DNA from: Botryllus schlosseri
Lineage: Eukaryota
Direction of reading: 5' to 3'
Assembly: GCA_051294905.1 (NCBI GenBank)
Contig: CM119373.1
Coordinates: forward strand, 8,246,001 to 8,310,000
Length of the DNA stretch: 64,000 nucleotides
The notes below the pieces were generated by a model. That model made no database searches. It saw nothing but the letters and a program-made list of their open reading frames with translations, and had not been told where the DNA came from. Positions 1 to 64,000 of the stretch are shown in pieces. The translations under genes were made by a program, and so were the position numbers. The first letter of the stretch is position 1; each line of letters starts with the position of its first letter.

Positions 1-2
1 TG

Positions 3-290
3 CTGACCAAGAAAGATTTTTTCACACGCGACGACTACAGGCAATGTGTGAATAATGCCCTTGCTCTTCTCGGTGCAGGTGAAGATATACGCCATCACAA
101 ACCTGGTGCAGCACATCATGCGAGATGGATGGGTACAATTCTGTATGTTCAGAAAATGTTCATGTGGTGTGGGCCGACCAGTTGAATAACAAATTTGAAG
201 TTGAAATATTGCGCCGCTTCAATTTATTTTTAGTTCTTTTTGATATCCTTGCCTGGGTTTATGCGAAGTTTATTACGAAGATAAAAACAT
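3..290 (+). pseudogene. Fragment of an invertebrate cut-and-paste DNA transposase (RDDY...PGAxHxARWM family; possibly Sola2-type), running off the window start
   Basis: Frame starting at nt 3 reads LTKKDFFTRDDYRQCVNNALALLGAGEDIRHHKPGAAHHARWMGTILYVQKMFMW; not in the ORF track. Superfamily assignment is from memory and uncertain. Confidence 0.6.
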
Positions 291-379
291 AAATTGCCAC
301 AAGGGCACAACAGGAATACAACAACAAACGTCGACCTCTCTCTCCGCTGTCGCATGTGATCTCCTCACCAATTGTACAC

Positions 380-900
380 GCTGCATTTTCTTTAGCTTCC
401 CCCAAACGTGGCCAAGAAATAAATAGGTGCAACCGCTTTGTAATGGCTGTCCAAAACTATAACAGAAATTAAAGTTGTGATAATCCTATCATTCAATTGT
501 GTATGCAGGCTTACCGTTTGACACAACTGCATACAGAAGATTTGCTGACGCCAAGGGTATTGGCAATGGTTCGGTATTCGGCTGACGACGCCAAGGCATA
601 GATACCCATTGCAGTTCTCTCTGCGGGGATTGGCTCACGTACAGTCACATCATCTTATACAAATATAACAGGAGGACGATAATAGATTGAGATCACAATA
701 ATTGTCTAATATAATTGAACAGGACACATATTTTCTCACTTGGCACTTGGCAACGTTTTTACTCAAATCTGTAACAAAAAATACCAGGACTGTAGCTACG
801 AAAGAAGTGGCATGTTGAAGCACAATACAACGTACCTGGCTTCGTATCATCATAAACATGATGCTAGTGAAAGTTTCTTTTGTCATCCTGAAATTTTCAA
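380..900 (-). pseudogene. Harbinger (HARBI1-like) transposase, N-terminal fragment with a short intron
   Basis: Minus strand gives ...DARWIENFRMTKETFTSI... then VREPIPAERTAMGIYALASSAEYRTIANTLGVSKSSVCSCVKR|gtaag...ag|FWTAITKRLHLFISWP, typical of the Harbinger transposase N-terminus; frameshifted and truncated. Confidence 0.75.
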
Positions 901-1719
901 TCCACCGTGCATCAGCACCGTACGTCAGTTTCCCAATACTTCCCTGCCCTATAAAGTTGGAAATATCCGATGAACCAGTGGTCACCCCGCTGTGGTCCTT
1001 GAGCAGTTCATTATTATAGGGACTATGTGCATGTGTTGACTGAACACTGTTCAGTTCAGACTGTAAATTCTTTGACCGGTGCACACCTTGGATGCATCAG
1101 AATCCTTCCAAAACGGTTTCCTTGTAATTCCAAATCTGATGAGATTATTCTCAGGTGATGATCAATATTTGATGTTGATATGATTTGATGGATGGAATCT
1201 ATCGTAAATTTGATCGCGAACAAAATTGCTAGCTTCTTATATTCAGGAAGCATGTTTTTTTTAGTATAAACCTCAATTACCTTACCACCAGCAACTGCAT
1301 CACACAACTAAAATAGCGCTGCGCCCAATATACTTTCACTATAGAGACTGTAGGATGGAGCGACGACTCATTGTTCTAAGTTTAGATCCGTCACGCTTGA
1401 CTTTGCGTAGTGAAATTCCGTTCGCGAAAGTCCGATTGTCCTATTTTACATGTAAAAGTATAGGCGATTTCGGAAATGCATGGATGAATTTGAGTGCCGA
1501 AAAAGGGTGGAAATATTCTAGCTAGACGTTTCAAACTTTGCATGTTACGAGGAAGCATCAATATGTTCTCACTAAAAAAAATTCACAACTGTCCTCCACC
1601 CAGAACACGTTTAAAATCAATTTCCCGCAATGCCTTATTCAGTGATAAGCTCTCCGCGGCCGAATCCCATAAACTCGTAGACAATGCTATAATTGATAAG
1701 GCTTTATGCGGTAATAATT

Positions 1720-1960
1720 GAGTGGCCGTTGAAAGCCGCTGATACCGATACAAAACTGCCTAAACTATTTTCCGTGCATAAGCAACCGATGAAAAAAAAC
1801 GAATAGCCTACACGGAAAGCGGATGAAAAAAGAGCGACGAAAAGATTATCAATACATCCAAAAGATCAATATCGTACACTGTTTCATCGGGCATTAGGCC
1901 TCAAAACCAGAAAGCAACTCAAAGTGGGAGCTCTGCCTAAGCTAAATTTGCCTGAAAGAT
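1720..1960 (+). pseudogene. Degraded THAP domain inside TATAGAG copy 1
   Basis: ...KLFSVHKQP...HPKDQYRTLFHRALGLKTRKQLKVGALPKLNLPE resembles the THAP C-terminal end (AVP-type motif); frameshifts and stops. Confidence 0.5.
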
Positions 1961-2084
1961 GTAGCACAATCATAAAGGTATGCGGGGTATCTCTCACCAG
2001 GGATATCTGTCTCTCGCTCAGATCAAGAAACCAATGCACCAAGCGATTCCAATTGATATATTTATTCATATAGAAAGAAAATAA

Positions 2085-2485
2085 GATACCTTTCTCAAGA
2101 AAAGAGTTGCCAGAGACAGTGAGGCACAAAAATATTCCAGATTTGGTACAATCAGCTTCTAATTTGAACAGCAAAATTTGGGGTATAGCAGGCCTGATGG
2201 TTTGATATCACAAGTATAGATTCAACGGCTAGATATTGCTTCTTCATTCAAGGTAACTGGGCATTCTATGAACTGAAAGGTAGACAGCACATTGAGAAGC
2301 ATGGTATGGAAGATGACACAGTGCCAATAATCAGGTTAAGTTAATGTTAATTTCATTACATTGATTGAATTGTCCCTACAGACGTCACAACTTATTCCAC
2401 TCCACTCATCCAATCCTTCAAAGCATTGGGAAATTTCCTCTTCGGTGATGGATTCCCAATCCTCCCACAATGATTCTTCGGCCAT
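2085..2485 (-). pseudogene. Unknown 'WED-FEGLD-CxxC' zinc-finger gene, copy 1 (degraded)
   Basis: ATG at about 2485: MAEESLWEDWESITEEEISQCFEGLDEWSGISCDVCRD; homologous to 56950-57990 and 59750-60132. Confidence 0.65.
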
Positions 2486-3799
2486 AACTTTTACGAAAAA
2501 GTATTGATTATAAAGGAATCAAAATTTCTGTGAAAGCATAATACTCAGAATTTTATTTCCGTTTTGCTGATTAAATAACAATTACCATACATGAGGATAG
2601 CTCGCTACTTATATAGTATCACAGCAATGTCCTCCAATAGTACGGTAAGTGACTTATATTTTCTCGTCGGCAAGTTAAAATACATACAGATTCTGCTGAA
2701 TGACGCCTTCCAGAAGGACCATGACTTGGTATACCCACTTCGCCTGCAACGAAATGCCGTTTCATTTTCAACGCCTGCCCTTTTATTGTTATCTTCTATC
2801 ATCACATAATACGCCACTATAATAGCTATTATATCATAAATCATCGCTGGTATTCACCGACCGTGCGCATTGCGCAGCGATATACCGGCATATTCATCGC
2901 TTCGTACAGCAACAAACGCAAGACCGTCACGCAAGTATCCAAGATATTCACTAATCAGGCCAAACATATTAGGACGTCCAATTAGTCACAGAGTCCGTTA
3001 TATGTATTCAACCTCCAATACTCCGACCCATTCCCATCGACAACCATGCATTAAACCAACAAAAACTCAACTTTCCACCGTCTGAATTCTATGTGGGATT
3101 AATAGTGGTACACGTAACAATGGGTAGCTCCCTACGCAAAGCGGAGCGTGACCAATCTAAAGGGAGTTGAAAATATTATTGCGCGCAGTGTAAATAGAGT
3201 AGTTCAACTTATATAGATATTTCGGTATATCAATGCACTAATACCAGTATAATATAAAATATTTATAGTATTATGGGCAATAATACCATAAATATCCATT
3301 TTACAAGATAATTGCTGCAAAACCATGCAAACAAAATATGTTGCGGATGAATATTAATTAGGCGTTTAAATCAGTCGTCACTCCATCCTACAGTCTCTAT
3401 ACTTTCACCCTCGTCACAAGGGTATGTTTGTTTACCAGTACTTCCTGCTTCAAGTCAGTGTTGCCAACTCCGGATGGAAGAAACCGCTAAAACATGCTAC
3501 TGTAGGACACTATGGTGAAATTGTCAATAGTATATGGTCTCCAATGAAAGAAGATGAAGTGAATTGTTGTGAATTTAATCGTTACTCATACTTAGCCACA
3601 TTGCACGTTCTTTAAAAATCTGGATTACGTATGCAAGGTAGGTAGGCATATGTGACATATTAATGAGCACGCTTGAAAATAAACTAATTTCCTGTTTAGT
3701 TGATTCAGCCTATGGATTTAGTCACGCATCAACGTTCAAAAATCAGGTTTTTATAAATTCTAAACAACCTTTCGCGGGCCGCACTTTGCCCAGGCCTGC

Positions 3800-3901
3800 T
3801 TTGAACGGTGACTTGGACTCGGTGATGAATTGAAAATGACTCGACTTGACTTGAGTCAAAGCCACAAAAGTAAGATTTACCCGTGACTTGATTACACCCT
3901 G
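3800..3901. mobile_element. Terminal fragment of the GACTCGAGTC-repeat hAT MITE family
   Basis: gactcgacttgacttgagtc repeats ending ...ttacaccctg, like the ends of 34524-35496 and 45818-46307. Confidence 0.5.
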
Positions 3902-5153
3902 GTGGAAACACTACCATAGATGTGCCCAGGTTAAGGGATTCACTGTAAAAAATAAACTGGTTGGGTAACATGTTTCGACCAGTTACCTCATATTGTAGGT
4001 CCGTCATGTAAAACCAGATGACAGGTTCAGTTCCACTCGTTGCCTAACATGATTCTTCCTGACCTGTAATCTCGTAACCACGTCCGACGTGAGATTTCAA
4101 TTGACCTTCCACCTTGGCCGATTGGCACAGAATCAGTAGCCAGGATATGAATTAAAACAAGCAATTCAGAGTTGGGTCAAATAATGTATATTAAGAACAA
4201 ATGCATCAAAACAAGAAAAAATTCTTGAAATGGCGGAAGTTTCGGAGAATACATATTGAAATAAGAATTACTATAACGGCTGAAAATATTGACACGTCAT
4301 GAAGCAATGGGAGACATTCACATCCATGGTCAAACCACTGGAGGCGCGCAATTCCAGTCATTCTTTCATCACTGAGGTATATGTTAACTGCTATCAATGG
4401 GCGGTCATGCATTGTAGGTTAGGGTGGAGTGAAAATGACTCTTTTTTTTCAAATCGAAAAAAGGGCTTCCTCAATCCTGACAAATGACCTAAAACTTCAA
4501 TAAAAAGTGATTTCAGGGTATTACCCCCATTTTCCAGCCGGCAACCACCCAATTTTTGCGCGTGGGGGGGGGGGGGGGGGGGGTAAAATGGCCCATCTCG
4601 GCAACCGCGCTGGTCGTAGAGTCATGATATATAGCTCAAAATCTGGGGAAGCATCATGTTTCTATCTGTCTTAAGAAGAAAGTTTATTCTATTGTGAACA
4701 CAAAATGAGTTATAGCCAAAAAACGATATATACACACATTTTTGTTGAAATTCAGCATTTATTCTGACGAATTATGATCCGTCATCAGTTTTTTTGAAAA
4801 GAAAAGTAACACACTGACAATGGACGATTCTCACCGCTCTAGCGCCCCCTATCAAGGGATGGCGGTCGTCATTTCGCCTCCATAAGGATACCATTGTGTG
4901 CATATATATTGGCGTTGTTTTTCCTTTATGGCGACTCGTTACTGCGAATGCATGAGTTGTTGGTTATTGCAACACTAATGATACATAATTTTATGTCATT
5001 GCTAGCGAAATCCAGACCCTACTTCTTCATCATTGCTGGTTGAGAAGCCTTGACGTGGGACTGTATTTTTCCTCTGAACTGCTGCAAACATTGTCTTCCG
5101 ATGTCACAAGTAACAGGAACTAACTATTTAGTATTTACACAGTAATCTAAGAG

Positions 5154-6953
5154 TATGGAGCTTGTATTTTCTGAGTTGCTGACGGTCTACCAGAGTTCAG
5201 TTTTGCCGATGTAGACAGGATTGCCTGCGAGTCGAGGGGTAGTGGAAATAACAAAGACAAAGGTTATAAATTATTCGCTGATTTTAGAGGTTTGTAGTAA
5301 TTTTGACTAGCAGAGGTCCTTGATAGATTTATTCAAGCACTCAAATTATAGGCTCCTAACTGGCTTTGAGAATTAGACGTAATGACTTTGCAAATATCAT
5401 CAGTGATGAGGAAAACCGGCCGGTATCCCGGTACTTTAGGCGTGACGTGATATATTTGGTGTGCCAAGACAGTTCCTAGCGTCACACCGGTGTTCTGTGA
5501 GTTGTATCTTTTGTGTGCATGAGACACCATTTCCATATTGGGTGATGAGTTTGAGCATGTCGGTATCAGCACAGTGTTGAGCGATAGTACCTTGCAGGCG
5601 GTCTGATGTGTAGTTATATAATTCTAAATTCAATAATTTTTATTAGAATATTTATTGAATTATATGTTTTCAGCATGCCATGACACAGCAATGTTCTACG
5701 TGCAGGCGAAGAGCTATCATACTATGTCCAGAAACAGCCCTCTTCACAGCTTGAAATTAACCATCAATCGAGAACCAGGTCGAAAAATTTTAAATAGTTC
5801 TTGTACATGTCCTGCTGGTGAAGGATGTTGCAGCCATATTTTTGCGTTACTTTATCAAGTTGCTCATTTTTCAACCCCCAAATGCCCTAAGGTCCCAAAA
5901 ACAAAGAGCTGCACATCACAGCCACAGTCATGGCACAGGCCTCGTCAGGATGGGTTTATTTTTCCACCAATCCAAGAAGTAGTTGTTAAAAATCCCATTT
6001 CTCAGTCTGCTTCCGCAATCCACCGCACATTGCATAAAGCATGTGACGTAAGCCCGTGGCAAGATTTTTCTGAGTCAAATTTTTCTCCCTACTTTCCACA
6101 ACTTCTCACCATTTTGCCAAACCCTTCTATTGATGTCCCCCTTGTCCCTTCCAGATTTGGAAATGTTCCCAAAGGTAGCATCCTCTCATACCAACAACCT
6201 CCATCCGCCGTTGATGTTTCAGAATATTTTCCAAAGTTACCAATATCCAATTTGCACGATAATCTCGACCTTCCTCTCCCTTTTCTCAAGCAAGAAATTC
6301 TGCACCTATCGCTTAAAGTCACCCCATTTGATGCTAATATGGTCGAGAAGGATACTAGACTGCAAAGTGCCTCTGACTTGTGGCACCGCCTCCGAAAATT
6401 TAGACTAACGGCGTCCAACTTTGGACGCATATGCAAAAGACGAGGTGATCATGACAAACTATCCAGTGACCTTCTTAAGTCAAAGCATGTCATGACAAGT
6501 GCAATGAAACGGGGTCTAGAGTTAGAGAGTGAAGCTGCGCAAGCATATATGGAACATTCAGATGTCACATGTTCGCCCTGTGGTCTAGTTATTTCACCAA
6601 CCTACCCGTGGCTTGCTTGCAGTCCTGATAGAAAAGTGATTGACAATTTTGCAGATGATATGTATGGCTTGGTTGAAATTAAATGCCCAACGAAGGAAAT
6701 TAGTAATTTATCTTACATGCAGAGAGCACATGGCCACTATTTTCTCAAAGAGAATGACAATTACTTTTATCAGGTCATGGGCCAACTAGCTGTTACAGGA
6801 CTGGCATGGTGTGATTTCGTGGTTTACACACCTTCAAAAAGGGTTTATATAAACCGTATTCATGCTGATGAGAATTTATTCAAAGAAATATTCTCGAAGC
6901 TGGAAGCATTTTATTTCCAATTTTTTTTGCCTCTCGCTGCGGTCAATGCTTGA
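5154..6953 (+). CDS. SWIM zinc finger plus YqaJ (lambda-exonuclease-like) nuclease of an ISL2EU-type transposon; spliced, 5' part frameshifted
   Basis: SWIM motif SCTCPAGEGCCSHIFALLY; YqaJ motifs TRLQSASDLWHRLRKFRLTASNFG, WLACSPDR, LVEIKCP, YFYQVMGQLAVTGLAWCDFVVY; upstream exon near 5175-5290 (LPEFSFADVDR...KGYKLF). Confidence 0.85.
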
Positions 6954-7575
6954 TATTGTCAAAACACAAATTTGTGCTGCAGTATTTTATGTTCCAGGTG
7001 CAGATGTGCGTCATCAACCAACCACTACGCCACGGACCTTCAATGATGGACAAGGCTATTTCGAAATCTGATGGTCTCGAAAGTGAGAACTGTCACTGAC
7101 ACCTAGCCCATTTGCTGGATATGAAAGGGTCATGGCGACCCCGGAGATCTTTCATTTTCACCGGGTTTAAACTTTGTTCTCCATGGTGGTCACATCCACC
7201 AAGCCGCTCACTCCCAGTTGTGTCCCGGAAAGCTTTGCATAACTGGCTAGTTCCTAGCAAATGGCGGACAATTTGTCGATATATCTAATAATTTGTCAAT
7301 ATACAATACCGCACACGACTGTTGAATGCTATTTGTTGTTTATTGAATAGATAGGAAATGAGAGGATTATCGATCTAAAGCAGTGAATGAGACTTGTGTA
7401 TACATAGCGACTACTCAGTATTGTATCCTCCCTTTGTTGTAGACAAGGTAGAGGATTTGTTACTGTACGCATCGTCATTGAACCGTCATACATGTAATGA
7501 CGTTTCTTATAGACCCTGCGATCAAATTTGCAATTAATGAGTTCCAATAGTTCTTTAAAACATGCAAGGAAAATT

Positions 7576-8730
7576 TCAAAACAAAGGGCCCCTAAAGTTG
7601 GTGAGAAGACATGCCACACACCACAACTGATTCGCAGTACCGAAAAGAGTGAGTGGAAGGGGACGGCTGAAAAGCTGATTTTCTTTAACTCTCCGAATAG
7701 CACGTTCTACGTGGACTCTCAGCGAGGCAATTTCCTGCGTTCGATGAACCTGTCCTTCTGAAAACCGTCCTTCGGTATTTATAGGTGGCATGTTCAATCC
7801 AATGTTTCGGTCCTGCAAAAGTTTTTCAATATTAAATCCTTTGTCAGCCATCACCGAATCACCAGGTTCAAGTAGATCAAATAGGCCAGACCGTTTACAT
7901 ATCTCCTTGTCTGAAATGCTTCCAGAATAAAGCGAACTAACAAAAATGACAGGGCCATGTGGAGCAATACCAATCAAGCATTTACAAGTTACATAGTTCT
8001 TATAGTAAGAAAAAAGTTCACTCTGAAGAAGCAAGGATGATGGTACCTGCACTCGTACTTCACAGCAGTCTATTATAACACGTGTGCTACCATAATTTCC
8101 GAATCTGAAGGACTGGGGCATATGTTCTCTAATTTTCTCTCTACTTGCCCAAATCGGCAAGCTGCCAAGAGTAAAATATAAAAAATTTGCCCAAGTTATC
8201 GATAACCTGCTAACAGATGCAGTGGACAAGTTGAATCGAACACCAAGGTCTTTCACTCCAAAGCCTTGGTGAATCCGACAAAGAAATAAAAACAGTTCGT
8301 CTTGCAATGGCAGGGTTCTTGAATTTGCCTTTGCATTGAAATTCATCAGCTTACCACTTCTGACATCATCTTTAACAGCTGACCAAAGTGGAACAGTTGC
8401 AGCTGTTGATGAGATTATGTCAAAAAACTTCAAAAACACACCATAACTTGAAAATCCAGAATAATAACGAAACATATCATCGGATGCCTTGAATCGTTCA
8501 ATGCCAAATGTGCACAAACTTAGCTTTTCCAGTTCTTCACTTAAATCCTGAATTTTTTCCTTTGCTTTGGATAACTTTTCGAAGAGGGGCAAATCTTCTT
8601 CACAGTACGTGTGATCCAGCAATGGCTGTTGTCGATATGGACTCTGATGGTTGATGGTACTTGGCCCAGGAATTTCTTCTGGAGTGTGATGTCCACTACA
8701 AATACATTTAGATGCATTAATAACATGCAT
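7576..8730 (-). CDS. ISL2EU/Harbinger-type DDE transposase (DDE_Tnp_4), main exon
   Basis: Motifs RVIIDCCEV, YKNYVTCKCLIGIAPHG, SISDKEI, VMADKGF, RVHVERAIRRVK; converges on the YqaJ gene. Confidence 0.9.
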   Translation of the reverse strand: MHVINASKCICSGHHTPEEIPGPSTINHQSPYRQQPLLDHTYCEEDLPLFEKLSKAKEKIQDLSEELEKLSLCTFGIERFKASDDMFRYYSGFSSYGVFLKFFDIISSTAATVPLWSAVKDDVRSGKLMNFNAKANSRTLPLQDELFLFLCRIHQGFGVKDLGVRFNLSTASVSRLSITWANFLYFTLGSLPIWASREKIREHMPQSFRFGNYGSTRVIIDCCEVRVQVPSSLLLQSELFSYYKNYVTCKCLIGIAPHGPVIFVSSLYSGSISDKEICKRSGLFDLLEPGDSVMADKGFNIEKLLQDRNIGLNMPPINTEGRFSEGQVHRTQEIASLRVHVERAIRRVKENQLFSRPLPLTLFGTANQLWCVACLLTNFRGPLF

Positions 8731-9180
8731 GTGACAGAAATGAAAACATTCATAGTTACTGTATCTATACGATCAACTAAAAATGGCAGTTATTGAGCTC
8801 GGGATTTTGCTGTACTTATCATAATAACCAGAAATACTTTTACGCGATTCCAGAATGGCCAAGCACACATTGCATCTTTTTTCTGAAAATGAGTAGTGCA
8901 AGTAGTATTTTAGCTGCACTAAACTCTACATATTGTTAGCAAGGCAGTATTATGTAGTGATAGGTTACTCTCCCTTCCACCCCATTGATATATGTGCCGA
9001 GTTCGTGAAATAGTTTTGAATAATATTGGAATCTCTCACACATAAAAGACCTATCTACTGTGTACCGGTCACTGTTAAGAAATGAAAGTAATTTGTAGCA
9101 CCATATCATGTCAGTATACATTGACCTCACATCTGATGCCTGTGCAACACCCTTCTTGCTGGTGGTGTTGACTTCGTCCA

Positions 9181-9558
9181 CTTGAATATCCCAGGAACAG
9201 CTCCCATCTTCAAATAGTGACGTCCGCCAGACTTCAGTCTATAATCCTCTTCATTGAAATGCTGCCCACAAACACGTGTATTTCCAGTTATCTAGAGAAA
9301 AGTCAATAGCAACATTATCACGACAGAACAGGAGAGAGTATAATCGGATTGAAACACTTCAGGTAATTTACTCACTTTGAAATTCGGCCCGATTTCACGT
9401 CTAATTCTTTGTATCCATTTTTTCCTAATTTCTTCTTTCACGGGAAACCTATGAAAAGATAAATTAATGGTCTTTCTCGAGTCATTGTTGCATTTTGGAA
9501 CACAACAATGATAATGTGATCTTCCTGTCACAGTCCACGATCCCGCATCTGCATTCAT
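9181..9558 (-). CDS. THAP domain exons of the same ISL2EU transposase
   Basis: CCVPKCNN...SFHRFP...KWIQRIRR...NFK|gtgagt intron (9375-9292) ag|ITGNTRVCGQHF...LKMGAVP. Confidence 0.85.
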
Positions 9559-11296
9559 GTCTGTTATCTCACAGGCAATACCGTATAATAATAGATTGTT
9601 TATCGTAAAAGCTCTTTACAAGAAATCAACCTGTCCATATTAAACATAAAACTGTATTACAGGAATAAAATCACTAATATAAATTACGTAAATATATCCG
9701 TTATGACCAGCCATTTTACACATACATTAAATCTTAGAAGCCAAGCTGATATGCCATGATGTTCTTGACTTCAGGTGAGTTGTCACAAACCAGTACCGAA
9801 AAATCGCGTAAAACGGCTGTTTTTCGCTAAAATAAAGATTCCATGCTAATAATAAACATGCTATTTATCTTAATTTAGCATCGATACCCTGAACTGCATC
9901 ATATCGACAACCCACGGAGATAAATAGCGAAACCAACTCCGAAACTGCCCTCTGTCCGCATGAAGCAAGATTCTCCGACCGCCATCCCTTGACCATAATG
10001 GCGGCGCTCGTGAGCAAAAATGAAAATCGTGCATTAAATTATGAATACGAGTTCTATCTCTACACTTCGATATTTCTTCTATCTTTCGATCCATCTCTCT
10101 CTCTCGCAACTCAATCTGCTCCTCCACCCAGTGCCTAATCTATCTCCACTCAATTCTGCTGCCTTCAATTTATCCGTTATGTACGATTATTAGCACATTA
10201 TTGAAGTAGACATATTTTAGGAGTCTTGTAATTTTTCAATTTTCAATTTGAAGTATATTATTTTTAGCCTAAGTTCTTCTTTTCTCAGTTCACTCTCCTC
10301 CTCCATCATTTTGCTTTCTCTCATTCTCAGTTCTTTCAGCCACTTTGCTTCCTTCATTTTTTCCTGTAGGTATTGAGTCTTTGACAACTCAAATTCGGTA
10401 CCGTACGTACGCTTGTCTAAATAAAAAAAATTAAAGTTCGTTGGACTGCGCATCAGAAGTATTAACTCACCACGGCAACTGGAGCTGGAGCTGAGGTTCA
10501 TGTCGGGGTGCATTACATGATGATAATGTTCATCGTTATCCCCTTCCTCGCCCGTCTCCGAGTGGAGCACTACGTCTATTAATTAGACAATGACATTTGA
10601 AAATTCATTACTATATCAGATGTATCATTTCCGATAACTCACAAGACGTTTGGCCATCGTCGTCGAAGGGATTGCCTAGGTCGTGGATTTGACCCGGGAC
10701 GACTGCTATAAAACAAATTTTCATTTCAATCTGCCCCACACATCCTGGAATTCAAAACATACATGCCACTCCCTCACTAAGGGGGTCCATATTAACATCA
10801 ATCATCCCTCCTCCAGTCTTTCGGCGCTCTTTCTTTAGCTGCGCGGCATCAGCCTTAGAACGGTCTTTCATATTTTGCCATCGCTTTTTCAAGCATTTGA
10901 CCGTTCTCTGGCAGCTGATGCCGACAGCATTAAACTCAAGAGCCAAAAGCTCCCATGCGCGGTCTTTGGCCGCTGCACAGACCTTGTCTGTTTTTTTATT
11001 TTCGACAATAGGATTTTGCTTGATCAGCTCCAAAAGAAGAGCTTTTTCTCTCGGAAGAAAGTTAGGCTCCCTTTCAGGGATATCTTGAAACTCCGGGATT
11101 GGACACCTCTTTTCAAGGTGCCCTGAAGTAGGCCTATGTTGATGCAGCCAAGCAGCTGCAAAAGACTTCGCAAAACATCAAGGACGTGTCTTTTGTACAT
11201 ATTTATTAGGAAATAACACAATAAATAACATTAGGGATGTCAGTTGTCACGGTAACGTCACAGTCAGTTGTCGTGGCGACGTCACCATGACAGAAT

Positions 11297-14200
11297 TTAG
11301 CATTTTGCAGAAGCCTTCGAAGTCAGTTTGCGAATCTTGCGAAAGTTTTTCTTCGGTGCCTCTTCAAGCATCGGTTTGGCATTCAAACGCTTGAGGTGAT
11401 TTTTTGCAAAACAATTGAAAGCACTTTGCACATTAAGGTTGAAGTTCAAATGGCTAGATTTACATTTGACATGCATGAGGTAACGAAAACAAGATGTAGA
11501 AGACACAACATAACGCATTGCATTCAGAAAAACATTGCGCTGATTCATACAGCACATCAACTTTTTTAACGTGACTTCATCTGCTGAAACAGCTGAGAAA
11601 TACTGCACAGCCAATAATGTAATGGCAAAGCAAATTTCAGTTGGTTCAGCAAGTCCTCCACGATCTGCCATGTCAAAAATCGTTTTATATCTCTCAGGAA
11701 TGCAGCCATTAATATCTGGAACATTATTAATACCGGATATGAGCACGCCTCTGCAGTCGTCACAACGCCTACGGCGGAAAATTGAGCGACCAATATATCC
11801 ACTAACAAAGACTACAACAGATGCATCAGTATCGTCCACATCATTTGTGACGACAGTTTTCATGAAGTCAGCAAGCCACTGGAAATCTTCGTGGTTTGCT
11901 GATGCATCTTCCTCGCCCGGTTCACAACTGATGATTGCTCTGGACAGTCCATCCCGCTGCAGCAGGCTTAGACACCAAATTTTTTTTCCGCCAGCAGCAA
12001 TTACTTCACAGACATGAAGAAATTACCGCCATTGCTCTGCCGATACATCCCAACGATTGGGTCGGACATTATTTAAGGGGGCACTTCTCTTTAGAAATAA
12101 TTTTTTTGTGTTTTTTTTTTCTTCATCGATCTAGAACGGAAATTTCACGCTCTTTCCAAATATGTCATTATTTTTATGATATTCCAACTCCTTCTTATCC
12201 AAAACTAGTTTCTTTTAGGGACCATTTTATAAAAAAAAGAATTACAGCCCAATTTTTGCTGCAGTCGTGTTCATTATAATCCAACATTCGCCTTTGCTGG
12301 GGGAAATAGCGCCATCTGGTGAAATCTATGCTGTAGAGCTCGAAATGAGTGTTCTAGTATAGTTCTAGCCAGTCTGCCTTCATAAACTTGGCTGCTTCCC
12401 AGATTCAGTAAGCAGGCGAGTTGAGGCTGTTTTTTTCATTTCTTTTTTGATTTGTTGACTGATAACTGACAATATTGGGTGGTATTTATTGTTTGCTTAC
12501 AAATAAGTGTTCTAGCATGTCTGCTTTCATATACTTGGCTGCTTCATTGATTCAGTACCAAGGAAATGGTCCAGATGGGGGTTGTGTGTTGTCCTATTTC
12601 ATCTTTTTTTATTCATTGACTGCTGACTGACAATATTGGGTAGTATGTATTGTTTTTTGATAACTGTTTTGGATTGGTTTTCATTTCTAGCTATCAATAT
12701 GCCTAGAATGAGTCGATCAAGGAAATTTAGAGTTTTAGAAGAATCTTTGAAATGGAAAGATGCATTGGTGGATTCACCAAAACCCAAAATGAGTCATTCG
12801 TTGCGACCATAGGGCCAAGGTGCCTGAAGAAAAGGTACTTATGAACTATGGCAGTAAAACGTGCTGTAGCTATGTCCGTACTGAACTGGAATATTGGATG
12901 CAGTGTATACTTGAGTGTTCTTGAAAGCCTAAACTTGCCAGTGAACACGTTCACAAAAATGGAACTGGTTTGAAGCGAAAAAAAAGACAGACTGCATCTC
13001 GACGCTCTCTCGCTGTGAAAAATTTAAAGAGTTCAAGAGTCCTTAGACACATCAGACTATGTGCCTGGCGGCTATTAATGCTCAGGTGGTGTTATATATG
13101 GTTCAATGTGTGATGCAAATCAACTAATGTGGCCATTGATGTCATGATCAGTGTTCATATCCTTGTTTTTCGAAGTTATTGTAGTTTTAATTTTTTAAAC
13201 GCGTTTTTCTCAAAATATACTTTTTCTGCACAAAAATTGTATCTGCTCGGCACCTGCTTGTCCGATTCATCTGAAATTTTGCACAAATGATGGTTAGGGT
13301 ACGTATAATAAAATAATGGAGCGTTTTCTCAAAATTTTGTCCAGAAAAATTTTTACAGGGGAAAGAATCTTGAAAAAAATAAAAATTTAGGGTTCGCTGA
13401 CAAAAATTTAATAAATTTTGTTAGAAAACCTTTTTTTGAAAATCCCTCCATTATTTTGTAGGTATATACCTGTACTATTACTTCAACAATATTTGAAGGA
13501 AAATCTTGACAGACTTTTGAGTTTTTAGGATTTTTAATACGCGTGTTCAATATTTTCATGTTTTTTTGAGTAAGTGTACCGATGGGGTACATGCTCATGG
13601 TACAACATAAAGACCATATTTGGAAAGGAAATTTCCTGCCCTTTCCAGCAATGTATGAATCATTGGGCTCGCATCTACCTTTGGGAATTTATGACTACAA
13701 ACGTGAACACCTAAAAAAATCACTTTTAAAGAGAAGTGCCCCCTTAAATATTCCACATTCTGAGTTACTTGCAGATGCTCCGTCAACGACAGCACAGCCC
13801 CCATTGTCTGAATACAGGTCATGAATGTTTCATTGCTGAGACCAGCACAGCCCGACTTTTGCCAATTCTTGAAAATGTCGATGGCTCTTCTCAAATAGTT
13901 AACACCGGGATGATCCTCACCAATTTGCAGTGGCGTGAAAAATGAATTTCTTTTCCGCACGGCTGAAATGAATATTTTGTCGCATCAGATAAAGTCAAAT
14001 TGCAGCAAGAAACCTATGTAATGAAAGTTTTACCTTTACTTGGGCTTTTACCAGACATGATATTCCAAATGGTTTGGATGAATTCAACATATTTTGCAGT
14101 TTGCAGAAATTCTGGATGTCCTTTCTCTGCGAAGTGCTTTAGTCCCACTACTGTTGAATCACTAAACACACCTGAAGAAAAGGGCAGCAATCAGGTCATG

Positions 14201-16029
14201 ATCTTTACCAAGGATTGTTCAAAGTCGAGACGGCGAGCTAACATTGACATATGATACTTACTCAAAGCGTGCTGAGGTGAAGTTCGGACGATGCTGCTGG
14301 GATTAAGGGAAACTTTTTTGAGTTGATGTGCAACTTTCAATGTCTTGCCTTCTTCCAGAGCATTGAGGGTTTTGATATGAAGGAACTTTGCATGGCATGA
14401 CACTCCCAGTATATCCTCATTGTCTTTAGTAGGGGGGTGCATCTGCTTCTTATTCACAAAATGGTTGAAGATGTTTTTGAAGTTGTGAGTGAAATCGAAA
14501 ATCAAAAATAATTTTTCTCGGGGTCGATATGGATGTTCGATGCTATGACGAAGTTCTCCATTACAGAGATCCATGAATAATTTCCTAAAAATAAGTATTA
14601 AATGCCTGTTTAACAACTTCAAAAACCAACAAGGATATAAAAACTCACCGGTTACGGACATGGTTGTCTGTTGATATTGCTACCACCCGTAGTATATCGT
14701 TGATCTTTTCCATCACTTCATCAAACCATGTTCGCAGCGTCTCAGTGTCAAGTTTGTCAACCGGAATGAGACAAACCACATCCTTGTACTTCCCAAAAAG
14801 TGATTGCACCATGAATGTTAACACCGTCTTAGCGGGATTGCCACTTTCCGCTATCCCGATGAAAGAACCATTTGTATATTCCACGCGCTGTGCGGTATAA
14901 ACCTCGTCTATCATTAAGGTTACAATTTTTTCTCGGTCGGATAAAGATTTAGTGCTTTCCTTCAAATACGTCATATCAAGTTTGCCTGGCGACACTGTCA
15001 TATCTTCACATAATCTGCGAAGGTGGCGTACTGAAGGCAAAGCAAAAATGTTCAGAAGCTGTGTATAGAGAGCTGGACTTGTAAATTTCCACATGAATGC
15101 AGTGGTTAGAAGATCTGTCGAGTATCTCCGGGAATTGCGGGTCACTTGACAGAGTGACAATTGCTCAATAATAAATGTGATCAACATTGGGTTGAAATCT
15201 GCACAGTTAGTAGATGACATCTGCACAGTCAGGTACTCCTCCAATAGAGATACAGTCAATTCTATGTGGTTGAAATTACTATCGCCGCTGGACAACGACT
15301 TGCATCTGGCAAGAATGTTGTTCAATTCAGATGTCTTCTGAACGTAATTTGCACTCAATAAATCGTCATAATTGGAAGGCGGAACAGGGGCGCCTTTAAT
15401 GAATGCACGAATCTTCATGTCCTTCGATACTATCACAGAAGCTGTGAGTATGGGCGTCTGATGAATATCATTTGACGAAGTTATAAGGTGGAACTGCAAT
15501 GTTTCATCATCAGTAGAATAGACATACCCAGCAGGGAGACGCTCTTTCTGAAACTTTTCTTTCAAAGAGAGTAGGTCAACCACACATTCTTGCTGAATAA
15601 ACTCCTCATTGCATTTTTCTCTGCGGGAATTCTCGGTGGAAAGGCGAGCAGAGGAGGAGCAGTTCTTACTTCGAGGTCTCGGATTGGGGCTTGTTAGATA
15701 ATTTGGCAAAGTTGAAAAAATATGAGGCACAGCAGTAGATTTGAGCCGTTGTCTCGATAATGCTACACAACCACGATGTTTCAAGCGCCGAGACTTCTTG
15801 TCACTTGAAGTATATTCGAAATCGTCATCCGAAAAGTGTAAACGGCAAACTTTTTGTTCAGATGAAGCAACTAGAGCTTTTCTTGGGATTGTTTTAATCC
15901 TTTTTTGCGCATGATAGGATCAGATGGAAAGCTATAGCATGAAACAACAGTGCTGTTGCTGCTTTCCGATTCATCTTTTGTCTTTTTATATCCAGATCTG
16001 CATCCCGGAACACAACATTTATAGCCCAT
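11297..16029 (-). pseudogene. P-element (THAP9-like) transposase, four spliced exons, disrupted
   Basis: THAP MGYKCCVPGC...CRLHF...AVPHIF (1-bp deletion near 15901), LMIDEVY, ISTDNH, FDFTHNFKN, C-terminal GYIG...CDDC...DRGGLAEP; GT-AG introns near 14650-14585, 14260-14172 and 14030-13965; Kolobok insertion; catalytic Glu codon deleted. Confidence 0.9.
12077..13743 (+). mobile_element. Kolobok-type internal-deletion derivative inside the P transposase
   Basis: TTAA on both sides (12073-76, 13744-47); TIR GGGGGCACTTCTCTTTA; remnant near 12740-13078 reads CIGGFTKTQNESFVATIGPRC...AVAMSVLNWNIG...DYVPGGY*, like a Kolobok transposase C-terminus. Confidence 0.88.
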
Positions 16030-16950
16030 TTCTATACTGTATCATTTAGCTGGTATAGTGCTGCAATAAAATGTGTCAATAATAAATAATCTAGCGCGAG
16101 TTCAGACGGCAGAAGACTTCCTTGATGCAAACTGCTCTAAAATAGCACGTTGTTTAGACATCTAAACACCACAAACCTACACCTCCGTACCGGAAATTGT
16201 ACAACATACCGGCACATCTAAACTCCACCAAGCTACAAGATCACGGAAATTGTACACCGCATAAGCACTTCCTTCGCTTCTGACAGCTGATCGCATGTGA
16301 ATCGGCCGACTTTTGTTCCTATCTAAAGCAAACAAAGCTACGCTTAGGTCGCGGAAGCGGTACGAAATACGAGCAGCCCCGTCGCTTCTGACGGCTGATC
16401 GCAGACTGTCGGCCTACTCCGGGCCGCGTTGTCTGACGTCACGCGCATATTGTCCAATCCCGAGCTTCTAGATATCCCTGCTCCCTTTTGACGCTTTTTT
16501 CGAAATCGTTTGTGGCCATTTTTGTATCTGTCACAAAAAGCACCCATTACACAAAACTAATGTCTACACTCTATATAGAACTTTATCTTGGACATGCTCA
16601 GCAAGTTTGATTATGATAAGCATGAATTTTACAGAGTACATATACGTTGATCCTGCGTATAAAAATCCATTTTAGGGTCAGGAAACAAAATGCAATGCCG
16701 CGACTTCACCCGGCAGTGGTTTTATAGGATTTTGTGTATCTCGGATAACTAGCGGCGGGAGTCGCTAAGGTTACGGTCTACGGTTGGCTGCGCGACCGTG
16801 AAAATTGACACTTAAGTCTGGTGGTGCGCTGACTTGGAATTGAGTGCCGATCTGAACGGATTTGAGTGTGAGTATACTTTTTGGCGTGAGCTGAGCACTG
16901 AGTCTGTTGCTTGAGTAGAGAATCGCTGCTCAGCAGAGGAATTGGGCTCG

Positions 16951-17428
16951 GCCCTAAAAATGATGTGGTCTCAAATTGAAGGTAAAAATGAACAAAAATT
17001 TTTGGTTGCAGCCATTTCCTTCAGAACGCCACCGTAATGGAGCTACAATTTATTGAAATTTCTACAAGACCAGCTGCCGCGACTGCTTAACCCGTTACAT
17101 GGCACGATGTCTTCATCGTCGCACTTGCTCGATGCGATAAGGCAGTCACGCAGAGAACGAAACTTAGACACATTTCCTTCATAACATCGACTGACAACTA
17201 TCTAAAATTCGTTCTCTGCGTGACTGCCTAATCGCGTCGAGCAAGTGCGACGGTGAAGATATCGTGCCATGTAACGGGTTAAGCAGCAGCGGCAGCTGGT
17301 CTTATAGAAATTTCAATAAATTGCAGCTCGATTACGGTGGCGTTCTGAAGGAAATGGCTGCGGCCAAAAATTTTTGTTCCTTTTTACCTTCAATTTGAGA
17401 CCACATCATTTTAGAGCGCAGTGCCCCT
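16951..17428. mobile_element. Foldback MITE (about 210-bp arms, about 40-bp spacer) with one Kolobok-type end
   Basis: 16951-17170 is the reverse complement of 17205-17416 at about 90% identity; right end CAGTGCCCCT|TTAA; matching left end absent. Confidence 0.8.
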
Positions 17429-17962
17429 TTAAGTATCGATTTCCAGACGTCATTTTCCGGGATTGTGTTGCCAGATTATTTTCGCCTTCCACCTGACACG
17501 CGTGGCTGATCTTGTCATGGCAACGCGTCTGTGTCGTCCCTAATTTCGCTCACTTACCAGTTACAAGCCATTTTTACCAGTTACCACACAAGCGGTTTTC
17601 AAAGCATTACATGGGTTTCTGTACTTGAAATCTGGATTTTTTTCAACATCATGTTAGCCAGGTCATTTAGGGCCCGAAAATGAAGTATAGATTAGTAAGA
17701 TCATAATGTTGTACTTATAACAATATAAGCACATTCGAATATACCCTGAATTCGTGCTTGACAGTTTATTTTGCGACTGGGTTACTGAGCTTTCCCGTAA
17801 TATCCCAGCTCGGAATTATTGAGCAGCTGATGAATGCTACTTTCGAGGTACCACCCGTGATTTTCAACTGATACCTGATTAACAGTAACTTTCCTCATGA
17901 GCTCCAACTGTTACTTTTCAGCGATATACTATATTCCCTTCTCTAGAACATGGCTATCTAAA

Positions 17963-18567
17963 ATGGAATACCGAAGCCGATTAACACGTTTAATTGAAGA
18001 CCCACTCGAAATATTAGAAATAATTGATGAAGAACCAGAACGTCCGTGCGCTACACAAAAGTATTTAAAAGACGTAATGAACCCATTCGAAGTCTATTCT
18101 GAAATAAAGTTCAAAAGCCGTTATCGATTTTCGAAGGACTCCGCCATTGACGTCTTCAGGGTGATAAATCATGAGTCGTTGTCAGTTCGGGGACAGAGTC
18201 TACCCCCACTGCTCCAATTTATTGTGGCGTTGCGTTTTTTTGCGAAAGGGCATATACAGCAATCAGATGGTGATTTGATTGGTGTTTCGCGTAACACAGC
18301 AAGGCGGAGCCATACATCGAATCGCTAATGCAATCGCCACTCAAAAGCCGAGTTTCATCCAATACTTCCAAGAAGATGCTCGGAAGCTCAAAGAAGGCTT
18401 CTTCAAAATCAATGGCTTTCCGGGAGTCGTGGGGGCAATTGATTGTACACACATTCCGGTTGTATCACCAGGCGGAGATATTTAGAAACCGTAAAGGTTT
18501 CATGTCAGTCAATGTGCAGGTCATATGTGACAGCAACAGGAAAATTTTGAACATTGTTTTGACATGA
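17963..18567 (+). pseudogene. Harbinger (HARBI1-like) transposase, frameshifted and 3'-truncated
   Basis: NPFEVYSEIKFKSRYRFSK, LPPLLQFIVALRFFAKG, GFPGVVGAIDCTHIP, FRNRKGFMSVNVQVICD in three overlapping frames. Confidence 0.88.
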
Positions 18568-18989
18568 AAATATGCAAATTGATAAGTATTTTTGGACAAA
18601 ACTATTTCGTAGCGCCTAAAAATATAATATGGCTCTCAGACCCAGCTTATCACTGTGAATGAACTCAGATCACGCTTCTGGATCTGATCTTTGACTGAAT
18701 AATTCTTAGCTTGATGAACTAACGCGGCCAACTGATATCATATAACATCCAATCTGATAACACTATTATACTCTTTATTGTCAGTTACCTTCACTATGTT
18801 ATTGTCAGTTGATTCTTTAGTTTGTTTCATTTCTGAATACCACCTTAAGTTACATAATTATACCACCAGTTTTCAACCTTTACAACCAGCACAACCATGA
18901 TAATTCTTACATGCAATCTGACGCAACGTACCACCACCCAAGTCTCCTCATACTAGAGATGATCCACAGCAACGATAAAGAACTCTTTT

Positions 18990-21445
18990 TGCATCAAGAC
19001 ACCTTCACAACTCGTTTCGTACCTAAAGACGGCGCTTGTTTTCCACGCCATAATTGACCAAGCAAGTACAATTCAGACAAAAATTCATCGAAAAAAAATA
19101 TAGAGAATACTTGGAGAAGATAAAAGAAGAAGACTTCTTCGCCGACCACTTCTTGATCGAAGCACCTTCTGATACGCTGAAACTTGACATAAAAATTGAT
19201 CAAATTACAGACCCACACATTCAGAATTATACATTTGACAATCACACTGATGCACCAACCCTTATCCTAGCCCTCTAAAATCGTCACTTTACATGGAGCT
19301 TACACCCACCCAAAAGTCTGCGCAATAGCACCACCAACACCCTTACCCGCATTTGCAATACCAAAACTACCCCCCTTCTCACTGGTTAACCAAAACGACC
19401 AATCCCAGACTCTCCCGCATCTACACTTCCTAACTACTGGAGTAATGACAACCCCGACTTTACCATCTTCCTTCCGATTCCACGAATTTCGATAAGAAAA
19501 CCTTTAAAAAACTACTCCACTCTATACATACCGACCTACTGCAATTCCTCTCACTACTTCTGGCCTGGTTTATTCCAACATCACTATCACCCTGTGGTGT
19601 ATTACGTCAGTCCAATCACGTCTAATGATCATTTCTATTGTCTACTAATTGGTGCTTTTACGTTGCTTATAAGTGCTCGGAGTTTTCTGTTTGGTGGCTT
19701 ATTTTTGTTTGTGAATAAAGACACAACACACCCACCAACAGAATTCCTTCGAAACCACCGAACCTCCAATCATCACTATCACCCACGAACATAATTTATT
19801 CGAAACCATCGACCCCTCCCATTTTCATTCCATTACAACCCTTACTAACAATCTGAATTCGGCTCGTGGAAAACTTAACACCATAAAAGAATTCAAAAAT
19901 ATAAGAATCCCGACTCAACCAACACCATTACTAAAATTATCAACCTATATTATCAAGACATACATGACATCCTCACCACCAAACAACATAATTTGATTTA
20001 AAAAATTCTAAATTCTACAGACACATACTGTGAATTCCAGTATGTCAGATATTTCAGGTTTAGGCCCCTCCTTTATACCCACCCAACAATTTCGATACCC
20101 TAGTAAATTAAAGAACGAAGTCCACTTAGCTTACTTTTAAAAACTAACCCTCATAGAGAACACCTTAGAAAACCAAGACCCATTCATGAAACCCACTCCG
20201 CTTCCACTTTAAAAAAATCAAATTGGTCATATCAAAAGCACATGCGCTGTATATCACAAGACATGTTGGGATGTCAGACTGAATGCCTTGGATAACTTGA
20301 AAATTTTAGGGAATCTAAATTAAACCAACATTTTCCAATTATCAACTAAACCATATTAGAGAGATAACAAATAGGAAAGACATAATTACCATTTCAGATA
20401 AAAATTTAGGTTTCTGCATGAATTCGACCAATTGGTATATTAACGAATCTATTAGGCAACTAGGACAAAACATTTACCCACCCATTAACCTGAATTTGGA
20501 ATCTATATTGGATAGGGCCCTCTGTGATAGATATACTATCACTTAAAAACATGGAGAAACCCTAGAACCATTAAACGTCGCTTCTTTAGAACTCAGGACT
20601 AAAGAAAACTGCCACATCCCTTTATTCAACTCGCTTCCAAAACCTCCCAGATTAGGACCTTTCAACGCTAAGCATGAACCAAAACTTGAAGGCAGATATC
20701 ATTTCGGCTCATTCTTGGATCACAGTAACTTTTTAGGCCACCGCTCTCGGTAATACTATTCTCACCGTGCACCATTCAACATCCAAATTATTACCTCTGA
20801 TTTTTAATCTTTATATCCCAACATAAGAAATGAGGACGTCGTGTATGACTTGAACCAACTAAAACATCCTCACCATCTCGGACCCAATCTTTAACCTTGC
20901 TGTTGATCTCTTCGTCTTCTGTCAAAAACACTGCTATTTCTCCTCTGCTGATAATCAGTTTATTCAAAAAGATGGATTAGATATGGGTAGTTATAGCCCC
21001 GCCCAAACTGCAGGCCTTACCCTCGCCATATTTGAAGAAGATATGATATCCCAAATCTCCACGACCTGTTCCATCCAATTTTTCGTAGGTACCTATACGA
21101 CGGACTCATTATTTCCAAACTCCATCCATCACACCTCCGCTACGTCATCCACTATATCTTAAAAATTTACCCCAGTCATTTCAAGATCACCTTCAATTGC
21201 AACCCCATCCCCATCCACAACCCTTTCCTTGACCTCACCCTTCGTTTCGACCATAGGACCCTCACCAAGGGATTGATCGGTTACAATACCTTCTTCAAAC
21301 ATACCCTTTGATTCCAATCATCCCTCTCACACCTACACCGGGATTATAGCCACTGAACTCACCCGTTACCGCAGAACCAATGCGACCCCCCTATCTCCAA
21401 AACATATTCACCGATTCAAAAAACGACTTACTGGATTAGGTACTT
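18990..21445 (+). pseudogene. Highly degraded Penelope-like retroelement reverse transcriptase (clade distinct from the other copies here)
   Basis: Scattered in-order motifs: LGPSFIPT, SDKNLG...WYINESIRQL, QKDGLDMGSYSPAQTAGL, PFLDLTL, HP...GIIATELTRYRRTN; many stops. Confidence 0.6.
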
Positions 21446-21733
21446 GTTCAATATGAGCTACTGTAGTCACTTTTCAATTTTATGGTGGCTCAGAAGTATG
21501 TATGTTTTCATTGAATCTGCGATTGATAAACCTCAGATCCTGAAACCTACCCGTGCCGGTTTAACTGTGGCTGGGCCCCATCTCTTCCCGGTTTGAAAAG
21601 CAATTGATTTATGCTGTAAATCGCTGTTACGATAACATAAAAACTAATGTTGTGTTTACCACCAAACAATTGCTTCCTGCAACGCGCAAAGATGTTCTTC
21701 CTGCTTCTCAACAAAGCAATATATAGTCTATGA

Positions 21734-22106
21734 CAGTGGTTCCCAACCTTTTTCGACCTATCGCCCCCTTTTCAAGGTCAACACCGATCATCGCCCCCCA
21801 AATTTTTTGTGCACCATAATTGGGCATACAGACTGTAATCACCGGCGGGTTGACTAAAAAAAAAGGTCAGCTTTCCCCGCTCAGAGCTGAAAATAACGTT
21901 TTTTCGCTCCGCATTGCTAGGTGGATAACTAAAAAAAAAAAAAAAGGTCAGCCGCTTTTACGCGTCATCGCCCCCCTATCGCCCCCTTTGCTATTTTCGC
22001 CCCCCGTCGCCCCCTTTGTCCATTTTCGCCCCCTTCGTCATTTTCGCCCCCCTAGATCGCCAAATCGCCCCCTGGGGGGCGATATCGCCCACGTTGGGAA
22101 CCACTG
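21734..22106. mobile_element. hAT-type MITE
   Basis: TIR CAGTGGTTCCCAAC; 8-bp TSD GTCTATGA (21726-33, 22107-14); internal ATCGCCCCC repeats. Confidence 0.92.
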
Positions 22107-22418
22107 GTCTATGATTTCAAGTGCCACTGTGATTGTCGGTACGTGGGAAGAACAACTCAGCGCTTGCAGGAACGCATCAAACAACATGTTCCGAGCGTTA
22201 TTTGATCACGCACATTGGACTCTCGCGAAGACGCAGCCGTAACTGATCTGCGATTACTAGAACGTAATCAGGCCATGGCTATGAACTCTGCCATCGGCAA
22301 CCATTTGGCTGAGAATGCAACTTGCGCTAAAAACTATCGAGATGAAAGATTTTCTATATTAGGCAGAGGCCGCACCAATTTCCATCTGTCCGCACTGGAA
22401 TCGACTTATATTAAAATC

Positions 22419-23707
22419 CAGAGGTGGTCAGTAACGAAGTACTTCTACTTTTTCGAAGTACTCAAGTAGCTTTCCTCTACTTCTGGTACTTACTCAAGTA
22501 GATCTGATTTTCGCTACTTCTACTTCTACTTCCTAATATTTTGTGATCTACTTACTTACTTTTCGCTATTTTCAGTTTGTCAAGTAGAAGTAGTTCAATC
22601 TCCCAATCAGGAAGATAGCCTGAGGACTTTCGGAGCTGTTTTCACGGAGTATTAACATTTAATTTTCATAAAAGTTTAGTAAAGCAACGAATTTTCGTCG
22701 CGCTTCGCGTGCAGTGGATACGGAATGACCAGTATGATGTCACGAAAGTATCGGTGAATATAATTTAGGTGGAGGGTTGGCTTGGTTCCGTTCACACCAC
22801 ATTGTCGCCCTTCACCCATATGAAATAATTCATCACAGTATATATGACTCATCATAACGTTTGAAACTGATGTTTCGCAATCTAGCATTTTCTTGTCATA
22901 TCGTAACCTAGCATATATATGTCCATGGCGTGTCCTAATCTGGAAGAGTGGACTTTGATTTTTTTTTAGATTTAGAGCTGTTTTAGCATACCACCTTTGC
23001 AACTTTCTGGACTAAAAACATGAAATACATATTCTGCTTTTAGAAATAAAATTTATATTTCACTTTCAACTCCCAGTATCATATACTTCGAGTTGTAGTT
23101 AATATCAGTTCTTTTGTCCGAATAACACACATGTTGAAGTATAAAAGCAAGTGCTGTAATGCCTTCAATTTCTGGAAAAAAAGCTACACAATATGGCATT
23201 ATTACGGTCCACCATATTTTTTATTAACGTTTACTAATCGCGCAAAGTGTTAACACCGTATCCTATACAACTCCTCCATATTTCTCTTCGACTAAACTAC
23301 GGGCCTTACAGGGAGATGGCGCCATACCATGCTATTTTCCAAAACGCGTTGTTCGAGAAAACAGAGGATCAGTATCGCATTTCCCTATCAATACTATCAT
23401 TTACAGCCCATGATGTGGACGAATGCTTATGTCATCGAAAATTGGATACCTGCTGGTATGCATCAATATGAATCGAGTTCGTCACCAATCACATCTAGCT
23501 CAATTTGCACCATTTTATAATCCATCCAATCAGGATCGTTTTCACAACTACTTACTTACTTGAGTACTTTTAAAGACAGTCAATTCTACTTCTACTTCAA
23601 GTAGTTTTAGGTTGCTCATGAAAGAAGTACTTCTACTTGTACTTGAGTAGATTTTTTCGTCGCTACTTCTACTTGAGTAGCTTTCTTGACTACTTTGACC
23701 ACTTCTG
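22419..23707. mobile_element. Non-autonomous hAT element, family A copy 1
   Basis: TIR CAGAGGTGGTCA; 8-bp TSD TTAAAATC (22411-18, 23708-15); subterminal TACTTCTACTT/CAAGTAG repeats. Confidence 0.92.
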
Positions 23708-23938
23708 TTAAAATCGACCGACCGCGCTTGTGTCAGCAGAAGGAATTTATAGTGAATCTAAAAATTGGCCACTAGCTGCGCTCGCGGTTTGCCTGTATTT
23801 CATGTTGTTTGTTTCTATGACGTCATAATTCGTTCTATGCAATGTAGCTAGACACATATTTTTGAAATTCTCCATTTGCTGACGATTGCCCTTGAAAAGT
23901 GTCTGCTCGAAAAGCTTCGGGTTTTAATATATTTTACT

Positions 23939-26790
23939 ATGAATATATTATTAAAATGTATATTTAAGTTCTGTACCCCAAAGAGTCTCTTCAAATACTT
24001 CCGAAAACGGTACAACAAGCAGCAGCTAATTACCATCAATACGCTGATAAAGAGTCGGGGAAGATTGAGAACTGCTTTATCTACAACAGCCTTTTTGAAG
24101 GCTTATATCGCCAAAAAGACGTTACCGAAGTTTATCAAAGGTATGATAGAGAGGTCTCGAGCACGCCTCACCCCCAAATATTGATCGTGCATTTATATAT
24201 GATGAAATCGACAAGAACAACAAGTTGCTTGCTACCTTACATCGTATATGTCGGTCACTACAGAAGGAAATTCGTGGATTTTTATCATTCTTTGATTTGA
24301 TTCGGTTCACCCGGTACCTGGCAACTATAGATACCATAAAGGAAAAAGAGAACTTGGCTAAGAATGAACGGAACTTGAGCCGTCATATTATCCAACGCTT
24401 TGGTAACACTGCTAGTCCTGACGGGAAAAATATTGTTAACTTATCGGACTACAAGCTCACGTCCACTGAAGAGTTTGTACTGTCTCATGGTCTCAACTTT
24501 TGTTTACCACGTACTACCATAAAAAGTGAAGAGGTATTCGCAGAATTTGAAGTGGTAATGGCTCAACTATATCATCGCAAAGCGAACTCCGCTGATAATT
24601 TGCCTGCCCTCAAAGCAAGATTGAGTGATTTGGCACATGCCTAGTATGGATATCCTATTGATTCGGCAAATTTTTTAATGACGAAGGAATGCTTTCGTGC
24701 AATAAAAGCATTGCGACAAAATCCGGACATTCTCACATTAGCAAACCGGATAAGGGCTCTGGGGTTGTAATCCTGAACAAACGGACAACCGAGCGAGATA
24801 GTGTAATGGTTGTGCGTCCGGCTTCTCGATCGGTAGGTCATGGGTTCGATCCCCGGCCGGGTCAGACCAAAGACTCGAAAACTGGTATCCGCGGCTATCC
24901 TGCTAGGCGCTCAGCAATCACGGATAGCCTGGAGGAGAAACAAACCGGGGGTGCAGACTAGATGACCTTACTATAAAGGCCGTATCGCATCTCCGTCGTC
25001 AAAGCATCTCGATGGTGCAGGCGAAAAGAATACCATATCTCTCTCTCTCTCTCTCATACTCAAAATGGAAGCAATCTTGGGTGACGAATCAAAATTCAAG
25101 ACACTTGGTCCCGCTGCTGAATTCGATAACATCGCGAAGATCGAAAGACGGATACAGCGCCGACTATTCAGCCTGGAGAAAAACGGCTCCATAACACCTG
25201 AGGTCTACGCCTCCATCAGACCGGTCGGGGCACAGAGGCCGCGTATTTACGGACTGCCAAAAACTCATAAAACCAACGTGCCCGTTCGACCAATTCTTTC
25301 TATGATTGGATCGGCGCAGCACAAGCTCGCGAATTGGTTATCGGTATTTTGGAACTAGTGCGTTCCATGTGTGATTCGCATTGCGTCGCTGATTCGTTTT
25401 CATTCGCGCACGAGATGAAAACCACCGACCTTCCAAACTCGAATATGTATCTCGGTTCATATGATATCGTTAGCCTCTTCACGAACGTGCCGCTGAAGGA
25501 GACCATTGATATCTGTGCGGACGCGCTAGATAGTGGTGGTGATTTAGCACCACCTTCCTTCTCGCGTAAAGTGTTAGTTGAACTTCTTGATACGGCTACT
25601 TGCTCTGTTGAGTTTAGTTTTAACGATACCATCTACATGCAAACCGACGGTGTAGCTATGGGTAGCCGTCTTGGCCCGATTTTAGCAAATATATTTATGA
25701 GATTCCATGAAAACAGACTTTTCGCGGCAGATGAAACCAAGCCTCCATTCATGTACCGTCGCTATGTCGACGACACCTTCGTTATCTGTCAAAATAAGAC
25801 GTTACCATGCTTAGACGTTCTAGTGGAAAACGGGGTATTAGCTGCGTCACTTCGATTTACCGGAAGCCAACGTTTACAGGGCATTATATACGCTGGAATT
25901 ATTTTAGCCCGAATCGCCGTAAACTAAATTTGATTGGCACGTCGGTGCACAGAGCCTTGAATACGCGGAGCTAGAATATATCCATAAAATTGTAATCGAT
26001 AACGGGTACCCCGTACACATCAAGAGTTTTGTTGACAGAAAACTCAAGAATTTCAATCCCAACAAATCACAAAACACTGTCTCCTAACAAATCACAAAAC
26101 ACGGCCTAAGGAAAATGTATTACCGTGGCTCGGCCCCATCTCTTCCCGGTTTGAAAAGCAATTGATTTCTGCTGTAAATCGCTGTTACGATAACGTAAAA
26201 ACTAATGTTGTGTTTACAACCAAACAATTGCTTCCTGCAATGCGCAAAGATGTTCTTCCTGCTTCTCAACAAAGCAATATAGTTTACGAATTCAAGTGCC
26301 ACTGTGATTGTCGGTACGTAGGAAGAACAACTCAGCGCTTGTCGGAACGTATCAAACAACATTTACCGCGCGTTCTTAGACTACGTGCATTAAATTCCCA
26401 GGGACAGGCCGCTGAAACTGAAACTGACCTAAGGTTGTTGGAACACAATCAGGCCGTGGCAATGAACTCTGCCATTGGCAGGCATTTAGCTGAGCATGCT
26501 ACTTGCGCCAATTACTATAGTGACGACAGATTCTAAATTTTGGGTAGAGGCCGCACACTTTTCCACTAGTCCGCGCTGGAATCGACATTCATTAAGATCA
26601 ATCAACCACGCTTATGCCAGCAGAAGGAACGGTTGCTTCAGCTAAAAATTGGCCACTAGCTGCGCTCGCGGTTTGTCTGCACTTTCTATGACATCACAAT
26701 TGGCTGTATGCAATGTATTTATATGTAAGTTTTGAAATTCTCTTTATGCCGACAATTACCCCTGAAGAGTGTTGGCTCGAAAAGCGGGCT
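23939..26790 (+). mobile_element. Penelope-like retroelement (RT plus GIY-YIG), near full length, multiple frameshifts
   Basis: NLSDYKLT...LSHGLNF, KPDKGSGVVIL, IYGLPKTHK...RPILS, YDIVSLFTNVP, QTDGVAMGS, RRYVDDTF, YVGRTTQRLSERIKQH. Confidence 0.9.
24787..25055 (+). mobile_element. tRNA-derived SINE inserted in the Penelope ORF
   Basis: A box TAGTGTAATGG (24799-809), B box GGTTCGATCCC (24843-53), central GGTCAGACCAAAGAC...GCTAGGCGCTCAGCA block (resembles the MetaSINE domain, from memory), (TC)n tail; interrupts the ILNK...KMEAIL region of the ORF. Confidence 0.85.
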
Positions 26791-27210
26791 GTACACTATA
26801 GTCACGACATCGATGGTTCGAGTCTCGGCTCTGCCATGTTTCTATGTGACGGAGGTTTATCTGAGCTCCTCATCGCGGATCCCGCTGTAATACAGCGCAT
26901 TGAAAAGCCCAGACGAAGAGAGAGCCGAACTCTCGAAAGATGTCAGCTAAAGATCGCGTTCAAGGAGCAAAAGCACAAAGACATCTGACATTTATGAAAT
27001 TCATGTACTGGGCGCAAATGACTACAATTGCGATAAGCGCCAATGATGTAATAAAACAAACAAACAATATTGCTATTCGATTATATAGTTACCGACTACT
27101 GGAAAATAATAAATATGTATTTGTATATTTGAAACAACCTAAACATTGGTTTGATGATAACGTACACGCGTCAGAAACATAGACGAGAATGACCGTTCTC
27201 GTCAATTTAA

Positions 27211-28348
27211 GGCCGTATCAGACGAGGCGATGCCGGCGACGTCGGCCGATAATTTCTCTACTATCATGTGAGAGATCGTTGCACTTGATTAGTTTCAGAA
27301 GGCGTTGACCCGTTGCATTTAAACCTGCTCGCGGATGATTGACATGACATCTGCGAATCGGTTTTTTGTTGTTGTACAGGTCAGGTACACTGTACTTGTA
27401 CATGTACATTGTACAATGTACTACCGTATTATGATCAGTGATGGTCGGATAGTGATTTCTGAGAATCCGAATCCATCCGACAGCTCAAAGCTCTGAGGAG
27501 CAATCCTTCCGAATACGAACAGTCTCATCCAAATACCCATGCAACTCTGAAAAATCTTGTCCATATTCCAGAAAATCCGAACAGAATAAATATTCCGAAG
27601 AATCCCAATTGTGCAGCGGAGCTACATACATTTAGGGCCTAGAGTTGGCTGGTTTATATTTGCTTGGACCTTTGACAGAACAACTTTAGAGTGCTACCAG
27701 TCCTATAACAAGGGGTACACTGTCCGTTTTGGTTGTCGAGCTGACGATTTTTTCTTTCGACTTGAAGTTAAAAGTCACGTCTGGTCAACATTATCCAGAA
27801 ATAAAGTAACAACTAGCCGAAAATATTCGAAATTAATTCTGCAATATCGTTATGATGCCTGTACAATGTGTTCATGTTGCAATGTCTTGTCGAATGAAAC
27901 CTTCTCGGAACCATGGTAGTATGGTATTTGTAAGGGTAGGTCAAAACAGTTGAAAGTAGCACGAGTTTTGACTGCAATGATAGCTGCAGGAGAATGTGCG
28001 CGTGCTGGTGCTACTTGAAGGTGGTGGGTGTATCCGATTTTGCAACGCCGGCCTATACTGGATAAGTGAAGCAGCTCAATAATTTAGTACTACATCGCAG
28101 TAATTCGTTTCGCAATGCCTCGCCAGAAGGTCCGTCCGCTAAACGGCTTGAGCAAAAGTGACGCTATTCACGTCTCGACACCGGTTTATATATGGATACG
28201 CATGAGCGCATCTCTCACTTCTCTCATCGCCGGCGATGTCGCCGAGTTAATTGACACTGTCAATTAAAATCGCCGGCGATTCCAGCGATGGCAGCGATGA
28301 TAAAACAAACACTAACGCCCCGCCGACATCGCCTCGTCTGATATAGGC
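27211..28348. mobile_element. Harbinger-like non-autonomous element
   Basis: TIR core TATCAGACGAGGCGATG at both ends, TTAA on both flanks, subterminal ATCGCCGGCGAT repeats; truncated hAT-like MITE (CAGTGATGG..., from 27436) inside. Confidence 0.75.
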
Positions 28349-28479
28349 TTAAGGGATGCAACTCGGTTGCCCCGATTCTTACAACTGGATGTGAATATGA
28401 GTCTGTGAGCAGCGATATGTTGATAGATTTGCTGATTGTGCTGACAGCATCATGACCATATTGATTTTAAATACGTTAC

Positions 28480-28556
28480 GGATAGCGTAATGGTGAAGCG
28501 TCCGGCTTCTTGATCGGTTGTGGCTTCTATAACCGGACGGGTCAGACCAAGGACCT
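28480..28556 (+). mobile_element. Degenerate 5' fragment of the same SINE
   Basis: GATAGCGTAATGGT...GCGTCCGGCTTCT.GATCGGT...GGGTCAGACCAAGGAC aligns with 24797-24872. Confidence 0.7.
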
Positions 28557-28604
28557 TATTAATGGGGATTTCGGAATCTCAATTTTGACATTTTTCGACC
28601 TTAA

Positions 28605-30464
28605 AGGTCAACTATATCGACCAAAACAACTTTATCTCATTTTGTAGAGTTTTTTATGCTGATTCCAATAATATACATCCTAACTTCTAAAATTACGTAT
28701 TTTCTGAGATATCGCAGTGCAAACTGCCGACCTCTGAGAAACGGCTGTAAAATCAGCAACCGTGTCGATGACGTACTACCATGAGGATTTTGCCGATACA
28801 TGGAACACTGAATGGGATGTCCAAGTCAATCGTTGGTTGTTGTCTTCGCCTAAATTACCTGGTGCTGCGTTGTTTTGATTCGTCATGCCCGACTGGACTA
28901 TTCGATGTTCATTTTATGGTACTTTAGGTTCTTATAATTTGCGATGGCTTGTGTAGAGGAAGTACAGAAGCCAACGTGCAAGGCAAGCAGTTCTGTTTCC
29001 ATCTCATGTATTGATCCCATGGAAACGCCACCTCGGTAAGGACGAGGGCGGCTAGCTGCCCCGCACTTCAATGAAAACAGATGCAAAGAGCAGAAGAAAA
29101 GCAAGTCCAGAAAGACCCTTTTGCAGTCCAATATAAGGAAGGCTGCTGTGCTCACCGATGTACAGTGTTTTTCAATAAGCTGCTGTAGTCGGAGTAGGAG
29201 CACTTTGCCATCACACTTTCTCTACCGCAAAGGATGCTGTACAATGGTGAAGAACTGGAGGCACATCTGTCATTCAATCATTGACCAGTTGACCATGAGG
29301 TGTGGCCAGAACCCCCCCCCCCTTGCTGCTGTACGTGCAAGATTGCAACGAGATCAAGCCATACATCACGATGATGCCGTGTCACGGTAGGTAATTATTA
29401 TTTCAACTTCAGTTTTCCCAACAAATTCAGAGTTTTGTAACTTCAAACAACCACCCCTGATCTAGGCTTACATAAAAAACTCTTGTCCTGCTGCTGGCTT
29501 TCACATATATATTGAACCGGTGTTACAATAAAAATAAAGTAAATGGAGTGTTAGTAAGTGTATATGATTGAATTTCTGCTGTAAATTATTATTTCAGAAA
29601 CATTGACAATCCTGGCCGAGGGCATCATGCTGGGGCATAACATCAAAAAAAGAAAATTCGCCGAAGAATCCTAGGAATATCATTTATTCAGAGATTTATT
29701 GAGATAATTTCCTTCTATGATATTAAAATTTTTGCGATTCTGTATTTATTAGAACCTAATAAAAGCTTTCGACTTTTCTGTATGTATTAGAATCCAGGAA
29801 AAGCTTTTGAGTAAAGCCATTTTATTACATACAAAGATAAAGTGGAAGTAGCAGTCTGTGAGAACTGATCAGCGACGTCGAAATACTACGGATCCAGTGC
29901 ATGCGGCGGAGCTGAATTCCTTTGAGTGAATCTAGTCAGGTCTAGCGGCTCTGAAAAGTCCACATGTATTAGTTATATGTATCGGTCTTCAAGCTTAGAT
30001 CGCCAGCATACCGCACAATCTTACATGCATGCGTTACACTAATTGTTTTAGACGCGCAAGTCCAATCATTTGACCAAACGGTACGGTACTTTCGTCGTCC
30101 AGTAATGCCTGATTGTATATACCATTCAATGGCTTACCTATATACGTGAATTCCCCAATAGTGTCGGAATAAGATTTACTAGACACCGTGTAGCTATCAG
30201 TTGAGTCCACAGCTTCAGAGGTTGACATTATCCCACTTCAATACAAACACCACAGCCACAGCATCAGAAATCCTCATGGTGATACGTCATCGACATGCTT
30301 CATTGATTTTACTACCGTTTTCGTCTGTGGTGGCATTTTTCGACTTTCGCTGCTCGATATCTCAGAAAATACGTAATTTCAGAAGGTATGGTGTATATTT
30401 TTGGAATCAGCACGTAAAACTCTACTGAATGAGCCAAAGTTGTTTCGGTCGATATAGTTGACCT
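28605..30464. mobile_element. Kolobok-type non-autonomous element with about 110-bp TIRs
   Basis: TTAA|AGGTCAACTATATCGACC... and ...GGTCGATATAGTTGACCT|TTAA; inverted arms 28605-28714 and 30355-30464. Confidence 0.85.
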
Positions 30465-32895
30465 TTAAGAATTTTAATTTTGACCTAACGTAAGAAAATT
30501 AGGTGTTTTCTGGCATATTGTTAGAATCGTACTTCTTATCTTAATTTTTGGGTGGAACTGTTCGTCCTTACGAAGTAGTCTGGCCTGAAAAAACTTTTTT
30601 TTGACCCAAAAACTGACAAATATTTACATGAAATTACCTTATTTTCGAAATCTAGCTTCATGAAGAATTCCAGAAGTTACATTACGCATTATGGTAGAGA
30701 TATTTGTATTACAATGAAAAATACTCTCCTACATTCTGAAATAAAAAGTGTGTGTCCTTACTAAGTAGCTTGCCAAGAATGGAGAAAGAACGTTCAACAG
30801 CAGCAGTTGTTGGCTGACAACAGTGAAGTTATGCGTACACTGCTTGGCACAGGCCGTGTTGCTTCATTGTGGCAATGGTGTCCACCAGGGTTTCCAACTG
30901 CTGTTGGTCCAAAAGTGCCAATTGCTCTCCAAAATGTGCCAAATGGCCCTTCAAGGAGCCAACTACTTCGGTTTTAACCAATATGCATATAAATTACCCC
31001 TTGAGAACTAAAATGATACGTTGTCAATAGCCTGTGCACTTTCACATGCGTGCCTGGAGTAAATACCATTGAACAAAAACGTCAATGAAAGAAAATCACG
31101 AAAAATTTGGATAAGTAACGAAACGTACATGTTATCGTTAACCATCGCGGATCGTGCGCAAACACAGAAAAAGACAGGAAAGTGAGATCAGTAACGCTGA
31201 CCACTGAAACATATTGCCAAATTTCATTGCCAAACATCTTCCTGCAAGACTTCAAGCAAGCACAGTTCATCATCCTCGTCATGATACATATCGGCGGTAA
31301 ACTTTCCTAGTCAATTAGGCGTCGCTATTTTTACTTGTAATTGAGTGGGTTTCTTGACCACTTTTGCCTATAAAGCAATTATAAATATAAAACAGCTGAC
31401 TATAATTACAGCTATCGCATCAACAGCAACACAGTGAAGCTGAAGGAACAATATATATGAGAAATATCTAGCTTACGTGATATAGTAGGCTTTCTACGTT
31501 TGTGAACCATGAAGTTCAGTCGGCTGTTTCAGTTCACGTAGGCTACCAAACGAACGATTCTAATCCGAAGTCGAATTCATCGCTGTGGGAACAGCTACAT
31601 TTCATCCAGGACTAAATGTAGTTCCTGTGGTGCAAACTTGCTCGTCAGCTGTCCACATTTTTGTAATCCAATCCAGGACCACATGGGTTGCCAGTGAACT
31701 CGGCACATGGCGACATCGGCGCTTGTATGGTGACGTAACAATGCCGTCTGTCGGTGTTGGTCTGCTACGGGGGCTGGCAACTTCTCTAGTCGGCGGGCCG
31801 GATATACAACAGGGGTTAAACCCGCTCAGACGCCAGCCCGCCACACGCCAAACGCCACCCTGCGGCTGAGTCTCTATGTGGCGTCTGGCGTGTGTACGAA
31901 TTGAAACGCAGACTGGCGGCTGAATTGCTACATGGCGTCTGGCGTGTGAATGGGTTGAAACGCAGAGTGGCGGGTGATTTGCTACATGACGTTCGGCGTC
32001 TGTAATTTTGAGACGCCGTGCTAGATATCGGGCGCATGAACTGAACCAGAATTTTGCATTTCTTTCTGATTCGTGATTTAATTCAATTTCTCGGTTTTTG
32101 CGAAATCAGTAATTCTCATATAATTAAAAAACTGCGTACATCATTCTAATTTGGACGAAGTTATTTCGATTGCTCCAATTGCTGACGATTACCCCTGACT
32201 AGTATCGGCGTCTAGTCTCTCCTGCCTCTCGTTACACTCACAGCGATCTCATACCTAACTCGCATATACACATGGAAATGAATGACAATAAGTATAACTT
32301 TATTGAGATTAATCTACAGTGCAATGAGCACGATAACAATGACCAGGTGGTAGCTCTTGCCCTGAGTAGCAACAATCCTTGAATAAACAAACCGCCGTCA
32401 CCGATAAAATACTGGACAAATCAACTTTGCAATTCTATACCCAATCCGTGATCATCGCATTTGGCCTTTTACTGTTGCAGTTGTTGCAATAATTTCCTGG
32501 TTCCTGGCTCGTCCGTGAAACGATCGCCCAATACAAGCTATAGTTGGCAACTGGGAGCTTCCATAGGGTGTGTGTGCGTGCGTCTAAGAATCGTATGTAT
32601 AAAGGGTATAGTGATGAAATTGCCCATGGAATTACATACGGTTCTGCGAGGTGTTCCCACGGGGGAGCTTCCTTAAACTGCCCCCTCAAATAAATGTTTT
32701 CTGGCTACGCCCTTGTTTGCATTACCTTTTACTTTTTCTCCCCGCCGACATTTTGAAATTAGAAGTCTTGCTCTTCTTGCGTGGTGGCGGATTGCCACAG
32801 AAATTAGCTAAATAATACTGAAATGATCCGCGCCGCCCATGAAGTTTAGCGCAATGGTAGTGACTTCTGTGTTTTGCCACGCGTTGCATAGCCAT

Positions 32896-34081
32896 CAGAG
32901 GTGGTCAGTAACGAAGTACTTCTACTTTTTCGAAGTACTCAAGTAGTTTTAATCTACTTCTGGTACTTACTCAAGTAGATCTGATTTTCGCTACTTCTAC
33001 TTCGTAAAATTTTGTGATCTACTTACCTACTTTTCGCTATTTTCAGTTTGTCAAGTAGAAATAGTTCAATCCCCCAATCAGGAAGATAACCTGAAGAATT
33101 TCGGGGCTGTTTTCACGGAGTATTACCATTTAATTTTCATAACAGGTAAGTAAAGTCCAGAATTTTCGTCGCGCTTCGCACGCAGTGAATACGGAGTAAC
33201 CAGTATGATATGACGAAAGTATCGGTGAATGTAATTTAGGTTGCGAGTTGGCGTTGTTCCGTTCACACCACATTGTCGCCCTTCGCCCATATGAAATATT
33301 CCATCACAGTATATATGGCTCATCACAACGTTTGAAACTAGCAATCTAGCATTTACTTATCATATCATAATCTTGCATGTCCATGGCGTGTCCTAATCTG
33401 GAAAAGTGGGCTCTGACTTTTTTTTAGTTTTAGAGCTGTTTTAGCACACCACCTTTGAAACTATCTGGACTAAAGACATGAAATGCATGTTCTGCTTTTA
33501 GAAGTAGTATTTATATTTATATTTATATTTCCGGAAATAAAACTACACAATATGGCATTCTTACGGTCGACCACATTTTTTATTAACACTTACTAATCGT
33601 GCAAAGTGTTTACACCGTATCCTATACAACTTCTCCGTATTTCTCTTCGACTAAACTACTGCGGGCCTTACAATATGGAGGAGGACGCCATACCATGATA
33701 TTTTCTAAAACGTGCTGTTCGAGAAAACAGAGGATTAGTATCGCATCCCATATCAATACTTTCATTTTCATCCCATGATGCGGACGAATGCTTATGCTGT
33801 CGAAAATTGGAAACCTCCTGGTATGCATCAATATGAATCAAGCTCAGCACCTTTCGCATAGTTAAATTTGCATCTTTTGACAATCCATGTGAACGAATTA
33901 GGATCGTTTTTACAACTACTTACTTACTTGAGTAGATTTAAAGTCGGTCCATTCTACTTCTACTTCAAGTAGTTTTAGGTTGCCTATGGAAGAAGTACTT
34001 CTACTCATACTTGAGTAGATTTCCTCGTAGCTACTTCTACTTCTACTTGAGTAGCTTTCTTGACTACTTTGACCACCTCTG
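32896..34081. mobile_element. Non-autonomous hAT element, family A copy 2
   Basis: Same ends and body as 22419-23707; 8-bp TSD ATAGCCAT (32888-95, 34082-89). Confidence 0.93.
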
Positions 34082-34523
34082 ATAGCCATACACTACAATC
34101 GGCATGGTAGAATGTAGCCTAGAAAACAGAAACATGCATGAGCATTCAGCAATGAGCAATGGGTAACCTGGTTCAGAAACCTTACAATATGTCCTCAGCA
34201 GTCCAAAAATAATACAGCTATATCGTCAGACAACACTTCTTGTTCTGACAATTTTATATTATATGCATGCATATCAAAATGTCATTCTATAATATTACAA
34301 TGTCAAACTCGAAAATTGAGAGGGCAAAGGTGCCCCTGAATTCATGTACTTCACTTAGTGACTTCACTTCGCTTCACTTAGTTTAGTACGGGTGGAGAGA
34401 GAGAGAGAGAGAGATTTTTATTTCGTCAACCGATGGCGGCAAAATGAAAGTATAAATATGCAACAGACAAACAGTGCTTCGGTATCGGTATTGACTGGTA
34501 GACTGGTTGACTGGAGATCATAG

Positions 34524-35496
34524 CAGTGTTAGGATCAAGTCACTGCCTTCGAGTCACGAGTCATTTCGAGTCATTGCACATTTTGACTCGAGTCAAGTCA
34601 AGTCAATCGATTTTCAAAGATGACTCGAGTCAAGTCAAGTCACTCGATTTTTGGAGGTGACTCGAGTCAAGTCGAGTCAAGTCAAGTCAAGTCACGAGTC
34701 AAGTCACAATTCAAGTCAAGTTGCCTTTTCGAAGTATGAGGCATGATTACGTCATTGCATTTTGCTAGCTGTCTGAAATACATATTGAGTGGTCATTGAT
34801 TCTGAACCGCTAAACCAATATAGAGTTGAATATACACGCAAGAAGGCGCTGTATCGCTCACATATATGTAGAACTGGTGAACTACGTTAATAATTACATA
34901 GCCTCAGTTGATAGTTACCAGCCAAAATAGAGAATATAGAATTGATTGAGAACGAATTGATAAGACGCGATACATTACCAATTTACTAATTTATATGATA
35001 CAATTCGAGCCTGCGCCAATGGTTGGGGACTATATAAACTATATTCGAATTCAATTTCAATAAAACAAGGGGCTTGCTTAAGGTGAGAACAGAAATAGAC
35101 ATTTTGCTATTCAATTACTTTACAACTAGTTTACCACAACGTAAGCCATAAGCTTCGATCCCTTCGTTTGCGGTCAATTTATATGTGAGAGAACAATTGA
35201 GGCTCAGTAAAACGCACGATCATTAAATCATTGGTCGCTCTCATGGGTTACACCAGCGTTTCGCGAAAATCCAAACATATCCAAGTGACAGATTTTTATC
35301 GACACCGATTACTTGATGACTTGAAATTGACTCGTGAATTTTGCTCCAAGTCACGAGTCAATCCATATTTCTGATACGCCGAGTCAAGTCAAGTCTAGTC
35401 ATTTTAGCAAAGTGACTCGAGTCAAGTCAAGTCATACGAAAAAGGTGACTCGAGTCTGACTCGAGTCAAGTCATGACTCGAGTCATCCCAACACTG
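34524..35496. mobile_element. hAT-type non-autonomous element with GACTCGAGTC subterminal repeats
   Basis: TIR CAGTGTT(A/G)GGAT; 8-bp TSD GATCATAG (34516-23, 35497-504). Confidence 0.92.
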
Positions 35497-36009
35497 GATC
35501 ATAGAGGTTACTTAAGTTACGGTTACCAAGTAACGCATGCTTTAGTACTGAGTAAAACTCAATTGCGGATCATAAAGTATCCTCAGACCTAAAATGAGTT
35601 TTTAACGGCACTCAAAACGTCCGTAACTCAAGTAACGTGTAGTGCTAACTTGAGTGCGCGGCATGTAGCTTTTTTGGTACAGTGAGAGCTCAGACGTTAC
35701 AGTTGGTCAATCATCCGAGGCCTTATTACTCGTCACACGGCAACGGCGTCAGCATAGTTATACCACAATGACCTACAGTAATGCATAACAATGACTTGGG
35801 AGCTACAGCGGACTTGCCAGACATCGTGATGCGAATACATTTACAAGTATCTTAAGACGATGGATTTTAAACGGAGTATTGAATAAATTACACTTTGTAA
35901 TTGATATATAAAATTCGAAAATATTAGGCGGACCAGCAGGAAACTTGCCACGGACCGGAGGTTGAGATGAGAACCACTGGTATAGTGGATTGGATACTAG
36001 ATGATGAAT

Positions 36010-36670
36010 ATCAGGATAGCACGGAATGTATCTAATTTGTATATGTCGACGTTTGGCGTCGGATATATCATCTCTCAAGACGCCATGGGCTGCATCTAAT
36101 TTGTGCATGTCGATTGTCGCCGTTTTGCGTCTGAAGGGAAATATCGACTATCAAGATTCCATCGAATGCATCTCATTTGTACATGCCGACGTTTGCAGTC
36201 TGATATATCAACTATCCAGGCGCCACGGAGTGCATCTAACTTATGTATGTCGACGATTGGCGTCGGATATATCAGCTATCAACACGCCACGGGCTGCATC
36301 TAATTTGTGCATGTCGATTGTCGCCGTTTGGCGTCTGGACGTATATATCGACTATCAAGACGCCACAGAACGCATCTAATTTGTACATGCCGTCGTTTGG
36401 TGTCTGATATATCAACTATCCAGACGCGACGGGGTGCACCTAACTTGTATATGCCTACGTGTGGCGTCGGATATATCAACTGTCAAGACGCCACGGGCTG
36501 CATCTAATTTGTGCATGTCGATTGTCGCTGTTTGGCGTCAGAACGGATATATCGGCTATCAAAACGCCACCGAATGCATATAATTTGTGCATGCCGGCGT
36601 TTGGAGTCTGATATATCAACTATCAAGACGCCACGGGTGCATCTCATTTGTAGCCTACATGTCGACGTTT
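36010..36670. repeat. Higher-order tandem repeat: 204-bp unit of three diverged 60-80-bp monomers, about 3.3 copies
   Basis: TGCATCTAATTTGTGCATGTCGATTGTCG recurs at 36091, 36295 and 36499; each monomer carries TGGCGTC...GACGCCA. Confidence 0.9.
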
Positions 36671-37254
36671 GTCGCATGTGAGAGCTATGCCGTAAATACG
36701 TGGAATTTAGTTGATAGACAGCAAGCGCTAGCTAGCTATATCATACGAGGATGAATGAATAGACTAATTCTAAGAAGTCTGAAGGACAGAATGTAAGTAG
36801 TCTATATAAAAAAAAAAAAAAAACTTGTAATTCTGGGCTGACGTTGTGTTCTACAAGGTTAGTCCAGTGTACTAGCACAACAAGATCATACAACTTTCAA
36901 AACTGATTTCGCATATACTGAAACGATCTTCTTCAGCAGTAACGATTTTGATAAGGCGCGTGAAGTCCTCAGCTCAAGTCATTGCTGCCAATGCTACAAG
37001 AAAACTCGAGCAGCAATCAAACAAATAACTGTAGCAGACATTATTCCTCTATCGACGAATATAATAATGCAGCGAACAATCCTTTTTATCCACCAGCTTT
37101 CCTTCCATCTGGATGAGTAACTTTGCCTATAAATCAGATCCTGTACACCAGACGCTGTGCAACTAGCTACCTACACACGGCACGGTGGTCTCAAAATTGC
37201 CAGACGCCGAACGCTATTTCGCAGTACGGCGTCCTAAAATGTTGGACGCCAGAC

Positions 37255-37425
37255 GCCATATTGCACTTCATCCGCCAATCTGCGTTTCAACCCATTCACA
37301 CGCCAGACGCCATGTAGCAATTCAGCCGCCAGTCTGCGTTTCAACCCGTTCAGACGCCAGACGCCATGTAGCAATTCAGCCGCCAGTCTGCGTTTCAACC
37401 CGTTCAGACGCCAGACGCCACGTTA
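37255..37425. repeat. 54-bp tandem repeat (about 3 copies) in the right TIR of the MULE-like element; about 2 inverted copies in the left TIR
   Basis: CATGTAGCAATTCAGCCGCCAGTCTGCGTTTCAACCCGTTCAGACGCCAGACGC at 37311 and 37365. Confidence 0.88.
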
Positions 37426-37693
37426 AGACCCAGCCGCAGGGTGGCGTTTGGCGTGTGGCGGGTTGGCGTCTAGCGGGTTTAACCCCGTCTCCGGATATAC
37501 GTAAATTAAGTACTTGGCGGGGCTGATTGCTGAATTCATACCTTGTTCGCCCATTTATTCACATATACAAGGCATATATCGTATTTAACGAATGTATTTT
37601 AACGACAGCAATATCACTTCAAAGCCATTTCTCGTCCATAGTGTCGAAGACAATGTGGATTTGAGAATACCATTGTCACACAGACGTCGCCAT

Positions 37694-38891
37694 CAGTGGT
37701 GCCACTCCTAGTGTTTTAACACTAGATCTAGTGTTTTTTCGGTCGTCCTAGTGTTCTAGTGTTTTTATTCGCAAAATTTTGCTAATCTAGTGTTTTTCTG
37801 CAAGTATGCGAACAATGAATATTCTAACGTTAGACTACTAAATTATACGCTAAATTTATCGCTAATAAGGCGATCTGGTGTCTCTGGCTATGTTTCTTTC
37901 CAACAATTCTGTGTGGTGGTGCAGTAACAAGCCATTATTACGTAACAGGGTGAGCTGTGAATCCGTACTTATGAGCGAAAGTATCTGAAAAAATGAAGAG
38001 TATTTGAAGTATGAGTAAGAGTATCAAGAGCGATTTCGCTCTGATGCTCTGCCGTTTCTTTCTGAACTCAGTCTGCAGATTCGGTCCAGTTTTTCATTTG
38101 CCAAGACAGGCTGACAGTTTTATTGAACAAAATTGCAATTAAAATATAATACATGCTGCAGCGATACGATCCTTCGGGATTCCCGCGGATCATCCAGTCA
38201 GCTGCATTGTTCAATTCGAGTCTCGTGTCATAAATACATTGAAAAAAAATGAACGCAGGCCGAAGAATAGTAAAATCAATCATTCCTCTAGCTGTGCAGT
38301 TTCCCTCCGTGATATTATTTGATGAACTTGACGATTTGTCGGAAGAATGGGCTGCTTTGGCAAGATCGCAAAATCAGCTGCAGGTTATCAGTCAATGTCC
38401 TCCTAACGAATTTTAGCAAAAATTGAAATATGTGCACCATGGATTCGGTGAATCAAAATTCCCTTTACTGGGGAAGCTCATGACGAATCTCTTGGCATTG
38501 CCACATTCCACTGCATTCGTTTAATTGAAGTATGCTACACATGGAAATCTCCCCATTGTTTGTTTGCAGATGTACGGTAGTGAGCAACGTGCCACGCAAA
38601 AGATACTTATGTTTGATAAACGGTGTACAATCAAAAGATAATTTTTATGATGCCGACAATATTTGATTTTTATGCGCTATTGAATTCGTTTCATTAATTT
38701 TTGTTGCAGTATATGCATCGAATTCATGTGTAGAACACTTCTTATCTATGGATTTGTACCTTGGACGTCATGGATACTTTGCAACGGGAAATTTTTGCTG
38801 TAATTTACTAATCTAGTGTTTTTTTCGCCAATCTAGTGTTTTTTTACGACATAATCTTGTGTTTTTCCGGGAACCTAGAGTGGCAACACTG
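37694..38891 (+). mobile_element. Internally deleted hAT element
   Basis: TIR CAGTG(G/T)TGCCACTC; 8-bp TSD GTCGCCAT (37686-93, 38892-99); ATCTAGTGTTTTT subterminal repeats; remnants DELDDLSEEWAAL and NLLALPHSTA resemble the hAT dimerisation region. Confidence 0.9.
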
Positions 38892-40881
38892 GTCGCCATG
38901 TCTGCTTCGGTATGATCTATCATCACACGGAGCAATCCTTAATTAAGATTTCAAGGCTTCGATAAGCCCGATACCCAAAATTTACCAAGATATCAATTCA
39001 TTAGGGTTGAGTAGGTGTCGAGATAGCGTCGTTGTTCAACTGTGTGGCCAAGTTAAATCTCGATATTGGGTTCATGCGGCCCGCGGCCTCTACGAAATTT
39101 GAAAAGTGGCCCACGACCCGTTTTGAGTTGGCGACACTTGGCATAAGCGGTGTCTTACAAAATCCTAGAAGAGTGCCGCCCTACACGCCGGCGGTTACGG
39201 AATCAAAAATAAGAAATACAAGCCTGGTGTAAATGAAAATTGGATTCGACAAACACCATGATTACCACAAACGACATTAGGGTTGGGTACATCGTAAATG
39301 CCGATAACGCAAGTCTTCTCGCTGAACTTACGCGTAAGCTCTACTCTCGCACGCTGCGCATACACGTATATAATAACATACAGCCACTAAAATTTGACGT
39401 AGTAAGCAAGTAGTGGGGAATCTCGGCAGACTTGGGGCTGCGGGCCACAGTACAATGTAAGACGGAAAACTGTCCGCGGGCCGGGCCGTATGTTGCCAGC
39501 CCCTGGTCTACTCGGTACATGTATTGCTAATTTGACGAATAGAGGGAAAGATTGATGTATGCGATGGACACGGACATATACGTTGAGATTGAAGTGGGGC
39601 CGCTACCTATAGCCGATCTTTACAACCAGGTAAGTCGAATAGTGCTAATTAATTCGATATGAGTGATCAGATTTTAACTAATTTTGTTTGCAGGAATATG
39701 ATGATCTCATTGAGCCATCGTTATCCGATGTGTCCGCTGCTCAGGTCAGCTCCGAAATGTCTTGCTCGGACGAGTCAAGCTATAAATTATTGGAGGATGT
39801 ATCGCAAAGATGATGTGATTAGTTTATTAGCTATTGATAAGCTCAACTGTTAGGTTTATTAGAGATTTTATAAGTTCAATACAACACAACAATACTGATT
39901 TTGTATTAGCTGATTATTTATAGGAAGGTGTGATTTTGTCTGGCGAAACGAGAGAGAAGCTCATGACGCAACAATGCTGTCTGGCGAAACGAGAGTGTAG
40001 CTCAAGAGAAAGAGGTCCAAACAGCATTGTTGCGTCCCAATGCCAACCTCCATAACAATGAGAAATTCGAGGCTGATTGTGGGGGTTCCAGAGCCGCAAG
40101 CGGAATAAAATTTATATTTTTGTCATAAGTGCCGAGTCAGCTTTTGATTGATACCCGTTTTACCAAATTTTATGCTCGGCAAACCGGTCAAAAATTACTG
40201 TCAAATTGCCTGTAGCCAAATGAAAATTGTGACGTGATACAATTTTACTGAGGCGTGAGATTTGCTTGTGTCGACGCCATATAGGACACTATGGTTTCAA
40301 TAGGCCATTTGCAGTACTTCGATCACGTGACTAGATACGCATAGCAACCACAAATTGGTTGGCAAGTTACTTTCTCGCGCACCTGCTTCAGTGCCAAATA
40401 GTAAATATCGCATAGTGTACGGTTGATTTCTGGTTGTAAACGTTTCGGAAATCTGTTGTAGAAGTCCTCAGAGATTCACCTATGCTAGATGTCAATCCTG
40501 TACAAAGCATTCAGACATTTCATCGGCCAAAGAAAGTATATATGTGGAAGACCTTCTAATATAGTCGATGTAAAGAGATTCACAATTAGTTTTCAAACAG
40601 CTTTATTTTCGCGTCCTCACGGCAGCTAGTTCAGATAAGAAGCATGTATTGTGGTGGGTCCACCAAGTGTCCATTTCACCTAGTCGGAGCTAGACACTTG
40701 GCGGCCCTAGAAATAACAGTACCATCACAATAGCAATTATAACAATAACAATCATCACATACACCCCTAATGGGTGGGCTGTCGAACTGCTCCCCCCAAA
40801 AGTAGAGGGAATTACATATTAAATGAAAAAATTCACTCTCACGTGTAACCAAAAACTAACAACAATTATCAAAATAAACAA

Positions 40882-41906
40882 TCATGACTCATAATCCAAC
40901 ATATACCTAGGACGCCTGACAAAACGTTTCGATCTTGTAGCATATACAGTTTCAGGCGCGTCCTGATCATTCACAATATCAAAAATATCATCACCATGAT
41001 CAGAAACATCAGCTATTACTGGTTCAAAAACGCAAACATCACTACTTTCCCCATCGTCACGATCATAAGGCATCAGGTAATCAACATGAGACTTGCGAAT
41101 ATTTTGAGTTCCAACGTTCTGTATACGGTAAACACACTCTGAAATTTGCTCAACAATTACATAGGGTCCTGAACATCCAGAGGACAATTTTCTCTTTTTA
41201 GGAGGATAGAAATACCAACAATAGTCACCCACGGCAAAAGCCAGCGGTCTCACCGCACTATCAAAATCACGTTTCTGCCTCACTGCAGACTTGGATAGAT
41301 GTTCCCGAGCAAAAGTGAAAGCATCTGAACAAGCATCATGAAACCAATTGACATAATCCACATAGCGTTACTGGGGGGCCGACCATACATGATATCAGTA
41401 GTGATATTTCACGACCAGAAACAGGCGATTTGGGGTATAACCAGTCGAATGATGAACTGTTGAGCGATAAGCCATCAAAATATAGGGCAAATGGTCAGCC
41501 CAATCAGACCGAGAATCATCAACAAAACTAGTGAGCAATTGCTGCAGCGTTCTGTTTATACGCTCACAGAGTCCATCCGAACGGGGATGATAGGGGGTGG
41601 TACGAGTCTTCCTAATATCAAAGAGCAAACACATGTGCTGAAAAAGTTCCCCTTCGAATTGTCCCCCTTGGTCAGTATGAATTATTCGTGGGCACCCATA
41701 TTTTGTGAAAAATTGGGACACCAGAATTTCTGCAGTATTTTGAGCAGATTTAACACGCATCGGATACACTTCAACCCATTTCGAAAAGTAATCAGTAAGC
41801 ACCAACATGTGCAAATACCCCACGTCAGTCTCAGGCAATGGGCCAACAAAATCAAGCGACACTCTATCTAAAGGTTCAGCACAAAGCATCTTGCACAAAG
41901 CAGCTT
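40882..41906 (-). pseudogene. Gypsy integrase core and C-terminus
   Basis: RVSLDFVGPLP, LTDYFSKW, IIHTDQGGQFE, TPYHPRSDGLCERINRTL, GPY motif; one frameshift near 41400; HHCC region missing. Confidence 0.9.
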
Positions 41907-43354
41907 GTGTGTTTAGTGATTCAACAGTAGTGGGACTAAAGCACTTCGCAAAGAAAGGACATCCAGAATTTCTGCAAACTGCAAAATATGTTGAATTCAT
42001 CCAAACCATTTGGAATATCATGTCTGTTAAAAGCCCAAGTAAAGGTAAAACTTTCATTACATAGGTTTATTGCTGCAATTTGACTTTTATCTGATGCGAC
42101 AAAATATTCATTTCAGCCGTGCGGAAAAGAAATTCATTTTTCACGCCACTGCAAATTGGTGAGGATCATCCCGGTGTTACCTATTTGAGAAGAGCCATCG
42201 ACATTTTCAAGAATTGGCAAAAGTCGGGCTGTGCTGGTCTCAGCAATGAAACATTCATGGCCTGTATTCAGACAATGGGGGCTGTGCTATCGTTGACGGA
42301 GCATCTGCAAGTAACTCAGAATGTGGAATATTTATTATCCGGGAAAATAATGTCCGACCCAATCGAAGCCCGATTTGGGATGTATCGGCAGAGCAATGGC
42401 GGTAATTTCTTCATGTCTGTGAAGCAATTGCTGATGGCGGAAAAAAAAATTCGGTGTCTAAGCCTGCTGCAGCGGGATGGACTGTCCAGAGCAATTATCA
42501 GTTGTGAACCGGGCGAGGAAGATGCATCAGCAAACCACGAAGATTTCCAGTGGCTTGCTGACTTCATGAAAACTGTCGTCACAAATGATGTGGACGATAC
42601 TGATGCATCTGTTGTAGTCTTTGTTAGTGGATATATTGGTCGCTCAATTTTCCGCCGTAGGCGTTGTGACGACTGCAGAGGCGTGCTCATATCCGGTATT
42701 AATAATGTTCCAGATATTAATGGCTGCATTCCTGAGAGATATAAAACGATTTTTGACATGGCAGATCGTGGAGGACTTGCTGAACCAACTGAAATTTGCT
42801 TTGCCATTACATTATTGGCTGTGCAGTATTTCTCAGCTGTTTCAGCAGATGAAGACACGTTAAAAAAGTTGATGTGCTGTATGAATCAGCGCAACGTTTT
42901 TTTGAATGCAATGCGTTATGTTGTGTCTTCTACATCTCGTTTTCGTCACCTCATGCTTGTCAAATGTAAATCTAGCCATTTGAACTTCAACCTTATTGTG
43001 CAAAGTGCTTTCAATTGTTTTGCAAAAAATCACCTCAAGCGTTTGAATGCCAGACCGATGCTTGAAGAGGCACCGAAGAAAAACTTTCGCAAGATCCGCA
43101 AACTGACTTCGAAGACTACTGCAAAATGCTAAATTGTGTCATATTGACGTCGCCACGACAACTGACTGTGACGTCACCGTGACAACTGACATCCCTATTG
43201 TTATTTATTGTGTTATTTCCTAATAAATATGTACAAAAGACACGTCCTTGATGTTTTGCGAAGTCTTTTGCAGCTGCTTGGTTGCATCTACATAGGCCTA
43301 CTTCAGGGCACCTTGAAAAGAGGTGTCCAATCCCGGAGTTTCAAGATATCCCTG
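41907..43354 (+). mobile_element. P element copy 2, 3' part only
   Basis: Near-identical to 11075-14171 in reverse, without the Kolobok insert; ends in the TIR at 43354; last exon 42119-43132 is open and keeps SDPIEARFG. Confidence 0.93.
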
Positions 43355-44460
43355 GCAACAATTCAAGAAATATTTCACGCGGTAGTTTCGGAGGTTCAAG
43401 CGTGCCATCATAAAGCTCGTCTGCGCAGATTTCGAAAGTTTCCGACAATGGTACGTTAGTAAAAAGACTTTTCACATCAAATGAACTAAGATATACATTG
43501 GACGGATTTAATTTGGCGCGTTTTAATTCGTCTACAAACGTGAACGAGTCGCGAACGCAGTGGTGCGTATACAAGGATCGAACTGGCTCAATGACGGTGT
43601 TAAGCCATTTGGCTAAATTATGTTGTGCCGATCCACACATAGACAATATGGGGCGAAGAGGTACGTTATCTTTATGTGTTTTCGGTAAACCGTACATACG
43701 CGGCCGTTGTGATCCCGTTGGGCGTAGAGACTCGTACAGAATTGAAGGAAGTACTCCATCCTTCTTTAGTTTGAGAAGGCGACGCTGCAGCTTCATTTCT
43801 AACTTGCGCGTGTTATCGTTCATGTCGGCAGGACCCAGGTTGGTGAACTTTGACGAATCTTGAAGAATGGATTCCATTTTCATGTTGTAATCTGCCCGGT
43901 TTAAAATCACAACTCCAGAACCTTTGTCAGGTCTTGTGATGCAAATTTTTTCGTTTGAACGTAAGGATTTGATGGCTTTAAAACAATCCTTGTTCATCAG
44001 AAAATCACCGGCGTCCACTGGGGTGCCACAATACGCATGTGCAAGATCACTGAGCTTAGCTTTCATCGCAGAAAAATATTCCGGAGATAATGGTCTATGG
44101 TGTTGTAGTTGACCAATTAATGCCTCGAAATCGGCGAATATTTCTTCTCTCCTAACGTTGTTGGGAGGCAAACAAAAATCCAATCCATGAGACAATACAA
44201 ATTCTTCGATATCACTGAGTTTATAACTCGAGAGATTTGCTATGATTTTCTTCCCCGTACTTGGCGAATTTCCAAACCGATTTTGAAATAAAACTTTGAG
44301 GTTACGGTCATACTTCCTCTGGTTCTCCTTTTCCTTGCGAGTGTCAATGATACTCAGGTAACGGCAAAAACGCATCAAGTCAAAAAATGACAGGAAATCT
44401 CTGACTTCTTGTTGAAGTGATCGACATTTCTTCCACCAGTGTGGTATAGAAGATTTCTTT
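43355..44460 (-). pseudogene. Penelope-like RT fragment, 5'-truncated and cut by the P element
   Basis: NLSSYKLS...LSHGLDF, RPDKGSGVVILN, MYGLPKTHKDNVPLRPILS, SFDVKSLFTNVP; homologous to 24225-25550. Confidence 0.9.
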
Positions 44461-44464
44461 TCCA

Positions 44465-44916
44465 ACCTTGGGCCTACTTACAGGATCACAACCTAATTCC
44501 CCATTGCTGTCGGCATCAACCTTAGGTGAGTTCACCACAGAAGCCAACATACCTTTTATGTCACCCATGCCACTGGAACTTTTCTTCAAATCCGCTGTTC
44601 ATCAGCTGCAACTTTTCTTCAAATCCCCGAACTTGCGAGTGGAGAGCAGCTACATCCCCATTGACCGAATTCATCAATTCCGCAGCCTGACGCTTCGCAT
44701 CGCTTCGTATGCCATATTCCGCGGAATACCTTCCATAATTTTGTCCAATCTCGCCAAGCTTTCTTTGACTTTTCCATCCACACCGGTACTGGTATCAGCA
44801 GAGTCATCATCCGAATCCAAAATCGTGTCAAGCACTTGGGATCTGTTGCGTGCCTCAAGATAACTCTCCTTTGACGAGGTAATAGTATCGACTTTGTTTT
44901 TTGGCGTGCTCGCCAT
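44465..44916 (-). pseudogene. Probable Gypsy gag N-terminus
   Basis: ATG overlaps the PBS (MASTPKNKVD...); assigned by position only, with in-frame stops. Confidence 0.45.
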
Positions 44917-45304
44917 TGTGGAAGACCTCCTAATATAGTCGATGTAAAGAGATTCACAATTAGTTTTCAGACAGCTTTATTTCCGCGTCCTCAAGGCAGC
45001 CAGTTCAGATAAGAAGCATGCATTGTCGTGGGTCCACCAAGTGTCCATTTCACCTAGTCGAAGCTAGACACCTGGCGGCCCGAGAAATAACAGTACCATC
45101 ACAATAGCAATTATAACAATAACAATCATCACATACACCCCTAATGGGTGGGCTGTCACATATAAAGGCAACAGAGCTTTTTCACAATCTCAAACGGCCC
45201 TTATAATCACTCTGAAACATTTCGTTTTTGATCCGTCTTTTAATCGGAAAAAGTAAAGTATAATTCATAGCGGCAACAGAAATAGCAACGCAATTTGAAC
45301 TCCT

Positions 45305-46906
45305 ATGATTGAGGGTCAAGCTCAATGCCCTAAGCTAAAATTTCAAAAATGCGAGACTTATATCCATCCACCTCCGTCTGTTACAACTGCACCATTGGAA
45401 ACCAGCAGCAATTATCGGGATCATGTACGGTCTACATCTCTGAATTACTTTGCCACTACCTCTAAAGATCCGGCTATAAGATATGTATATGGCAAAGCAG
45501 ATCTTCGACAAGCAGCTATGGACCATGATTACTTGGAATTGCCATTCACCGAATACTGGCTTGTTCGTTCCTTGAAAGTAAGTGAAAGTGTATATATGAA
45601 AGTGTATAAAGTGTATAAAGTGTATATATGAAAGTGTATATATAACTGAGAAAGCGTGTAAAAGCCACCACAGTCTGATTTAATTGCAAAGTGTCTGAAC
45701 ATACGTATGGCAGTAAAAATTTCAGACGAGACAAATCAATTATATGAATGACCATCGAAATTGATCACTCAGGAGGAAGCCCAAGAAAAGACATTACTGC
45801 AGAGTGAATGCAAAAACCAGGGTTGTAACCAAGTCAACAGGGTTCCGAGTCACAAGTCAATCTCACTTTTACATTTTTGACTCGAGTCAAGTCGAGCCAT
45901 TTTCAATTCCCAACGAGTCAAGTCCGAGTCATGGTATTATGACTCGAGTCCGAGTCCAAGTCATTGTGTTGACTGCTCAGTTTCCAGTTGAAGTCTTCCT
46001 AAACCCACTTTTTTAACTCCGTTTGGTGATATTGAATGGTTCGCATTTATAATATATCAATTTTCCTCACTTTTAGCAGTTTCTGGTCGCATTTTCAAGC
46101 ACCAGTACCAACAAACGAAATTCCAAAAGTGCGTTGGCTTCGAAATTACAATGAAATGTCGGTCTTGGCCGTCTGAATCTCGAGTCAATGACTTGCTTCG
46201 AGTCAATGACTTGCTTCGAGTCAAGCGCAATGACTCGAGTCGAGTCATTTCCGTATTTTGAGAAAATGACTCGAGTCGAGTTGAGTCATCCGAAAATTAC
46301 AACCTTGGCAAAAACTGGCACCGAGACAGAGAGTGGAGAATTACTACATCACGATTTCGGGAGGTTATTAAGGCAACTAGCAGGATAAATATCGAATTAC
46401 TGTGTGAGGATATTTTGGCCTCCAGAAGTTTCTGCTCACCTGGTATTTTACATGGTCGAGCATACGAACCTGTAGCAGTTGAAGCTTTCACAACTGTAAC
46501 GGGCATAGAGGCAGCACCGTGTGGACTATTTATTAATTCCAAGTTTCCATATCTTGGCGCAACTCCCGATGCAAAAATTTCACCAGATGGCCTTGTTGAA
46601 GTGAAATGCCCATACAATGGGCGGAATAGCCATATCATAGCAGCTTCAATCAAGTTATTCCCATTTCTTGCCATCAAAAATCAGAATCGTGAGCTGAAAA
46701 GAAACCACAATTATTATTACCAAATACAAGGCCAACTCGGATTGTCAGACAGAAACTATTTCTATTTCGTTGTTGACACTTTTAATATTTTATTTATAGA
46801 AAAAGGAAAAATTACATTTGATAAACATTTCTTTGAGAATAATATTTTACCGCCATTAGCTTACTTTTATGAAAATCATGGAGGCCCTTCCTTTCAGCTA
46901 GGTTAG
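45305..46906 (+). pseudogene. YqaJ nuclease of ISL2EU element 2, interrupted by a MITE
   Basis: Across the MITE TSD reads TLLQSECKNWHRDREWRITTSRF; then HGRAYE, PYLGATPDA, LVEVKCPY, YYYQIQGQLGL. Confidence 0.85.
45818..46307. mobile_element. hAT-type MITE (GACTCGAGTC family)
   Basis: TIR CA(G/A)GGTTGTAA; 8-bp TSD GCAAAAAC (45810-17, 46308-15). Confidence 0.92.
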
Positions 46907-47129
46907 GATTGGTTTTATATTCTATCAATGTTCAGTTTATTAAAACCATTCTTGTATTTACCTGTTGTCTCTGAATTGACGGAGCGAGGCAGCATTGAAG
47001 GCTTAAGATTTCTTTTTAGCAGTCTGAAGTGCAGTCTTGACACAAGTCGCGTCACTTCATGCTCCGAGTTATGAGAGTAATTTCTATTTACCTGAAAAAC
47101 CAAATAACAGAAAATCACTAGAGCTAATA

Positions 47130-47681
47130 ATCTTAGAAACAACTGATGTATGAGAGTATATGCTAGGCTTTTTCATGTACAAGCGAGAATACGATATATA
47201 CAATCTGCGAATATGGTCTAAGCAGCCCAGATGTAATTCCATGTTTAAAATTCCGATAAGTGTTTGCGAGTCCAATCACTCTTTCAACATGAATCCGTTA
47301 AGTCGAAATTCTCCTATCACAACTTCCTTCCCCTGTTTCGAGTTGACTTTTGCCACGTAATGGGGCCGGGGTGTTTATACCAACATTGTATGGTGGAAAC
47401 AGATCCTGCACCATAACACCACTGTCAGCCATTATACTGTCACCTGCCTGAAACATGGTGGAAACTGCTTCACGTGGTGCTATCCCTATCATAACCTTCA
47501 CAGTAATCAGGTTTTTATAATTTAAAAATGTCTGACTTTGTAAATTAATATCTGTTGCCTTGCCGGTAGGAATTTCAGTAGCATCGACAATCACCCTTGT
47601 GGTCGGAAAAACTTTCCCAAAGTCCCTTGGCGTAGTCTCGTCAACAATCTTGCGGCTTGGCCATATTAGCCACTGTCTCAT
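47130..47681 (-). pseudogene. DDE region of the ISL2EU-2 transposase (internal deletion, frameshifts)
   Basis: RQWLIWPSRK, TRVIVDATEIP, MIGIAP, DSIMADSG; joins 58272 across TSD GTCTCAT to give TWILSMHSRMRQWLIWPSR. Confidence 0.85.
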
Positions 47682-49388
47682 TATAGAGTATGACTGGAGT
47701 GACGACTCGATTGTTCTCCCATTGTTAGCCGGCAGAATGGTCACGGTCAGATGGCTGCACCCAAAATAGGATCGCTCAGTGCTAGTTTCAATGGCGTTCA
47801 AGGCGATTCGTCGTGTATTTCTTGAAGTTGCGTCGGATTTAGTTAGACAGTTCAACATTTAGGTAGCGGTGGCGAGTCGTTATGACTAGTGAACAATACC
47901 GTGTAGCCTATGTTACATTTCTCACGAGATGGATGTGATATTGTTGCTTTGATCCTTTATAGAGTTTGCTACGTATATGAATAAAATGACAGAAGGTATA
48001 GAATATCTGGTTCGTGTGCATTGGCTATTGTGAGATGAATTCATGGAAAGGAAGACTGAAGAATGCTACAAAGTGAACAAGAGGAAAGATCTTGACCTAT
48101 ATCGATATGCAATTCACAATATCGTTGATTGAAAATATGTCCTATATCAACTGCAGAAACTCGAGTATGAATATAACAAATAATTTGTTGCAACTGTCTT
48201 GTAGTCTTATATAATGCCTGTCCGATAACCGCAGAAACTTGAGTATGACTAGAACAAGAGCCTAGTGTAATGTTAGTGTTCTGCTTGAGCTCGACTCACA
48301 GTAGCCAGAGCTTATACTCCTTGGAAGTGTGCAGAATCGCACTTGAAGGGAACTCGTTGTCATTGCCAAGAATACAGGAAGACGTCCGCCGGTCGACATT
48401 AGTAGTAAGCCAATGCACCACGTCAAGGTTTCGGCCAACTCATTGGTTTCCTTTTTTTAGGTAGGGAACCTCAATGTGGATAGGCAGCATTTGCCACAGA
48501 GCGAAAAAATTACCATGCTAACACTACCAGAAACTACATTAGCTTCATTTGCTGCATCTTTTCTTGGTCATGGGTTCCTGGCATACTTTCGTCTAAAGAT
48601 TTTGATCATCATAGGCATAGTTGTATTGGCACCTTTCCCTCCATTTATAGCCTTACGCTGGCATAAGGCATTTACTGAGTAACTGACTTGGCTAATATCT
48701 GGATTCCTGCTGTATCTCATCAAAGACCGCTATTAAAAAGGCAATCGTTAATTCAGGTTAACATTCGTGTCCTTGTTGACAACGTGATCAGTTCTGCACA
48801 AGAACTGGTACAACTCGTCGGCGAGTTGGATTGGAGTATTCGCTGCGAGTATGACTGACTTCGTAGTATTAATAACTGACTGCCAAGTCCAGACACAATA
48901 GATCCCCGATGTGTGTATTACAGAATGGCGTACGATGAATCCAGACTATAGCATAACGTTAAAAATTACGTTGGCAAATACTCTAAAATATGAGATCACA
49001 ATAATGACAGTTAGAATCAAGAACAACAAAGGACCATGTTTACAATGCGGCGACTATGGAAAGACTGAGCATGTGCTACTACACATGCCCTCATGCGGCG
49101 AGGCGGTCATGTGTGACGTTATCATAGATACAGTCTGAAAACCAACTTGACATAGCCGCCCCCGTGGCGAAACATAATTGCAAAAGGCAGTTATCGTTGA
49201 GACACAGGAATAAATGAAGGAATGGAGGTTTTCAGATTATGAAGACAATCGGGGAGTGAAGAATTATACAAACCAGAAACAATGTACAGAAAGCTAATAT
49301 AGCATCAGCAAGCGAAGGCAATGTACAGAATGTGCATCATGAGTAAATGCGATGCAAATTGGCAAGAAGAAAGCATGCAATATGAAAA

Positions 49389-52300
49389 TTATTCCAGTTC
49401 AAGACGACACAATTTGCGGATGTCGCGGCTATAAGTACCAATGGGCGTACGTACGGTAACTTTACGCACCAATCCGTGCTGATCAGGGAAAACCTCCTCA
49501 ACAATAGCCTTGGGCCACTTGCCGCGGGGCGCATTTGAGTCGGACATGAGAACTACATCTCCTACTTTGAAGTTAGGTGTTTGGTCAAGCCACTTGGAGC
49601 GAGATTGCAACAACGGTAGGTACTCTTTTAACCACCTTTCCCAAAAGAGATCGAGTTTGCGCTGGACACAACGCCAATTTTTGGAGTAGTCATCTGCTTT
49701 ACAGAATTTGTGAGTTGGGACAGAGGGGTCAAGCCTTCCGAGAATTATTGAATTGGGAGTCAGACACGGTAAATCGCCTGTGTCATCGGACAGTGGCGTC
49801 AATGGCCTATCGTTTAAAATACGAGCGACTCCATAAAACAGTGCAGATAATGTGTTATCGTGAAATATTGCATTGTGATTCAGAGCATAAAGAACACGTT
49901 TGCACAAGGCTATACCACTCGCTCGACGCAGCCATTGAAGTGCGGGGCGAGACTGGGTGAAAAGTGCCATTGGATGCCTCTGTCGGCTAGGGACGAGGCC
50001 ACTTGCTTTGAGTTTAGATTACCGACAGCCTTCGCAAGTTCTTTTTGCGCACCAACAAAGGTTGTAGCGTTGTCGCTGAAAATGTGGGCTGGCCTGCCCC
50101 GGATGTCACAGAATTTGAAAAATGCCATCAGAAAGGCTGATGTTTCTAGGGATTCGACCACTTCTAAGTGGACAGCACGAGTACATAGGCAGGTGAATAC
50201 GCAGCCGTAGCGCTTGAGCTCGGTGCGATTGCGTCTGCAGGACAACGGACCAAAATAATCAACCATTGTGTAATTGAAAACATTTTTGTGTGGCGTGAGG
50301 CGGTAATGCGGGAGGTCGGCCATGTATTGGGAGCCTAGAGTCGCTTGGCGACATTGACAGAATATACATTTGTTGAGCACTTTGCGAATGGAAGTCTGGC
50401 CTCTCATGATCCAGAATATTTCTCGAATTAGGGACAGAACTTGTAGCGTGCCACAATGGCCATTCGTGACATGGTAGTGACAGATGATCAAGCGAGTGAC
50501 ATGGTGCCCGGAAGGCAATATCATAGGATTCTTTGCATCCTCCGGGAGCTGAGAGCGATTTAGTCGGCCTTTTACACGCATAACCCCATTTGAAACGTAC
50601 GGTATCAATTTAGCCAAAGAATTGGGAACAAGCTTTTTGTTAACGAGAAACTGATCGGTGGCGCGTGCGTTGTCATGAAACGGTTTGGTGGCACCCGGGA
50701 ACGACTCGCTTTGCACGAGCCTAACAATTTCTCTTGTCGCTTCCTCCAGCTCATCGACGGTGAGGAAACCGGTGCGCGGTGCAGGCAGCGGGTCGCCAGA
50801 CGGGCCTTTTGTCTTCTTGCGCAGCACAGAACGTAGTCGTAAGATCCAGGCAGTCGAGCGGACGAGTTTCGTGAAAGAGGAGAAACTGTTCAGGTAGTCG
50901 TTAAGCGATCTCGTTGTAGGTGTTACGTCTATCGAAAACACTGGTTCGATTTTTGTTGCGGAACGGTGAGCTTTGTTGTGTCCAGGCCATGAGTCTTCAG
51001 GCTGGAGCAAGAAGTCGGGCCCCTCGAACCACATTCTTGCGAGCTGCCAACGATGGGGCATTACGCCACGTGAGCCAGTATCTGCTGGATTGTTGGCGGA
51101 GGCAACATGCTGCCATTGCTCGACTCGCGACAGAGCACGAATCTTGAGTAGTCGTTGATGTACAAAAGTGTCGAATCGGGCCGAAGTGCTCCTGATGCTT
51201 TGGAGCACTGAGGTACTGTCGGTCCAGTAGTGAACAGTGTCGATATTGTAGTCAACATCTTTTATAACGTCTCGGGCGAGCTTGATGCAGGTTACGGCAG
51301 CCGTGAGTTCCAGTCTGGGAATGCTGGGAGCATTCTGCGGCACGACCCTGGAGATGCCTCTGACAAATGATATGTGGACGTTGCCGTCAGAGTCCTCGAA
51401 ACGAAAATAGCAACAGGCTGCATAGCCGGATTTACTAGCATCGGCAAAAGCGTGTAGTTGAATGTTCACGGGCGAGAATCCTGGTGGTTTATAACACCTG
51501 GGAAATGAAAGCTTTTCGAGTTCCGGAAGCGAATTGACCCATTTGGTCCACTTCGCACTGAAACTCTCGTCGATCGGTGTGTCCCAATCTAGGTCGAGAC
51601 GAGAAATTTCCTGTAGAAGTGCCCTTGCTGGTAACAGGAACGGGCTCAGGTATCCGAAAGGAGTATAGATCTGAGCGATTTGACTTGCGATGCCTCTGCG
51701 AGTGAAAGGCTTAGGTACGATGTTAGTGCGTGCACGGAGTGTGTCTTCATTCATGTTCCAGATAACACCCAACGTTCGCTCGTTATCTGAATTTGCGAAG
51801 TCGAGATCAACGAGATTGGAAGCGCGGGCTTCTCCGGGAATCCGGGACATAATCGCAGAACTACCGCTGGCAAATTTCGTCAGATTGAATCCGTAATGTG
51901 CGAAAAGCGTTCGCAGTTCTTCGACGATCTTGATAGAGGTCTCGAGATCATCTGATGAATGGAGTATGTCATCGACATACATGTTCCGGAGGATGCAGTC
52001 GAGAGTAGGCTTGGCGGCGTTCGTGCCGTTTTGCAAGACTATCTGTCGTAGGCAGAATTGAGCAACACATGGAGAGGACGTGCTTCCGAATACGTGAGAT
52101 GTCATCTGGTAATCGGTTGCTCTACCATCTAGCTTGCTGTCAGCGAACCAGAGGAATCGCAAGCTATCCGCGTCTTCTGGATAGGTTTGTATTCTTGAGA
52201 ACATCTGAGCGAGGTCTGCAACCCAAGGGTGCCTGCCCATACGGAAACGGCATAGGACCCCGATGAGAGAAGAATTCACGTCAGGGCCACTGAGCAGTTG

Positions 52301-55300
52301 GCTATTTAGACTGGTACCGGAGAATTTGCGGCTTGCGTCGAAGACTATTCGCATCTTTTGTTGCCGGGTGTGAAAATGGACGAGGTAGAACGTTCGCTCA
52401 GAGGAAGGCAGCAATTCTGGCGGAACAACTTGAGCGTACCCTCGAGATAGATACTCGTCGATTTTTTCCTTGTACTTTCGAAAGAACTCGGGATCTTTCG
52501 CGAATTTCAAGCGCTGGGATTCGAGCGATTTCTCAGCGGCTGCTCTGTTGTACGGGAGCTTCACGTCTTTCGTCCGCCACGGAAGGCCTACCTGGAAACG
52601 ACCGTTCAGTATGCGTGCCGTATCTTTCATCAAGGCGAGCGCGCGCTCATCGTCGATCGAATGTTGAGATTCGTAGGGGTCAACCCAAATGTCCGAAAAA
52701 TCAGCGTTACAGCTAGAACACAATGGCAATGTACGCGAATCGAGATGCTTAGAAATGCGTGTATCAACGTGTACGAAATTAATATCGATAAAATTGGCAC
52801 TATTAGGCTCGGCATCGGAGCTCGCCATGGTATAATCTGAGCCCCCAAGACACCAACCAAAGACCGAGAGCTCGGCCCCGGGCAAGCCGTTCTGAGGCTT
52901 GATAACTTCAGTGCTGGGGTAGCGCATTAGGAAATCTTTCCCAATGACCAAGTCGACATCATTTGTGTCGGCAACCGGTATATTAATGTGGCTGAGGTGA
53001 GTGCATTTAGAAATGGTATCAACATTTGGAGAGTGATTGAACACATCAGGAAAGTGGGGAGAGGCAAGCACATCAGGTATATCAATCACCGTGCTCTGAT
53101 CAAGGCCTCGGACGGAAAGAGCCACCACTTCTACCTCCCCCTCGGCGGTGCCCGTAGCTGTCTTGGTTCGACAAGCAATACGATCACCATGTAGATTCAA
53201 TTTTTTGCGCAGGCGCTCTGTGCACAGTATAGAGCCACAGCCTGGATCTAGGAATGCGTTAGAGGTCACTCTAACTTTTGAATCGGGGGAGGTGATTATG
53301 ACCGGTACGACGGCTAAGCGCACAGGATTCACTTTCCCGTTTAGCGAGGATGACATCGTGTTGACGTCAGCGAATATTTTATTTTGGAAACCCCAGTGGA
53401 GTAGGGTGTGATGCGATGAGTTGCAGCCGTCGATGTAGCACTTGCGTTCTGACTTACATGTACGGGGTTCATGCCCGTAATTCAGGCAGGTGGTGCAGAT
53501 CCGTTTTTCTTCCACGCACTTTTTACGCTCATCTGGGGTCTTCTGATGGAAGACGTCGCATTTGTAGATCTGGTGTGTGCCACTGCAGAGATGACAGCGC
53601 GGTGGCGGCGGTCTTTGCGAATTGCTTTGTCGACGTTCACTGGAGGCACCGACGGGGCGCTCAACGGTTGTTGCGTTCACTTTCACTTGCGTGGTGCATC
53701 TTGCGGCTCTGGCGTTCGGCATGTTGGCTACGAGTCTTCCCATGCGAGTTCTCCCGATATCAGCTGCACTCACAACGAAGTCGACGAAGTCGTCAAAGGT
53801 TGGCTCGATGCCGTTTTTCATCGTATCATTGTACTTGTTCGTGAATCTTGTCATAAAGTTTTTGGGGAAGCGCTTTACTATTTTGTCAAAAACGCCTGGC
53901 GCGTTCACTTGCGCCTTTGCTCTAAGTTGTGCAAGGACGTACCTGGCCGTTCTGAGCTCGTCAGATACTTTTTGCAGCGCCCTACTGTCGCTAGGTTCAA
54001 CATGATTATCTTGAGTTAAATTATCAATGAATGCATCAATAACGTAGTTTTCGCGGCCAAATTTATCGTACAGAATTTTGCGGGCATGTGAGTACGCTTC
54101 CTCGTCATGCCGATTAGCACGACAACCAGAAAGTGAAGCCTCCGCATCACCAGTACAAAACGAGATCAATCTATTTAGTTTGGTCCGGGCTGAGTGTCTC
54201 TCACTAGGATGTGCATTTACAGGCTCGAAAGCGGAATCAAATTCATCGATAAAACGGTAGTAATCTCGCGGGCTGCCATCAAAACTTGAGATTGTTATGG
54301 TCTGTAGGTCCATCCCACGTTTCATGGAGCCTAGCATACTGTTCAATGACATGGCACAAGGATCGTTAAGCGAGTTCCCCGAACCGTGCGGTGGAATAGA
54401 AGCGACATAATCCCCATGCGGGCGATAATAACTAGAACCGGTTTGGTCGCGGGAATGAGGACTGTGCCAAGTGTGCTCATATGGCGCGTAATGTCTATCG
54501 GCGCCTGGATCGCGATAGCGAGAGGTGAGATCAGAGTGCCCATGGGGCGCGTAATGACTATAGTCGGCTTGACCGTGGTAATGAGAGGTTGGATAGGTGT
54601 GCGTGTATGGCACGGTATGACTATGGGCGGTTTGCTCGCCATAGCGAGAGGTTGGATCGGTGTGCGCGTACGACACGGTATGACTATCGGCGGTTTCATC
54701 GCGATAACGAGAGTTTGGATCGGCGTGCCCATATGGCGCGTTATGACTATCGGCGGTTCGATCGCGATAACGAGAGGTTGGATCGGCGTGTGCGTACGGC
54801 ACGGTATGACTATCGGCGGTTTGATCGCGATAACAAGAGGTTGGATCGGCGTGTGCGTACGGCACGGTATGACTATCGGCGGTTTGATCGCGATAACAAG
54901 TGGTTGGATCGGCGTGCGCGTATGGCACAGTATGACTATCAGCGGATTGATCACGATAGCGAGAGACGGGATCGTTCTGCCACTGTGGAGTACTTTGCGA
55001 ATACGAGGGAGTTGCTGGCTCCGAGCGCGAATGAACGGGCTGGGAATGTGTGCCTATCTCTCGAGCCTGGCTACCAAGATCATCAGCTGCGAAACTGACG
55101 GACAGACGACTGCTACGGTTAGGGGTTTGTCTTAGATCATGCGCGACTTGAGTACTAGCCAATGCCGTCGACTGATGAGTGTCTGTCAACGATAGGGTTA
55201 CCGCCGGCTCCGTTGCGAGCCTCTGCCCAGCACTACTGGCTGTGGCAGATGCAGGCGTTCCCCAGGTAACGAAACTCGATGTTTGCGTAGTGAGTAAATC

Positions 55301-55963
55301 TAAAGGTTCAGTACTCACAGCACCATTTTCTCCTTCGAGGACAAGTGATCCGACGGAACCGCCGCCGGATTCTTCTTCGGCAATTTCCAAGTTTGAAGTT
55401 AATTCGAGAATCTCCATATTTTCTTCAAGTTCTGCTGCGATGCTAGCTTCTTTGGCTTTTTCTGTAGCTCTTCTTGCTTGTTGTCTGAGTTTTATCTTTT
55501 CGATTGACAGTCTAGCATCGCGTGCTGCGGATGATTTTTTGGAAGATGTGACAGAATGAGGACTCGCAGGTATCTCCGAGGTTCGAGGCTTAATGTAGTC
55601 AAGGGTGACATCGGAAGAAGAGTTTACGTTCTCTTTTCGGTAATCTTGGAAGGCGCGACCAGCCTGACGCTGACCCTGTACGACTGTCAACAACAGTCCT
55701 TGTATCTGCAAGACGCTCTCCTGTAGAGCAGGATTCATTTTAGCTTTTTCGATCAATCCGTAGAAGTCGTCAATGAGTTTACTGCATAGTTCATCTAGTT
55801 CGCAGTTACACTTGATAGCGTTTTCAGTAGACGACGTATTCTGTAAGGCGGAGGAGAAAGCGTCTTTAGCTTTCTCGTAGGCAACTCTGGAACTTTCCAG
55901 GACTGCGTCGATATGCTGCTTGTTCAACTCTTGTTGACCAACGGCTTGTAAGGTTCGATCCAT
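49389..55963 (-). CDS. BEL/Pao Gag-Pol polyprotein (Gag, three Cys/His knuckles, protease, RT, RNase H, integrase); one frameshift near 49915
   Basis: First ATG MDRTLQ; CHLCSGTHQIYKC, CTTCLNYGHEPRTC, CYIDGCNSSHHTLLH; AFLDPGCG; RNMYVDD; LHAFADASKSGY; VDYFGP, SDNATTF; removing 2 nt restores GCVERVIALCKRVL. Confidence 0.95.
54440..54965 (-). repeat. 63-bp coding tandem repeat (21 aa, about 8 copies) in BEL Gag
   Basis: Unit SRYRDQTADSHTVPYAHADPT; GATCGGCGTG recurs at 54781 and 54844. Confidence 0.95.
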
Positions 55964-55982
55964 ATCGAGGTCGGTCAGCACT

Positions 55983-55998
55983 CGTAATTTTTAACTTT
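55983..55998 (-). promoter_or_regulatory. Non-tRNA primer-binding site, complementary to the element's own LTR (56186-56201)
   Basis: Sense strand after the LTR is AAAGTTAAAAATTACG; the LTR sense strand contains CGTAATTTTTAACGTT (15/16 complementary, 13 contiguous). Confidence 0.7.
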
Positions 55999-56949
55999 TG
56001 TCCTTGTTGACAACGTGATCAGTTCTGCACAAGAACTGGTACAACTCGTCGGCGAGTTGGATTGGAGTATTCGCTGCGAGTATGACTGACTTGGTAGTAT
56101 TAATAACTGACTGCCAAGTCCAGACACAATAGATCCCCGATGTGTGTATTACAGAATGGCGTACGATGAATCCAGACTATAGCATAACGTTAAAAATTAC
56201 GTTGGCAAATACTCTAAAATATGAGATCACAATAATGACAGTTAGAATCAAGAACAACAAAGGACCATGTTTACAATGCGGCGACTATGGAAAGACTGAG
56301 CATGTGCTACTACACATGCCCTCATGCGGCGAGGCGGTCATGTGTGACGTTATCATAGATACAGTCTGAAAACCAACTTGACAATTCGTAAATAATATTA
56401 ATGAATGTCAACTGAAGTTACCAAAGATCCAAATGCTGCTTCCATAACACCATTCAAAAGCCGAATTGCTAGCTTGACCAATGATCAATGACCATTTTCT
56501 TGGACCATATTTGTATAGAACTCTGATCTTGGTGGACACTTTTGGCATTCTTGAAATTGGATGTAAATTTCACCGACTTGTTACTAGTGGTAACCAGAGT
56601 GGAACAACATCGTCGGGTGGTTATAATGGTACCTATAACCATGGAAGTATTTCCTGCCAAAAATCTCAACATTTGTAAGAGATATGCTGGAAAATATAAG
56701 AATATTTCAATCTTCTCCGAATTGTTCACCTCTGGCCAGCGGGCCATATCTTTGACACCCCTGCTTTACATTATAGTAAACCCCACAGTGATAGCAGTAG
56801 CAATTGTCAAATTGGTTAAGAAATACCATGGCTTATACAATTCCAACAATAACAAAAAAGCAAAGACTTTCAACAGCATCATGATTGAAACAAGAGGTTT
56901 GGAAGTATAGAAAATGGTGCTATAAGAGCATATTGTTCATTGTTTTTTC

Positions 56950-57990
56950 AAGCTATCTCGCAAACATTTGGAAAATTTGGAAGACTTTTTCTGCTTCTCA
57001 TGCAATGCAAACTTCGCAAAATTGTGAGAACAGATGTTATTCAAGTGGTGTTTCATTGCCTTGTCCATGACATCCTCAACCTCATTTCGGTCTGAACCAG
57101 ATGGAAGTGATACAGTGTGAATCAATTTGTTATAGAATGGATCGCATTGAATTGCCTCAAGTACCCAGAAAAATTTATCTTTTTCATGGGTTTTGCCATT
57201 TCTTTACTGTGGATAACATAAAAGCGGAGAACCATGTCATGAGACTGTTCTCACGCGGGCTCTTCAATCCACCGTCTTTCTTCTGCTCCACTTTAATGAG
57301 GTTTCCCGATGGTGCTGCAGTTGTTAGGCACGTGGCATGCTTCGTTGGCTTGCTTAGAAATGGCTCCCAAAAGCATTCCACCAATATATTCAAGTATGTC
57401 TAAAAACACGTCAAAGTTTTTCCATGGAAAGGCAAAGTATAGGCTATTCACTTACCAGATTCCTTGCTGTTGACTCCTTTAATCTCTGTGATTGGATGCT
57501 GCTCTTTACCGCAGACGAGAGAATCAAAAATTTTCAGAAGTAATGCTGAAGCTGGCAATTGTGGCAAACCCAGAAACTTGTTAGCTTGATGGCAGATATT
57601 AGAATAATGTTGATAAAATCCGTCAACACAAAGTTTACAATATTCAGAATGGAGTTTTTCCACCAATGGAACAGCTTTGGTCAAGTCTAGTTCCTCAATG
57701 ATGGGGTGCATTCAAAGTATTTTTTTTGCTATAAGCCCTCTTCAAAACAGCAATTATACAGCATCCTCAGATATATTCCAATTACTGGTGAGAACTTCAT
57801 GATTTTTGAAACGTTTCTTCAAAGCTTTCACAGTGGGAATTGGGAAAGGATGCTTCGCATTCCTCACAAAACACACCTTTCCAGTTATTAAGTCCTTCGA
57901 AACATTCTTCAATTTCCATTTAGTTAGTCCATCGCAGTCATCCCCAAAGGCCAACGTGATGCGCCCGAATAGGGCATGATACCGACTTCT
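56950..57990 (-). pseudogene. Unknown 'WED-FEGLD-C2H2' gene, copy 2 (most complete; spliced, frameshifted)
   Basis: DDCDGLT.EIEECFEGLNNWKGVFCEECEASFP-TVKALKKRFKNH; LPQLPASALLLKIFDSLV...VNSKESG|gtaagt...ag|DILEYIGGMLL...KKDGGLKSP...KCLRDSLKKQ*. Confidence 0.7.
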
Positions 57991-58271
57991 ATCAGTTCTA
58001 TGCGTGACGAAGTATGATCTAATTATGGCGAAAAATATAACAGAGGCTACACGGTATTATTCGCTAGTCGTAACGATTCACCATCGCTACCTAAATGTTG
58101 AACTGTCTAACTAAATCCGACGCAGCTTCAAGAAATACACGACGAATCGCCTTGAACGCCATTGAAACTAGCACTGAGCGATCCTGTTTTGGGTGCAGCC
58201 ATCTGACCGTGACCATTCTGCCGGCTAACAATGGGAGAACAATCGAGTCGTCACTCCAGTCATACTCTATA

Positions 58272-59051
58272 GTCTCATTCTACTATGCATGGACAGGATC
58301 CAAGCTTGAAATATACTTGATACCGTGGCCATTGATAGTTTATACAGAATACTGATTTCCTCAAAATCTTTGCTCAACGGTCTCAACTTCATCAAGGTCA
58401 AAAACAACTGTTCCTCACCGCTCAAACAGTGAAATTGACTGGCTGTCTCCTCTGCGGCAGACTTCTCAATAACAGAAAATGAGCGTAACCATAATCATCC
58501 AATCCAGTATAATAATACATTGCACGGGCATCTCCTTTGAAGTTTTCAATTGAGAAGTGATTTATAATAGTACCGGTACGCTCTATGGAAACTGCTTGCA
58601 CCTGGCAAGCTCCATCGCATTTACTACTAACGCCAGTGCAATCAAAAAAGTCCCTTGTATCACTGACCGTCTCTTCTCCAGCTCTATTCTGGTGCTGACA
58701 TTCATCCTCGACTGTCAAATCAACATTTAAAATGCTTCTCCGAACCCTTCTCTCTGTTCTAGCAGATAGTAGCTTATTAGCTATGCTAAATTGAAAAATG
58801 GACGGGACGGCATTTTTTTTCAACTTTCCATAACGGCGCTTGCTGACCGATTAAGGTTGCTGCACGTAATCGTCATCCGTAAAATGGCTGCTACAAACGC
58901 GGTCACGGTCCAAGTTAGGTCTCCAAAGACCGCCTTTATCACCCTTTCTCCTGAGAGCTACTGGCCACTTTAACTGTAACTCCATGTCAATGGGAAACAT
59001 GTGACCCGTGGATGTACTATTACATCTTGGGACACAGCAGTAATGGGGCAT
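58272..59051 (-). pseudogene. THAP and N-terminal part of the ISL2EU-2 transposase
   Basis: MPHYCCVPRCNS...FP...LRRK...VCSSHF...LKKNAVPSIF...FSIENF...YYTGL...EEQLFLTLMKLR. Confidence 0.88.
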
Positions 59052-59132
59052 ACCTCCTTTTACAGCTTATCTATATCAGTAAAGACGCGTTACGGGAATA
59101 GTCAAATGCTTCGAGCAAGTTCCATTATAGAG

Positions 59133-59230
59133 CAGAGGTCTCAAACACGCGGGTCGCATGCATTTTGTGCGGCCCGCAACAGCATTTTGGAATTTCAAGT
59201 ATTCGACAATATCCAGTGCCACTGTCTTTT
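59133..59230. mobile_element. hAT/Charlie-type MITE end
   Basis: CAGAGGTCTCAAACACGCGG...GCGGCCCGC; related ends at about 39080-39150, 39440-39510, 56735-56765 and from 60258. Confidence 0.6.
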
Positions 59231-59749
59231 TTAGATATAGGAACTTGAAGTTCACCCTAAAACTACTATAAAGACCTGAAATCTCAACAGACTACACTAT
59301 CACATCACTTTTAACAGCTACCACGCGGTAGAAGATCAGCTATTACGTCACATTTCTAGTTAGTGATGATAAAACATGACCCGTTGATGATTCGTGACTG
59401 AAAATTGTGATTTGGTTTTGTGCGATCTTTCGTAAAATTACTCGATTTCGGATTGGCTGGGTGATTAAATAAAAATGACTCGAGTTGAGTCGCATCAAAC
59501 GTTAAAATCATAGAAGGACTTGCGACTTGGAACGGTGACTTGGCAATCCCACGGATGCCAAAATCTATGAAACTGTCATGGGGAATAGTAATATATCAAA
59601 AGGTCGTACCTGGCGTTGCGTATGGTATAAGTCTACTCAGAAAATGTAGAAGTACGGCCTACCTTGTTACTGACCACCTCAGGAATTATTACGCATCTCG
59701 AGAGCATAAATTAATGAATGCCATCTACTATTTTGCAAATGACAAATCA

Positions 59750-60132
59750 TTACCGGACTCACGCCGATTGAGACCGAAAGCAGAAGTAATAGGCTCCTCC
59801 TCTTTCACATGCACCAACACATCGAAAACCTTTGGTAAAACCATTGCAGCACCCAATTGTGGTAAGCTACTCGAATGGTGGAACTGATTTTATCAAGCAG
59901 TTGGCTGACTAACATGCAGTCCTCCGTATGGAGATCCCTCTATGATCATCCATGTTGCTGTCGGGAGTTGGATGATAATGGGTTTTGGCGTGTTTCCAAG
60001 CTCTTTTATTGTGGGAAAGGTGGCAGAACATGCTGCACACGAAGCTCCTCTCCGGTCATCCAAGCCTTCGAATAAGTATATAATTTCTTCCGTCATTCCC
60101 TTGCAATCCTCCCATATCATTTCTTCATCCAT
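59750..60132 (-). pseudogene. Unknown 'WED-FEGLD-C2H2' gene, copy 3 (first coding exon)
   Basis: MDEEMIWEDCKGMTEEIIYLFEGLDDRRGASCAACSATFPTIKELG(K)HAKTH...SLPQLGAAMVLPKVFDVLVHVKEEEPITSAFGLNRRESG|gtaatg; same intron position as copy 2. Confidence 0.7.
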
Positions 60133-60557
60133 ACCAATCAGTCCACCAGACTATAGACATATAAAAGTAACAAAATGACAGCGCAGTACTCACCTACGGG
60201 CTACTTACCGTACACAGTTTTAATTCGCAACTGAACATCGGTCCCTACGTTCTAGAGCTGGGGTGGGCAAACTACGGCCCGCGGGCCGCATGCGGCCCGC
60301 AACACCGTTCTGTGCGGCCCGCGAGAGTCTAAAGAAACTTCTAAAAAATATTGATAAAATTCGTTCTAAAAAATCGAATTAATGCAGGGACTTGATGAAA
60401 CTTTTTCTCAGTATATGTCATCATGATAATTCTAAGGCAGTGGTTCTGAAAGTGGGGTCGCGCCCCCTTGGGGGCGTGAAAGCATTTGAAGGGTGGTGCG
60501 AAGCTGAGCTCAACTGAAAAAATTTTTCGCGCTTGCGTTGATTGCAGAAGATGGTAG

Positions 60558-62240
60558 TTGATTGCAGAAGATGGTGATGGAGGGAGTGTTGTTGTTTGCG
60601 TCTTTGTCTTGGTGTCAGAAGATGTGGCATCGATATCCGAGATGGCAAGAATCTTTAAAAAGTACAACAGTAAATGGTGCGAAACTGTCACTATCATGGC
60701 AGATAAAGATTTTACAGAGCGTCACGTCTTTAAAGCAGATTTCCCGGATGCCAAAATTTTGATATGTTTATTTCATGTGCTGAGGACATTTCATGTGTTG
60801 AGGACATTCCGAAGAGCATTGACTTGCGATAAAATGGGAATCACTGCTTCAGAAAGAAGTTATATTTTGAATATTGTACAAGATATGGCGTATGCAAGGT
60901 CTTACTTGCATTACGAAGAATTATATCAAAAACTGATTGACAGTGGATTGGGAAATGTCGTGTCATACTTCAACAAAAACTGGCATGACATCAAGGAAGA
61001 GTGGGTGTATGTCTATAAAAATACTGGTGTGACCTTTCAAAATCAAACAAACAATAGAGTTGAGTGCATCAACCAAAAATTGAAGGCTATTATTACCAAG
61101 TACTCTAGTTTGCAGCAGTCTTTTCACAATTTAATGCTTGTCATCATGAAGTCTCTGCGTACAGAACAATTCCATCGATCCATTTCAATTCTGCAAAAGG
61201 TACCTGTACTGCCATTTGAGGTGGGTAGTACAGAGCACCAGTACGGACAGATCCTCACACCATATGCTCTTGAAAAGGTCCTCACTCAGCTCAAAACCCC
61301 AACAAAACAGAATGGAGAAGTTCAACCGTCTGCGCACGACTGCAAGTGCGCTTTCCGCCAGTCAATGAAATTACCAGTCAGAAACACATGGTAAATATGA
61401 AATATACAATAAATAAATTCATGACACTGAGACATTTTTCAGATACTGGGATAGTCAATTTTTGCTACAATGTGCAACGGATGTCAACAACGGCACAACA
61501 GGTGTCTTTTGTTCTGTGACTGTGCTTGATATTTATTTGTATCCGCCTCGGTCCTTGCAGGTGACAGCCATACTGTGGAAGATACGGCGTACAGTTCTGA
61601 GCAGAGAAAGACTGTCCTCATTGTTGAGATGACTGGTTTGTTATCATTTCACCTTGGAAGTTTAGGCTTTTACCACATATTTTGTCTTTCACCAGGTACA
61701 GAAAAAATGTCTTCAAGTAATGAATCAACTGATCACAGTGATCAGTCAAGAAACCTTGAACCAGCAATAGACACTTCCATTTGCACATCGGGTGGACTCA
61801 TTTCACCGCTATGATTCGTTTTTTTAGTAATATCTGGTGAGCCTACAACTACTACTAAATTATTCGAAACAATGTACTGATTCAGTGATCAGCCGATCTA
61901 TTTTGCCGGTTGTAACAAAATAAAGATTTGGTTTATGTTTTAAATTGCAGAAAACAACACACCAGCAGTGTCTGGATTTGTCAAGCAAAACATCAAACCC
62001 TCGGAACAGTTTATTGGTTGTTTGGCTAAATGAATTGAAATTTGAGCTCGCGAAATTATAGAACTCTTTCATCTTGGTGTTCCAGATCTTACCAACATAA
62101 CTCTTCCACCACAAATGAAAAAACGAGGTCGTCCAAAAGGCCTTGAGCAAACTGCGGTGGCTCTTCGAAAGAAAAAGAAATCAGACGGGCCGGTTAGATT
62201 TTCAAAGAAGCACCCTAAAGACATGCAGCAATGTAAGTTC
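60558..62240 (+). pseudogene. MULE transposase (ZSWIM3-like) with SWIM finger, 5'-truncated and fragmented
   Basis: TIMADKDFTERHVF...ILICLFHVLRTF, YFNKNW, TNNRVECINQKLK, CKCAFRQSMKLP; downstream MKKRGRPKG. Confidence 0.85.
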
Positions 62241-62849
62241 TCTTCTATAGCATCAATTTACATAAGTAAATGTCGAATAATACACCGGTCAGATAAACTT
62301 CGTGATATTGACGAACTCATGCGTGCGATATATATATAAGCCGCAGTAAACTACACTTTCGCACAATACTAAAAGAACTTGAAATAGCATAAATATGTAA
62401 TTTCGTTTGTATGTGCTATCAATTAGCGAGTCCACGATCTCCCTTGAATACATGTTCTGCAATATGAGCTCTTATTACAACGAATCAGAATTTTTCGATC
62501 ACTACGTTTCGTGACCGATGATGGTGTTCAGATGAATAAAAACATTTCTGGAGATCACGTGTCGCTATCCAGACGATTCTCGTTAATTGGAGGCACTGAT
62601 AATATGAATCGCCGAATTGCAAATGGCTATGAAATATTCGTCCGGCATTTCAAAACGACATTTAATAACAGGAGAAAATTACTGTAAAGATTTTTTCAGA
62701 AGTGAGTCTATTCCCCACCAGAAATTCCGAAATTCCCCACCGGTGGGGAATTCCCCACCGTTTGGGAACCACTGCCCTAGAATGAACTGTAACCACTAAT
62801 TCAGCCTTGATCAATAGATAAGAAAATGCCCGTCTAATTTCCATGTGGC

Positions 62850-64000
62850 TCTTGCCACAAACCATGCAAGTCAAATCAGCCTTTCATTTGCTGTGACTAC
62901 TGGACTCATTTGAAGTGCACCAAACTGACAACACCGCAATTCAATCATATCGGAACTACTGATGAGTATTATCATTGCTGCCAATGCCTAAACTCGGAGT
63001 TACCATTTTCATCACTTGACAAGATGCAACTAACAAGGGAATTATCTTTTGTCAAAAAGTTATCTAGCTCTGACTTACCTAAGGGATTCTCTAATTATTA
63101 TAGTATAGAAGAATTTAATGCTCCTACTGATGATAGCCCTTATATTACAATGCTACATGCTAATGTAAGATCACTTTCTAAAAACAGTGGCTCCGTCACT
63201 TCGTTAATTTCTGAGTTTTCTAGACATCCTGACATACTCGCCATAAGTGAAACGAGATTATCTACTGTCCTTTCTTTTGACGTCCATATTGATGGATATA
63301 CAATTTATACATTTATCAAGGCAAATTCTGCCACAGTAGTGGGTGGAGTGGGGTTCTATATTAGGAACAATGTCCAATTCCACATCACTTCAGAGTTTGG
63401 CCTGAATCTTCAAGGCTGCGAAGACCTGTGGATTGAAATAACTTTGGTGAAAAACAAAAAGAGAGAAAACATCATAGTAGGTGCAATTTACAGACACCCT
63501 CACCAATCGATGGCTCAATTCATAGATGCAATGGAAAATTGCTTCGAGAAGTTGACCCTACAACAAAAGACTTTTTACCTGTTGGGAGACTTCAACATAG
63601 ACCTCCTTAAATCAGATAACAAATATTATGTGGATCTGTCCAACCTAATATCATGTTTCTCGTGTCTTTCAATAATTAAAGATCCAACTAGAATAACTCA
63701 TAACTCACAGACAGTAATTGACCTCATATTCACCAACAATCAGGTCGAGCACCAATCCAGAATATTATTAAGCGATATATCTGATCACTTACCAACTTTC
63801 TGCAAAATCATGAATGCTTCAGTAGGAGTGAAACACAAAATAGCCCTACCTACACTCGAAACTATAGAAATCTCTCGGAGGACAACTTCTCGAATGAACT
63901 TTTTGATGCAATAAATGACCTTGAAGTCGAAAGTAGAACTCAAACTGATGATATAAACAATAACTTTTCATCTCTAATTAATACCATCAACTCCCTAATG
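62850..64000 (+). CDS. CR1/L2-type LINE ORF2 N-terminus: PHD finger plus AP endonuclease; frameshift near 63820; runs off the window
   Basis: CHKPCKSNQPFICCDYWTHLKC...CCQCLNSELPF; HANVRSL, ILAISETRL, GGVGFYIR, VGAIYRHP, LLGDFNIDL, IDLIFTN, SDHLP. Confidence 0.9.

Follow-up and report, generated by a model that had tools for sequence, protein, structure and literature searches.

The element at positions 47682-58271 (e2) of the 64,000-nt window, i.e. the whole stretch of Botryllus schlosseri DNA that we analysed, belongs to a repeat family that is, judging from its sequence, very probably best explained as a P-superfamily transposon family with a second, zinc-finger gene. The e2 copy itself is in all likelihood a non-autonomous, internally deleted cut-and-paste transposon of 2,969 bp, derived from an ancestor of about 7.4 kb. 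What looks like a 10.6-kb element is a three-layer nest: a BEL/Pao retrotransposon in a P-type element in a Harbinger element.

Structure of e2 and of its insertion site

The e2 element starts with TATAGAGTATGACTGGAGTGACGACTCGATTGTTCT and ends with the reverse complement of TATAGAGTATGACTGGAGTGACGACTCGATTGTTCT, with GTCTCAT on either side. The features of the region are the following (terminal inverted repeat, TIR; target site duplication, TSD):

47298..47681, continuing at 58279-58823, minus strand: Harbinger/PIF transposase remnant (DDE_Tnp_4) hosting e2; PF13359, 29.2 bits against a cut-off of 24.8
47675..47681, no strand: left TSD copy of e2, GTCTCAT, identical to 58272-58278
47682..47923, plus strand: left TIR of e2, starting with TATAGAG and including the TGGAGTGACGACTCGATTGTTCT box (47695-47717); pairs with 58030-58271 over 242 nt at 95% complementarity
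47924..48521, minus strand: internal, non-coding stretch of the P-type element; aligned by blastn, in reverse, to 3235-2917 and 1603-1330 of L032, the 3.5-kb family reference
48522..48767, minus strand: 3'-end remnant of the P-type transposase, last exon at 48548-48720; tblastn with the L052 last exon, 88-91% identity
48763-48767 and 56384-56388: 5-bp TSD of BEL/Pao, ATTCG
48768..56383, minus strand: BEL/Pao LTR retrotransposon nested in e2, 7,616 bp; LTR pair and Pfam domains
48768-49152 and 55999-56383, minus strand: BEL/Pao LTRs, 385 bp, 384/385 identical
49910-55981 and 49389-49970, minus strand: BEL/Pao gag-pol ORFs; Pfam
56389..56919, minus strand: transposase 3' remnant, continued, with the QDxLE-motif exon at 56410-56484; 58% identity over 38 aa to L052:2361-2579
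56940..57409, minus strand: second exon of the zinc-finger accessory gene, in degenerate form; tblastn with the family ORF2, 58-79% identity
57451..57960, minus strand: first exon of the zinc-finger accessory gene, with one C2H2 finger, in degenerate form and interrupted by in-frame stops; 61% identity over 171 aa
58030..58271, minus strand: right TIR of e2, ending with CTCTATA; 242 nt, 95% complementary to the left TIR
58272..58278, no strand: right TSD copy of e2, GTCTCAT, identical to 47675-47681

The BEL/Pao retrotransposon was recognized by Pfam matches to Peptidase_A17 (1.3e-42), DUF1759, RVT_1 and Integrase_H2C2, and accounts for 7,616 bp of the 10.6 kb, so that the apparent size of e2 is misleading. 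A paralogous copy of e2, L045, shows 99.87% identity across 3,169 bp without any gap, and is therefore the empty site for the nested retrotransposon. Most probably, e2 inserted into an older Harbinger element, and the young 7.6-kb BEL/Pao element entered e2 later. On the Harbinger side, an ORF (58422-58823) resembles a THAP plus HTH region by eye only, and a Pfam search of this ORF returned no match. In a second comparison, the zinc-finger exon 1 of e2 was 64% identical; its stops are two TGA and one TAA.

The second element of the window, e1, starts with TATAGAGACTGTAGGATGGAGCGACGACTCATTGTTCT and has CTTTCAC at both flanks. Its features, and those of a further zinc-finger sequence, are:

1333-1339 and 3402-3408: TSD of e1, CTTTCAC, 7 bp; exact match
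1340..3401, plus strand: e1, 2,062 bp, derived by deletion within a sister family; TIRs at 1340-1372 and 3369-3401
1915..1971, plus strand: remnant of exon 2 (putative THAP) of the P-type transposase, in e1; 58% identity over 19 aa, E = 3e-5
2348..2473, minus strand: remnant of the zinc-finger gene N-terminus in e1, oriented convergently to the THAP remnant; 52% identity over 42 aa, E = 8e-10
59752..60132, minus strand: third copy of zinc-finger exon 1, diverged and broken, outside e1 and e2; 33% identity over 166 aa, E = 2e-15

The sister copies of e1 (L059, L060, L063 and L065) retain remnants of THAP exon 1 or exon 2, and e1 is highly likely to have arisen by deletion within a sister family whose two genes converge.

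A sequence-only reading of the window had described e1 and e2 as sharing TATAGAG...CTCTATA ends, exact 7-bp TSDs and a TGGAGYGACGACTC box, all of which we found as described. It had also noted very different TIRs, as is the case: compared with the 242 nt of e2, those of e1 span 33 nt (94% complementary), together with a displaced 33-nt block at 82%. Two of its statements hold in part. The zinc-finger gene that it assigned to both elements is full-length, though degenerate, in e2, but reduced in e1 to the 42-aa N-terminal remnant. Likewise, neither element has an intact DDE transposase gene, but transposase remnants do exist, namely the last exons in e2 and a THAP exon in e1.

A repeat family with a GTnnnAC target

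The pattern formed by the TATAGAG end and the box matched four times in the window (0.00 expected) and 189 times in the 495-Mb genome, as against 0 for the reversed control. A perfect 7-bp TSD was present in 28 of the 31 copies examined, with GTnnnAC as the target consensus: among 29 sites, T2 and A6 were each found at 28, G1 at 19 and C7 at 18. TIR length in the family is 242-261 bp, and each TIR contains two copies of the octamer ACGACTCG in opposite orientations (as examined in the reference copy L032). The family thus displays the TIRs and the 7-8-bp TSDs with a palindromic target motif that characterize the P superfamily. A full-text literature search found no description of a TATAGAG family; some 100 repeat copies can now be annotated correctly.

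The family transposase and its ancestor

A search among the longer copies identified L052, a family copy with TATAGAG ends, the 7-bp TSD CTGTTAC and collinear P-type transposase exons. Two collinear exons matched PF21787 (TNP-like RNaseH_N), at model positions 2-73 (19.4 bits) and 74-134 (22.6 bits); PF21788, the GTP-binding insertion domain (GBD), was matched at positions 1-55 (25.5 bits, cut-off 24.8) and 54-114 (24.3 bits), and PF12017 (P HTH) gave 15.7 bits at a collinear position. PF21788 splits the RNase H fold and is specific to P-type transposases.

A relative in another organism, represented by L067 and L068, provides a complete version. It is an 8,334-bp repeat, present as two copies that are 99.5% identical, with CATAGAC ends, TIRs of 32 bp and TSDs of 7 bp (GTAGTAC and GTTCCAG). 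L067 carries homologs of both zinc-finger exons along with an HTH/RNaseH_N/GBD transposase that has a putative THAP domain, for which Pfam gave 27 bits to PF12017 (cut-off 23), 25.6 bits to PF21787 (cut-off 24.6) and 18.4 bits to PF21788. Several of the single-exon matches in L052 and L067 score under the curated cut-offs; the PF21787 core, the PF21788 insertion and the upstream PF12017 HTH of the superfamily are all present. The transposase exons of L067 and L052 are 41-61% identical and both contain the xVDEM, ADGxxxN and QDxLE motifs, and the ORF2 sequences of L067 and the family share 34% identity (E = 2e-24). The Pfam THAP model did not match the split exons of L052 or L067. By eye, L067 reads CCIPGC...ICEIHF and then GALP..HLP, which fits C-x4-C...C-x2-H; L052 has Ser where L067 has the third Cys, a THAP zinc ligand. 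A phmmer search with two single transposase exons found no match in the PDB, Drosophila P transposase included.

Within the TATAGAG family, we saw no intact two-gene copy and found two transposase-bearing copies only. The end-pairs 4-18 kb long were rejected as autonomous copies, since all of them, L052 excepted, are the 3.5-kb form with nested insertions. This common 3.5-kb form lacks the transposase and retains the zinc-finger gene; in other copies, the zinc-finger gene is gone, or only the last transposase exons survive. When L052 was mapped against the 3.5-kb form, the deletions proved complementary, and L031, L035, L040, L043, L045 and L047 retain the 3' end of the transposase over different lengths. 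Because these overlapping derivatives jointly show both genes, the ancestor most likely carried two genes, in tandem, over about 7.4 kb. Its transposase was, with similarly high likelihood, a multi-exon protein with a THAP-like domain, a P HTH, an RNase H N-terminal part and a GTP-binding insertion in the order found in P transposases. The proposal that the lineage is related to P and has an accessory gene of its own, which the sequence-only reading had drawn from the 7-bp TSD alone, thus gains support from the L052 domains, the L067 gene pair and the GTnnnAC target.

The zinc-finger gene

The zinc-finger gene comprises two exons and encodes a C2H2 protein of 323 aa. Its phase-1 intron lies at the same position in both organisms, and contigs of runs X7 and X19, classed as RNA by the tool's guess, skip exactly the predicted 59 nt, which have GT..AG ends. 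Against the family consensus, pN/pS is 0.49, calculated without transition-bias correction and hence weak evidence of constraint. In an intact family copy, Pfam found C2H2 matches on exon 1, all under its cut-offs, and nothing relevant on exon 2 with E up to 10. A PDB profile search returned nothing relevant, the ESM Atlas and Foldseek against the PDB no match, and the VIA wide search with the ORF1 model generic helical matches only; Pfam, PDB, ESM Atlas and Foldseek searches thus revealed no domain beyond one C2H2 finger. A word-indexed homolog search yielded two near-identical short Logan proteins only. Among 1.84 billion proteins searched exhaustively with HMMER, just a handful were true homologs, and no conserved family of host genes emerged.

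The gene is found together with a P-type transposase in another organism and in at least three lineages of the genome that have diverged from each other. At six loci of the same genome, which represent a sister lineage, a homolog of zinc-finger exon 1 lies near a homolog of the RNaseH_N exon of L067; the two are on opposite strands and converge, with a gap of 2-3 kb at five loci and of 13.5 kb at the sixth. The retention of the gene across diverged families, two organisms, tandem and convergent layouts and the most successful deletion derivative points to a product that assists or regulates P-type transposition.

Mechanism and alternative explanations

In the mechanism that we favor, a P-type transposase supplied in trans would bind the subterminal boxes via its THAP domain, excise the element and insert it at a cut staggered by 7 bp. 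The product of the zinc-finger gene would be an element-encoded accessory factor, which could act as a TIR-binding cofactor or as a regulator.

A more specific role is conceivable, though we consider it unlikely: the C-terminal domain of the P transposase would have moved to a separate gene and been fused to a C2H2 finger, exon 2 being that domain and the zinc-finger protein an obligatory subunit. In both organisms, the transposase of this lineage ends about 50 aa past the QDxLE exon, while the canonical P element of the window continues with a terminal exon of 187 aa. The model of ORF2 consists entirely of helices and aligns to residues 617-734 of Drosophila P transposase (6p5a_B; Z 6.8, rmsd 3.4, 99/118 residues, rank 10 of 48,161 chains), and hhalign matches LEYIGG to VSGYIG, which is conserved in canonical C-terminal domains (17.4, as against a best score of 16.3 in 25 column shuffles). 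However, the hhalign E-value is 0.06-0.13 with a probability below 1%, the global alignment fails, and there is no Pfam, blastp or Foldseek (PDB) match. Moreover, the model pLDDT is only 65, the Z of 6.8 is lower than the value below which the tool itself advises caution with helical bundles, and the unrelated helical part of ORF1 also matches 6p5a_B (Z 4.4). The modeled link between the zinc-finger protein and the P transposase C-terminal domain is only marginally supported. That transposition requires two proteins, a THAP-RNase H-GBD protein devoid of the C-terminal domain and a zinc-finger protein whose resembling helical domain would supply it in trans, seems to us improbable. If the transposase were split in this way, the zinc-finger-only copies (about 90) would be half-autonomous partners instead of dead derivatives.

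Non-autonomous elements often carry captured fragments, and a host gene that was picked up by transduplication, in the manner of Pack-MULEs, and plays no part in transposition would account for the weak constraint and for the lack of any known transposon-related domain beyond the one C2H2 finger. This is nevertheless very unlikely, as the gene travels with the P-type transposase in the lineages and the other organism mentioned above, with 30-34% identity between the proteins and the intron at an unchanged position, and as its few homologs in the HMMER search include no conserved host family. It is more unlikely still that the family belongs to another superfamily with long TSDs (hAT, MULE or Dada) and that its association with the transposase is a coincidence of nesting. 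MULE TSDs reach down to 7 bp, and a MULE/ZSWIM-like fragment (60558-61394) lies 2.3 kb from e2; we rejected this fragment as a partner since it is outside e2 and its full copy, L066, has neither TATAGAG ends nor a zinc-finger homolog. Dada elements have 6-7-bp TSDs, but they have no TIRs and insert into specific small-RNA genes (PMC3706591), whereas here TIRs (33-261 bp) are present and target sites are diverse. As for nesting, transposase remnants with different deletion breakpoints are collinear in many family copies, as expected from internal deletion rather than from nesting. We regard the hAT/MULE/Dada reading as largely refuted.

Comparison with known systems

To our knowledge, the described P-superfamily elements (P, 1360, Galileo and THAP9-like) are single-gene, and a full-text literature search found no exception. 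The P-type family that we propose is unusual among them because of the second, zinc-finger gene beside the transposase.

Galileo, the ends of which are CACTA, resembles our family, when compared by description, in its unusually long TIRs (242-261 bp here), its P transposase of THAP type (putatively so here) and its many deleted non-autonomous copies. It differs in that our elements have TATAGAG or CATAGAC ends, a second, spliced zinc-finger gene, a many-exon and C-terminally short transposase, and a non-fly host. Galileo also produces 7-bp TSDs, at the palindromic target GTANTAC (PMC4168063). Our consensus, GTnnnAC, agrees with it, and an insertion of L067 has exactly GTAGTAC.

By general knowledge, PIF/Harbinger elements offer a likeness in function only. 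They are two-gene elements encoding a transposase and a Myb-like DNA-binding protein, and our family would likewise be a DDE-type transposon encoding a separate small protein of DNA-binding type. They belong to another superfamily, however, and the accessory fold here is a C2H2 finger plus a helical domain instead of Myb/SANT.

Finally, our family shares with canonical P and THAP9-like elements the transposase domain set (PF21787 among others), cut-and-paste transposition, TIRs and long TSDs. The canonical P element of the window (11075-16480) has CAGGGATATC ends, a 22-bp TIR, the 8-bp TSD CTCCCTTT and one gene with the 187-aa C-terminal exon. By contrast, the TATAGAG family has a 7-bp TSD, TATAGAG ends, two genes and no such exon; the canonical element was rejected as the source on account of its other ends and 8-bp TSD. 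The co-occurrence in one genome of a canonical P element with 8-bp TSDs and of a 7-bp lineage provides a natural comparison for what determines the stagger of target cleavage.

Ends and target sites of the TATAGAG family

Both TATAGAG...CTCTATA elements that the sequence-only reading had described, with shared ends and 7-bp target-site duplications (TSDs), were recovered where it had placed them:

47682-58271: TATAGAGTATGACTGGAGTGACGACTCGATTGTTCT at the start and its reverse complement at the end; GTCTCAT on either flank; terminal inverted repeat (TIR) of 242 nt at 95%
1340-3401: starts TATAGAGACTGTAGGATGGAGCGACGACTCATTGTTCT; CTTTCAC flanks; TIR of 33 nt (94%) and, displaced from it, a 33-nt block (82%)

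The paired boxes in the family TIRs are ACGACTCG, and the end-plus-box pattern was observed four times in the window versus 0.00 expected. The window spans C3:8,246,001-8,310,000. When the genome (495 Mb, 219 contigs) was searched for the terminal consensus, as that reading had proposed, the pattern TATAGAG N(3-15) TGGAGYGACGACTC gave 189 matches (92 forward, 97 reverse), mostly paired and about 3.47-3.51 kb apart, versus 0 for the reversed control. Exact 7-bp TSDs, likewise anticipated, flank 28 of the 31 copies with both ends in hand; in the other three, a CAGTGGTTC-type MITE adjoins the terminal TA. Of 29 target sites, 19 begin with G, 28 have T at position 2, 28 have A at position 6 and 18 have C at position 7, which yields the consensus GTnnnAC.

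A MITE starting (G)CAGTGGTTC abuts the terminal TA in three separate P-type copies (L042, L047 and L049), which suggests a TA-targeting MITE that repeatedly landed on the last dinucleotide of the P-type element. The same MITE is also present in the window:

60437-60500: (G)CAGTGGTTC MITE

The 3.5-kb form and its zinc-finger gene

The sequence-only reading had called for the longest copies to be examined: the longer end-pairs all proved to be a 3.5-kb form carrying nested insertions, except L052, described below. The 3.5-kb form is exemplified by the reference copy L032 (3,495 bp, 261-bp TIRs), whose two ORFs encode 172 and 156 aa. Removal of a 59-nt phase-1 intron, GTAAGT...TTTTTAG, fuses them into a product of 323 aa bearing a single C2H2 finger, all matches to which fall under the Pfam cut-offs. 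Contigs of two sequencing runs, X7 and X19, which an automated guess classes as RNA, omit exactly these 59 nt, with GT..AG ends. Seventeen copies diverge by about 2% from their own consensus, with a pN/pS of 0.49, which is weak evidence of constraint. In each of the four runs mapped, contig depth over the non-coding half (reference 1622-3025; L032 1722-3125) was 50-200x that over the coding half; the non-coding half therefore consists of other very high-copy repeats. The 3.5-kb form lacks a transposase.

A P-type transposase in a longer copy

The ends of L052 (C3:8,035,799-8,042,074) are TATAGAG ends, and its TSD is CTGTTAC. Read in the same direction as the 3.5-kb reference, it consists of these successive parts:

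Part 1: reference 1-268, then reference 1284-1333
Part 2: 3.93 kb of new sequence
Part 3: reference 1330-1603, then 2917-3412
Part 4: a 1,187-bp insertion, then reference 3408-3495

Part 2 contains a collinear series of exons: two THAP-like exons come first, followed by a P-type HTH exon (PF12017, 15.7 bits), RNaseH_N exons (19.4 bits over profile positions 2-73 and 22.6 bits over 74-134) and exons for the GTP-binding insertion domain (25.5 bits over positions 1-55, which exceeds the 24.8 cut-off, and 24.3 bits over 54-114). At its 3' end, the gene has a QDVLE exon followed by a short last exon that closes with a stop. Because the transposase 3' end is retained at varying lengths in L031, L035, L040, L043, L045 and L047, these copies point to independent internal deletions of one ancestor. 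We infer that this ancestor was about 7.4 kb long and comprised, in order, a TIR, the zinc-finger gene, a transposase gene in the same orientation, a non-coding stretch and a TIR. Only two transposase-bearing copies of the family were found in the genome, and no intact autonomous copy was seen there. The second transposase-bearing copy is:

C9:6,575-6,584 kb: family-type transposase, grouped with C15:23,808-23,818 kb

A complete relative and sister lineages

An exhaustive HMMER search with exon 1 of the zinc-finger gene returned very few true homologs. Among these is P0012, found on two contigs of the ENA assembly ERZ21736675, from another organism, which have in common an 8,334-bp block (99.5% identity) with CATAGAC...GTCTATG ends, a 32-bp TIR and 7-bp TSDs (GTAGTAC and GTTCCAG). 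This relative contains homologs of both zinc-finger exons (exon 2 is 34% identical, E = 2e-24), with the phase-1 intron at the same codon. On the strand opposite the zinc-finger gene, it carries a transposase whose exons are collinear with those of L052 and 41-61% identical to them, with a P HTH (27 bits, cut-off 23), an RNaseH_N domain (25.6 bits, cut-off 24.6) and an intact THAP signature, CCIPGC...ICEIHF; the L052 THAP has a Ser in place of one of the zinc-ligand Cys of the relative. The motifs ATG(G)ACTGGA and ACTC(G)ATTGT are common to the TIR of the relative and to the families studied here.

Copies of the 1340-3401 type (2.1-2.3 kb) harbor a THAP-exon remnant and, convergent with it on the opposite strand, the 5' end of the zinc-finger gene, a layout that would be the expected leftover of an internal deletion in a convergent two-gene element. 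In six places in the genome, an open-frame homolog of zinc-finger exon 1 (52% identical) is close to the most similar homologs of the relative's RNaseH_N exon, the two being convergent on opposite strands; the gap between them measures 13.5 kb in one place and 2-3 kb in the other five. Candidate sister two-gene loci of the source genome are:

C13:20,488-20,498 kb
C14:7,207-7,218 kb
C14:22,126-22,136 kb
C9:23,833-23,843 kb
C6:589-599 kb

In the window, two ends in the same orientation (59126-59180 and 60250-60320), both starting TAGAGC and having in common a GC-rich GCATGC...GCGGCCCGCAAC stretch, flank a third zinc-finger fragment.

Relationship of the zinc-finger protein to the transposase

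In both organisms, the transposase of the lineage ends shortly after the QDxLE exon and thus lacks the canonical C-terminal domain. A split transposase, with zinc-finger exon 2 as the counterpart of that domain, is a lead that we consider rather unlikely. An all-helical model of exon 2 (pLDDT 65) does match residues 617-734 of the Drosophila P transposase (6P5A) with a Z of 6.8, over 99 of 118 residues and at rank 10 of 48,161 chains, but the model of exon 1 matches the same chain too (Z 4.4). Similarly, LEYIGG is paired by hhalign with VSGYIG, a motif conserved in canonical C-terminal exons, albeit with an E of 0.06-0.13 and a score barely above those of 25 shuffles. Beyond the finger, searches for a family, fold or structural match to the zinc-finger protein found none.

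Three nested layers in the 10.6-kb feature

The element at 47682-58271 contains two direct repeats:

48768-49152 and 55999-56383: 385 bp, identity 384/385, TG...CA, ATTCG at both flanks

Between them, the minus strand encodes a 2,023-aa ORF with a Pao peptidase A17 domain (1.3e-42), DUF1759, RVT_1 and an integrase zinc domain: the 7,616-bp insert is a young BEL/Pao LTR retrotransposon. Its gag region contains seven tandem 63-bp repeats (54410-55039; 64-82% identity) that code for a Y-, R-, D-, H- and T-rich unit of 21 aa.

With the LTR element and a single ATTCG taken out of the window sequence, the paralog L045 (C3:6.483 Mb) matches it at 99.87% over 3,169 bp, flanks included and without gaps, which makes L045 the empty site. 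Without the LTR element, the DNA transposon measures 2,969 bp; it sits within a Harbinger transposase remnant (DDE_Tnp_4). The order of events is Harbinger, P-type element, segmental duplication on contig 3 and, last, BEL/Pao.

The duplication itself, seen between window 47582-61394 and C3:6.483-6.578 Mb, is large and recent: a MULE ORF is 100% identical at C3:6488688 and C3:8306558, and further identical match pairs about 1.81-1.82 Mb apart span at least 95 kb; of the two copies, only that in the window carries the BEL/Pao insertion. Other features of the window are:

16957-17412: foldback with two 212-nt arms, 93% complementary, 32 nt between
60558-61394: MULE/ZSWIM1-3-like transposase fragment (PF21056, 1.7e-14)
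62910-63914: ORF of 334 aa whose endonuclease/exonuclease/phosphatase domain is of the kind seen in non-LTR retrotransposon endonucleases

The 26 genomic matches to the MULE/ZSWIM fragment are exon-level and do not give a copy number; in a fuller copy on C12, inspection by eye picks out a FAR1-like N-terminal exon, a SWIM motif and, downstream of these, an ORF with a PHD finger.

Comparison with known systems

By its P-specific domains and their order, its TIRs and its palindromic 7-bp target, the lineage of the TATAGAG family belongs to the P superfamily. It makes 7-bp TSDs and has a second gene that is conserved. The earlier proposal of a P-related lineage with its own accessory gene is supported; the novelty of the lineage is subject to comparison with Repbase/Dfam. 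In the window, the lineage takes the form of two deletion derivatives, one with the nested BEL/Pao element. MULE was excluded as the class of the family, and so was Dada, which, unlike the TATAGAG family, has no TIRs and targets small-RNA genes (PMC3706591).

The window also holds a canonical P element, which contrasts with the two-gene, 7-bp lineage:

11075-16480, minus strand: CAGGGATATC ends, 22-bp TIR, 8-bp TSD CTCCCTTT, THAP-RNaseH_N transposase (PF21787, 44.5 bits), 187-aa C-terminal exon

Note that this element contains an apparent MITE-like insertion (12070-13750) with 45-nt inverted arms. Within the P superfamily, 7-bp TSDs are also found in Galileo, whose consensus is GTANTAC (PMC4168063).

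Follow-up and report, generated by a model that had tools for sequence, protein, structure and literature searches.

A BEL/Pao retrotransposon of Botryllus schlosseri that probably primes reverse transcription from its own trans-spliced RNA

A young BEL/Pao retrotransposon of Botryllus schlosseri probably starts minus-strand DNA synthesis from its own RNA and not from a tRNA. The observed bases of this reading are the lack of a tRNA-type primer-binding site (PBS), a duplex between an LTR segment and the stretch just past U5, the covariation of its two arms, the polarity of the segment, its occurrence in RNA and the trans-splicing of that RNA at its 5' end; the cutting of the RNA and the priming itself are what we infer from them.

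Anatomy of the element and of its primer-binding region

The element lies on the minus strand of the window, i.e., the whole 64,000-nucleotide stretch of contig CM119373.1 that was analysed, and is organised as follows.

48768..56383, minus strand: whole BEL/Pao LTR retrotransposon, 7616 bp, delimited by Pfam domains, LTR pair and target-site duplication
55999..56383, minus strand: 5' LTR, 385 nt, TGT...ACA, with ends set by the CGAAT duplication
48768..49152, minus strand: 3' LTR, identified by its match to the 5' LTR
56384-56388 (5' side) and 48763-48767 (partner), minus strand: target-site duplication CGAAT (5 bp)
49910..55963, minus strand: gag-pol open frame of 2017 codons, with its ATG at 55963
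49389..49970, minus strand: DUF5641 (integrase C-terminal extension), in another frame and overlapping the end of the main ORF
49153..49165, minus strand: polypurine tract region ACGGGGGCGG, then CTA, abutting the 3' LTR

The main frame carries DUF1759, RVT_1, the Pao Peptidase_A17 region and Integrase_H2C2 (Pfam matches PF05380 at 1.3e-42, PF03564, PF17921 and PF18701 at 2.3e-29), and pol is interrupted near its end, since DUF5641 is encoded in another, overlapping frame. A search with the RT region returned 806 matches at 1e-20 or below, all of PF05380 architecture, among them BEL/Pao polyproteins from a wide range of animals, about 40% identical. The element is thus a member of BEL/Pao (Belpaoviridae), because of its Pfam domains, its TG...CA-type LTRs and its 5-bp duplication (the range of the class being 4-6 bp); no Ty3/gypsy-type pol, in many cases combined with a chromodomain integrase, as membership of the Tf1/sushi clade would imply, was found in this Pfam architecture. 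It is also young and nearly intact, as originally described, with LTRs identical at 384 of 385 nt (1 mismatch); the LTR length of 300 nt suggested by a first repeat scan was rejected in favour of 385 nt. Ahead of the 3' LTR, lineage D (see below) has the same arrangement of GGGGGCGG and CTA. Within gag, the frame at 54410-55039 (minus strand) is made of about 10 tandem repeats of 63 nt (21 codons), and repeated peptide motifs are present near the gag N-terminus of more distant lineages too.

The 5' LTR ends in ...AAGGACA and is followed by AAA (55998-55996), GTTAAAAATTACG (55995-55983), AGTGCTGACCGACCTCGAT (19 bases) and the ATG (55963). No TGG is found in this 35-nt leader between LTR end and ATG, and priming by a tRNA 3' end is therefore excluded, which bears out both the sequence and the conclusion of the original prediction. 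During reverse transcription, the stretch from the primer to the RNA 5' end becomes LTR; with the LTR end defined by the target-site duplication, a primer has to anneal its 3' end within a few nucleotides after 55999. The sole candidate primer site in the leader is a 13-mer that can pair with the LTR.

55983..55995, minus strand: PBS, GUUAAAAAUUACG, 3 nt (AAA, 55996-55998) past the LTR end
56189..56201, minus strand: putative self-primer segment, CGUAAUUUUUAAC, perfect 13-nt complement of 55983-55995

The LTR sense strand at 56201-56189 reads CGTAATTTTTAAC and is complementary to GTTAAAAATTACG at 13 of 13 positions, exactly the contiguous pairs initially proposed. Distances are 182 nt between the LTR start and the segment, and 190 nt between the 3' end of the segment and the LTR end. 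This 3' end (56189, ..AAC) faces the PBS base nearest to U5, so that the polarity also fits a self-primer as was first noted. When the next three bases (GTT vs AAA) are added, the match becomes 15/16. This original count is correct for the present copy but overstates the conserved duplex of 13 bp, as the two extra pairs (UU vs AA) are confined to this element and to one near twin, while AACGAT or AACGGT vs TAA is found at these positions in most other lineages. Self-primers have been defined by an LTR complementarity of at least 10 nt starting 0-5 nt after the LTR (PMC6317226), and here 13 nt are complementary at offset 3. A neighbouring LTR element in this window serves as a control and has, one base past its LTR, a PBS of the classical tRNA type, TGGCGAGCACGCC. 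This small element extends over 40543-45157 (minus strand), with LTRs of 241 nt at 40543-40783 and 44917-45157 that are 96% alike and 4374 nt apart.

Covariation of the duplex in tunicate and teleost relatives

Related copies were collected by searching the genome with DNA and with the gag protein, which yielded dozens of them, down to a gag identity of about 32%, and the duplex was compared across at least six lineages, one of them represented by a foreign contig.

Lineage A (this element), 5 copies examined: segment CGTAATTTTTAAC, PBS GTTAAAAATTACG
Lineages B, D and E, gag identity 41-54%: segment CGTATTTTTTAAC, PBS GTTAAAAAATACG
Lineage F, 7 copies, gag identity about 32%: segment CGTATATTTTAAC, PBS GTTAAAATATACG
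Lineage C, gag identity about 36%: an 11-bp version of the duplex, in both arms
Contig L080 (another sample), RT 73% identical: segment CGAATTTTTGAAC, PBS GTTCAAAAATTCG

Double substitutions that restore Watson-Crick pairing occur at four different positions of the helix, and are the compensatory changes in relatives that the original prediction had asked for. One-sided changes in otherwise normal copies mostly result in wobble (G·U) pairs: PBS A>G in two lineages, PBS C>U and segment C>U. The exception is one lineage-F copy (L056) with a one-sided disruptive PBS change, the remaining disruptive changes being found in visibly decayed copies. A TGG PBS, whose presence in most of the family would have argued for ordinary tRNA priming, is absent from all related copies examined. 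Unprompted, RNAalifold predicted exactly this long-range helix from 27 sequences, together with a covarying hairpin in U5, and from a broader set of 22 sequences it kept this helix only, with double changes at 4 of 11 pairs and 3 of 242 cells broken. Judged by this covariation, the pairing between LTR segment and PBS is real and conserved, over 13 bp or, in one lineage, 11 bp.

56042..56059, minus strand: U5 hairpin CAACUCG-CCGA-CGAGUUG predicted by RNAalifold, with double changes in 12, 6 and 2 of the 27 sequences at three pairs
56020..56038, minus strand: second U5 hairpin CAGUUCU-UGUGC-AGAACUG, present in the single-sequence fold

The LTR ends of lineages D, E and C were verified by their own target-site duplications, and the spacer from ...ACA to the duplex measures 5, 4 and 2 nt, respectively, versus 3 nt in this element. 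These lengths of 2-5 nt stay inside the range commonly accepted, 0-5 nt, but their variation would oblige integrase to remove a different number of bases in different lineages. The base following the segment is an invariant G, and the spacer base facing it is an invariant A. Most compensatory changes are single events on deep branches. They could result from primer-to-PBS copying during replication as easily as from selection, a process that itself presupposes self-priming. A splice donor immediately behind the segment (AAC|GU) would have supplied a free 3'-OH and was rejected for lack of conservation, several lineages having AACGAU. A second helix, formed by bases upstream of the segment with bases downstream of the PBS, occurs in fish and in this copy (6 bp, including 2 wobbles); it is not conserved in the other tunicate lineages, and we do not claim it. 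In one lineage-C copy (L073:940-1000), LTR end and PBS are tandemly duplicated (GGACATAGTTAAAAAATAA twice), possibly as the scar of an aberrant strand transfer.

Outside this genome, no match was obtained by searches with the gag N-terminus, and ten contigs of BEL/Pao relatives, chosen from the RT-region matches, were compared. Three teleost elements, all with 100% identical LTRs, have a PBS of 11-12 nt and its complement within the LTR; the last figure given for each is the number of shuffles in which the observed length was attained.

Sarotherodon (cichlid, L088): PBS GTCAGAAAACTG at offset 3 nt, complement CAGTTTTCTGAC 245 nt from the LTR end, shuffles 0/3000
Pungitius (stickleback, L089): PBS GTCGAAAACTG at offset 6 nt, complement CAGTTTTCGAC 248 nt from the LTR end, shuffles 4/3000
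Carassius (goldfish relative, L091): PBS GTCGAAAACTG at offset 3-4 nt, complement CAGTTTTCGAC 251 nt from the LTR end, shuffles 3/2000

The arms of the two fish types differ by a matched, compensatory 1-nt indel, and an adjoining second helix reads GGAGC/GCTCC in one vs GAAGC/GCTTC in the other, so that the fish helix is bipartite, with about 16-17 bp and a bulge of 3-4 nt. The layout is that of the tunicate elements, with unrelated sequences. The putative self-priming layout is thus common to several deep tunicate lineages and to teleost BEL/Pao elements, and its original attribution to one BEL lineage was too narrow. Relatives from sea urchin, hemichordate, coral and clam gave best complements of 7-9 nt, which are not significant, and a TGG right after the LTR is absent from 5 of 6 distant elements, contig L081 having one at +2. 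In the RT tree, the tunicate pair is placed on a long branch and the fish elements group with the clam. In the clam element (Ruditapes, L092), GTCGAACT immediately follows the LTR, and AGTTCGAC, with TTTGCAG in front of it, is situated 97 nt before the LTR end; these arms resemble the fish arms minus two A/T bases, their 8 bp not being significant alone.

Two rival readings can be weighed at this stage. Both arms in the Botryllus element are AT-rich and of low complexity, and the match could as such be fortuitous or a by-product devoid of function. A complement of at least 13 nt to the 20 nt following the LTR is reached, however, in only 3 of 20,000 dinucleotide-preserving shuffles of the LTR, and the pairing is kept down to about 32% gag identity and recurs in the teleost elements with unrelated sequences. 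The compensatory changes contradict a chance origin, whose probability we regard as negligible.

It is also very improbable, albeit a little less so, that a host RNA primes at GUUAAAAAUUACG, be it an internal tRNA fragment as in copia-like elements, a mitochondrial tRNA or another small RNA. Priming by half-tRNAs does exist in Ty1/copia elements (PMC6317226). The 13-mer is found at about 50 non-element sites of the genome, a number that equals the reversed-pattern control, and the comparison covered nuclear sequences, mitochondrial tRNAs lying outside it as the mitochondrial genome is absent from the assembly (no COX1). No tRNA gene was found within the 64-kb window. Such a primer would moreover contain a U5-U6 run, a T-run in DNA, and could therefore not lie inside a nuclear tRNA gene, a T-run being a Pol III terminator. 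Finally, at least four PBS variants, each fitting its own LTR, cannot all fit one host RNA. Priming by the element's own RNA thus remains the preferred reading.

A trans-spliced RNA and the proposed priming mechanism

RNA contigs cover gag, the PBS side and U5, and run from U5 (56032) through the segment as far as 56215; the segment is therefore present in the transcript, one of the checks that the original prediction called for. The match to the genome ends at 56215, and the RNA continues with TTGGTTGTATTA(AG) (contigs X2 and X3, reads X22). The 25-mer GATTGGAGTATTTGGTTGTATTAAG is present at many unrelated loci of the genome and is listed as a chordate spliced-leader consensus (PMC3795323). 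The RNA of the element is trans-spliced to the 25-nt tunicate spliced leader inside the LTR, and an acceptor-like AG is found 9-13 nt upstream of the segment in every lineage.

56214..56215, minus strand: AG acceptor for spliced-leader trans-splicing, from RNA contigs and reads, with the exon starting at 56213
56060..56071, minus strand: U5 stretch AAUACUCCAAUC, exact complement of the first 12 nt of the spliced leader
56145..56150, minus strand: AATACA, candidate poly(A) signal, invariant in all lineages including the foreign contig L080

We know of no report of a trans-spliced LTR-retrotransposon RNA. As the 25-nt leader and 12 nt precede it, the segment is internal, starting at about nt 38 of the mature RNA. 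The original expectation of a segment at the very 5' end of the transcript, as in Tf1, thus has to be given up, the spliced leader being joined at 56215-56214.

A joint between opposite strands, 56071|56215, recurs in two studies and three RNA runs. It is explained by first-strand cDNA at the 5' end of the leader, which can snap back onto its complement in U5, and it therefore indicates that the RNA begins with the leader; a rearranged genomic copy as its source was rejected, no such locus being present in the genome. The U5 stretch complementary to the leader may have a function of its own, its match in other lineages being partial (about 9/12 plus wobble) and not exact. The ends of RNA contigs were discarded as start sites, since they are mostly 31-mer bubbles around variants, and only the spliced-leader junction was used; the raw RNA evidence consists of 22 reads, too few for the mapping of start or poly(A) sites. 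A GU-rich block at 56120-56130 follows AATACA. Together, they are a candidate for a non-canonical poly(A) signal, with which R would extend some 60-70 nt beyond the segment and the cut.

Two observations touch on the origin of this RNA. The locus L036 (G000:C2:12218388) resembles a true leader RNA gene, with the leader, a GTAAGC donor, about 25 nt and a T-run. At about 56225-56245, 25-35 nt upstream of the acceptor, there is a bZIP-like site, with the sequence ATTGTGAT in this element, TGACGTAA in lineage C and TTAACGTAAT in lineage F. This site is possibly a promoter element, and a start just after it would mean a very short outron.

With these data, the following sequence of events can be proposed. 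In the genomic RNA, the segment CGUAAUUUUUAAC (56201-56189), situated in R, pairs with GUUAAAAAUUACG (55995-55983), 3 nt past U5. The LTR RNA between them, some 190 nt in which one or more conserved U5 hairpins lie, is looped out. A cut just 3' of the segment, after ..AAC and before the invariant G that faces the invariant A, would leave a 3'-OH, and the enzyme responsible could be, by analogy with Tf1, the RNase H domain. Reverse transcriptase would extend this 3'-OH across the 3 nt of spacer and across U5 until it returned to the cut, and the strong-stop DNA would then be transferred to the 3' R, whose presumed extent follows from the candidate poly(A) signal; this transfer would need a poly(A) site downstream of the cut. 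The primer piece would be a capped 5' RNA fragment composed of the spliced leader, 12 nt and the 13-nt segment. Since everything upstream of the cut would serve as primer only, copying of the leader would be unnecessary, and it is tempting to speculate that trans-splicing is in this way reconciled with LTR replication.

Alternatively, the duplex could be a structural or regulatory feature of the leader, involved in packaging, dimerisation or translation control, while another RNA primes after displacing the LTR segment. Covariation proves pairing and not priming, the segment is away from the RNA 5' end, the spacer varies in length, and the AU-rich long-range duplex is missing from the single-sequence minimum-energy fold of the leader (z = -1.2, not significant), so that a chaperone would be needed for its formation. 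The paired stretch nevertheless sits exactly where a primer must bind, in a 35-nt leader with neither another candidate PBS nor a TGG, and a purely structural role would leave the element without a primer site. Furthermore, the PBS differs between lineages yet always fits its own LTR, whereas an external primer would be mismatched with most of them. For these reasons, a structural role appears to us unlikely, while being the most serious competitor of self-priming.

Against self-priming itself speak the internal position of the segment in the RNA, unlike the 5'-terminal primer of Tf1, the duplex missing from the single-sequence fold, the varying spacer, and the lack of a significant complement in the sea-urchin, hemichordate and coral relatives. 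Of the original self-priming interpretation, the class of mechanism, the pairing and the covariation have stood, and the 5'-terminal primer and the distribution have not. It is possible, although we hold it to be rather doubtful, that self-priming arose early and characterises an entire branch of BEL/Pao elements, chordate or perhaps broader, in which the internal cut in tunicates frees a capped, leader-bearing primer.

Comparison with known systems and significance

The element resembles Tf1 in that it lacks a tRNA PBS, in that LTR-derived RNA pairs just after U5 with a polarity suited to extension into U5, and in that a structured U5 region with a hairpin separates the two arms; Tf1 has a U5-IR stem-loop, and the hairpin covaries here. 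It differs from Tf1 by its superfamily, by a duplex of 13 bp instead of 11, and by the position of the segment, 12 nt past the trans-splice acceptor and about 37 nt into the mature RNA, whereas in Tf1 the initial ~11 nt of the RNA form the primer. A role of RNase H is, in this comparison, assigned by analogy only. Self-priming has been described or predicted for Tf1/sushi elements, Tcn1 and the plant copia TAR lineage (PMC6317226, PMC5445492, PMC3601003). For the Tf1/sushi group of Ty3/gypsy, it goes back to Lin and Levin (1997) and Butler et al. (2001), as cited in PMC6317226 and PMC5445492, and for the plant Ty1/copia TAR lineage and the Tcn1 chromoviruses it was predicted in silico (Neumann et al., 2019, PMC6317226). 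The present element agrees with TAR and Tcn1 in its LTR complementarity and its lack of a tRNA match, and differs from them in superfamily and hosts, as well as in the additional covariation and RNA data.

Typical BEL/Pao elements are represented by Achilles of the olive fly, which has a tRNA-Tyr PBS (PMC4580426). The protein domain set, the TG...CA LTRs and the 5-bp target-site duplication are shared with them; their 18-nt stretch immediately past the LTR, complementary to the 3' end of a tRNA, has no counterpart in this clade. In Rous sarcoma virus, U5-leader and U5-IR stems flank the PBS and are needed for initiation, according to the work cited in PMC5445492. Here too, a long-range pairing of the 5' leader is found near the PBS, but it covers the PBS itself, in contrast to the retroviral stems that flank a tRNA-bound PBS.

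In agreement with the original prediction, no description of BEL/Pao self-priming was found in the searchable full-text literature, which leaves subscription papers outside, and some BEL/Pao surveys are silent on primer sites. Self-priming is thus most likely new for BEL/Pao, as far as this literature shows, while the class of mechanism is already known: in the cited sources, self-primed reverse transcription is demonstrated in Tf1 only and predicted for Ty3/gypsy relatives and one plant copia lineage. A case backed by covariation in a third superfamily of LTR retrotransposons, and in two chordate subphyla, would point to a recurrent or ancient strategy, and is relevant to the idea that priming by hairpins came before priming by tRNAs (PMC3601003). 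In practice, annotation pipelines that demand a tRNA PBS will misjudge such elements.

Finally, the link with the spliced leader raises the question of how retroelements replicate in hosts that replace the 5' ends of their mRNAs. If self-priming from an internal segment is true, replication would be independent of the RNA 5' end, and the element would tolerate the trans-splicing of its own transcript, by which the 5' R needed in strand transfer would otherwise be destroyed.

What the first reader, a model, noticed from the sequence alone, without database searches (positions are those of the whole stretch)
56950..57990. Unrecognised spliced C2H2 zinc-finger gene with a P-transposase-like C-terminus, in three diverged copies
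Seen: 2085-2485, 56950-57990 and 59750-60132 share W-E-D-x4-T-x-E-E-I-x2-C-F-E-G-L-D-x-W-x-G followed by CxxC. In copies 2 and 3, fixing one small indel gives a C2H2-type finger (CAACSATFPTIKELGKHAKTH; CEECEASFPTVKALKKRFKNH, first His replaced by Arg). Copies 2 and 3 also share LPQL..A...K(I/V)FD.LV..KE..PIT...G.N..ESG and an intron at the same phase-1 position. The ORF track splits these frames and misses the homology. Exon 2 of copy 2 (ILEYIGG...DGGLKSP...KCLRDSLKK) parallels the C-terminal domain of the P transposase in this window (VSGYIG...RGGLAEP...RKIRKL). Inference: a non-catalytic ZnF/P-CTD accessory protein, such as a regulator or targeting factor, maintained under selection across old lineages.
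Basis: partly seen in the sequence, partly recalled or inferred. Interest (0 to 1): 0.8.

Follow-up and report, generated by a model that had tools for sequence, protein, structure and literature searches.

The report
Detached tail gene of P transposons
The three "zinc-finger gene" copies are dead remnants of the second gene of a P-type jumping gene whose cutting enzyme has lost its tail domain, and that tail is made instead by this separate, spliced zinc-finger gene, giving a natural system to test what the tail does.

Summary
The shared motif, the finger and the phase-1 intron are real, but all three window copies are broken. Copy 2 has 10 frameshifting indels. Copy 1 keeps about 35 codons. 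Copy 3 is a 570-bp fragment.

They belong to a DNA-transposon family with more than 145 genomic matches. Its ends read TATAGAG, followed by a TGGAGYGACGACT box, and its 7-bp target duplications fit (G/C)TnnnA(C/T), as in the P-superfamily element Galileo.

Intact copies elsewhere in the genome encode a 328-aa, two-exon protein. RNA-seq supports the splice, and no intronless DNA copy exists.

Its C-terminal 155 residues are the P-transposase/THAP9 C-terminal domain (CTD):
- hhalign against a bona fide transposase CTD: 98% probability, E 3e-14.
- Top PDB sequence hit 6P5A chain B, E 3e-5.
- Structural match to 6P5A chain B: Z 9.1, 2.5 Å over 106 residues.
- ESM Atlas matches to THAP9_C clusters: TM 0.63–0.77.

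Transposase-bearing elements carry a THAP–HTH–RNaseH/GBD transposase that stops about 60 residues after the catalytic-E motif and has no CTD. The same pairing recurs in finger-less families here and in two contigs from other assemblies. The gene evolves under purifying selection (ω about 0.2).

Action in trans on the transpososome is inferred. Whether it is essential or regulatory is open.

The parts
47682..58271 (-). Whole transposon that holds copy 2. Ends are TATAGAG...; the 7-bp target duplication GTCTCAT lies at 47675-47681 and 58272-58278. The transposase body is deleted.
   Evidence: Exact 32-nt termini on opposite strands; flanks read; comparison with the transposase-bearing copy L033
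47682..47945 (+). Left terminal inverted repeat (~250 bp), with the TGGAGTGACGACTC box at 47695-47708
58008..58271 (-). Right terminal inverted repeat, with the box at 58245-58258
57456..57990 (-). Copy 2, exon 1 remnant: acidic N-terminal motif, a broken C2H2 finger (7-nt insertion, first His changed to Arg) and the helical middle region. It has several frameshifts and stops.
57400..57455 (-). Copy 2 intron (GTAAGT...TTTTTAG, phase 1)
   Evidence: Sequence. The homologous 59-nt intron of the intact copy L008 is removed in RNA.
56937..57399 (-). Copy 2, exon 2 remnant: the P-transposase/THAP9-type C-terminal domain, with frameshifts
   Evidence: profile hits on the pieces
48756..56383 (-). BEL/Pao LTR retrotransposon nested inside the copy-2 element (395-bp LTRs at 48758-49152 and 55991-56383). 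It is not part of the gene.
1340..3401 (-). Copy 1 element: a 2.06-kb internal-deletion derivative of the second subfamily, with 7-bp duplication CTTTCAC. It keeps the THAP 5' part of the transposase on the + strand (~1900-2073) and the first ~35 codons of the zinc-finger gene (2378-2485, minus strand).
59630..60199 (-). Copy 3: a fragment of a third subfamily (L040 type). It holds only exon 1 (about 59750-60132), has one frameshift in the finger, and has no ends nearby.

Best explanation
SHOWN. The copies are remnants of 'ORF2' of a bipartite P-superfamily DNA transposon. Transposase-bearing elements are about 5.5-6.3 kb. Their ends read TATAGAG and carry a conserved TGGAGYGACGACT box 10-13 nt inside. 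They make 7-bp target duplications.

They carry two genes. The first is a THAP-HTH-RNaseH/GTP-binding-insertion transposase that ends about 60 residues after the catalytic-E motif (TQDVLEA.FG) and has no C-terminal domain. The second is a separate two-exon gene for a 328-aa protein. That protein has an acidic N-terminal motif, one C2H2 finger, a helical middle part, and a 155-residue all-helical domain that is the P-transposase/THAP9 C-terminal domain (CTD).

INFERRED. The P-type transposase is split here into two polypeptides. The ORF2 protein joins the transpososome in trans, in the place where the cis CTD sits in the Drosophila complex. [quoted passage not shown] Its basic C-terminal helix would point at the target. 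The finger would add sequence-specific DNA binding, perhaps to the subterminal box. Transposition output would then depend on two genes being expressed together.

Most genomic copies of the main subfamily (more than 100) are deletion derivatives that keep ORF2, often intact, but have lost the transposase.
For: Element. TSDs at six fully bounded copies, and a target consensus (G/C)TnnnA(C/T) from 24 ends. This resembles Galileo's GTANTAC 7-bp TSD in the P superfamily (PMC4168063).

Transposase. Pfam finds THAP, Tnp_P_element HTH, TNP-like RNaseH_N and GBD on the ORF blocks. The same short C-terminal tail is conserved in two subfamilies whose transposase regions are only ~65% identical in DNA. 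The 3' ends of the two genes lie ~185 bp apart, which leaves no room for a CTD.

ORF2 equals the CTD.
- A profile without any transposase rows gives 6P5A chain B (P transposase CTD) as the top PDB hit, E 3.2e-5 (E 0.016 with 7 rows).
- hhalign against the CTD of an 870-aa bona fide P transposase: 98.2%, E 3.4e-14.
- Search of 1.84 billion proteins: that transposase's fragment P0080 matched in its CTD region, E 1.5e-4.
- AF2 model pLDDT 92.6.
- VIA-align to 6p5a_B: Z 9.1, rmsd 2.5 Å over 106 residues, next best Z 5.8.
- Top Swiss-Prot model: THAP9 residues 715-853.
- ESM Atlas top five rows are all THAP9_C/P-transposase clusters, TM 0.63-0.77.
- tblastn of the canonical transposase on L027: core on one strand, CTD on the other, inside ORF2.

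Recurrence. At least 17 transposase loci in this genome have an ORF2-type CTD hit nearby, mostly within 1.5-3 kb and facing the transposase (coordinates). Contigs from other assemblies show the same pairing (L037, L038).

Gene reality. The spliced junction is seen in raw RNA-seq (8 reads from 5 start points) and in a contig with an exact 59-nt skip, CT..AC. There is no intronless genomic copy. ω is about 0.19.

Plausibility of trans action. In Drosophila the CTD hangs on a disordered linker and packs against the other subunit (PMC7776569). The 66-kDa product that lacks the C-terminal third is inactive and repressive.
Against: No binding or activity data exist. The one complex prediction gave no verdict.

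A 2026 preprint reports that Drosophila and human transposases without the CTD still excise and integrate (10.64898/2026.08.31.747927). The trans CTD may therefore be dispensable or regulatory.

The transposase gene models are read from ORF blocks, not from cDNA.

Only two transposase-bearing copies of the main subfamily were found, and both have a damaged ORF2. No single intact two-gene copy of that subfamily was seen.

The zinc-finger protein itself gets no Pfam CTD hit. The N-terminal half has no recognisable fold beyond the finger.
Confidence: 0.6

Rival explanations
1. ORF2 is a dispensable regulator of transposition, an inhibitor or integration brake, and not a subunit that the CTD-less transposase needs. 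The transposase would work alone, and ORF2 protein would tune or repress it.
For: Truncated Drosophila and human enzymes lacking the CTD still excise and integrate, and removing the THAP9 CTD raises integration (preprint 10.64898/2026.08.31.747927). ORF2-only elements vastly outnumber transposase-bearing ones, as expected if surplus ORF2 is tolerated or selected as a brake.
Against: The classic 66-kDa product lacking the C-terminal third is inactive (PMC7776569). A pure inhibitor carried by the element itself in every diverged lineage needs a special argument. Nothing here separates the two readings.
Confidence: 0.25
2. ORF2 is a functionless by-product of an old inversion or rearrangement of the 3' part of a P transposase gene, carried along passively.
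For: Gene order differs between subfamilies, tandem in L033/L039 and convergent in L031/L024, so rearrangements do occur.
Against: Purifying selection on both halves. A conserved intron position, and splicing seen in RNA. A gained N-terminal region and finger. Retention in several families only 25-50% identical and in contigs from other assemblies.
Confidence: 0.05
3. It is a host (domesticated) zinc-finger regulator gene family kept by selection, as the first reader leaned towards.
For: Open frames in many copies. Selection signal between subfamilies.
Against: Every copy examined lies inside inverted ends with a 7-bp duplication. There are more than 145 matches, copies are 96-98% identical with random decay, and the three window copies are broken. 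No annotated orthologue turned up in 5.8 billion clustered proteins.
Confidence: 0.03

Closest known systems
C-terminal domain of Drosophila P element transposase (PDB 6P5A/6PE2) and of human THAP9 (Pfam PF22824 THAP9_C, PF12596)
   Same: Same all-helical fold (Z 9.1, 2.5 Å over 106 residues; TM up to 0.77). Same sequence motifs: LEYIxGY, GxLxxPS, and a basic C-terminal helix with KxLRxxLK.
   Different: Here the domain is a separate gene product fused to an acidic motif, a C2H2 finger and a helical region. It is not the tail of the transposase polypeptide. The neighbouring transposase lacks it.
P superfamily transposons: P element, 1360, Galileo
   Same: THAP-HTH-RNaseH/GBD transposase; 7-bp TSD with a GTnnnAC-like palindromic target, as in Galileo; long inverted ends in the main subfamily; abundant internal-deletion derivatives.
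   Different: Two genes instead of one. The transposase is naturally truncated where the Drosophila 66-kDa repressor is roughly truncated. The ends read TATAGAG and carry a conserved internal 14-nt box.
Two-gene DNA transposons: PIF/Harbinger (transposase plus Myb-like protein), MuDR, CACTA (named from general knowledge, not tested here)
   Same: An element-encoded second, non-catalytic DNA-binding protein that accompanies the transposase.
   Different: There is no sequence relationship. Here the second protein is demonstrably a detached domain of the transposase family itself.
P element 66-kDa and KP repressors
   Same: Element-encoded, non-catalytic products of the P system. They show that presence or absence of the C-terminal third changes activity.
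   Different: Those keep the THAP DNA-binding N-terminus and lack the CTD. ORF2 is the reverse: it has the CTD and no THAP domain.

Membership tests
P superfamily DNA transposon (the element) | [quoted passage not shown] | tested here: met
   Pfam THAP 4e-9 type hits, PF12017 E 1.5e-3, PF21787 E 5.6e-6, PF21788 E 6e-4 on the ORF blocks of L031. Several are below the gathering score because the blocks are exon pieces. tblastn with an 870-aa P transposase also matches.
P superfamily DNA transposon (the element) | 7-8 bp target-site duplication and terminal inverted repeats | tested here: met
   Matching 7-bp duplications: GTTTTAG, GTTAAAC, GTTCCAC, GTCTCAT, CTTTCAC, ATACCAC, CTGTTAC. Inverted ends.
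P superfamily DNA transposon (the element) | Single transposase polypeptide that includes the C-terminal domain | tested here: not met
   The transposase ends ~60 aa after the E motif in two subfamilies, and 46 aa after RNaseH_C in L038. The CTD lies in a separate gene.
THAP9_C / P transposase C-terminal domain (PF22824, PF12596) | Pfam model match at the gathering score | tested here: not met
   No hit for the zinc-finger protein's exon 2. Finger-less relatives score 19.4 and 15 bits against a cut-off of 22.6. A finger-bearing relative from another assembly (P0100) has a precomputed PF22824 hit.
THAP9_C / P transposase C-terminal domain (PF22824, PF12596) | Profile-level sequence homology to CTDs of bona fide transposases | tested here: met
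   hhalign 98.2%, E 3.4e-14 against P0102. 6p5a_B E 3.2e-5 with a profile free of transposase rows.
THAP9_C / P transposase C-terminal domain (PF22824, PF12596) | Same three-dimensional fold | tested here: met
   Z 9.1, rmsd 2.5 Å over 106 of 118 residues of 6p5a_B. THAP9 715-853 is the top Swiss-Prot model. Atlas TM 0.63-0.77 to THAP9_C clusters. Plain Foldseek against PDB was weak, E 0.35, though it ranked first.
C2H2 zinc finger | CX2-4CX12HX3-5H with a beta-beta-alpha fold | tested here: met
   CEECEASFPTVKALKKHYKNH in intact copies, conserved in the 51%-identical subfamily. The model shows two short strands and a helix. Pfam scores are just below cut-off, 23 against 25 bits. In the three window copies the finger is broken.
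P element repressors (66 kDa, KP) | [quoted passage not shown] | tested here: not met
   No THAP domain in ORF2.
PIF/Harbinger second protein | Myb/SANT-like protein paired with a DDE_Tnp_4 transposase | tested here: not met
   No Myb/SANT hit. The DDE_Tnp_4 gene beside copy 2 belongs to a different element that the copy-2 element inserted into.

The most novel reading that the evidence does not exclude
A natural two-polypeptide P-type transposase. The catalytic core cannot complete normal transposition without the separately encoded finger-plus-CTD subunit, so mobility is gated by co-expression of two genes. The very abundant ORF2-only deletion derivatives would act as dispersed donors, or as sponges, of that subunit. 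This would also show that the CTD of P/THAP9 enzymes is an autonomous module that can work in trans.
Probability: 0.3. Interest if true: 0.75.

Novelty: new variant of a known kind. Interest (0 to 1): 0.6.

Why it matters
The role of the C-terminal domain of P transposase and human THAP9 is an open question. The classic 66-kDa repressor work and a 2026 truncation study point in different directions.

A family in which evolution has already cut the domain off and placed it on its own gene gives a direct experiment: transposase with and without ORF2, on its own ends.

It also adds a two-gene architecture to the P superfamily. It explains a high-copy 'unassigned' repeat of this genome. And it shows that stand-alone THAP9_C proteins in animal assemblies can be transposon genes, not fragments. 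I found no description of such elements in four literature searches. The 2026 CTD study says the fold is found only in THAP9 homologs, and term searches of it for stand-alone forms found none.

Tried and rejected
- Direct BLASTP and hhalign of exon 2 against this window's own P-transposase C-terminal ORF were not significant.
- Pfam on the window pieces and on intact exon 2 gave nothing useful.
- Word-based protein searches found only four unnamed Logan proteins. Cluster look-up gave no names.
- Plain Foldseek against PDB was weak on its own.
- The N-terminal half was tested three ways: structure search against Swiss-Prot models and against PDB, and a profile comparison with the transposase linker region. 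None gave a match.
- The feature search of the ESM Atlas gave no usable hit.
- Complex prediction used a natural pair from another assembly, a 212-aa transposase fragment plus the CTD of P0100. It gave no verdict, 0.11 against a mark of 0.34, with poorly folded chains. This is no evidence either way.
- NG86 and YN00 dS could not be computed because of saturation.
- A host-gene reading and a Harbinger-ORF2 reading were both considered and dropped (see membership tests).
- My first idea was that the BEL/Pao element had inserted exactly at the deletion junction of the short elements. This was wrong: the window element is a derivative of the transposase-bearing form.

Full report
**What is in the window.**
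On the minus strand, 2336-2485, 57797-57954 and 59893-60132 all carry the acidic W-E-D..T.EEI..CFEGLD.W.G motif followed by CxxC. Copies 2 and 3 continue into LPQL...KIFD...PIT...ESG and then GT at the same codon phase.

None of the three is a working gene.
- Copy 2, aligned to an intact genomic copy (L008), is 88.5% identical. It has 12 indels inside the coding sequence, 10 of them frameshifting, and stops in the N-terminal motif.
- Copy 1 stops being homologous right after CDVC. Only ~35 codons are left.
- Copy 3 is a 570-bp piece of a third subfamily with exon 1 only.

**They are transposon copies.**
The copy-2 exon-1 ORF finds 145 places in the 495-Mb genome and the exon-2 domain finds 151. 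Many of these have open frames.

Comparing copies defines the main-subfamily element at about 4 kb, with ~250-bp inverted ends starting TATAGAG and a 7-bp target duplication.

In the window, copy 2 lies in an element spanning 47682-58271, with duplication GTCTCAT.
- This element holds a nested BEL/Pao retrotransposon at 48756-56383.
- It has lost its transposase body.
- It inserted into a THAP+HTH_Tnp_4+DDE_Tnp_4 gene of another transposon.

Copy 1 lies in a 2.06-kb deletion derivative, 1340-3401, with duplication CTTTCAC.

The two subfamilies share only the terminal TATAGAG and the TGGAGYGACGACT box.

Twenty-four ends give the target pattern (G/C)TnnnA(C/T). This is close to the 7-bp GTANTAC of Galileo, a P-superfamily element (PMC4168063). 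I re-derived them independently.

**The intact gene.**
In L008 the gene has a 511-nt exon 1, a 59-nt GTAAGT..TTTTTAG intron in phase 1, and a 476-nt exon 2. It encodes 328 aa. The finger is a canonical CX2CX12HX3H.

About 8 of 20 sampled copies are intact or nearly so, at 96-98% identity. That is what a young family decaying neutrally after insertion would show.

Support for the splice:
- Raw RNA-seq reads cover both exons, dip over the intron, and include a joint seen in 8 reads from 5 start points.
- A Logan contig of a run guessed (not recorded) to be RNA carries an exact 59-nt skip with CT..AC on the plus strand, which is GT..AG on the gene strand.
- No genomic copy has the joined sequence.

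Between the main subfamily and the copy-1 subfamily (51% protein identity, same intron position) dN is 0.37-0.41 and dS is saturated. LWL85 gives ω 0.19, and the three codon positions differ by 0.38/0.26/0.61. That is purifying selection on both halves.

**What the protein is.**
Pfam sees only the finger, and that below threshold.

Weaker genomic matches of exon 2 (25-28% identity) are the C-terminal halves of single-exon ORFs of about 300 aa. These lack a finger but share the N-terminal motif and are collinear throughout.

A profile of these proteins was searched against 1.84 billion representatives. It found 87 proteins, all 405 aa or shorter and none with an informative name. Two kinds of hit matter.
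- Some are finger-plus-CTD proteins from other samples.
- One, P0080, is a fragment of an 870-aa bona fide P transposase (P0102), matched in its C-terminal region.

Evidence that exon 2 is the P/THAP9 CTD:
- A 35-row profile with no transposase sequences hits the Drosophila P transposase CTD chain 6P5A_B as the top PDB sequence, E 3.2e-5.
- The same profile aligns to the P0102 CTD at 98.2% probability, E 3.4e-14.
- The AlphaFold model of exon 2 (pLDDT 92.6, seven helices) superposes on 6p5a_B with Z 9.1 and 2.5 Å over 106 residues. The next entry is at Z 5.8.
- Its best Swiss-Prot model match is THAP9 715-853.
- Its five best ESM Atlas rows are all THAP9_C or P-transposase clusters, TM 0.63-0.77.

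The exon-1 half models as a ββα finger plus helices (pLDDT 72.7) and has no fold match.

**The companion transposase has no CTD.**
In the copy-1 subfamily (L031, L024, L036) the zinc-finger gene converges on a THAP-HTH-RNaseH/GBD transposase on the other strand.

That transposase runs ...TQDVLEATFGSLV, then an intron, then about 60 more residues ending in a basic KRKRKAK tail. Its stop lies ~185 bp from the stop of the zinc-finger gene.

The main subfamily's two transposase-bearing copies (L033, L039) have the same short tail, although their transposase regions are only ~65% identical in DNA to L031. The short end is therefore conserved and is not a product of decay.

A CTD profile hits only ORF2 in all these loci.

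A canonical P transposase laid on L027 matches the core on one strand and its residues 707-798 on the opposite strand, inside ORF2.

Comparing the coordinates gives at least 17 transposase/ORF2 pairs. Most lie 1.5-3 kb apart and are convergent.

Two contigs from other assemblies show the same layout. In L038 the finger-CTD protein P0100 (precomputed PF22824 hit) faces a transposase that ends 46 residues after RNaseH_C. L037 is similar.

**How it most likely works.**
In the Drosophila strand-transfer complex the CTD hangs on a disordered linker. [quoted passage not shown] A domain placed like that can plausibly be supplied as a separate chain.

The 66-kDa product lacking the C-terminal third is an inactive repressor. 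That suggests the CTD-less core here needs ORF2.

Against that, a 2026 preprint reports that CTD-deleted Drosophila and human enzymes still excise and integrate, and that deletion raises THAP9 integration. ORF2 could therefore be a modulator.

I commit to 'detached CTD acting in trans on the transpososome' at 0.6. Whether it is essential or regulatory is left open. The finger's target is unknown. The conserved subterminal box is a candidate.

The one complex prediction gave no verdict.

**Novelty.**
Four literature searches found no P-type element with a second gene or a stand-alone CTD. The 2026 CTD study describes the fold as present only in THAP9 homologs. Term searches of that paper for 'standalone' and 'stand-alone' found nothing.

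This is a new architectural variant of a known superfamily. The window copies themselves are ordinary dead repeats.

Noticed in passing
window 58267-59051 (-) and 47298-47681 (-): A THAP + HTH_Tnp_4 + DDE_Tnp_4 (PIF/Harbinger-like) transposase gene is split in two by the insertion of the copy-2 element. The HTH lies right of the element and the DDE domain starts left of it.
   Followed up: partly
window 55951-59211 = G000:C3:8301951-8305211; also G000:C3:6484070-6487330 (L001) and G000:C203:10200-13460 (L003): The decayed copy 2 occurs with all the same indels at two further places. This points to a segmental duplication about 1.8 Mb away on the same contig plus an unplaced contig, or to assembly redundancy.
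   Followed up: no
L033 (G000:C9:6574000-6583999) and L039 (G000:C3:8034000-8043999) versus L031/L024: Gene order differs between subfamilies. In the main subfamily the transposase follows the zinc-finger gene on the same strand. In the copy-1 subfamily and the finger-less families the two genes converge. The only two transposase-bearing main-subfamily copies have a damaged zinc-finger gene.
   Followed up: partly
window 5655-6953 (+) and 7576-8730 (-): A SWIM + YqaJ exonuclease ORF lies next to a DDE_Tnp_4/HTH_Tnp_4 transposase ORF. This may be the two-gene transposon type noted elsewhere in this genome (s1-249669).
   Followed up: no
L028 1653-3125 (+): A 490-aa ORF with a Cys-rich KCRDNC motif lies upstream of a finger-less ORF2/P-transposase pair. 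It probably belongs to another, unidentified transposon.
   Followed up: no
L021 4929-5135 (+) and 5156-5455 (-): An inverted duplicate of ~200-300 bp sits inside the short main-subfamily element. It looks like a hairpin or a MITE-like insertion. Copies differ in this region.
   Followed up: no
ESM Atlas clusters (rows 1 and 5): Clusters of ~220-aa arthropod proteins carry only THAP9_C. They could be further stand-alone CTD genes or just fragments of transposase models.
   Followed up: no
window 11297-15784 (-): A canonical-looking P-type transposase (PF21787 hit) has a same-strand C-terminal ORF bearing VSGYIG...GGLAEP motifs. Its CTD is too diverged to match the ORF2 profile significantly.
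   Followed up: partly
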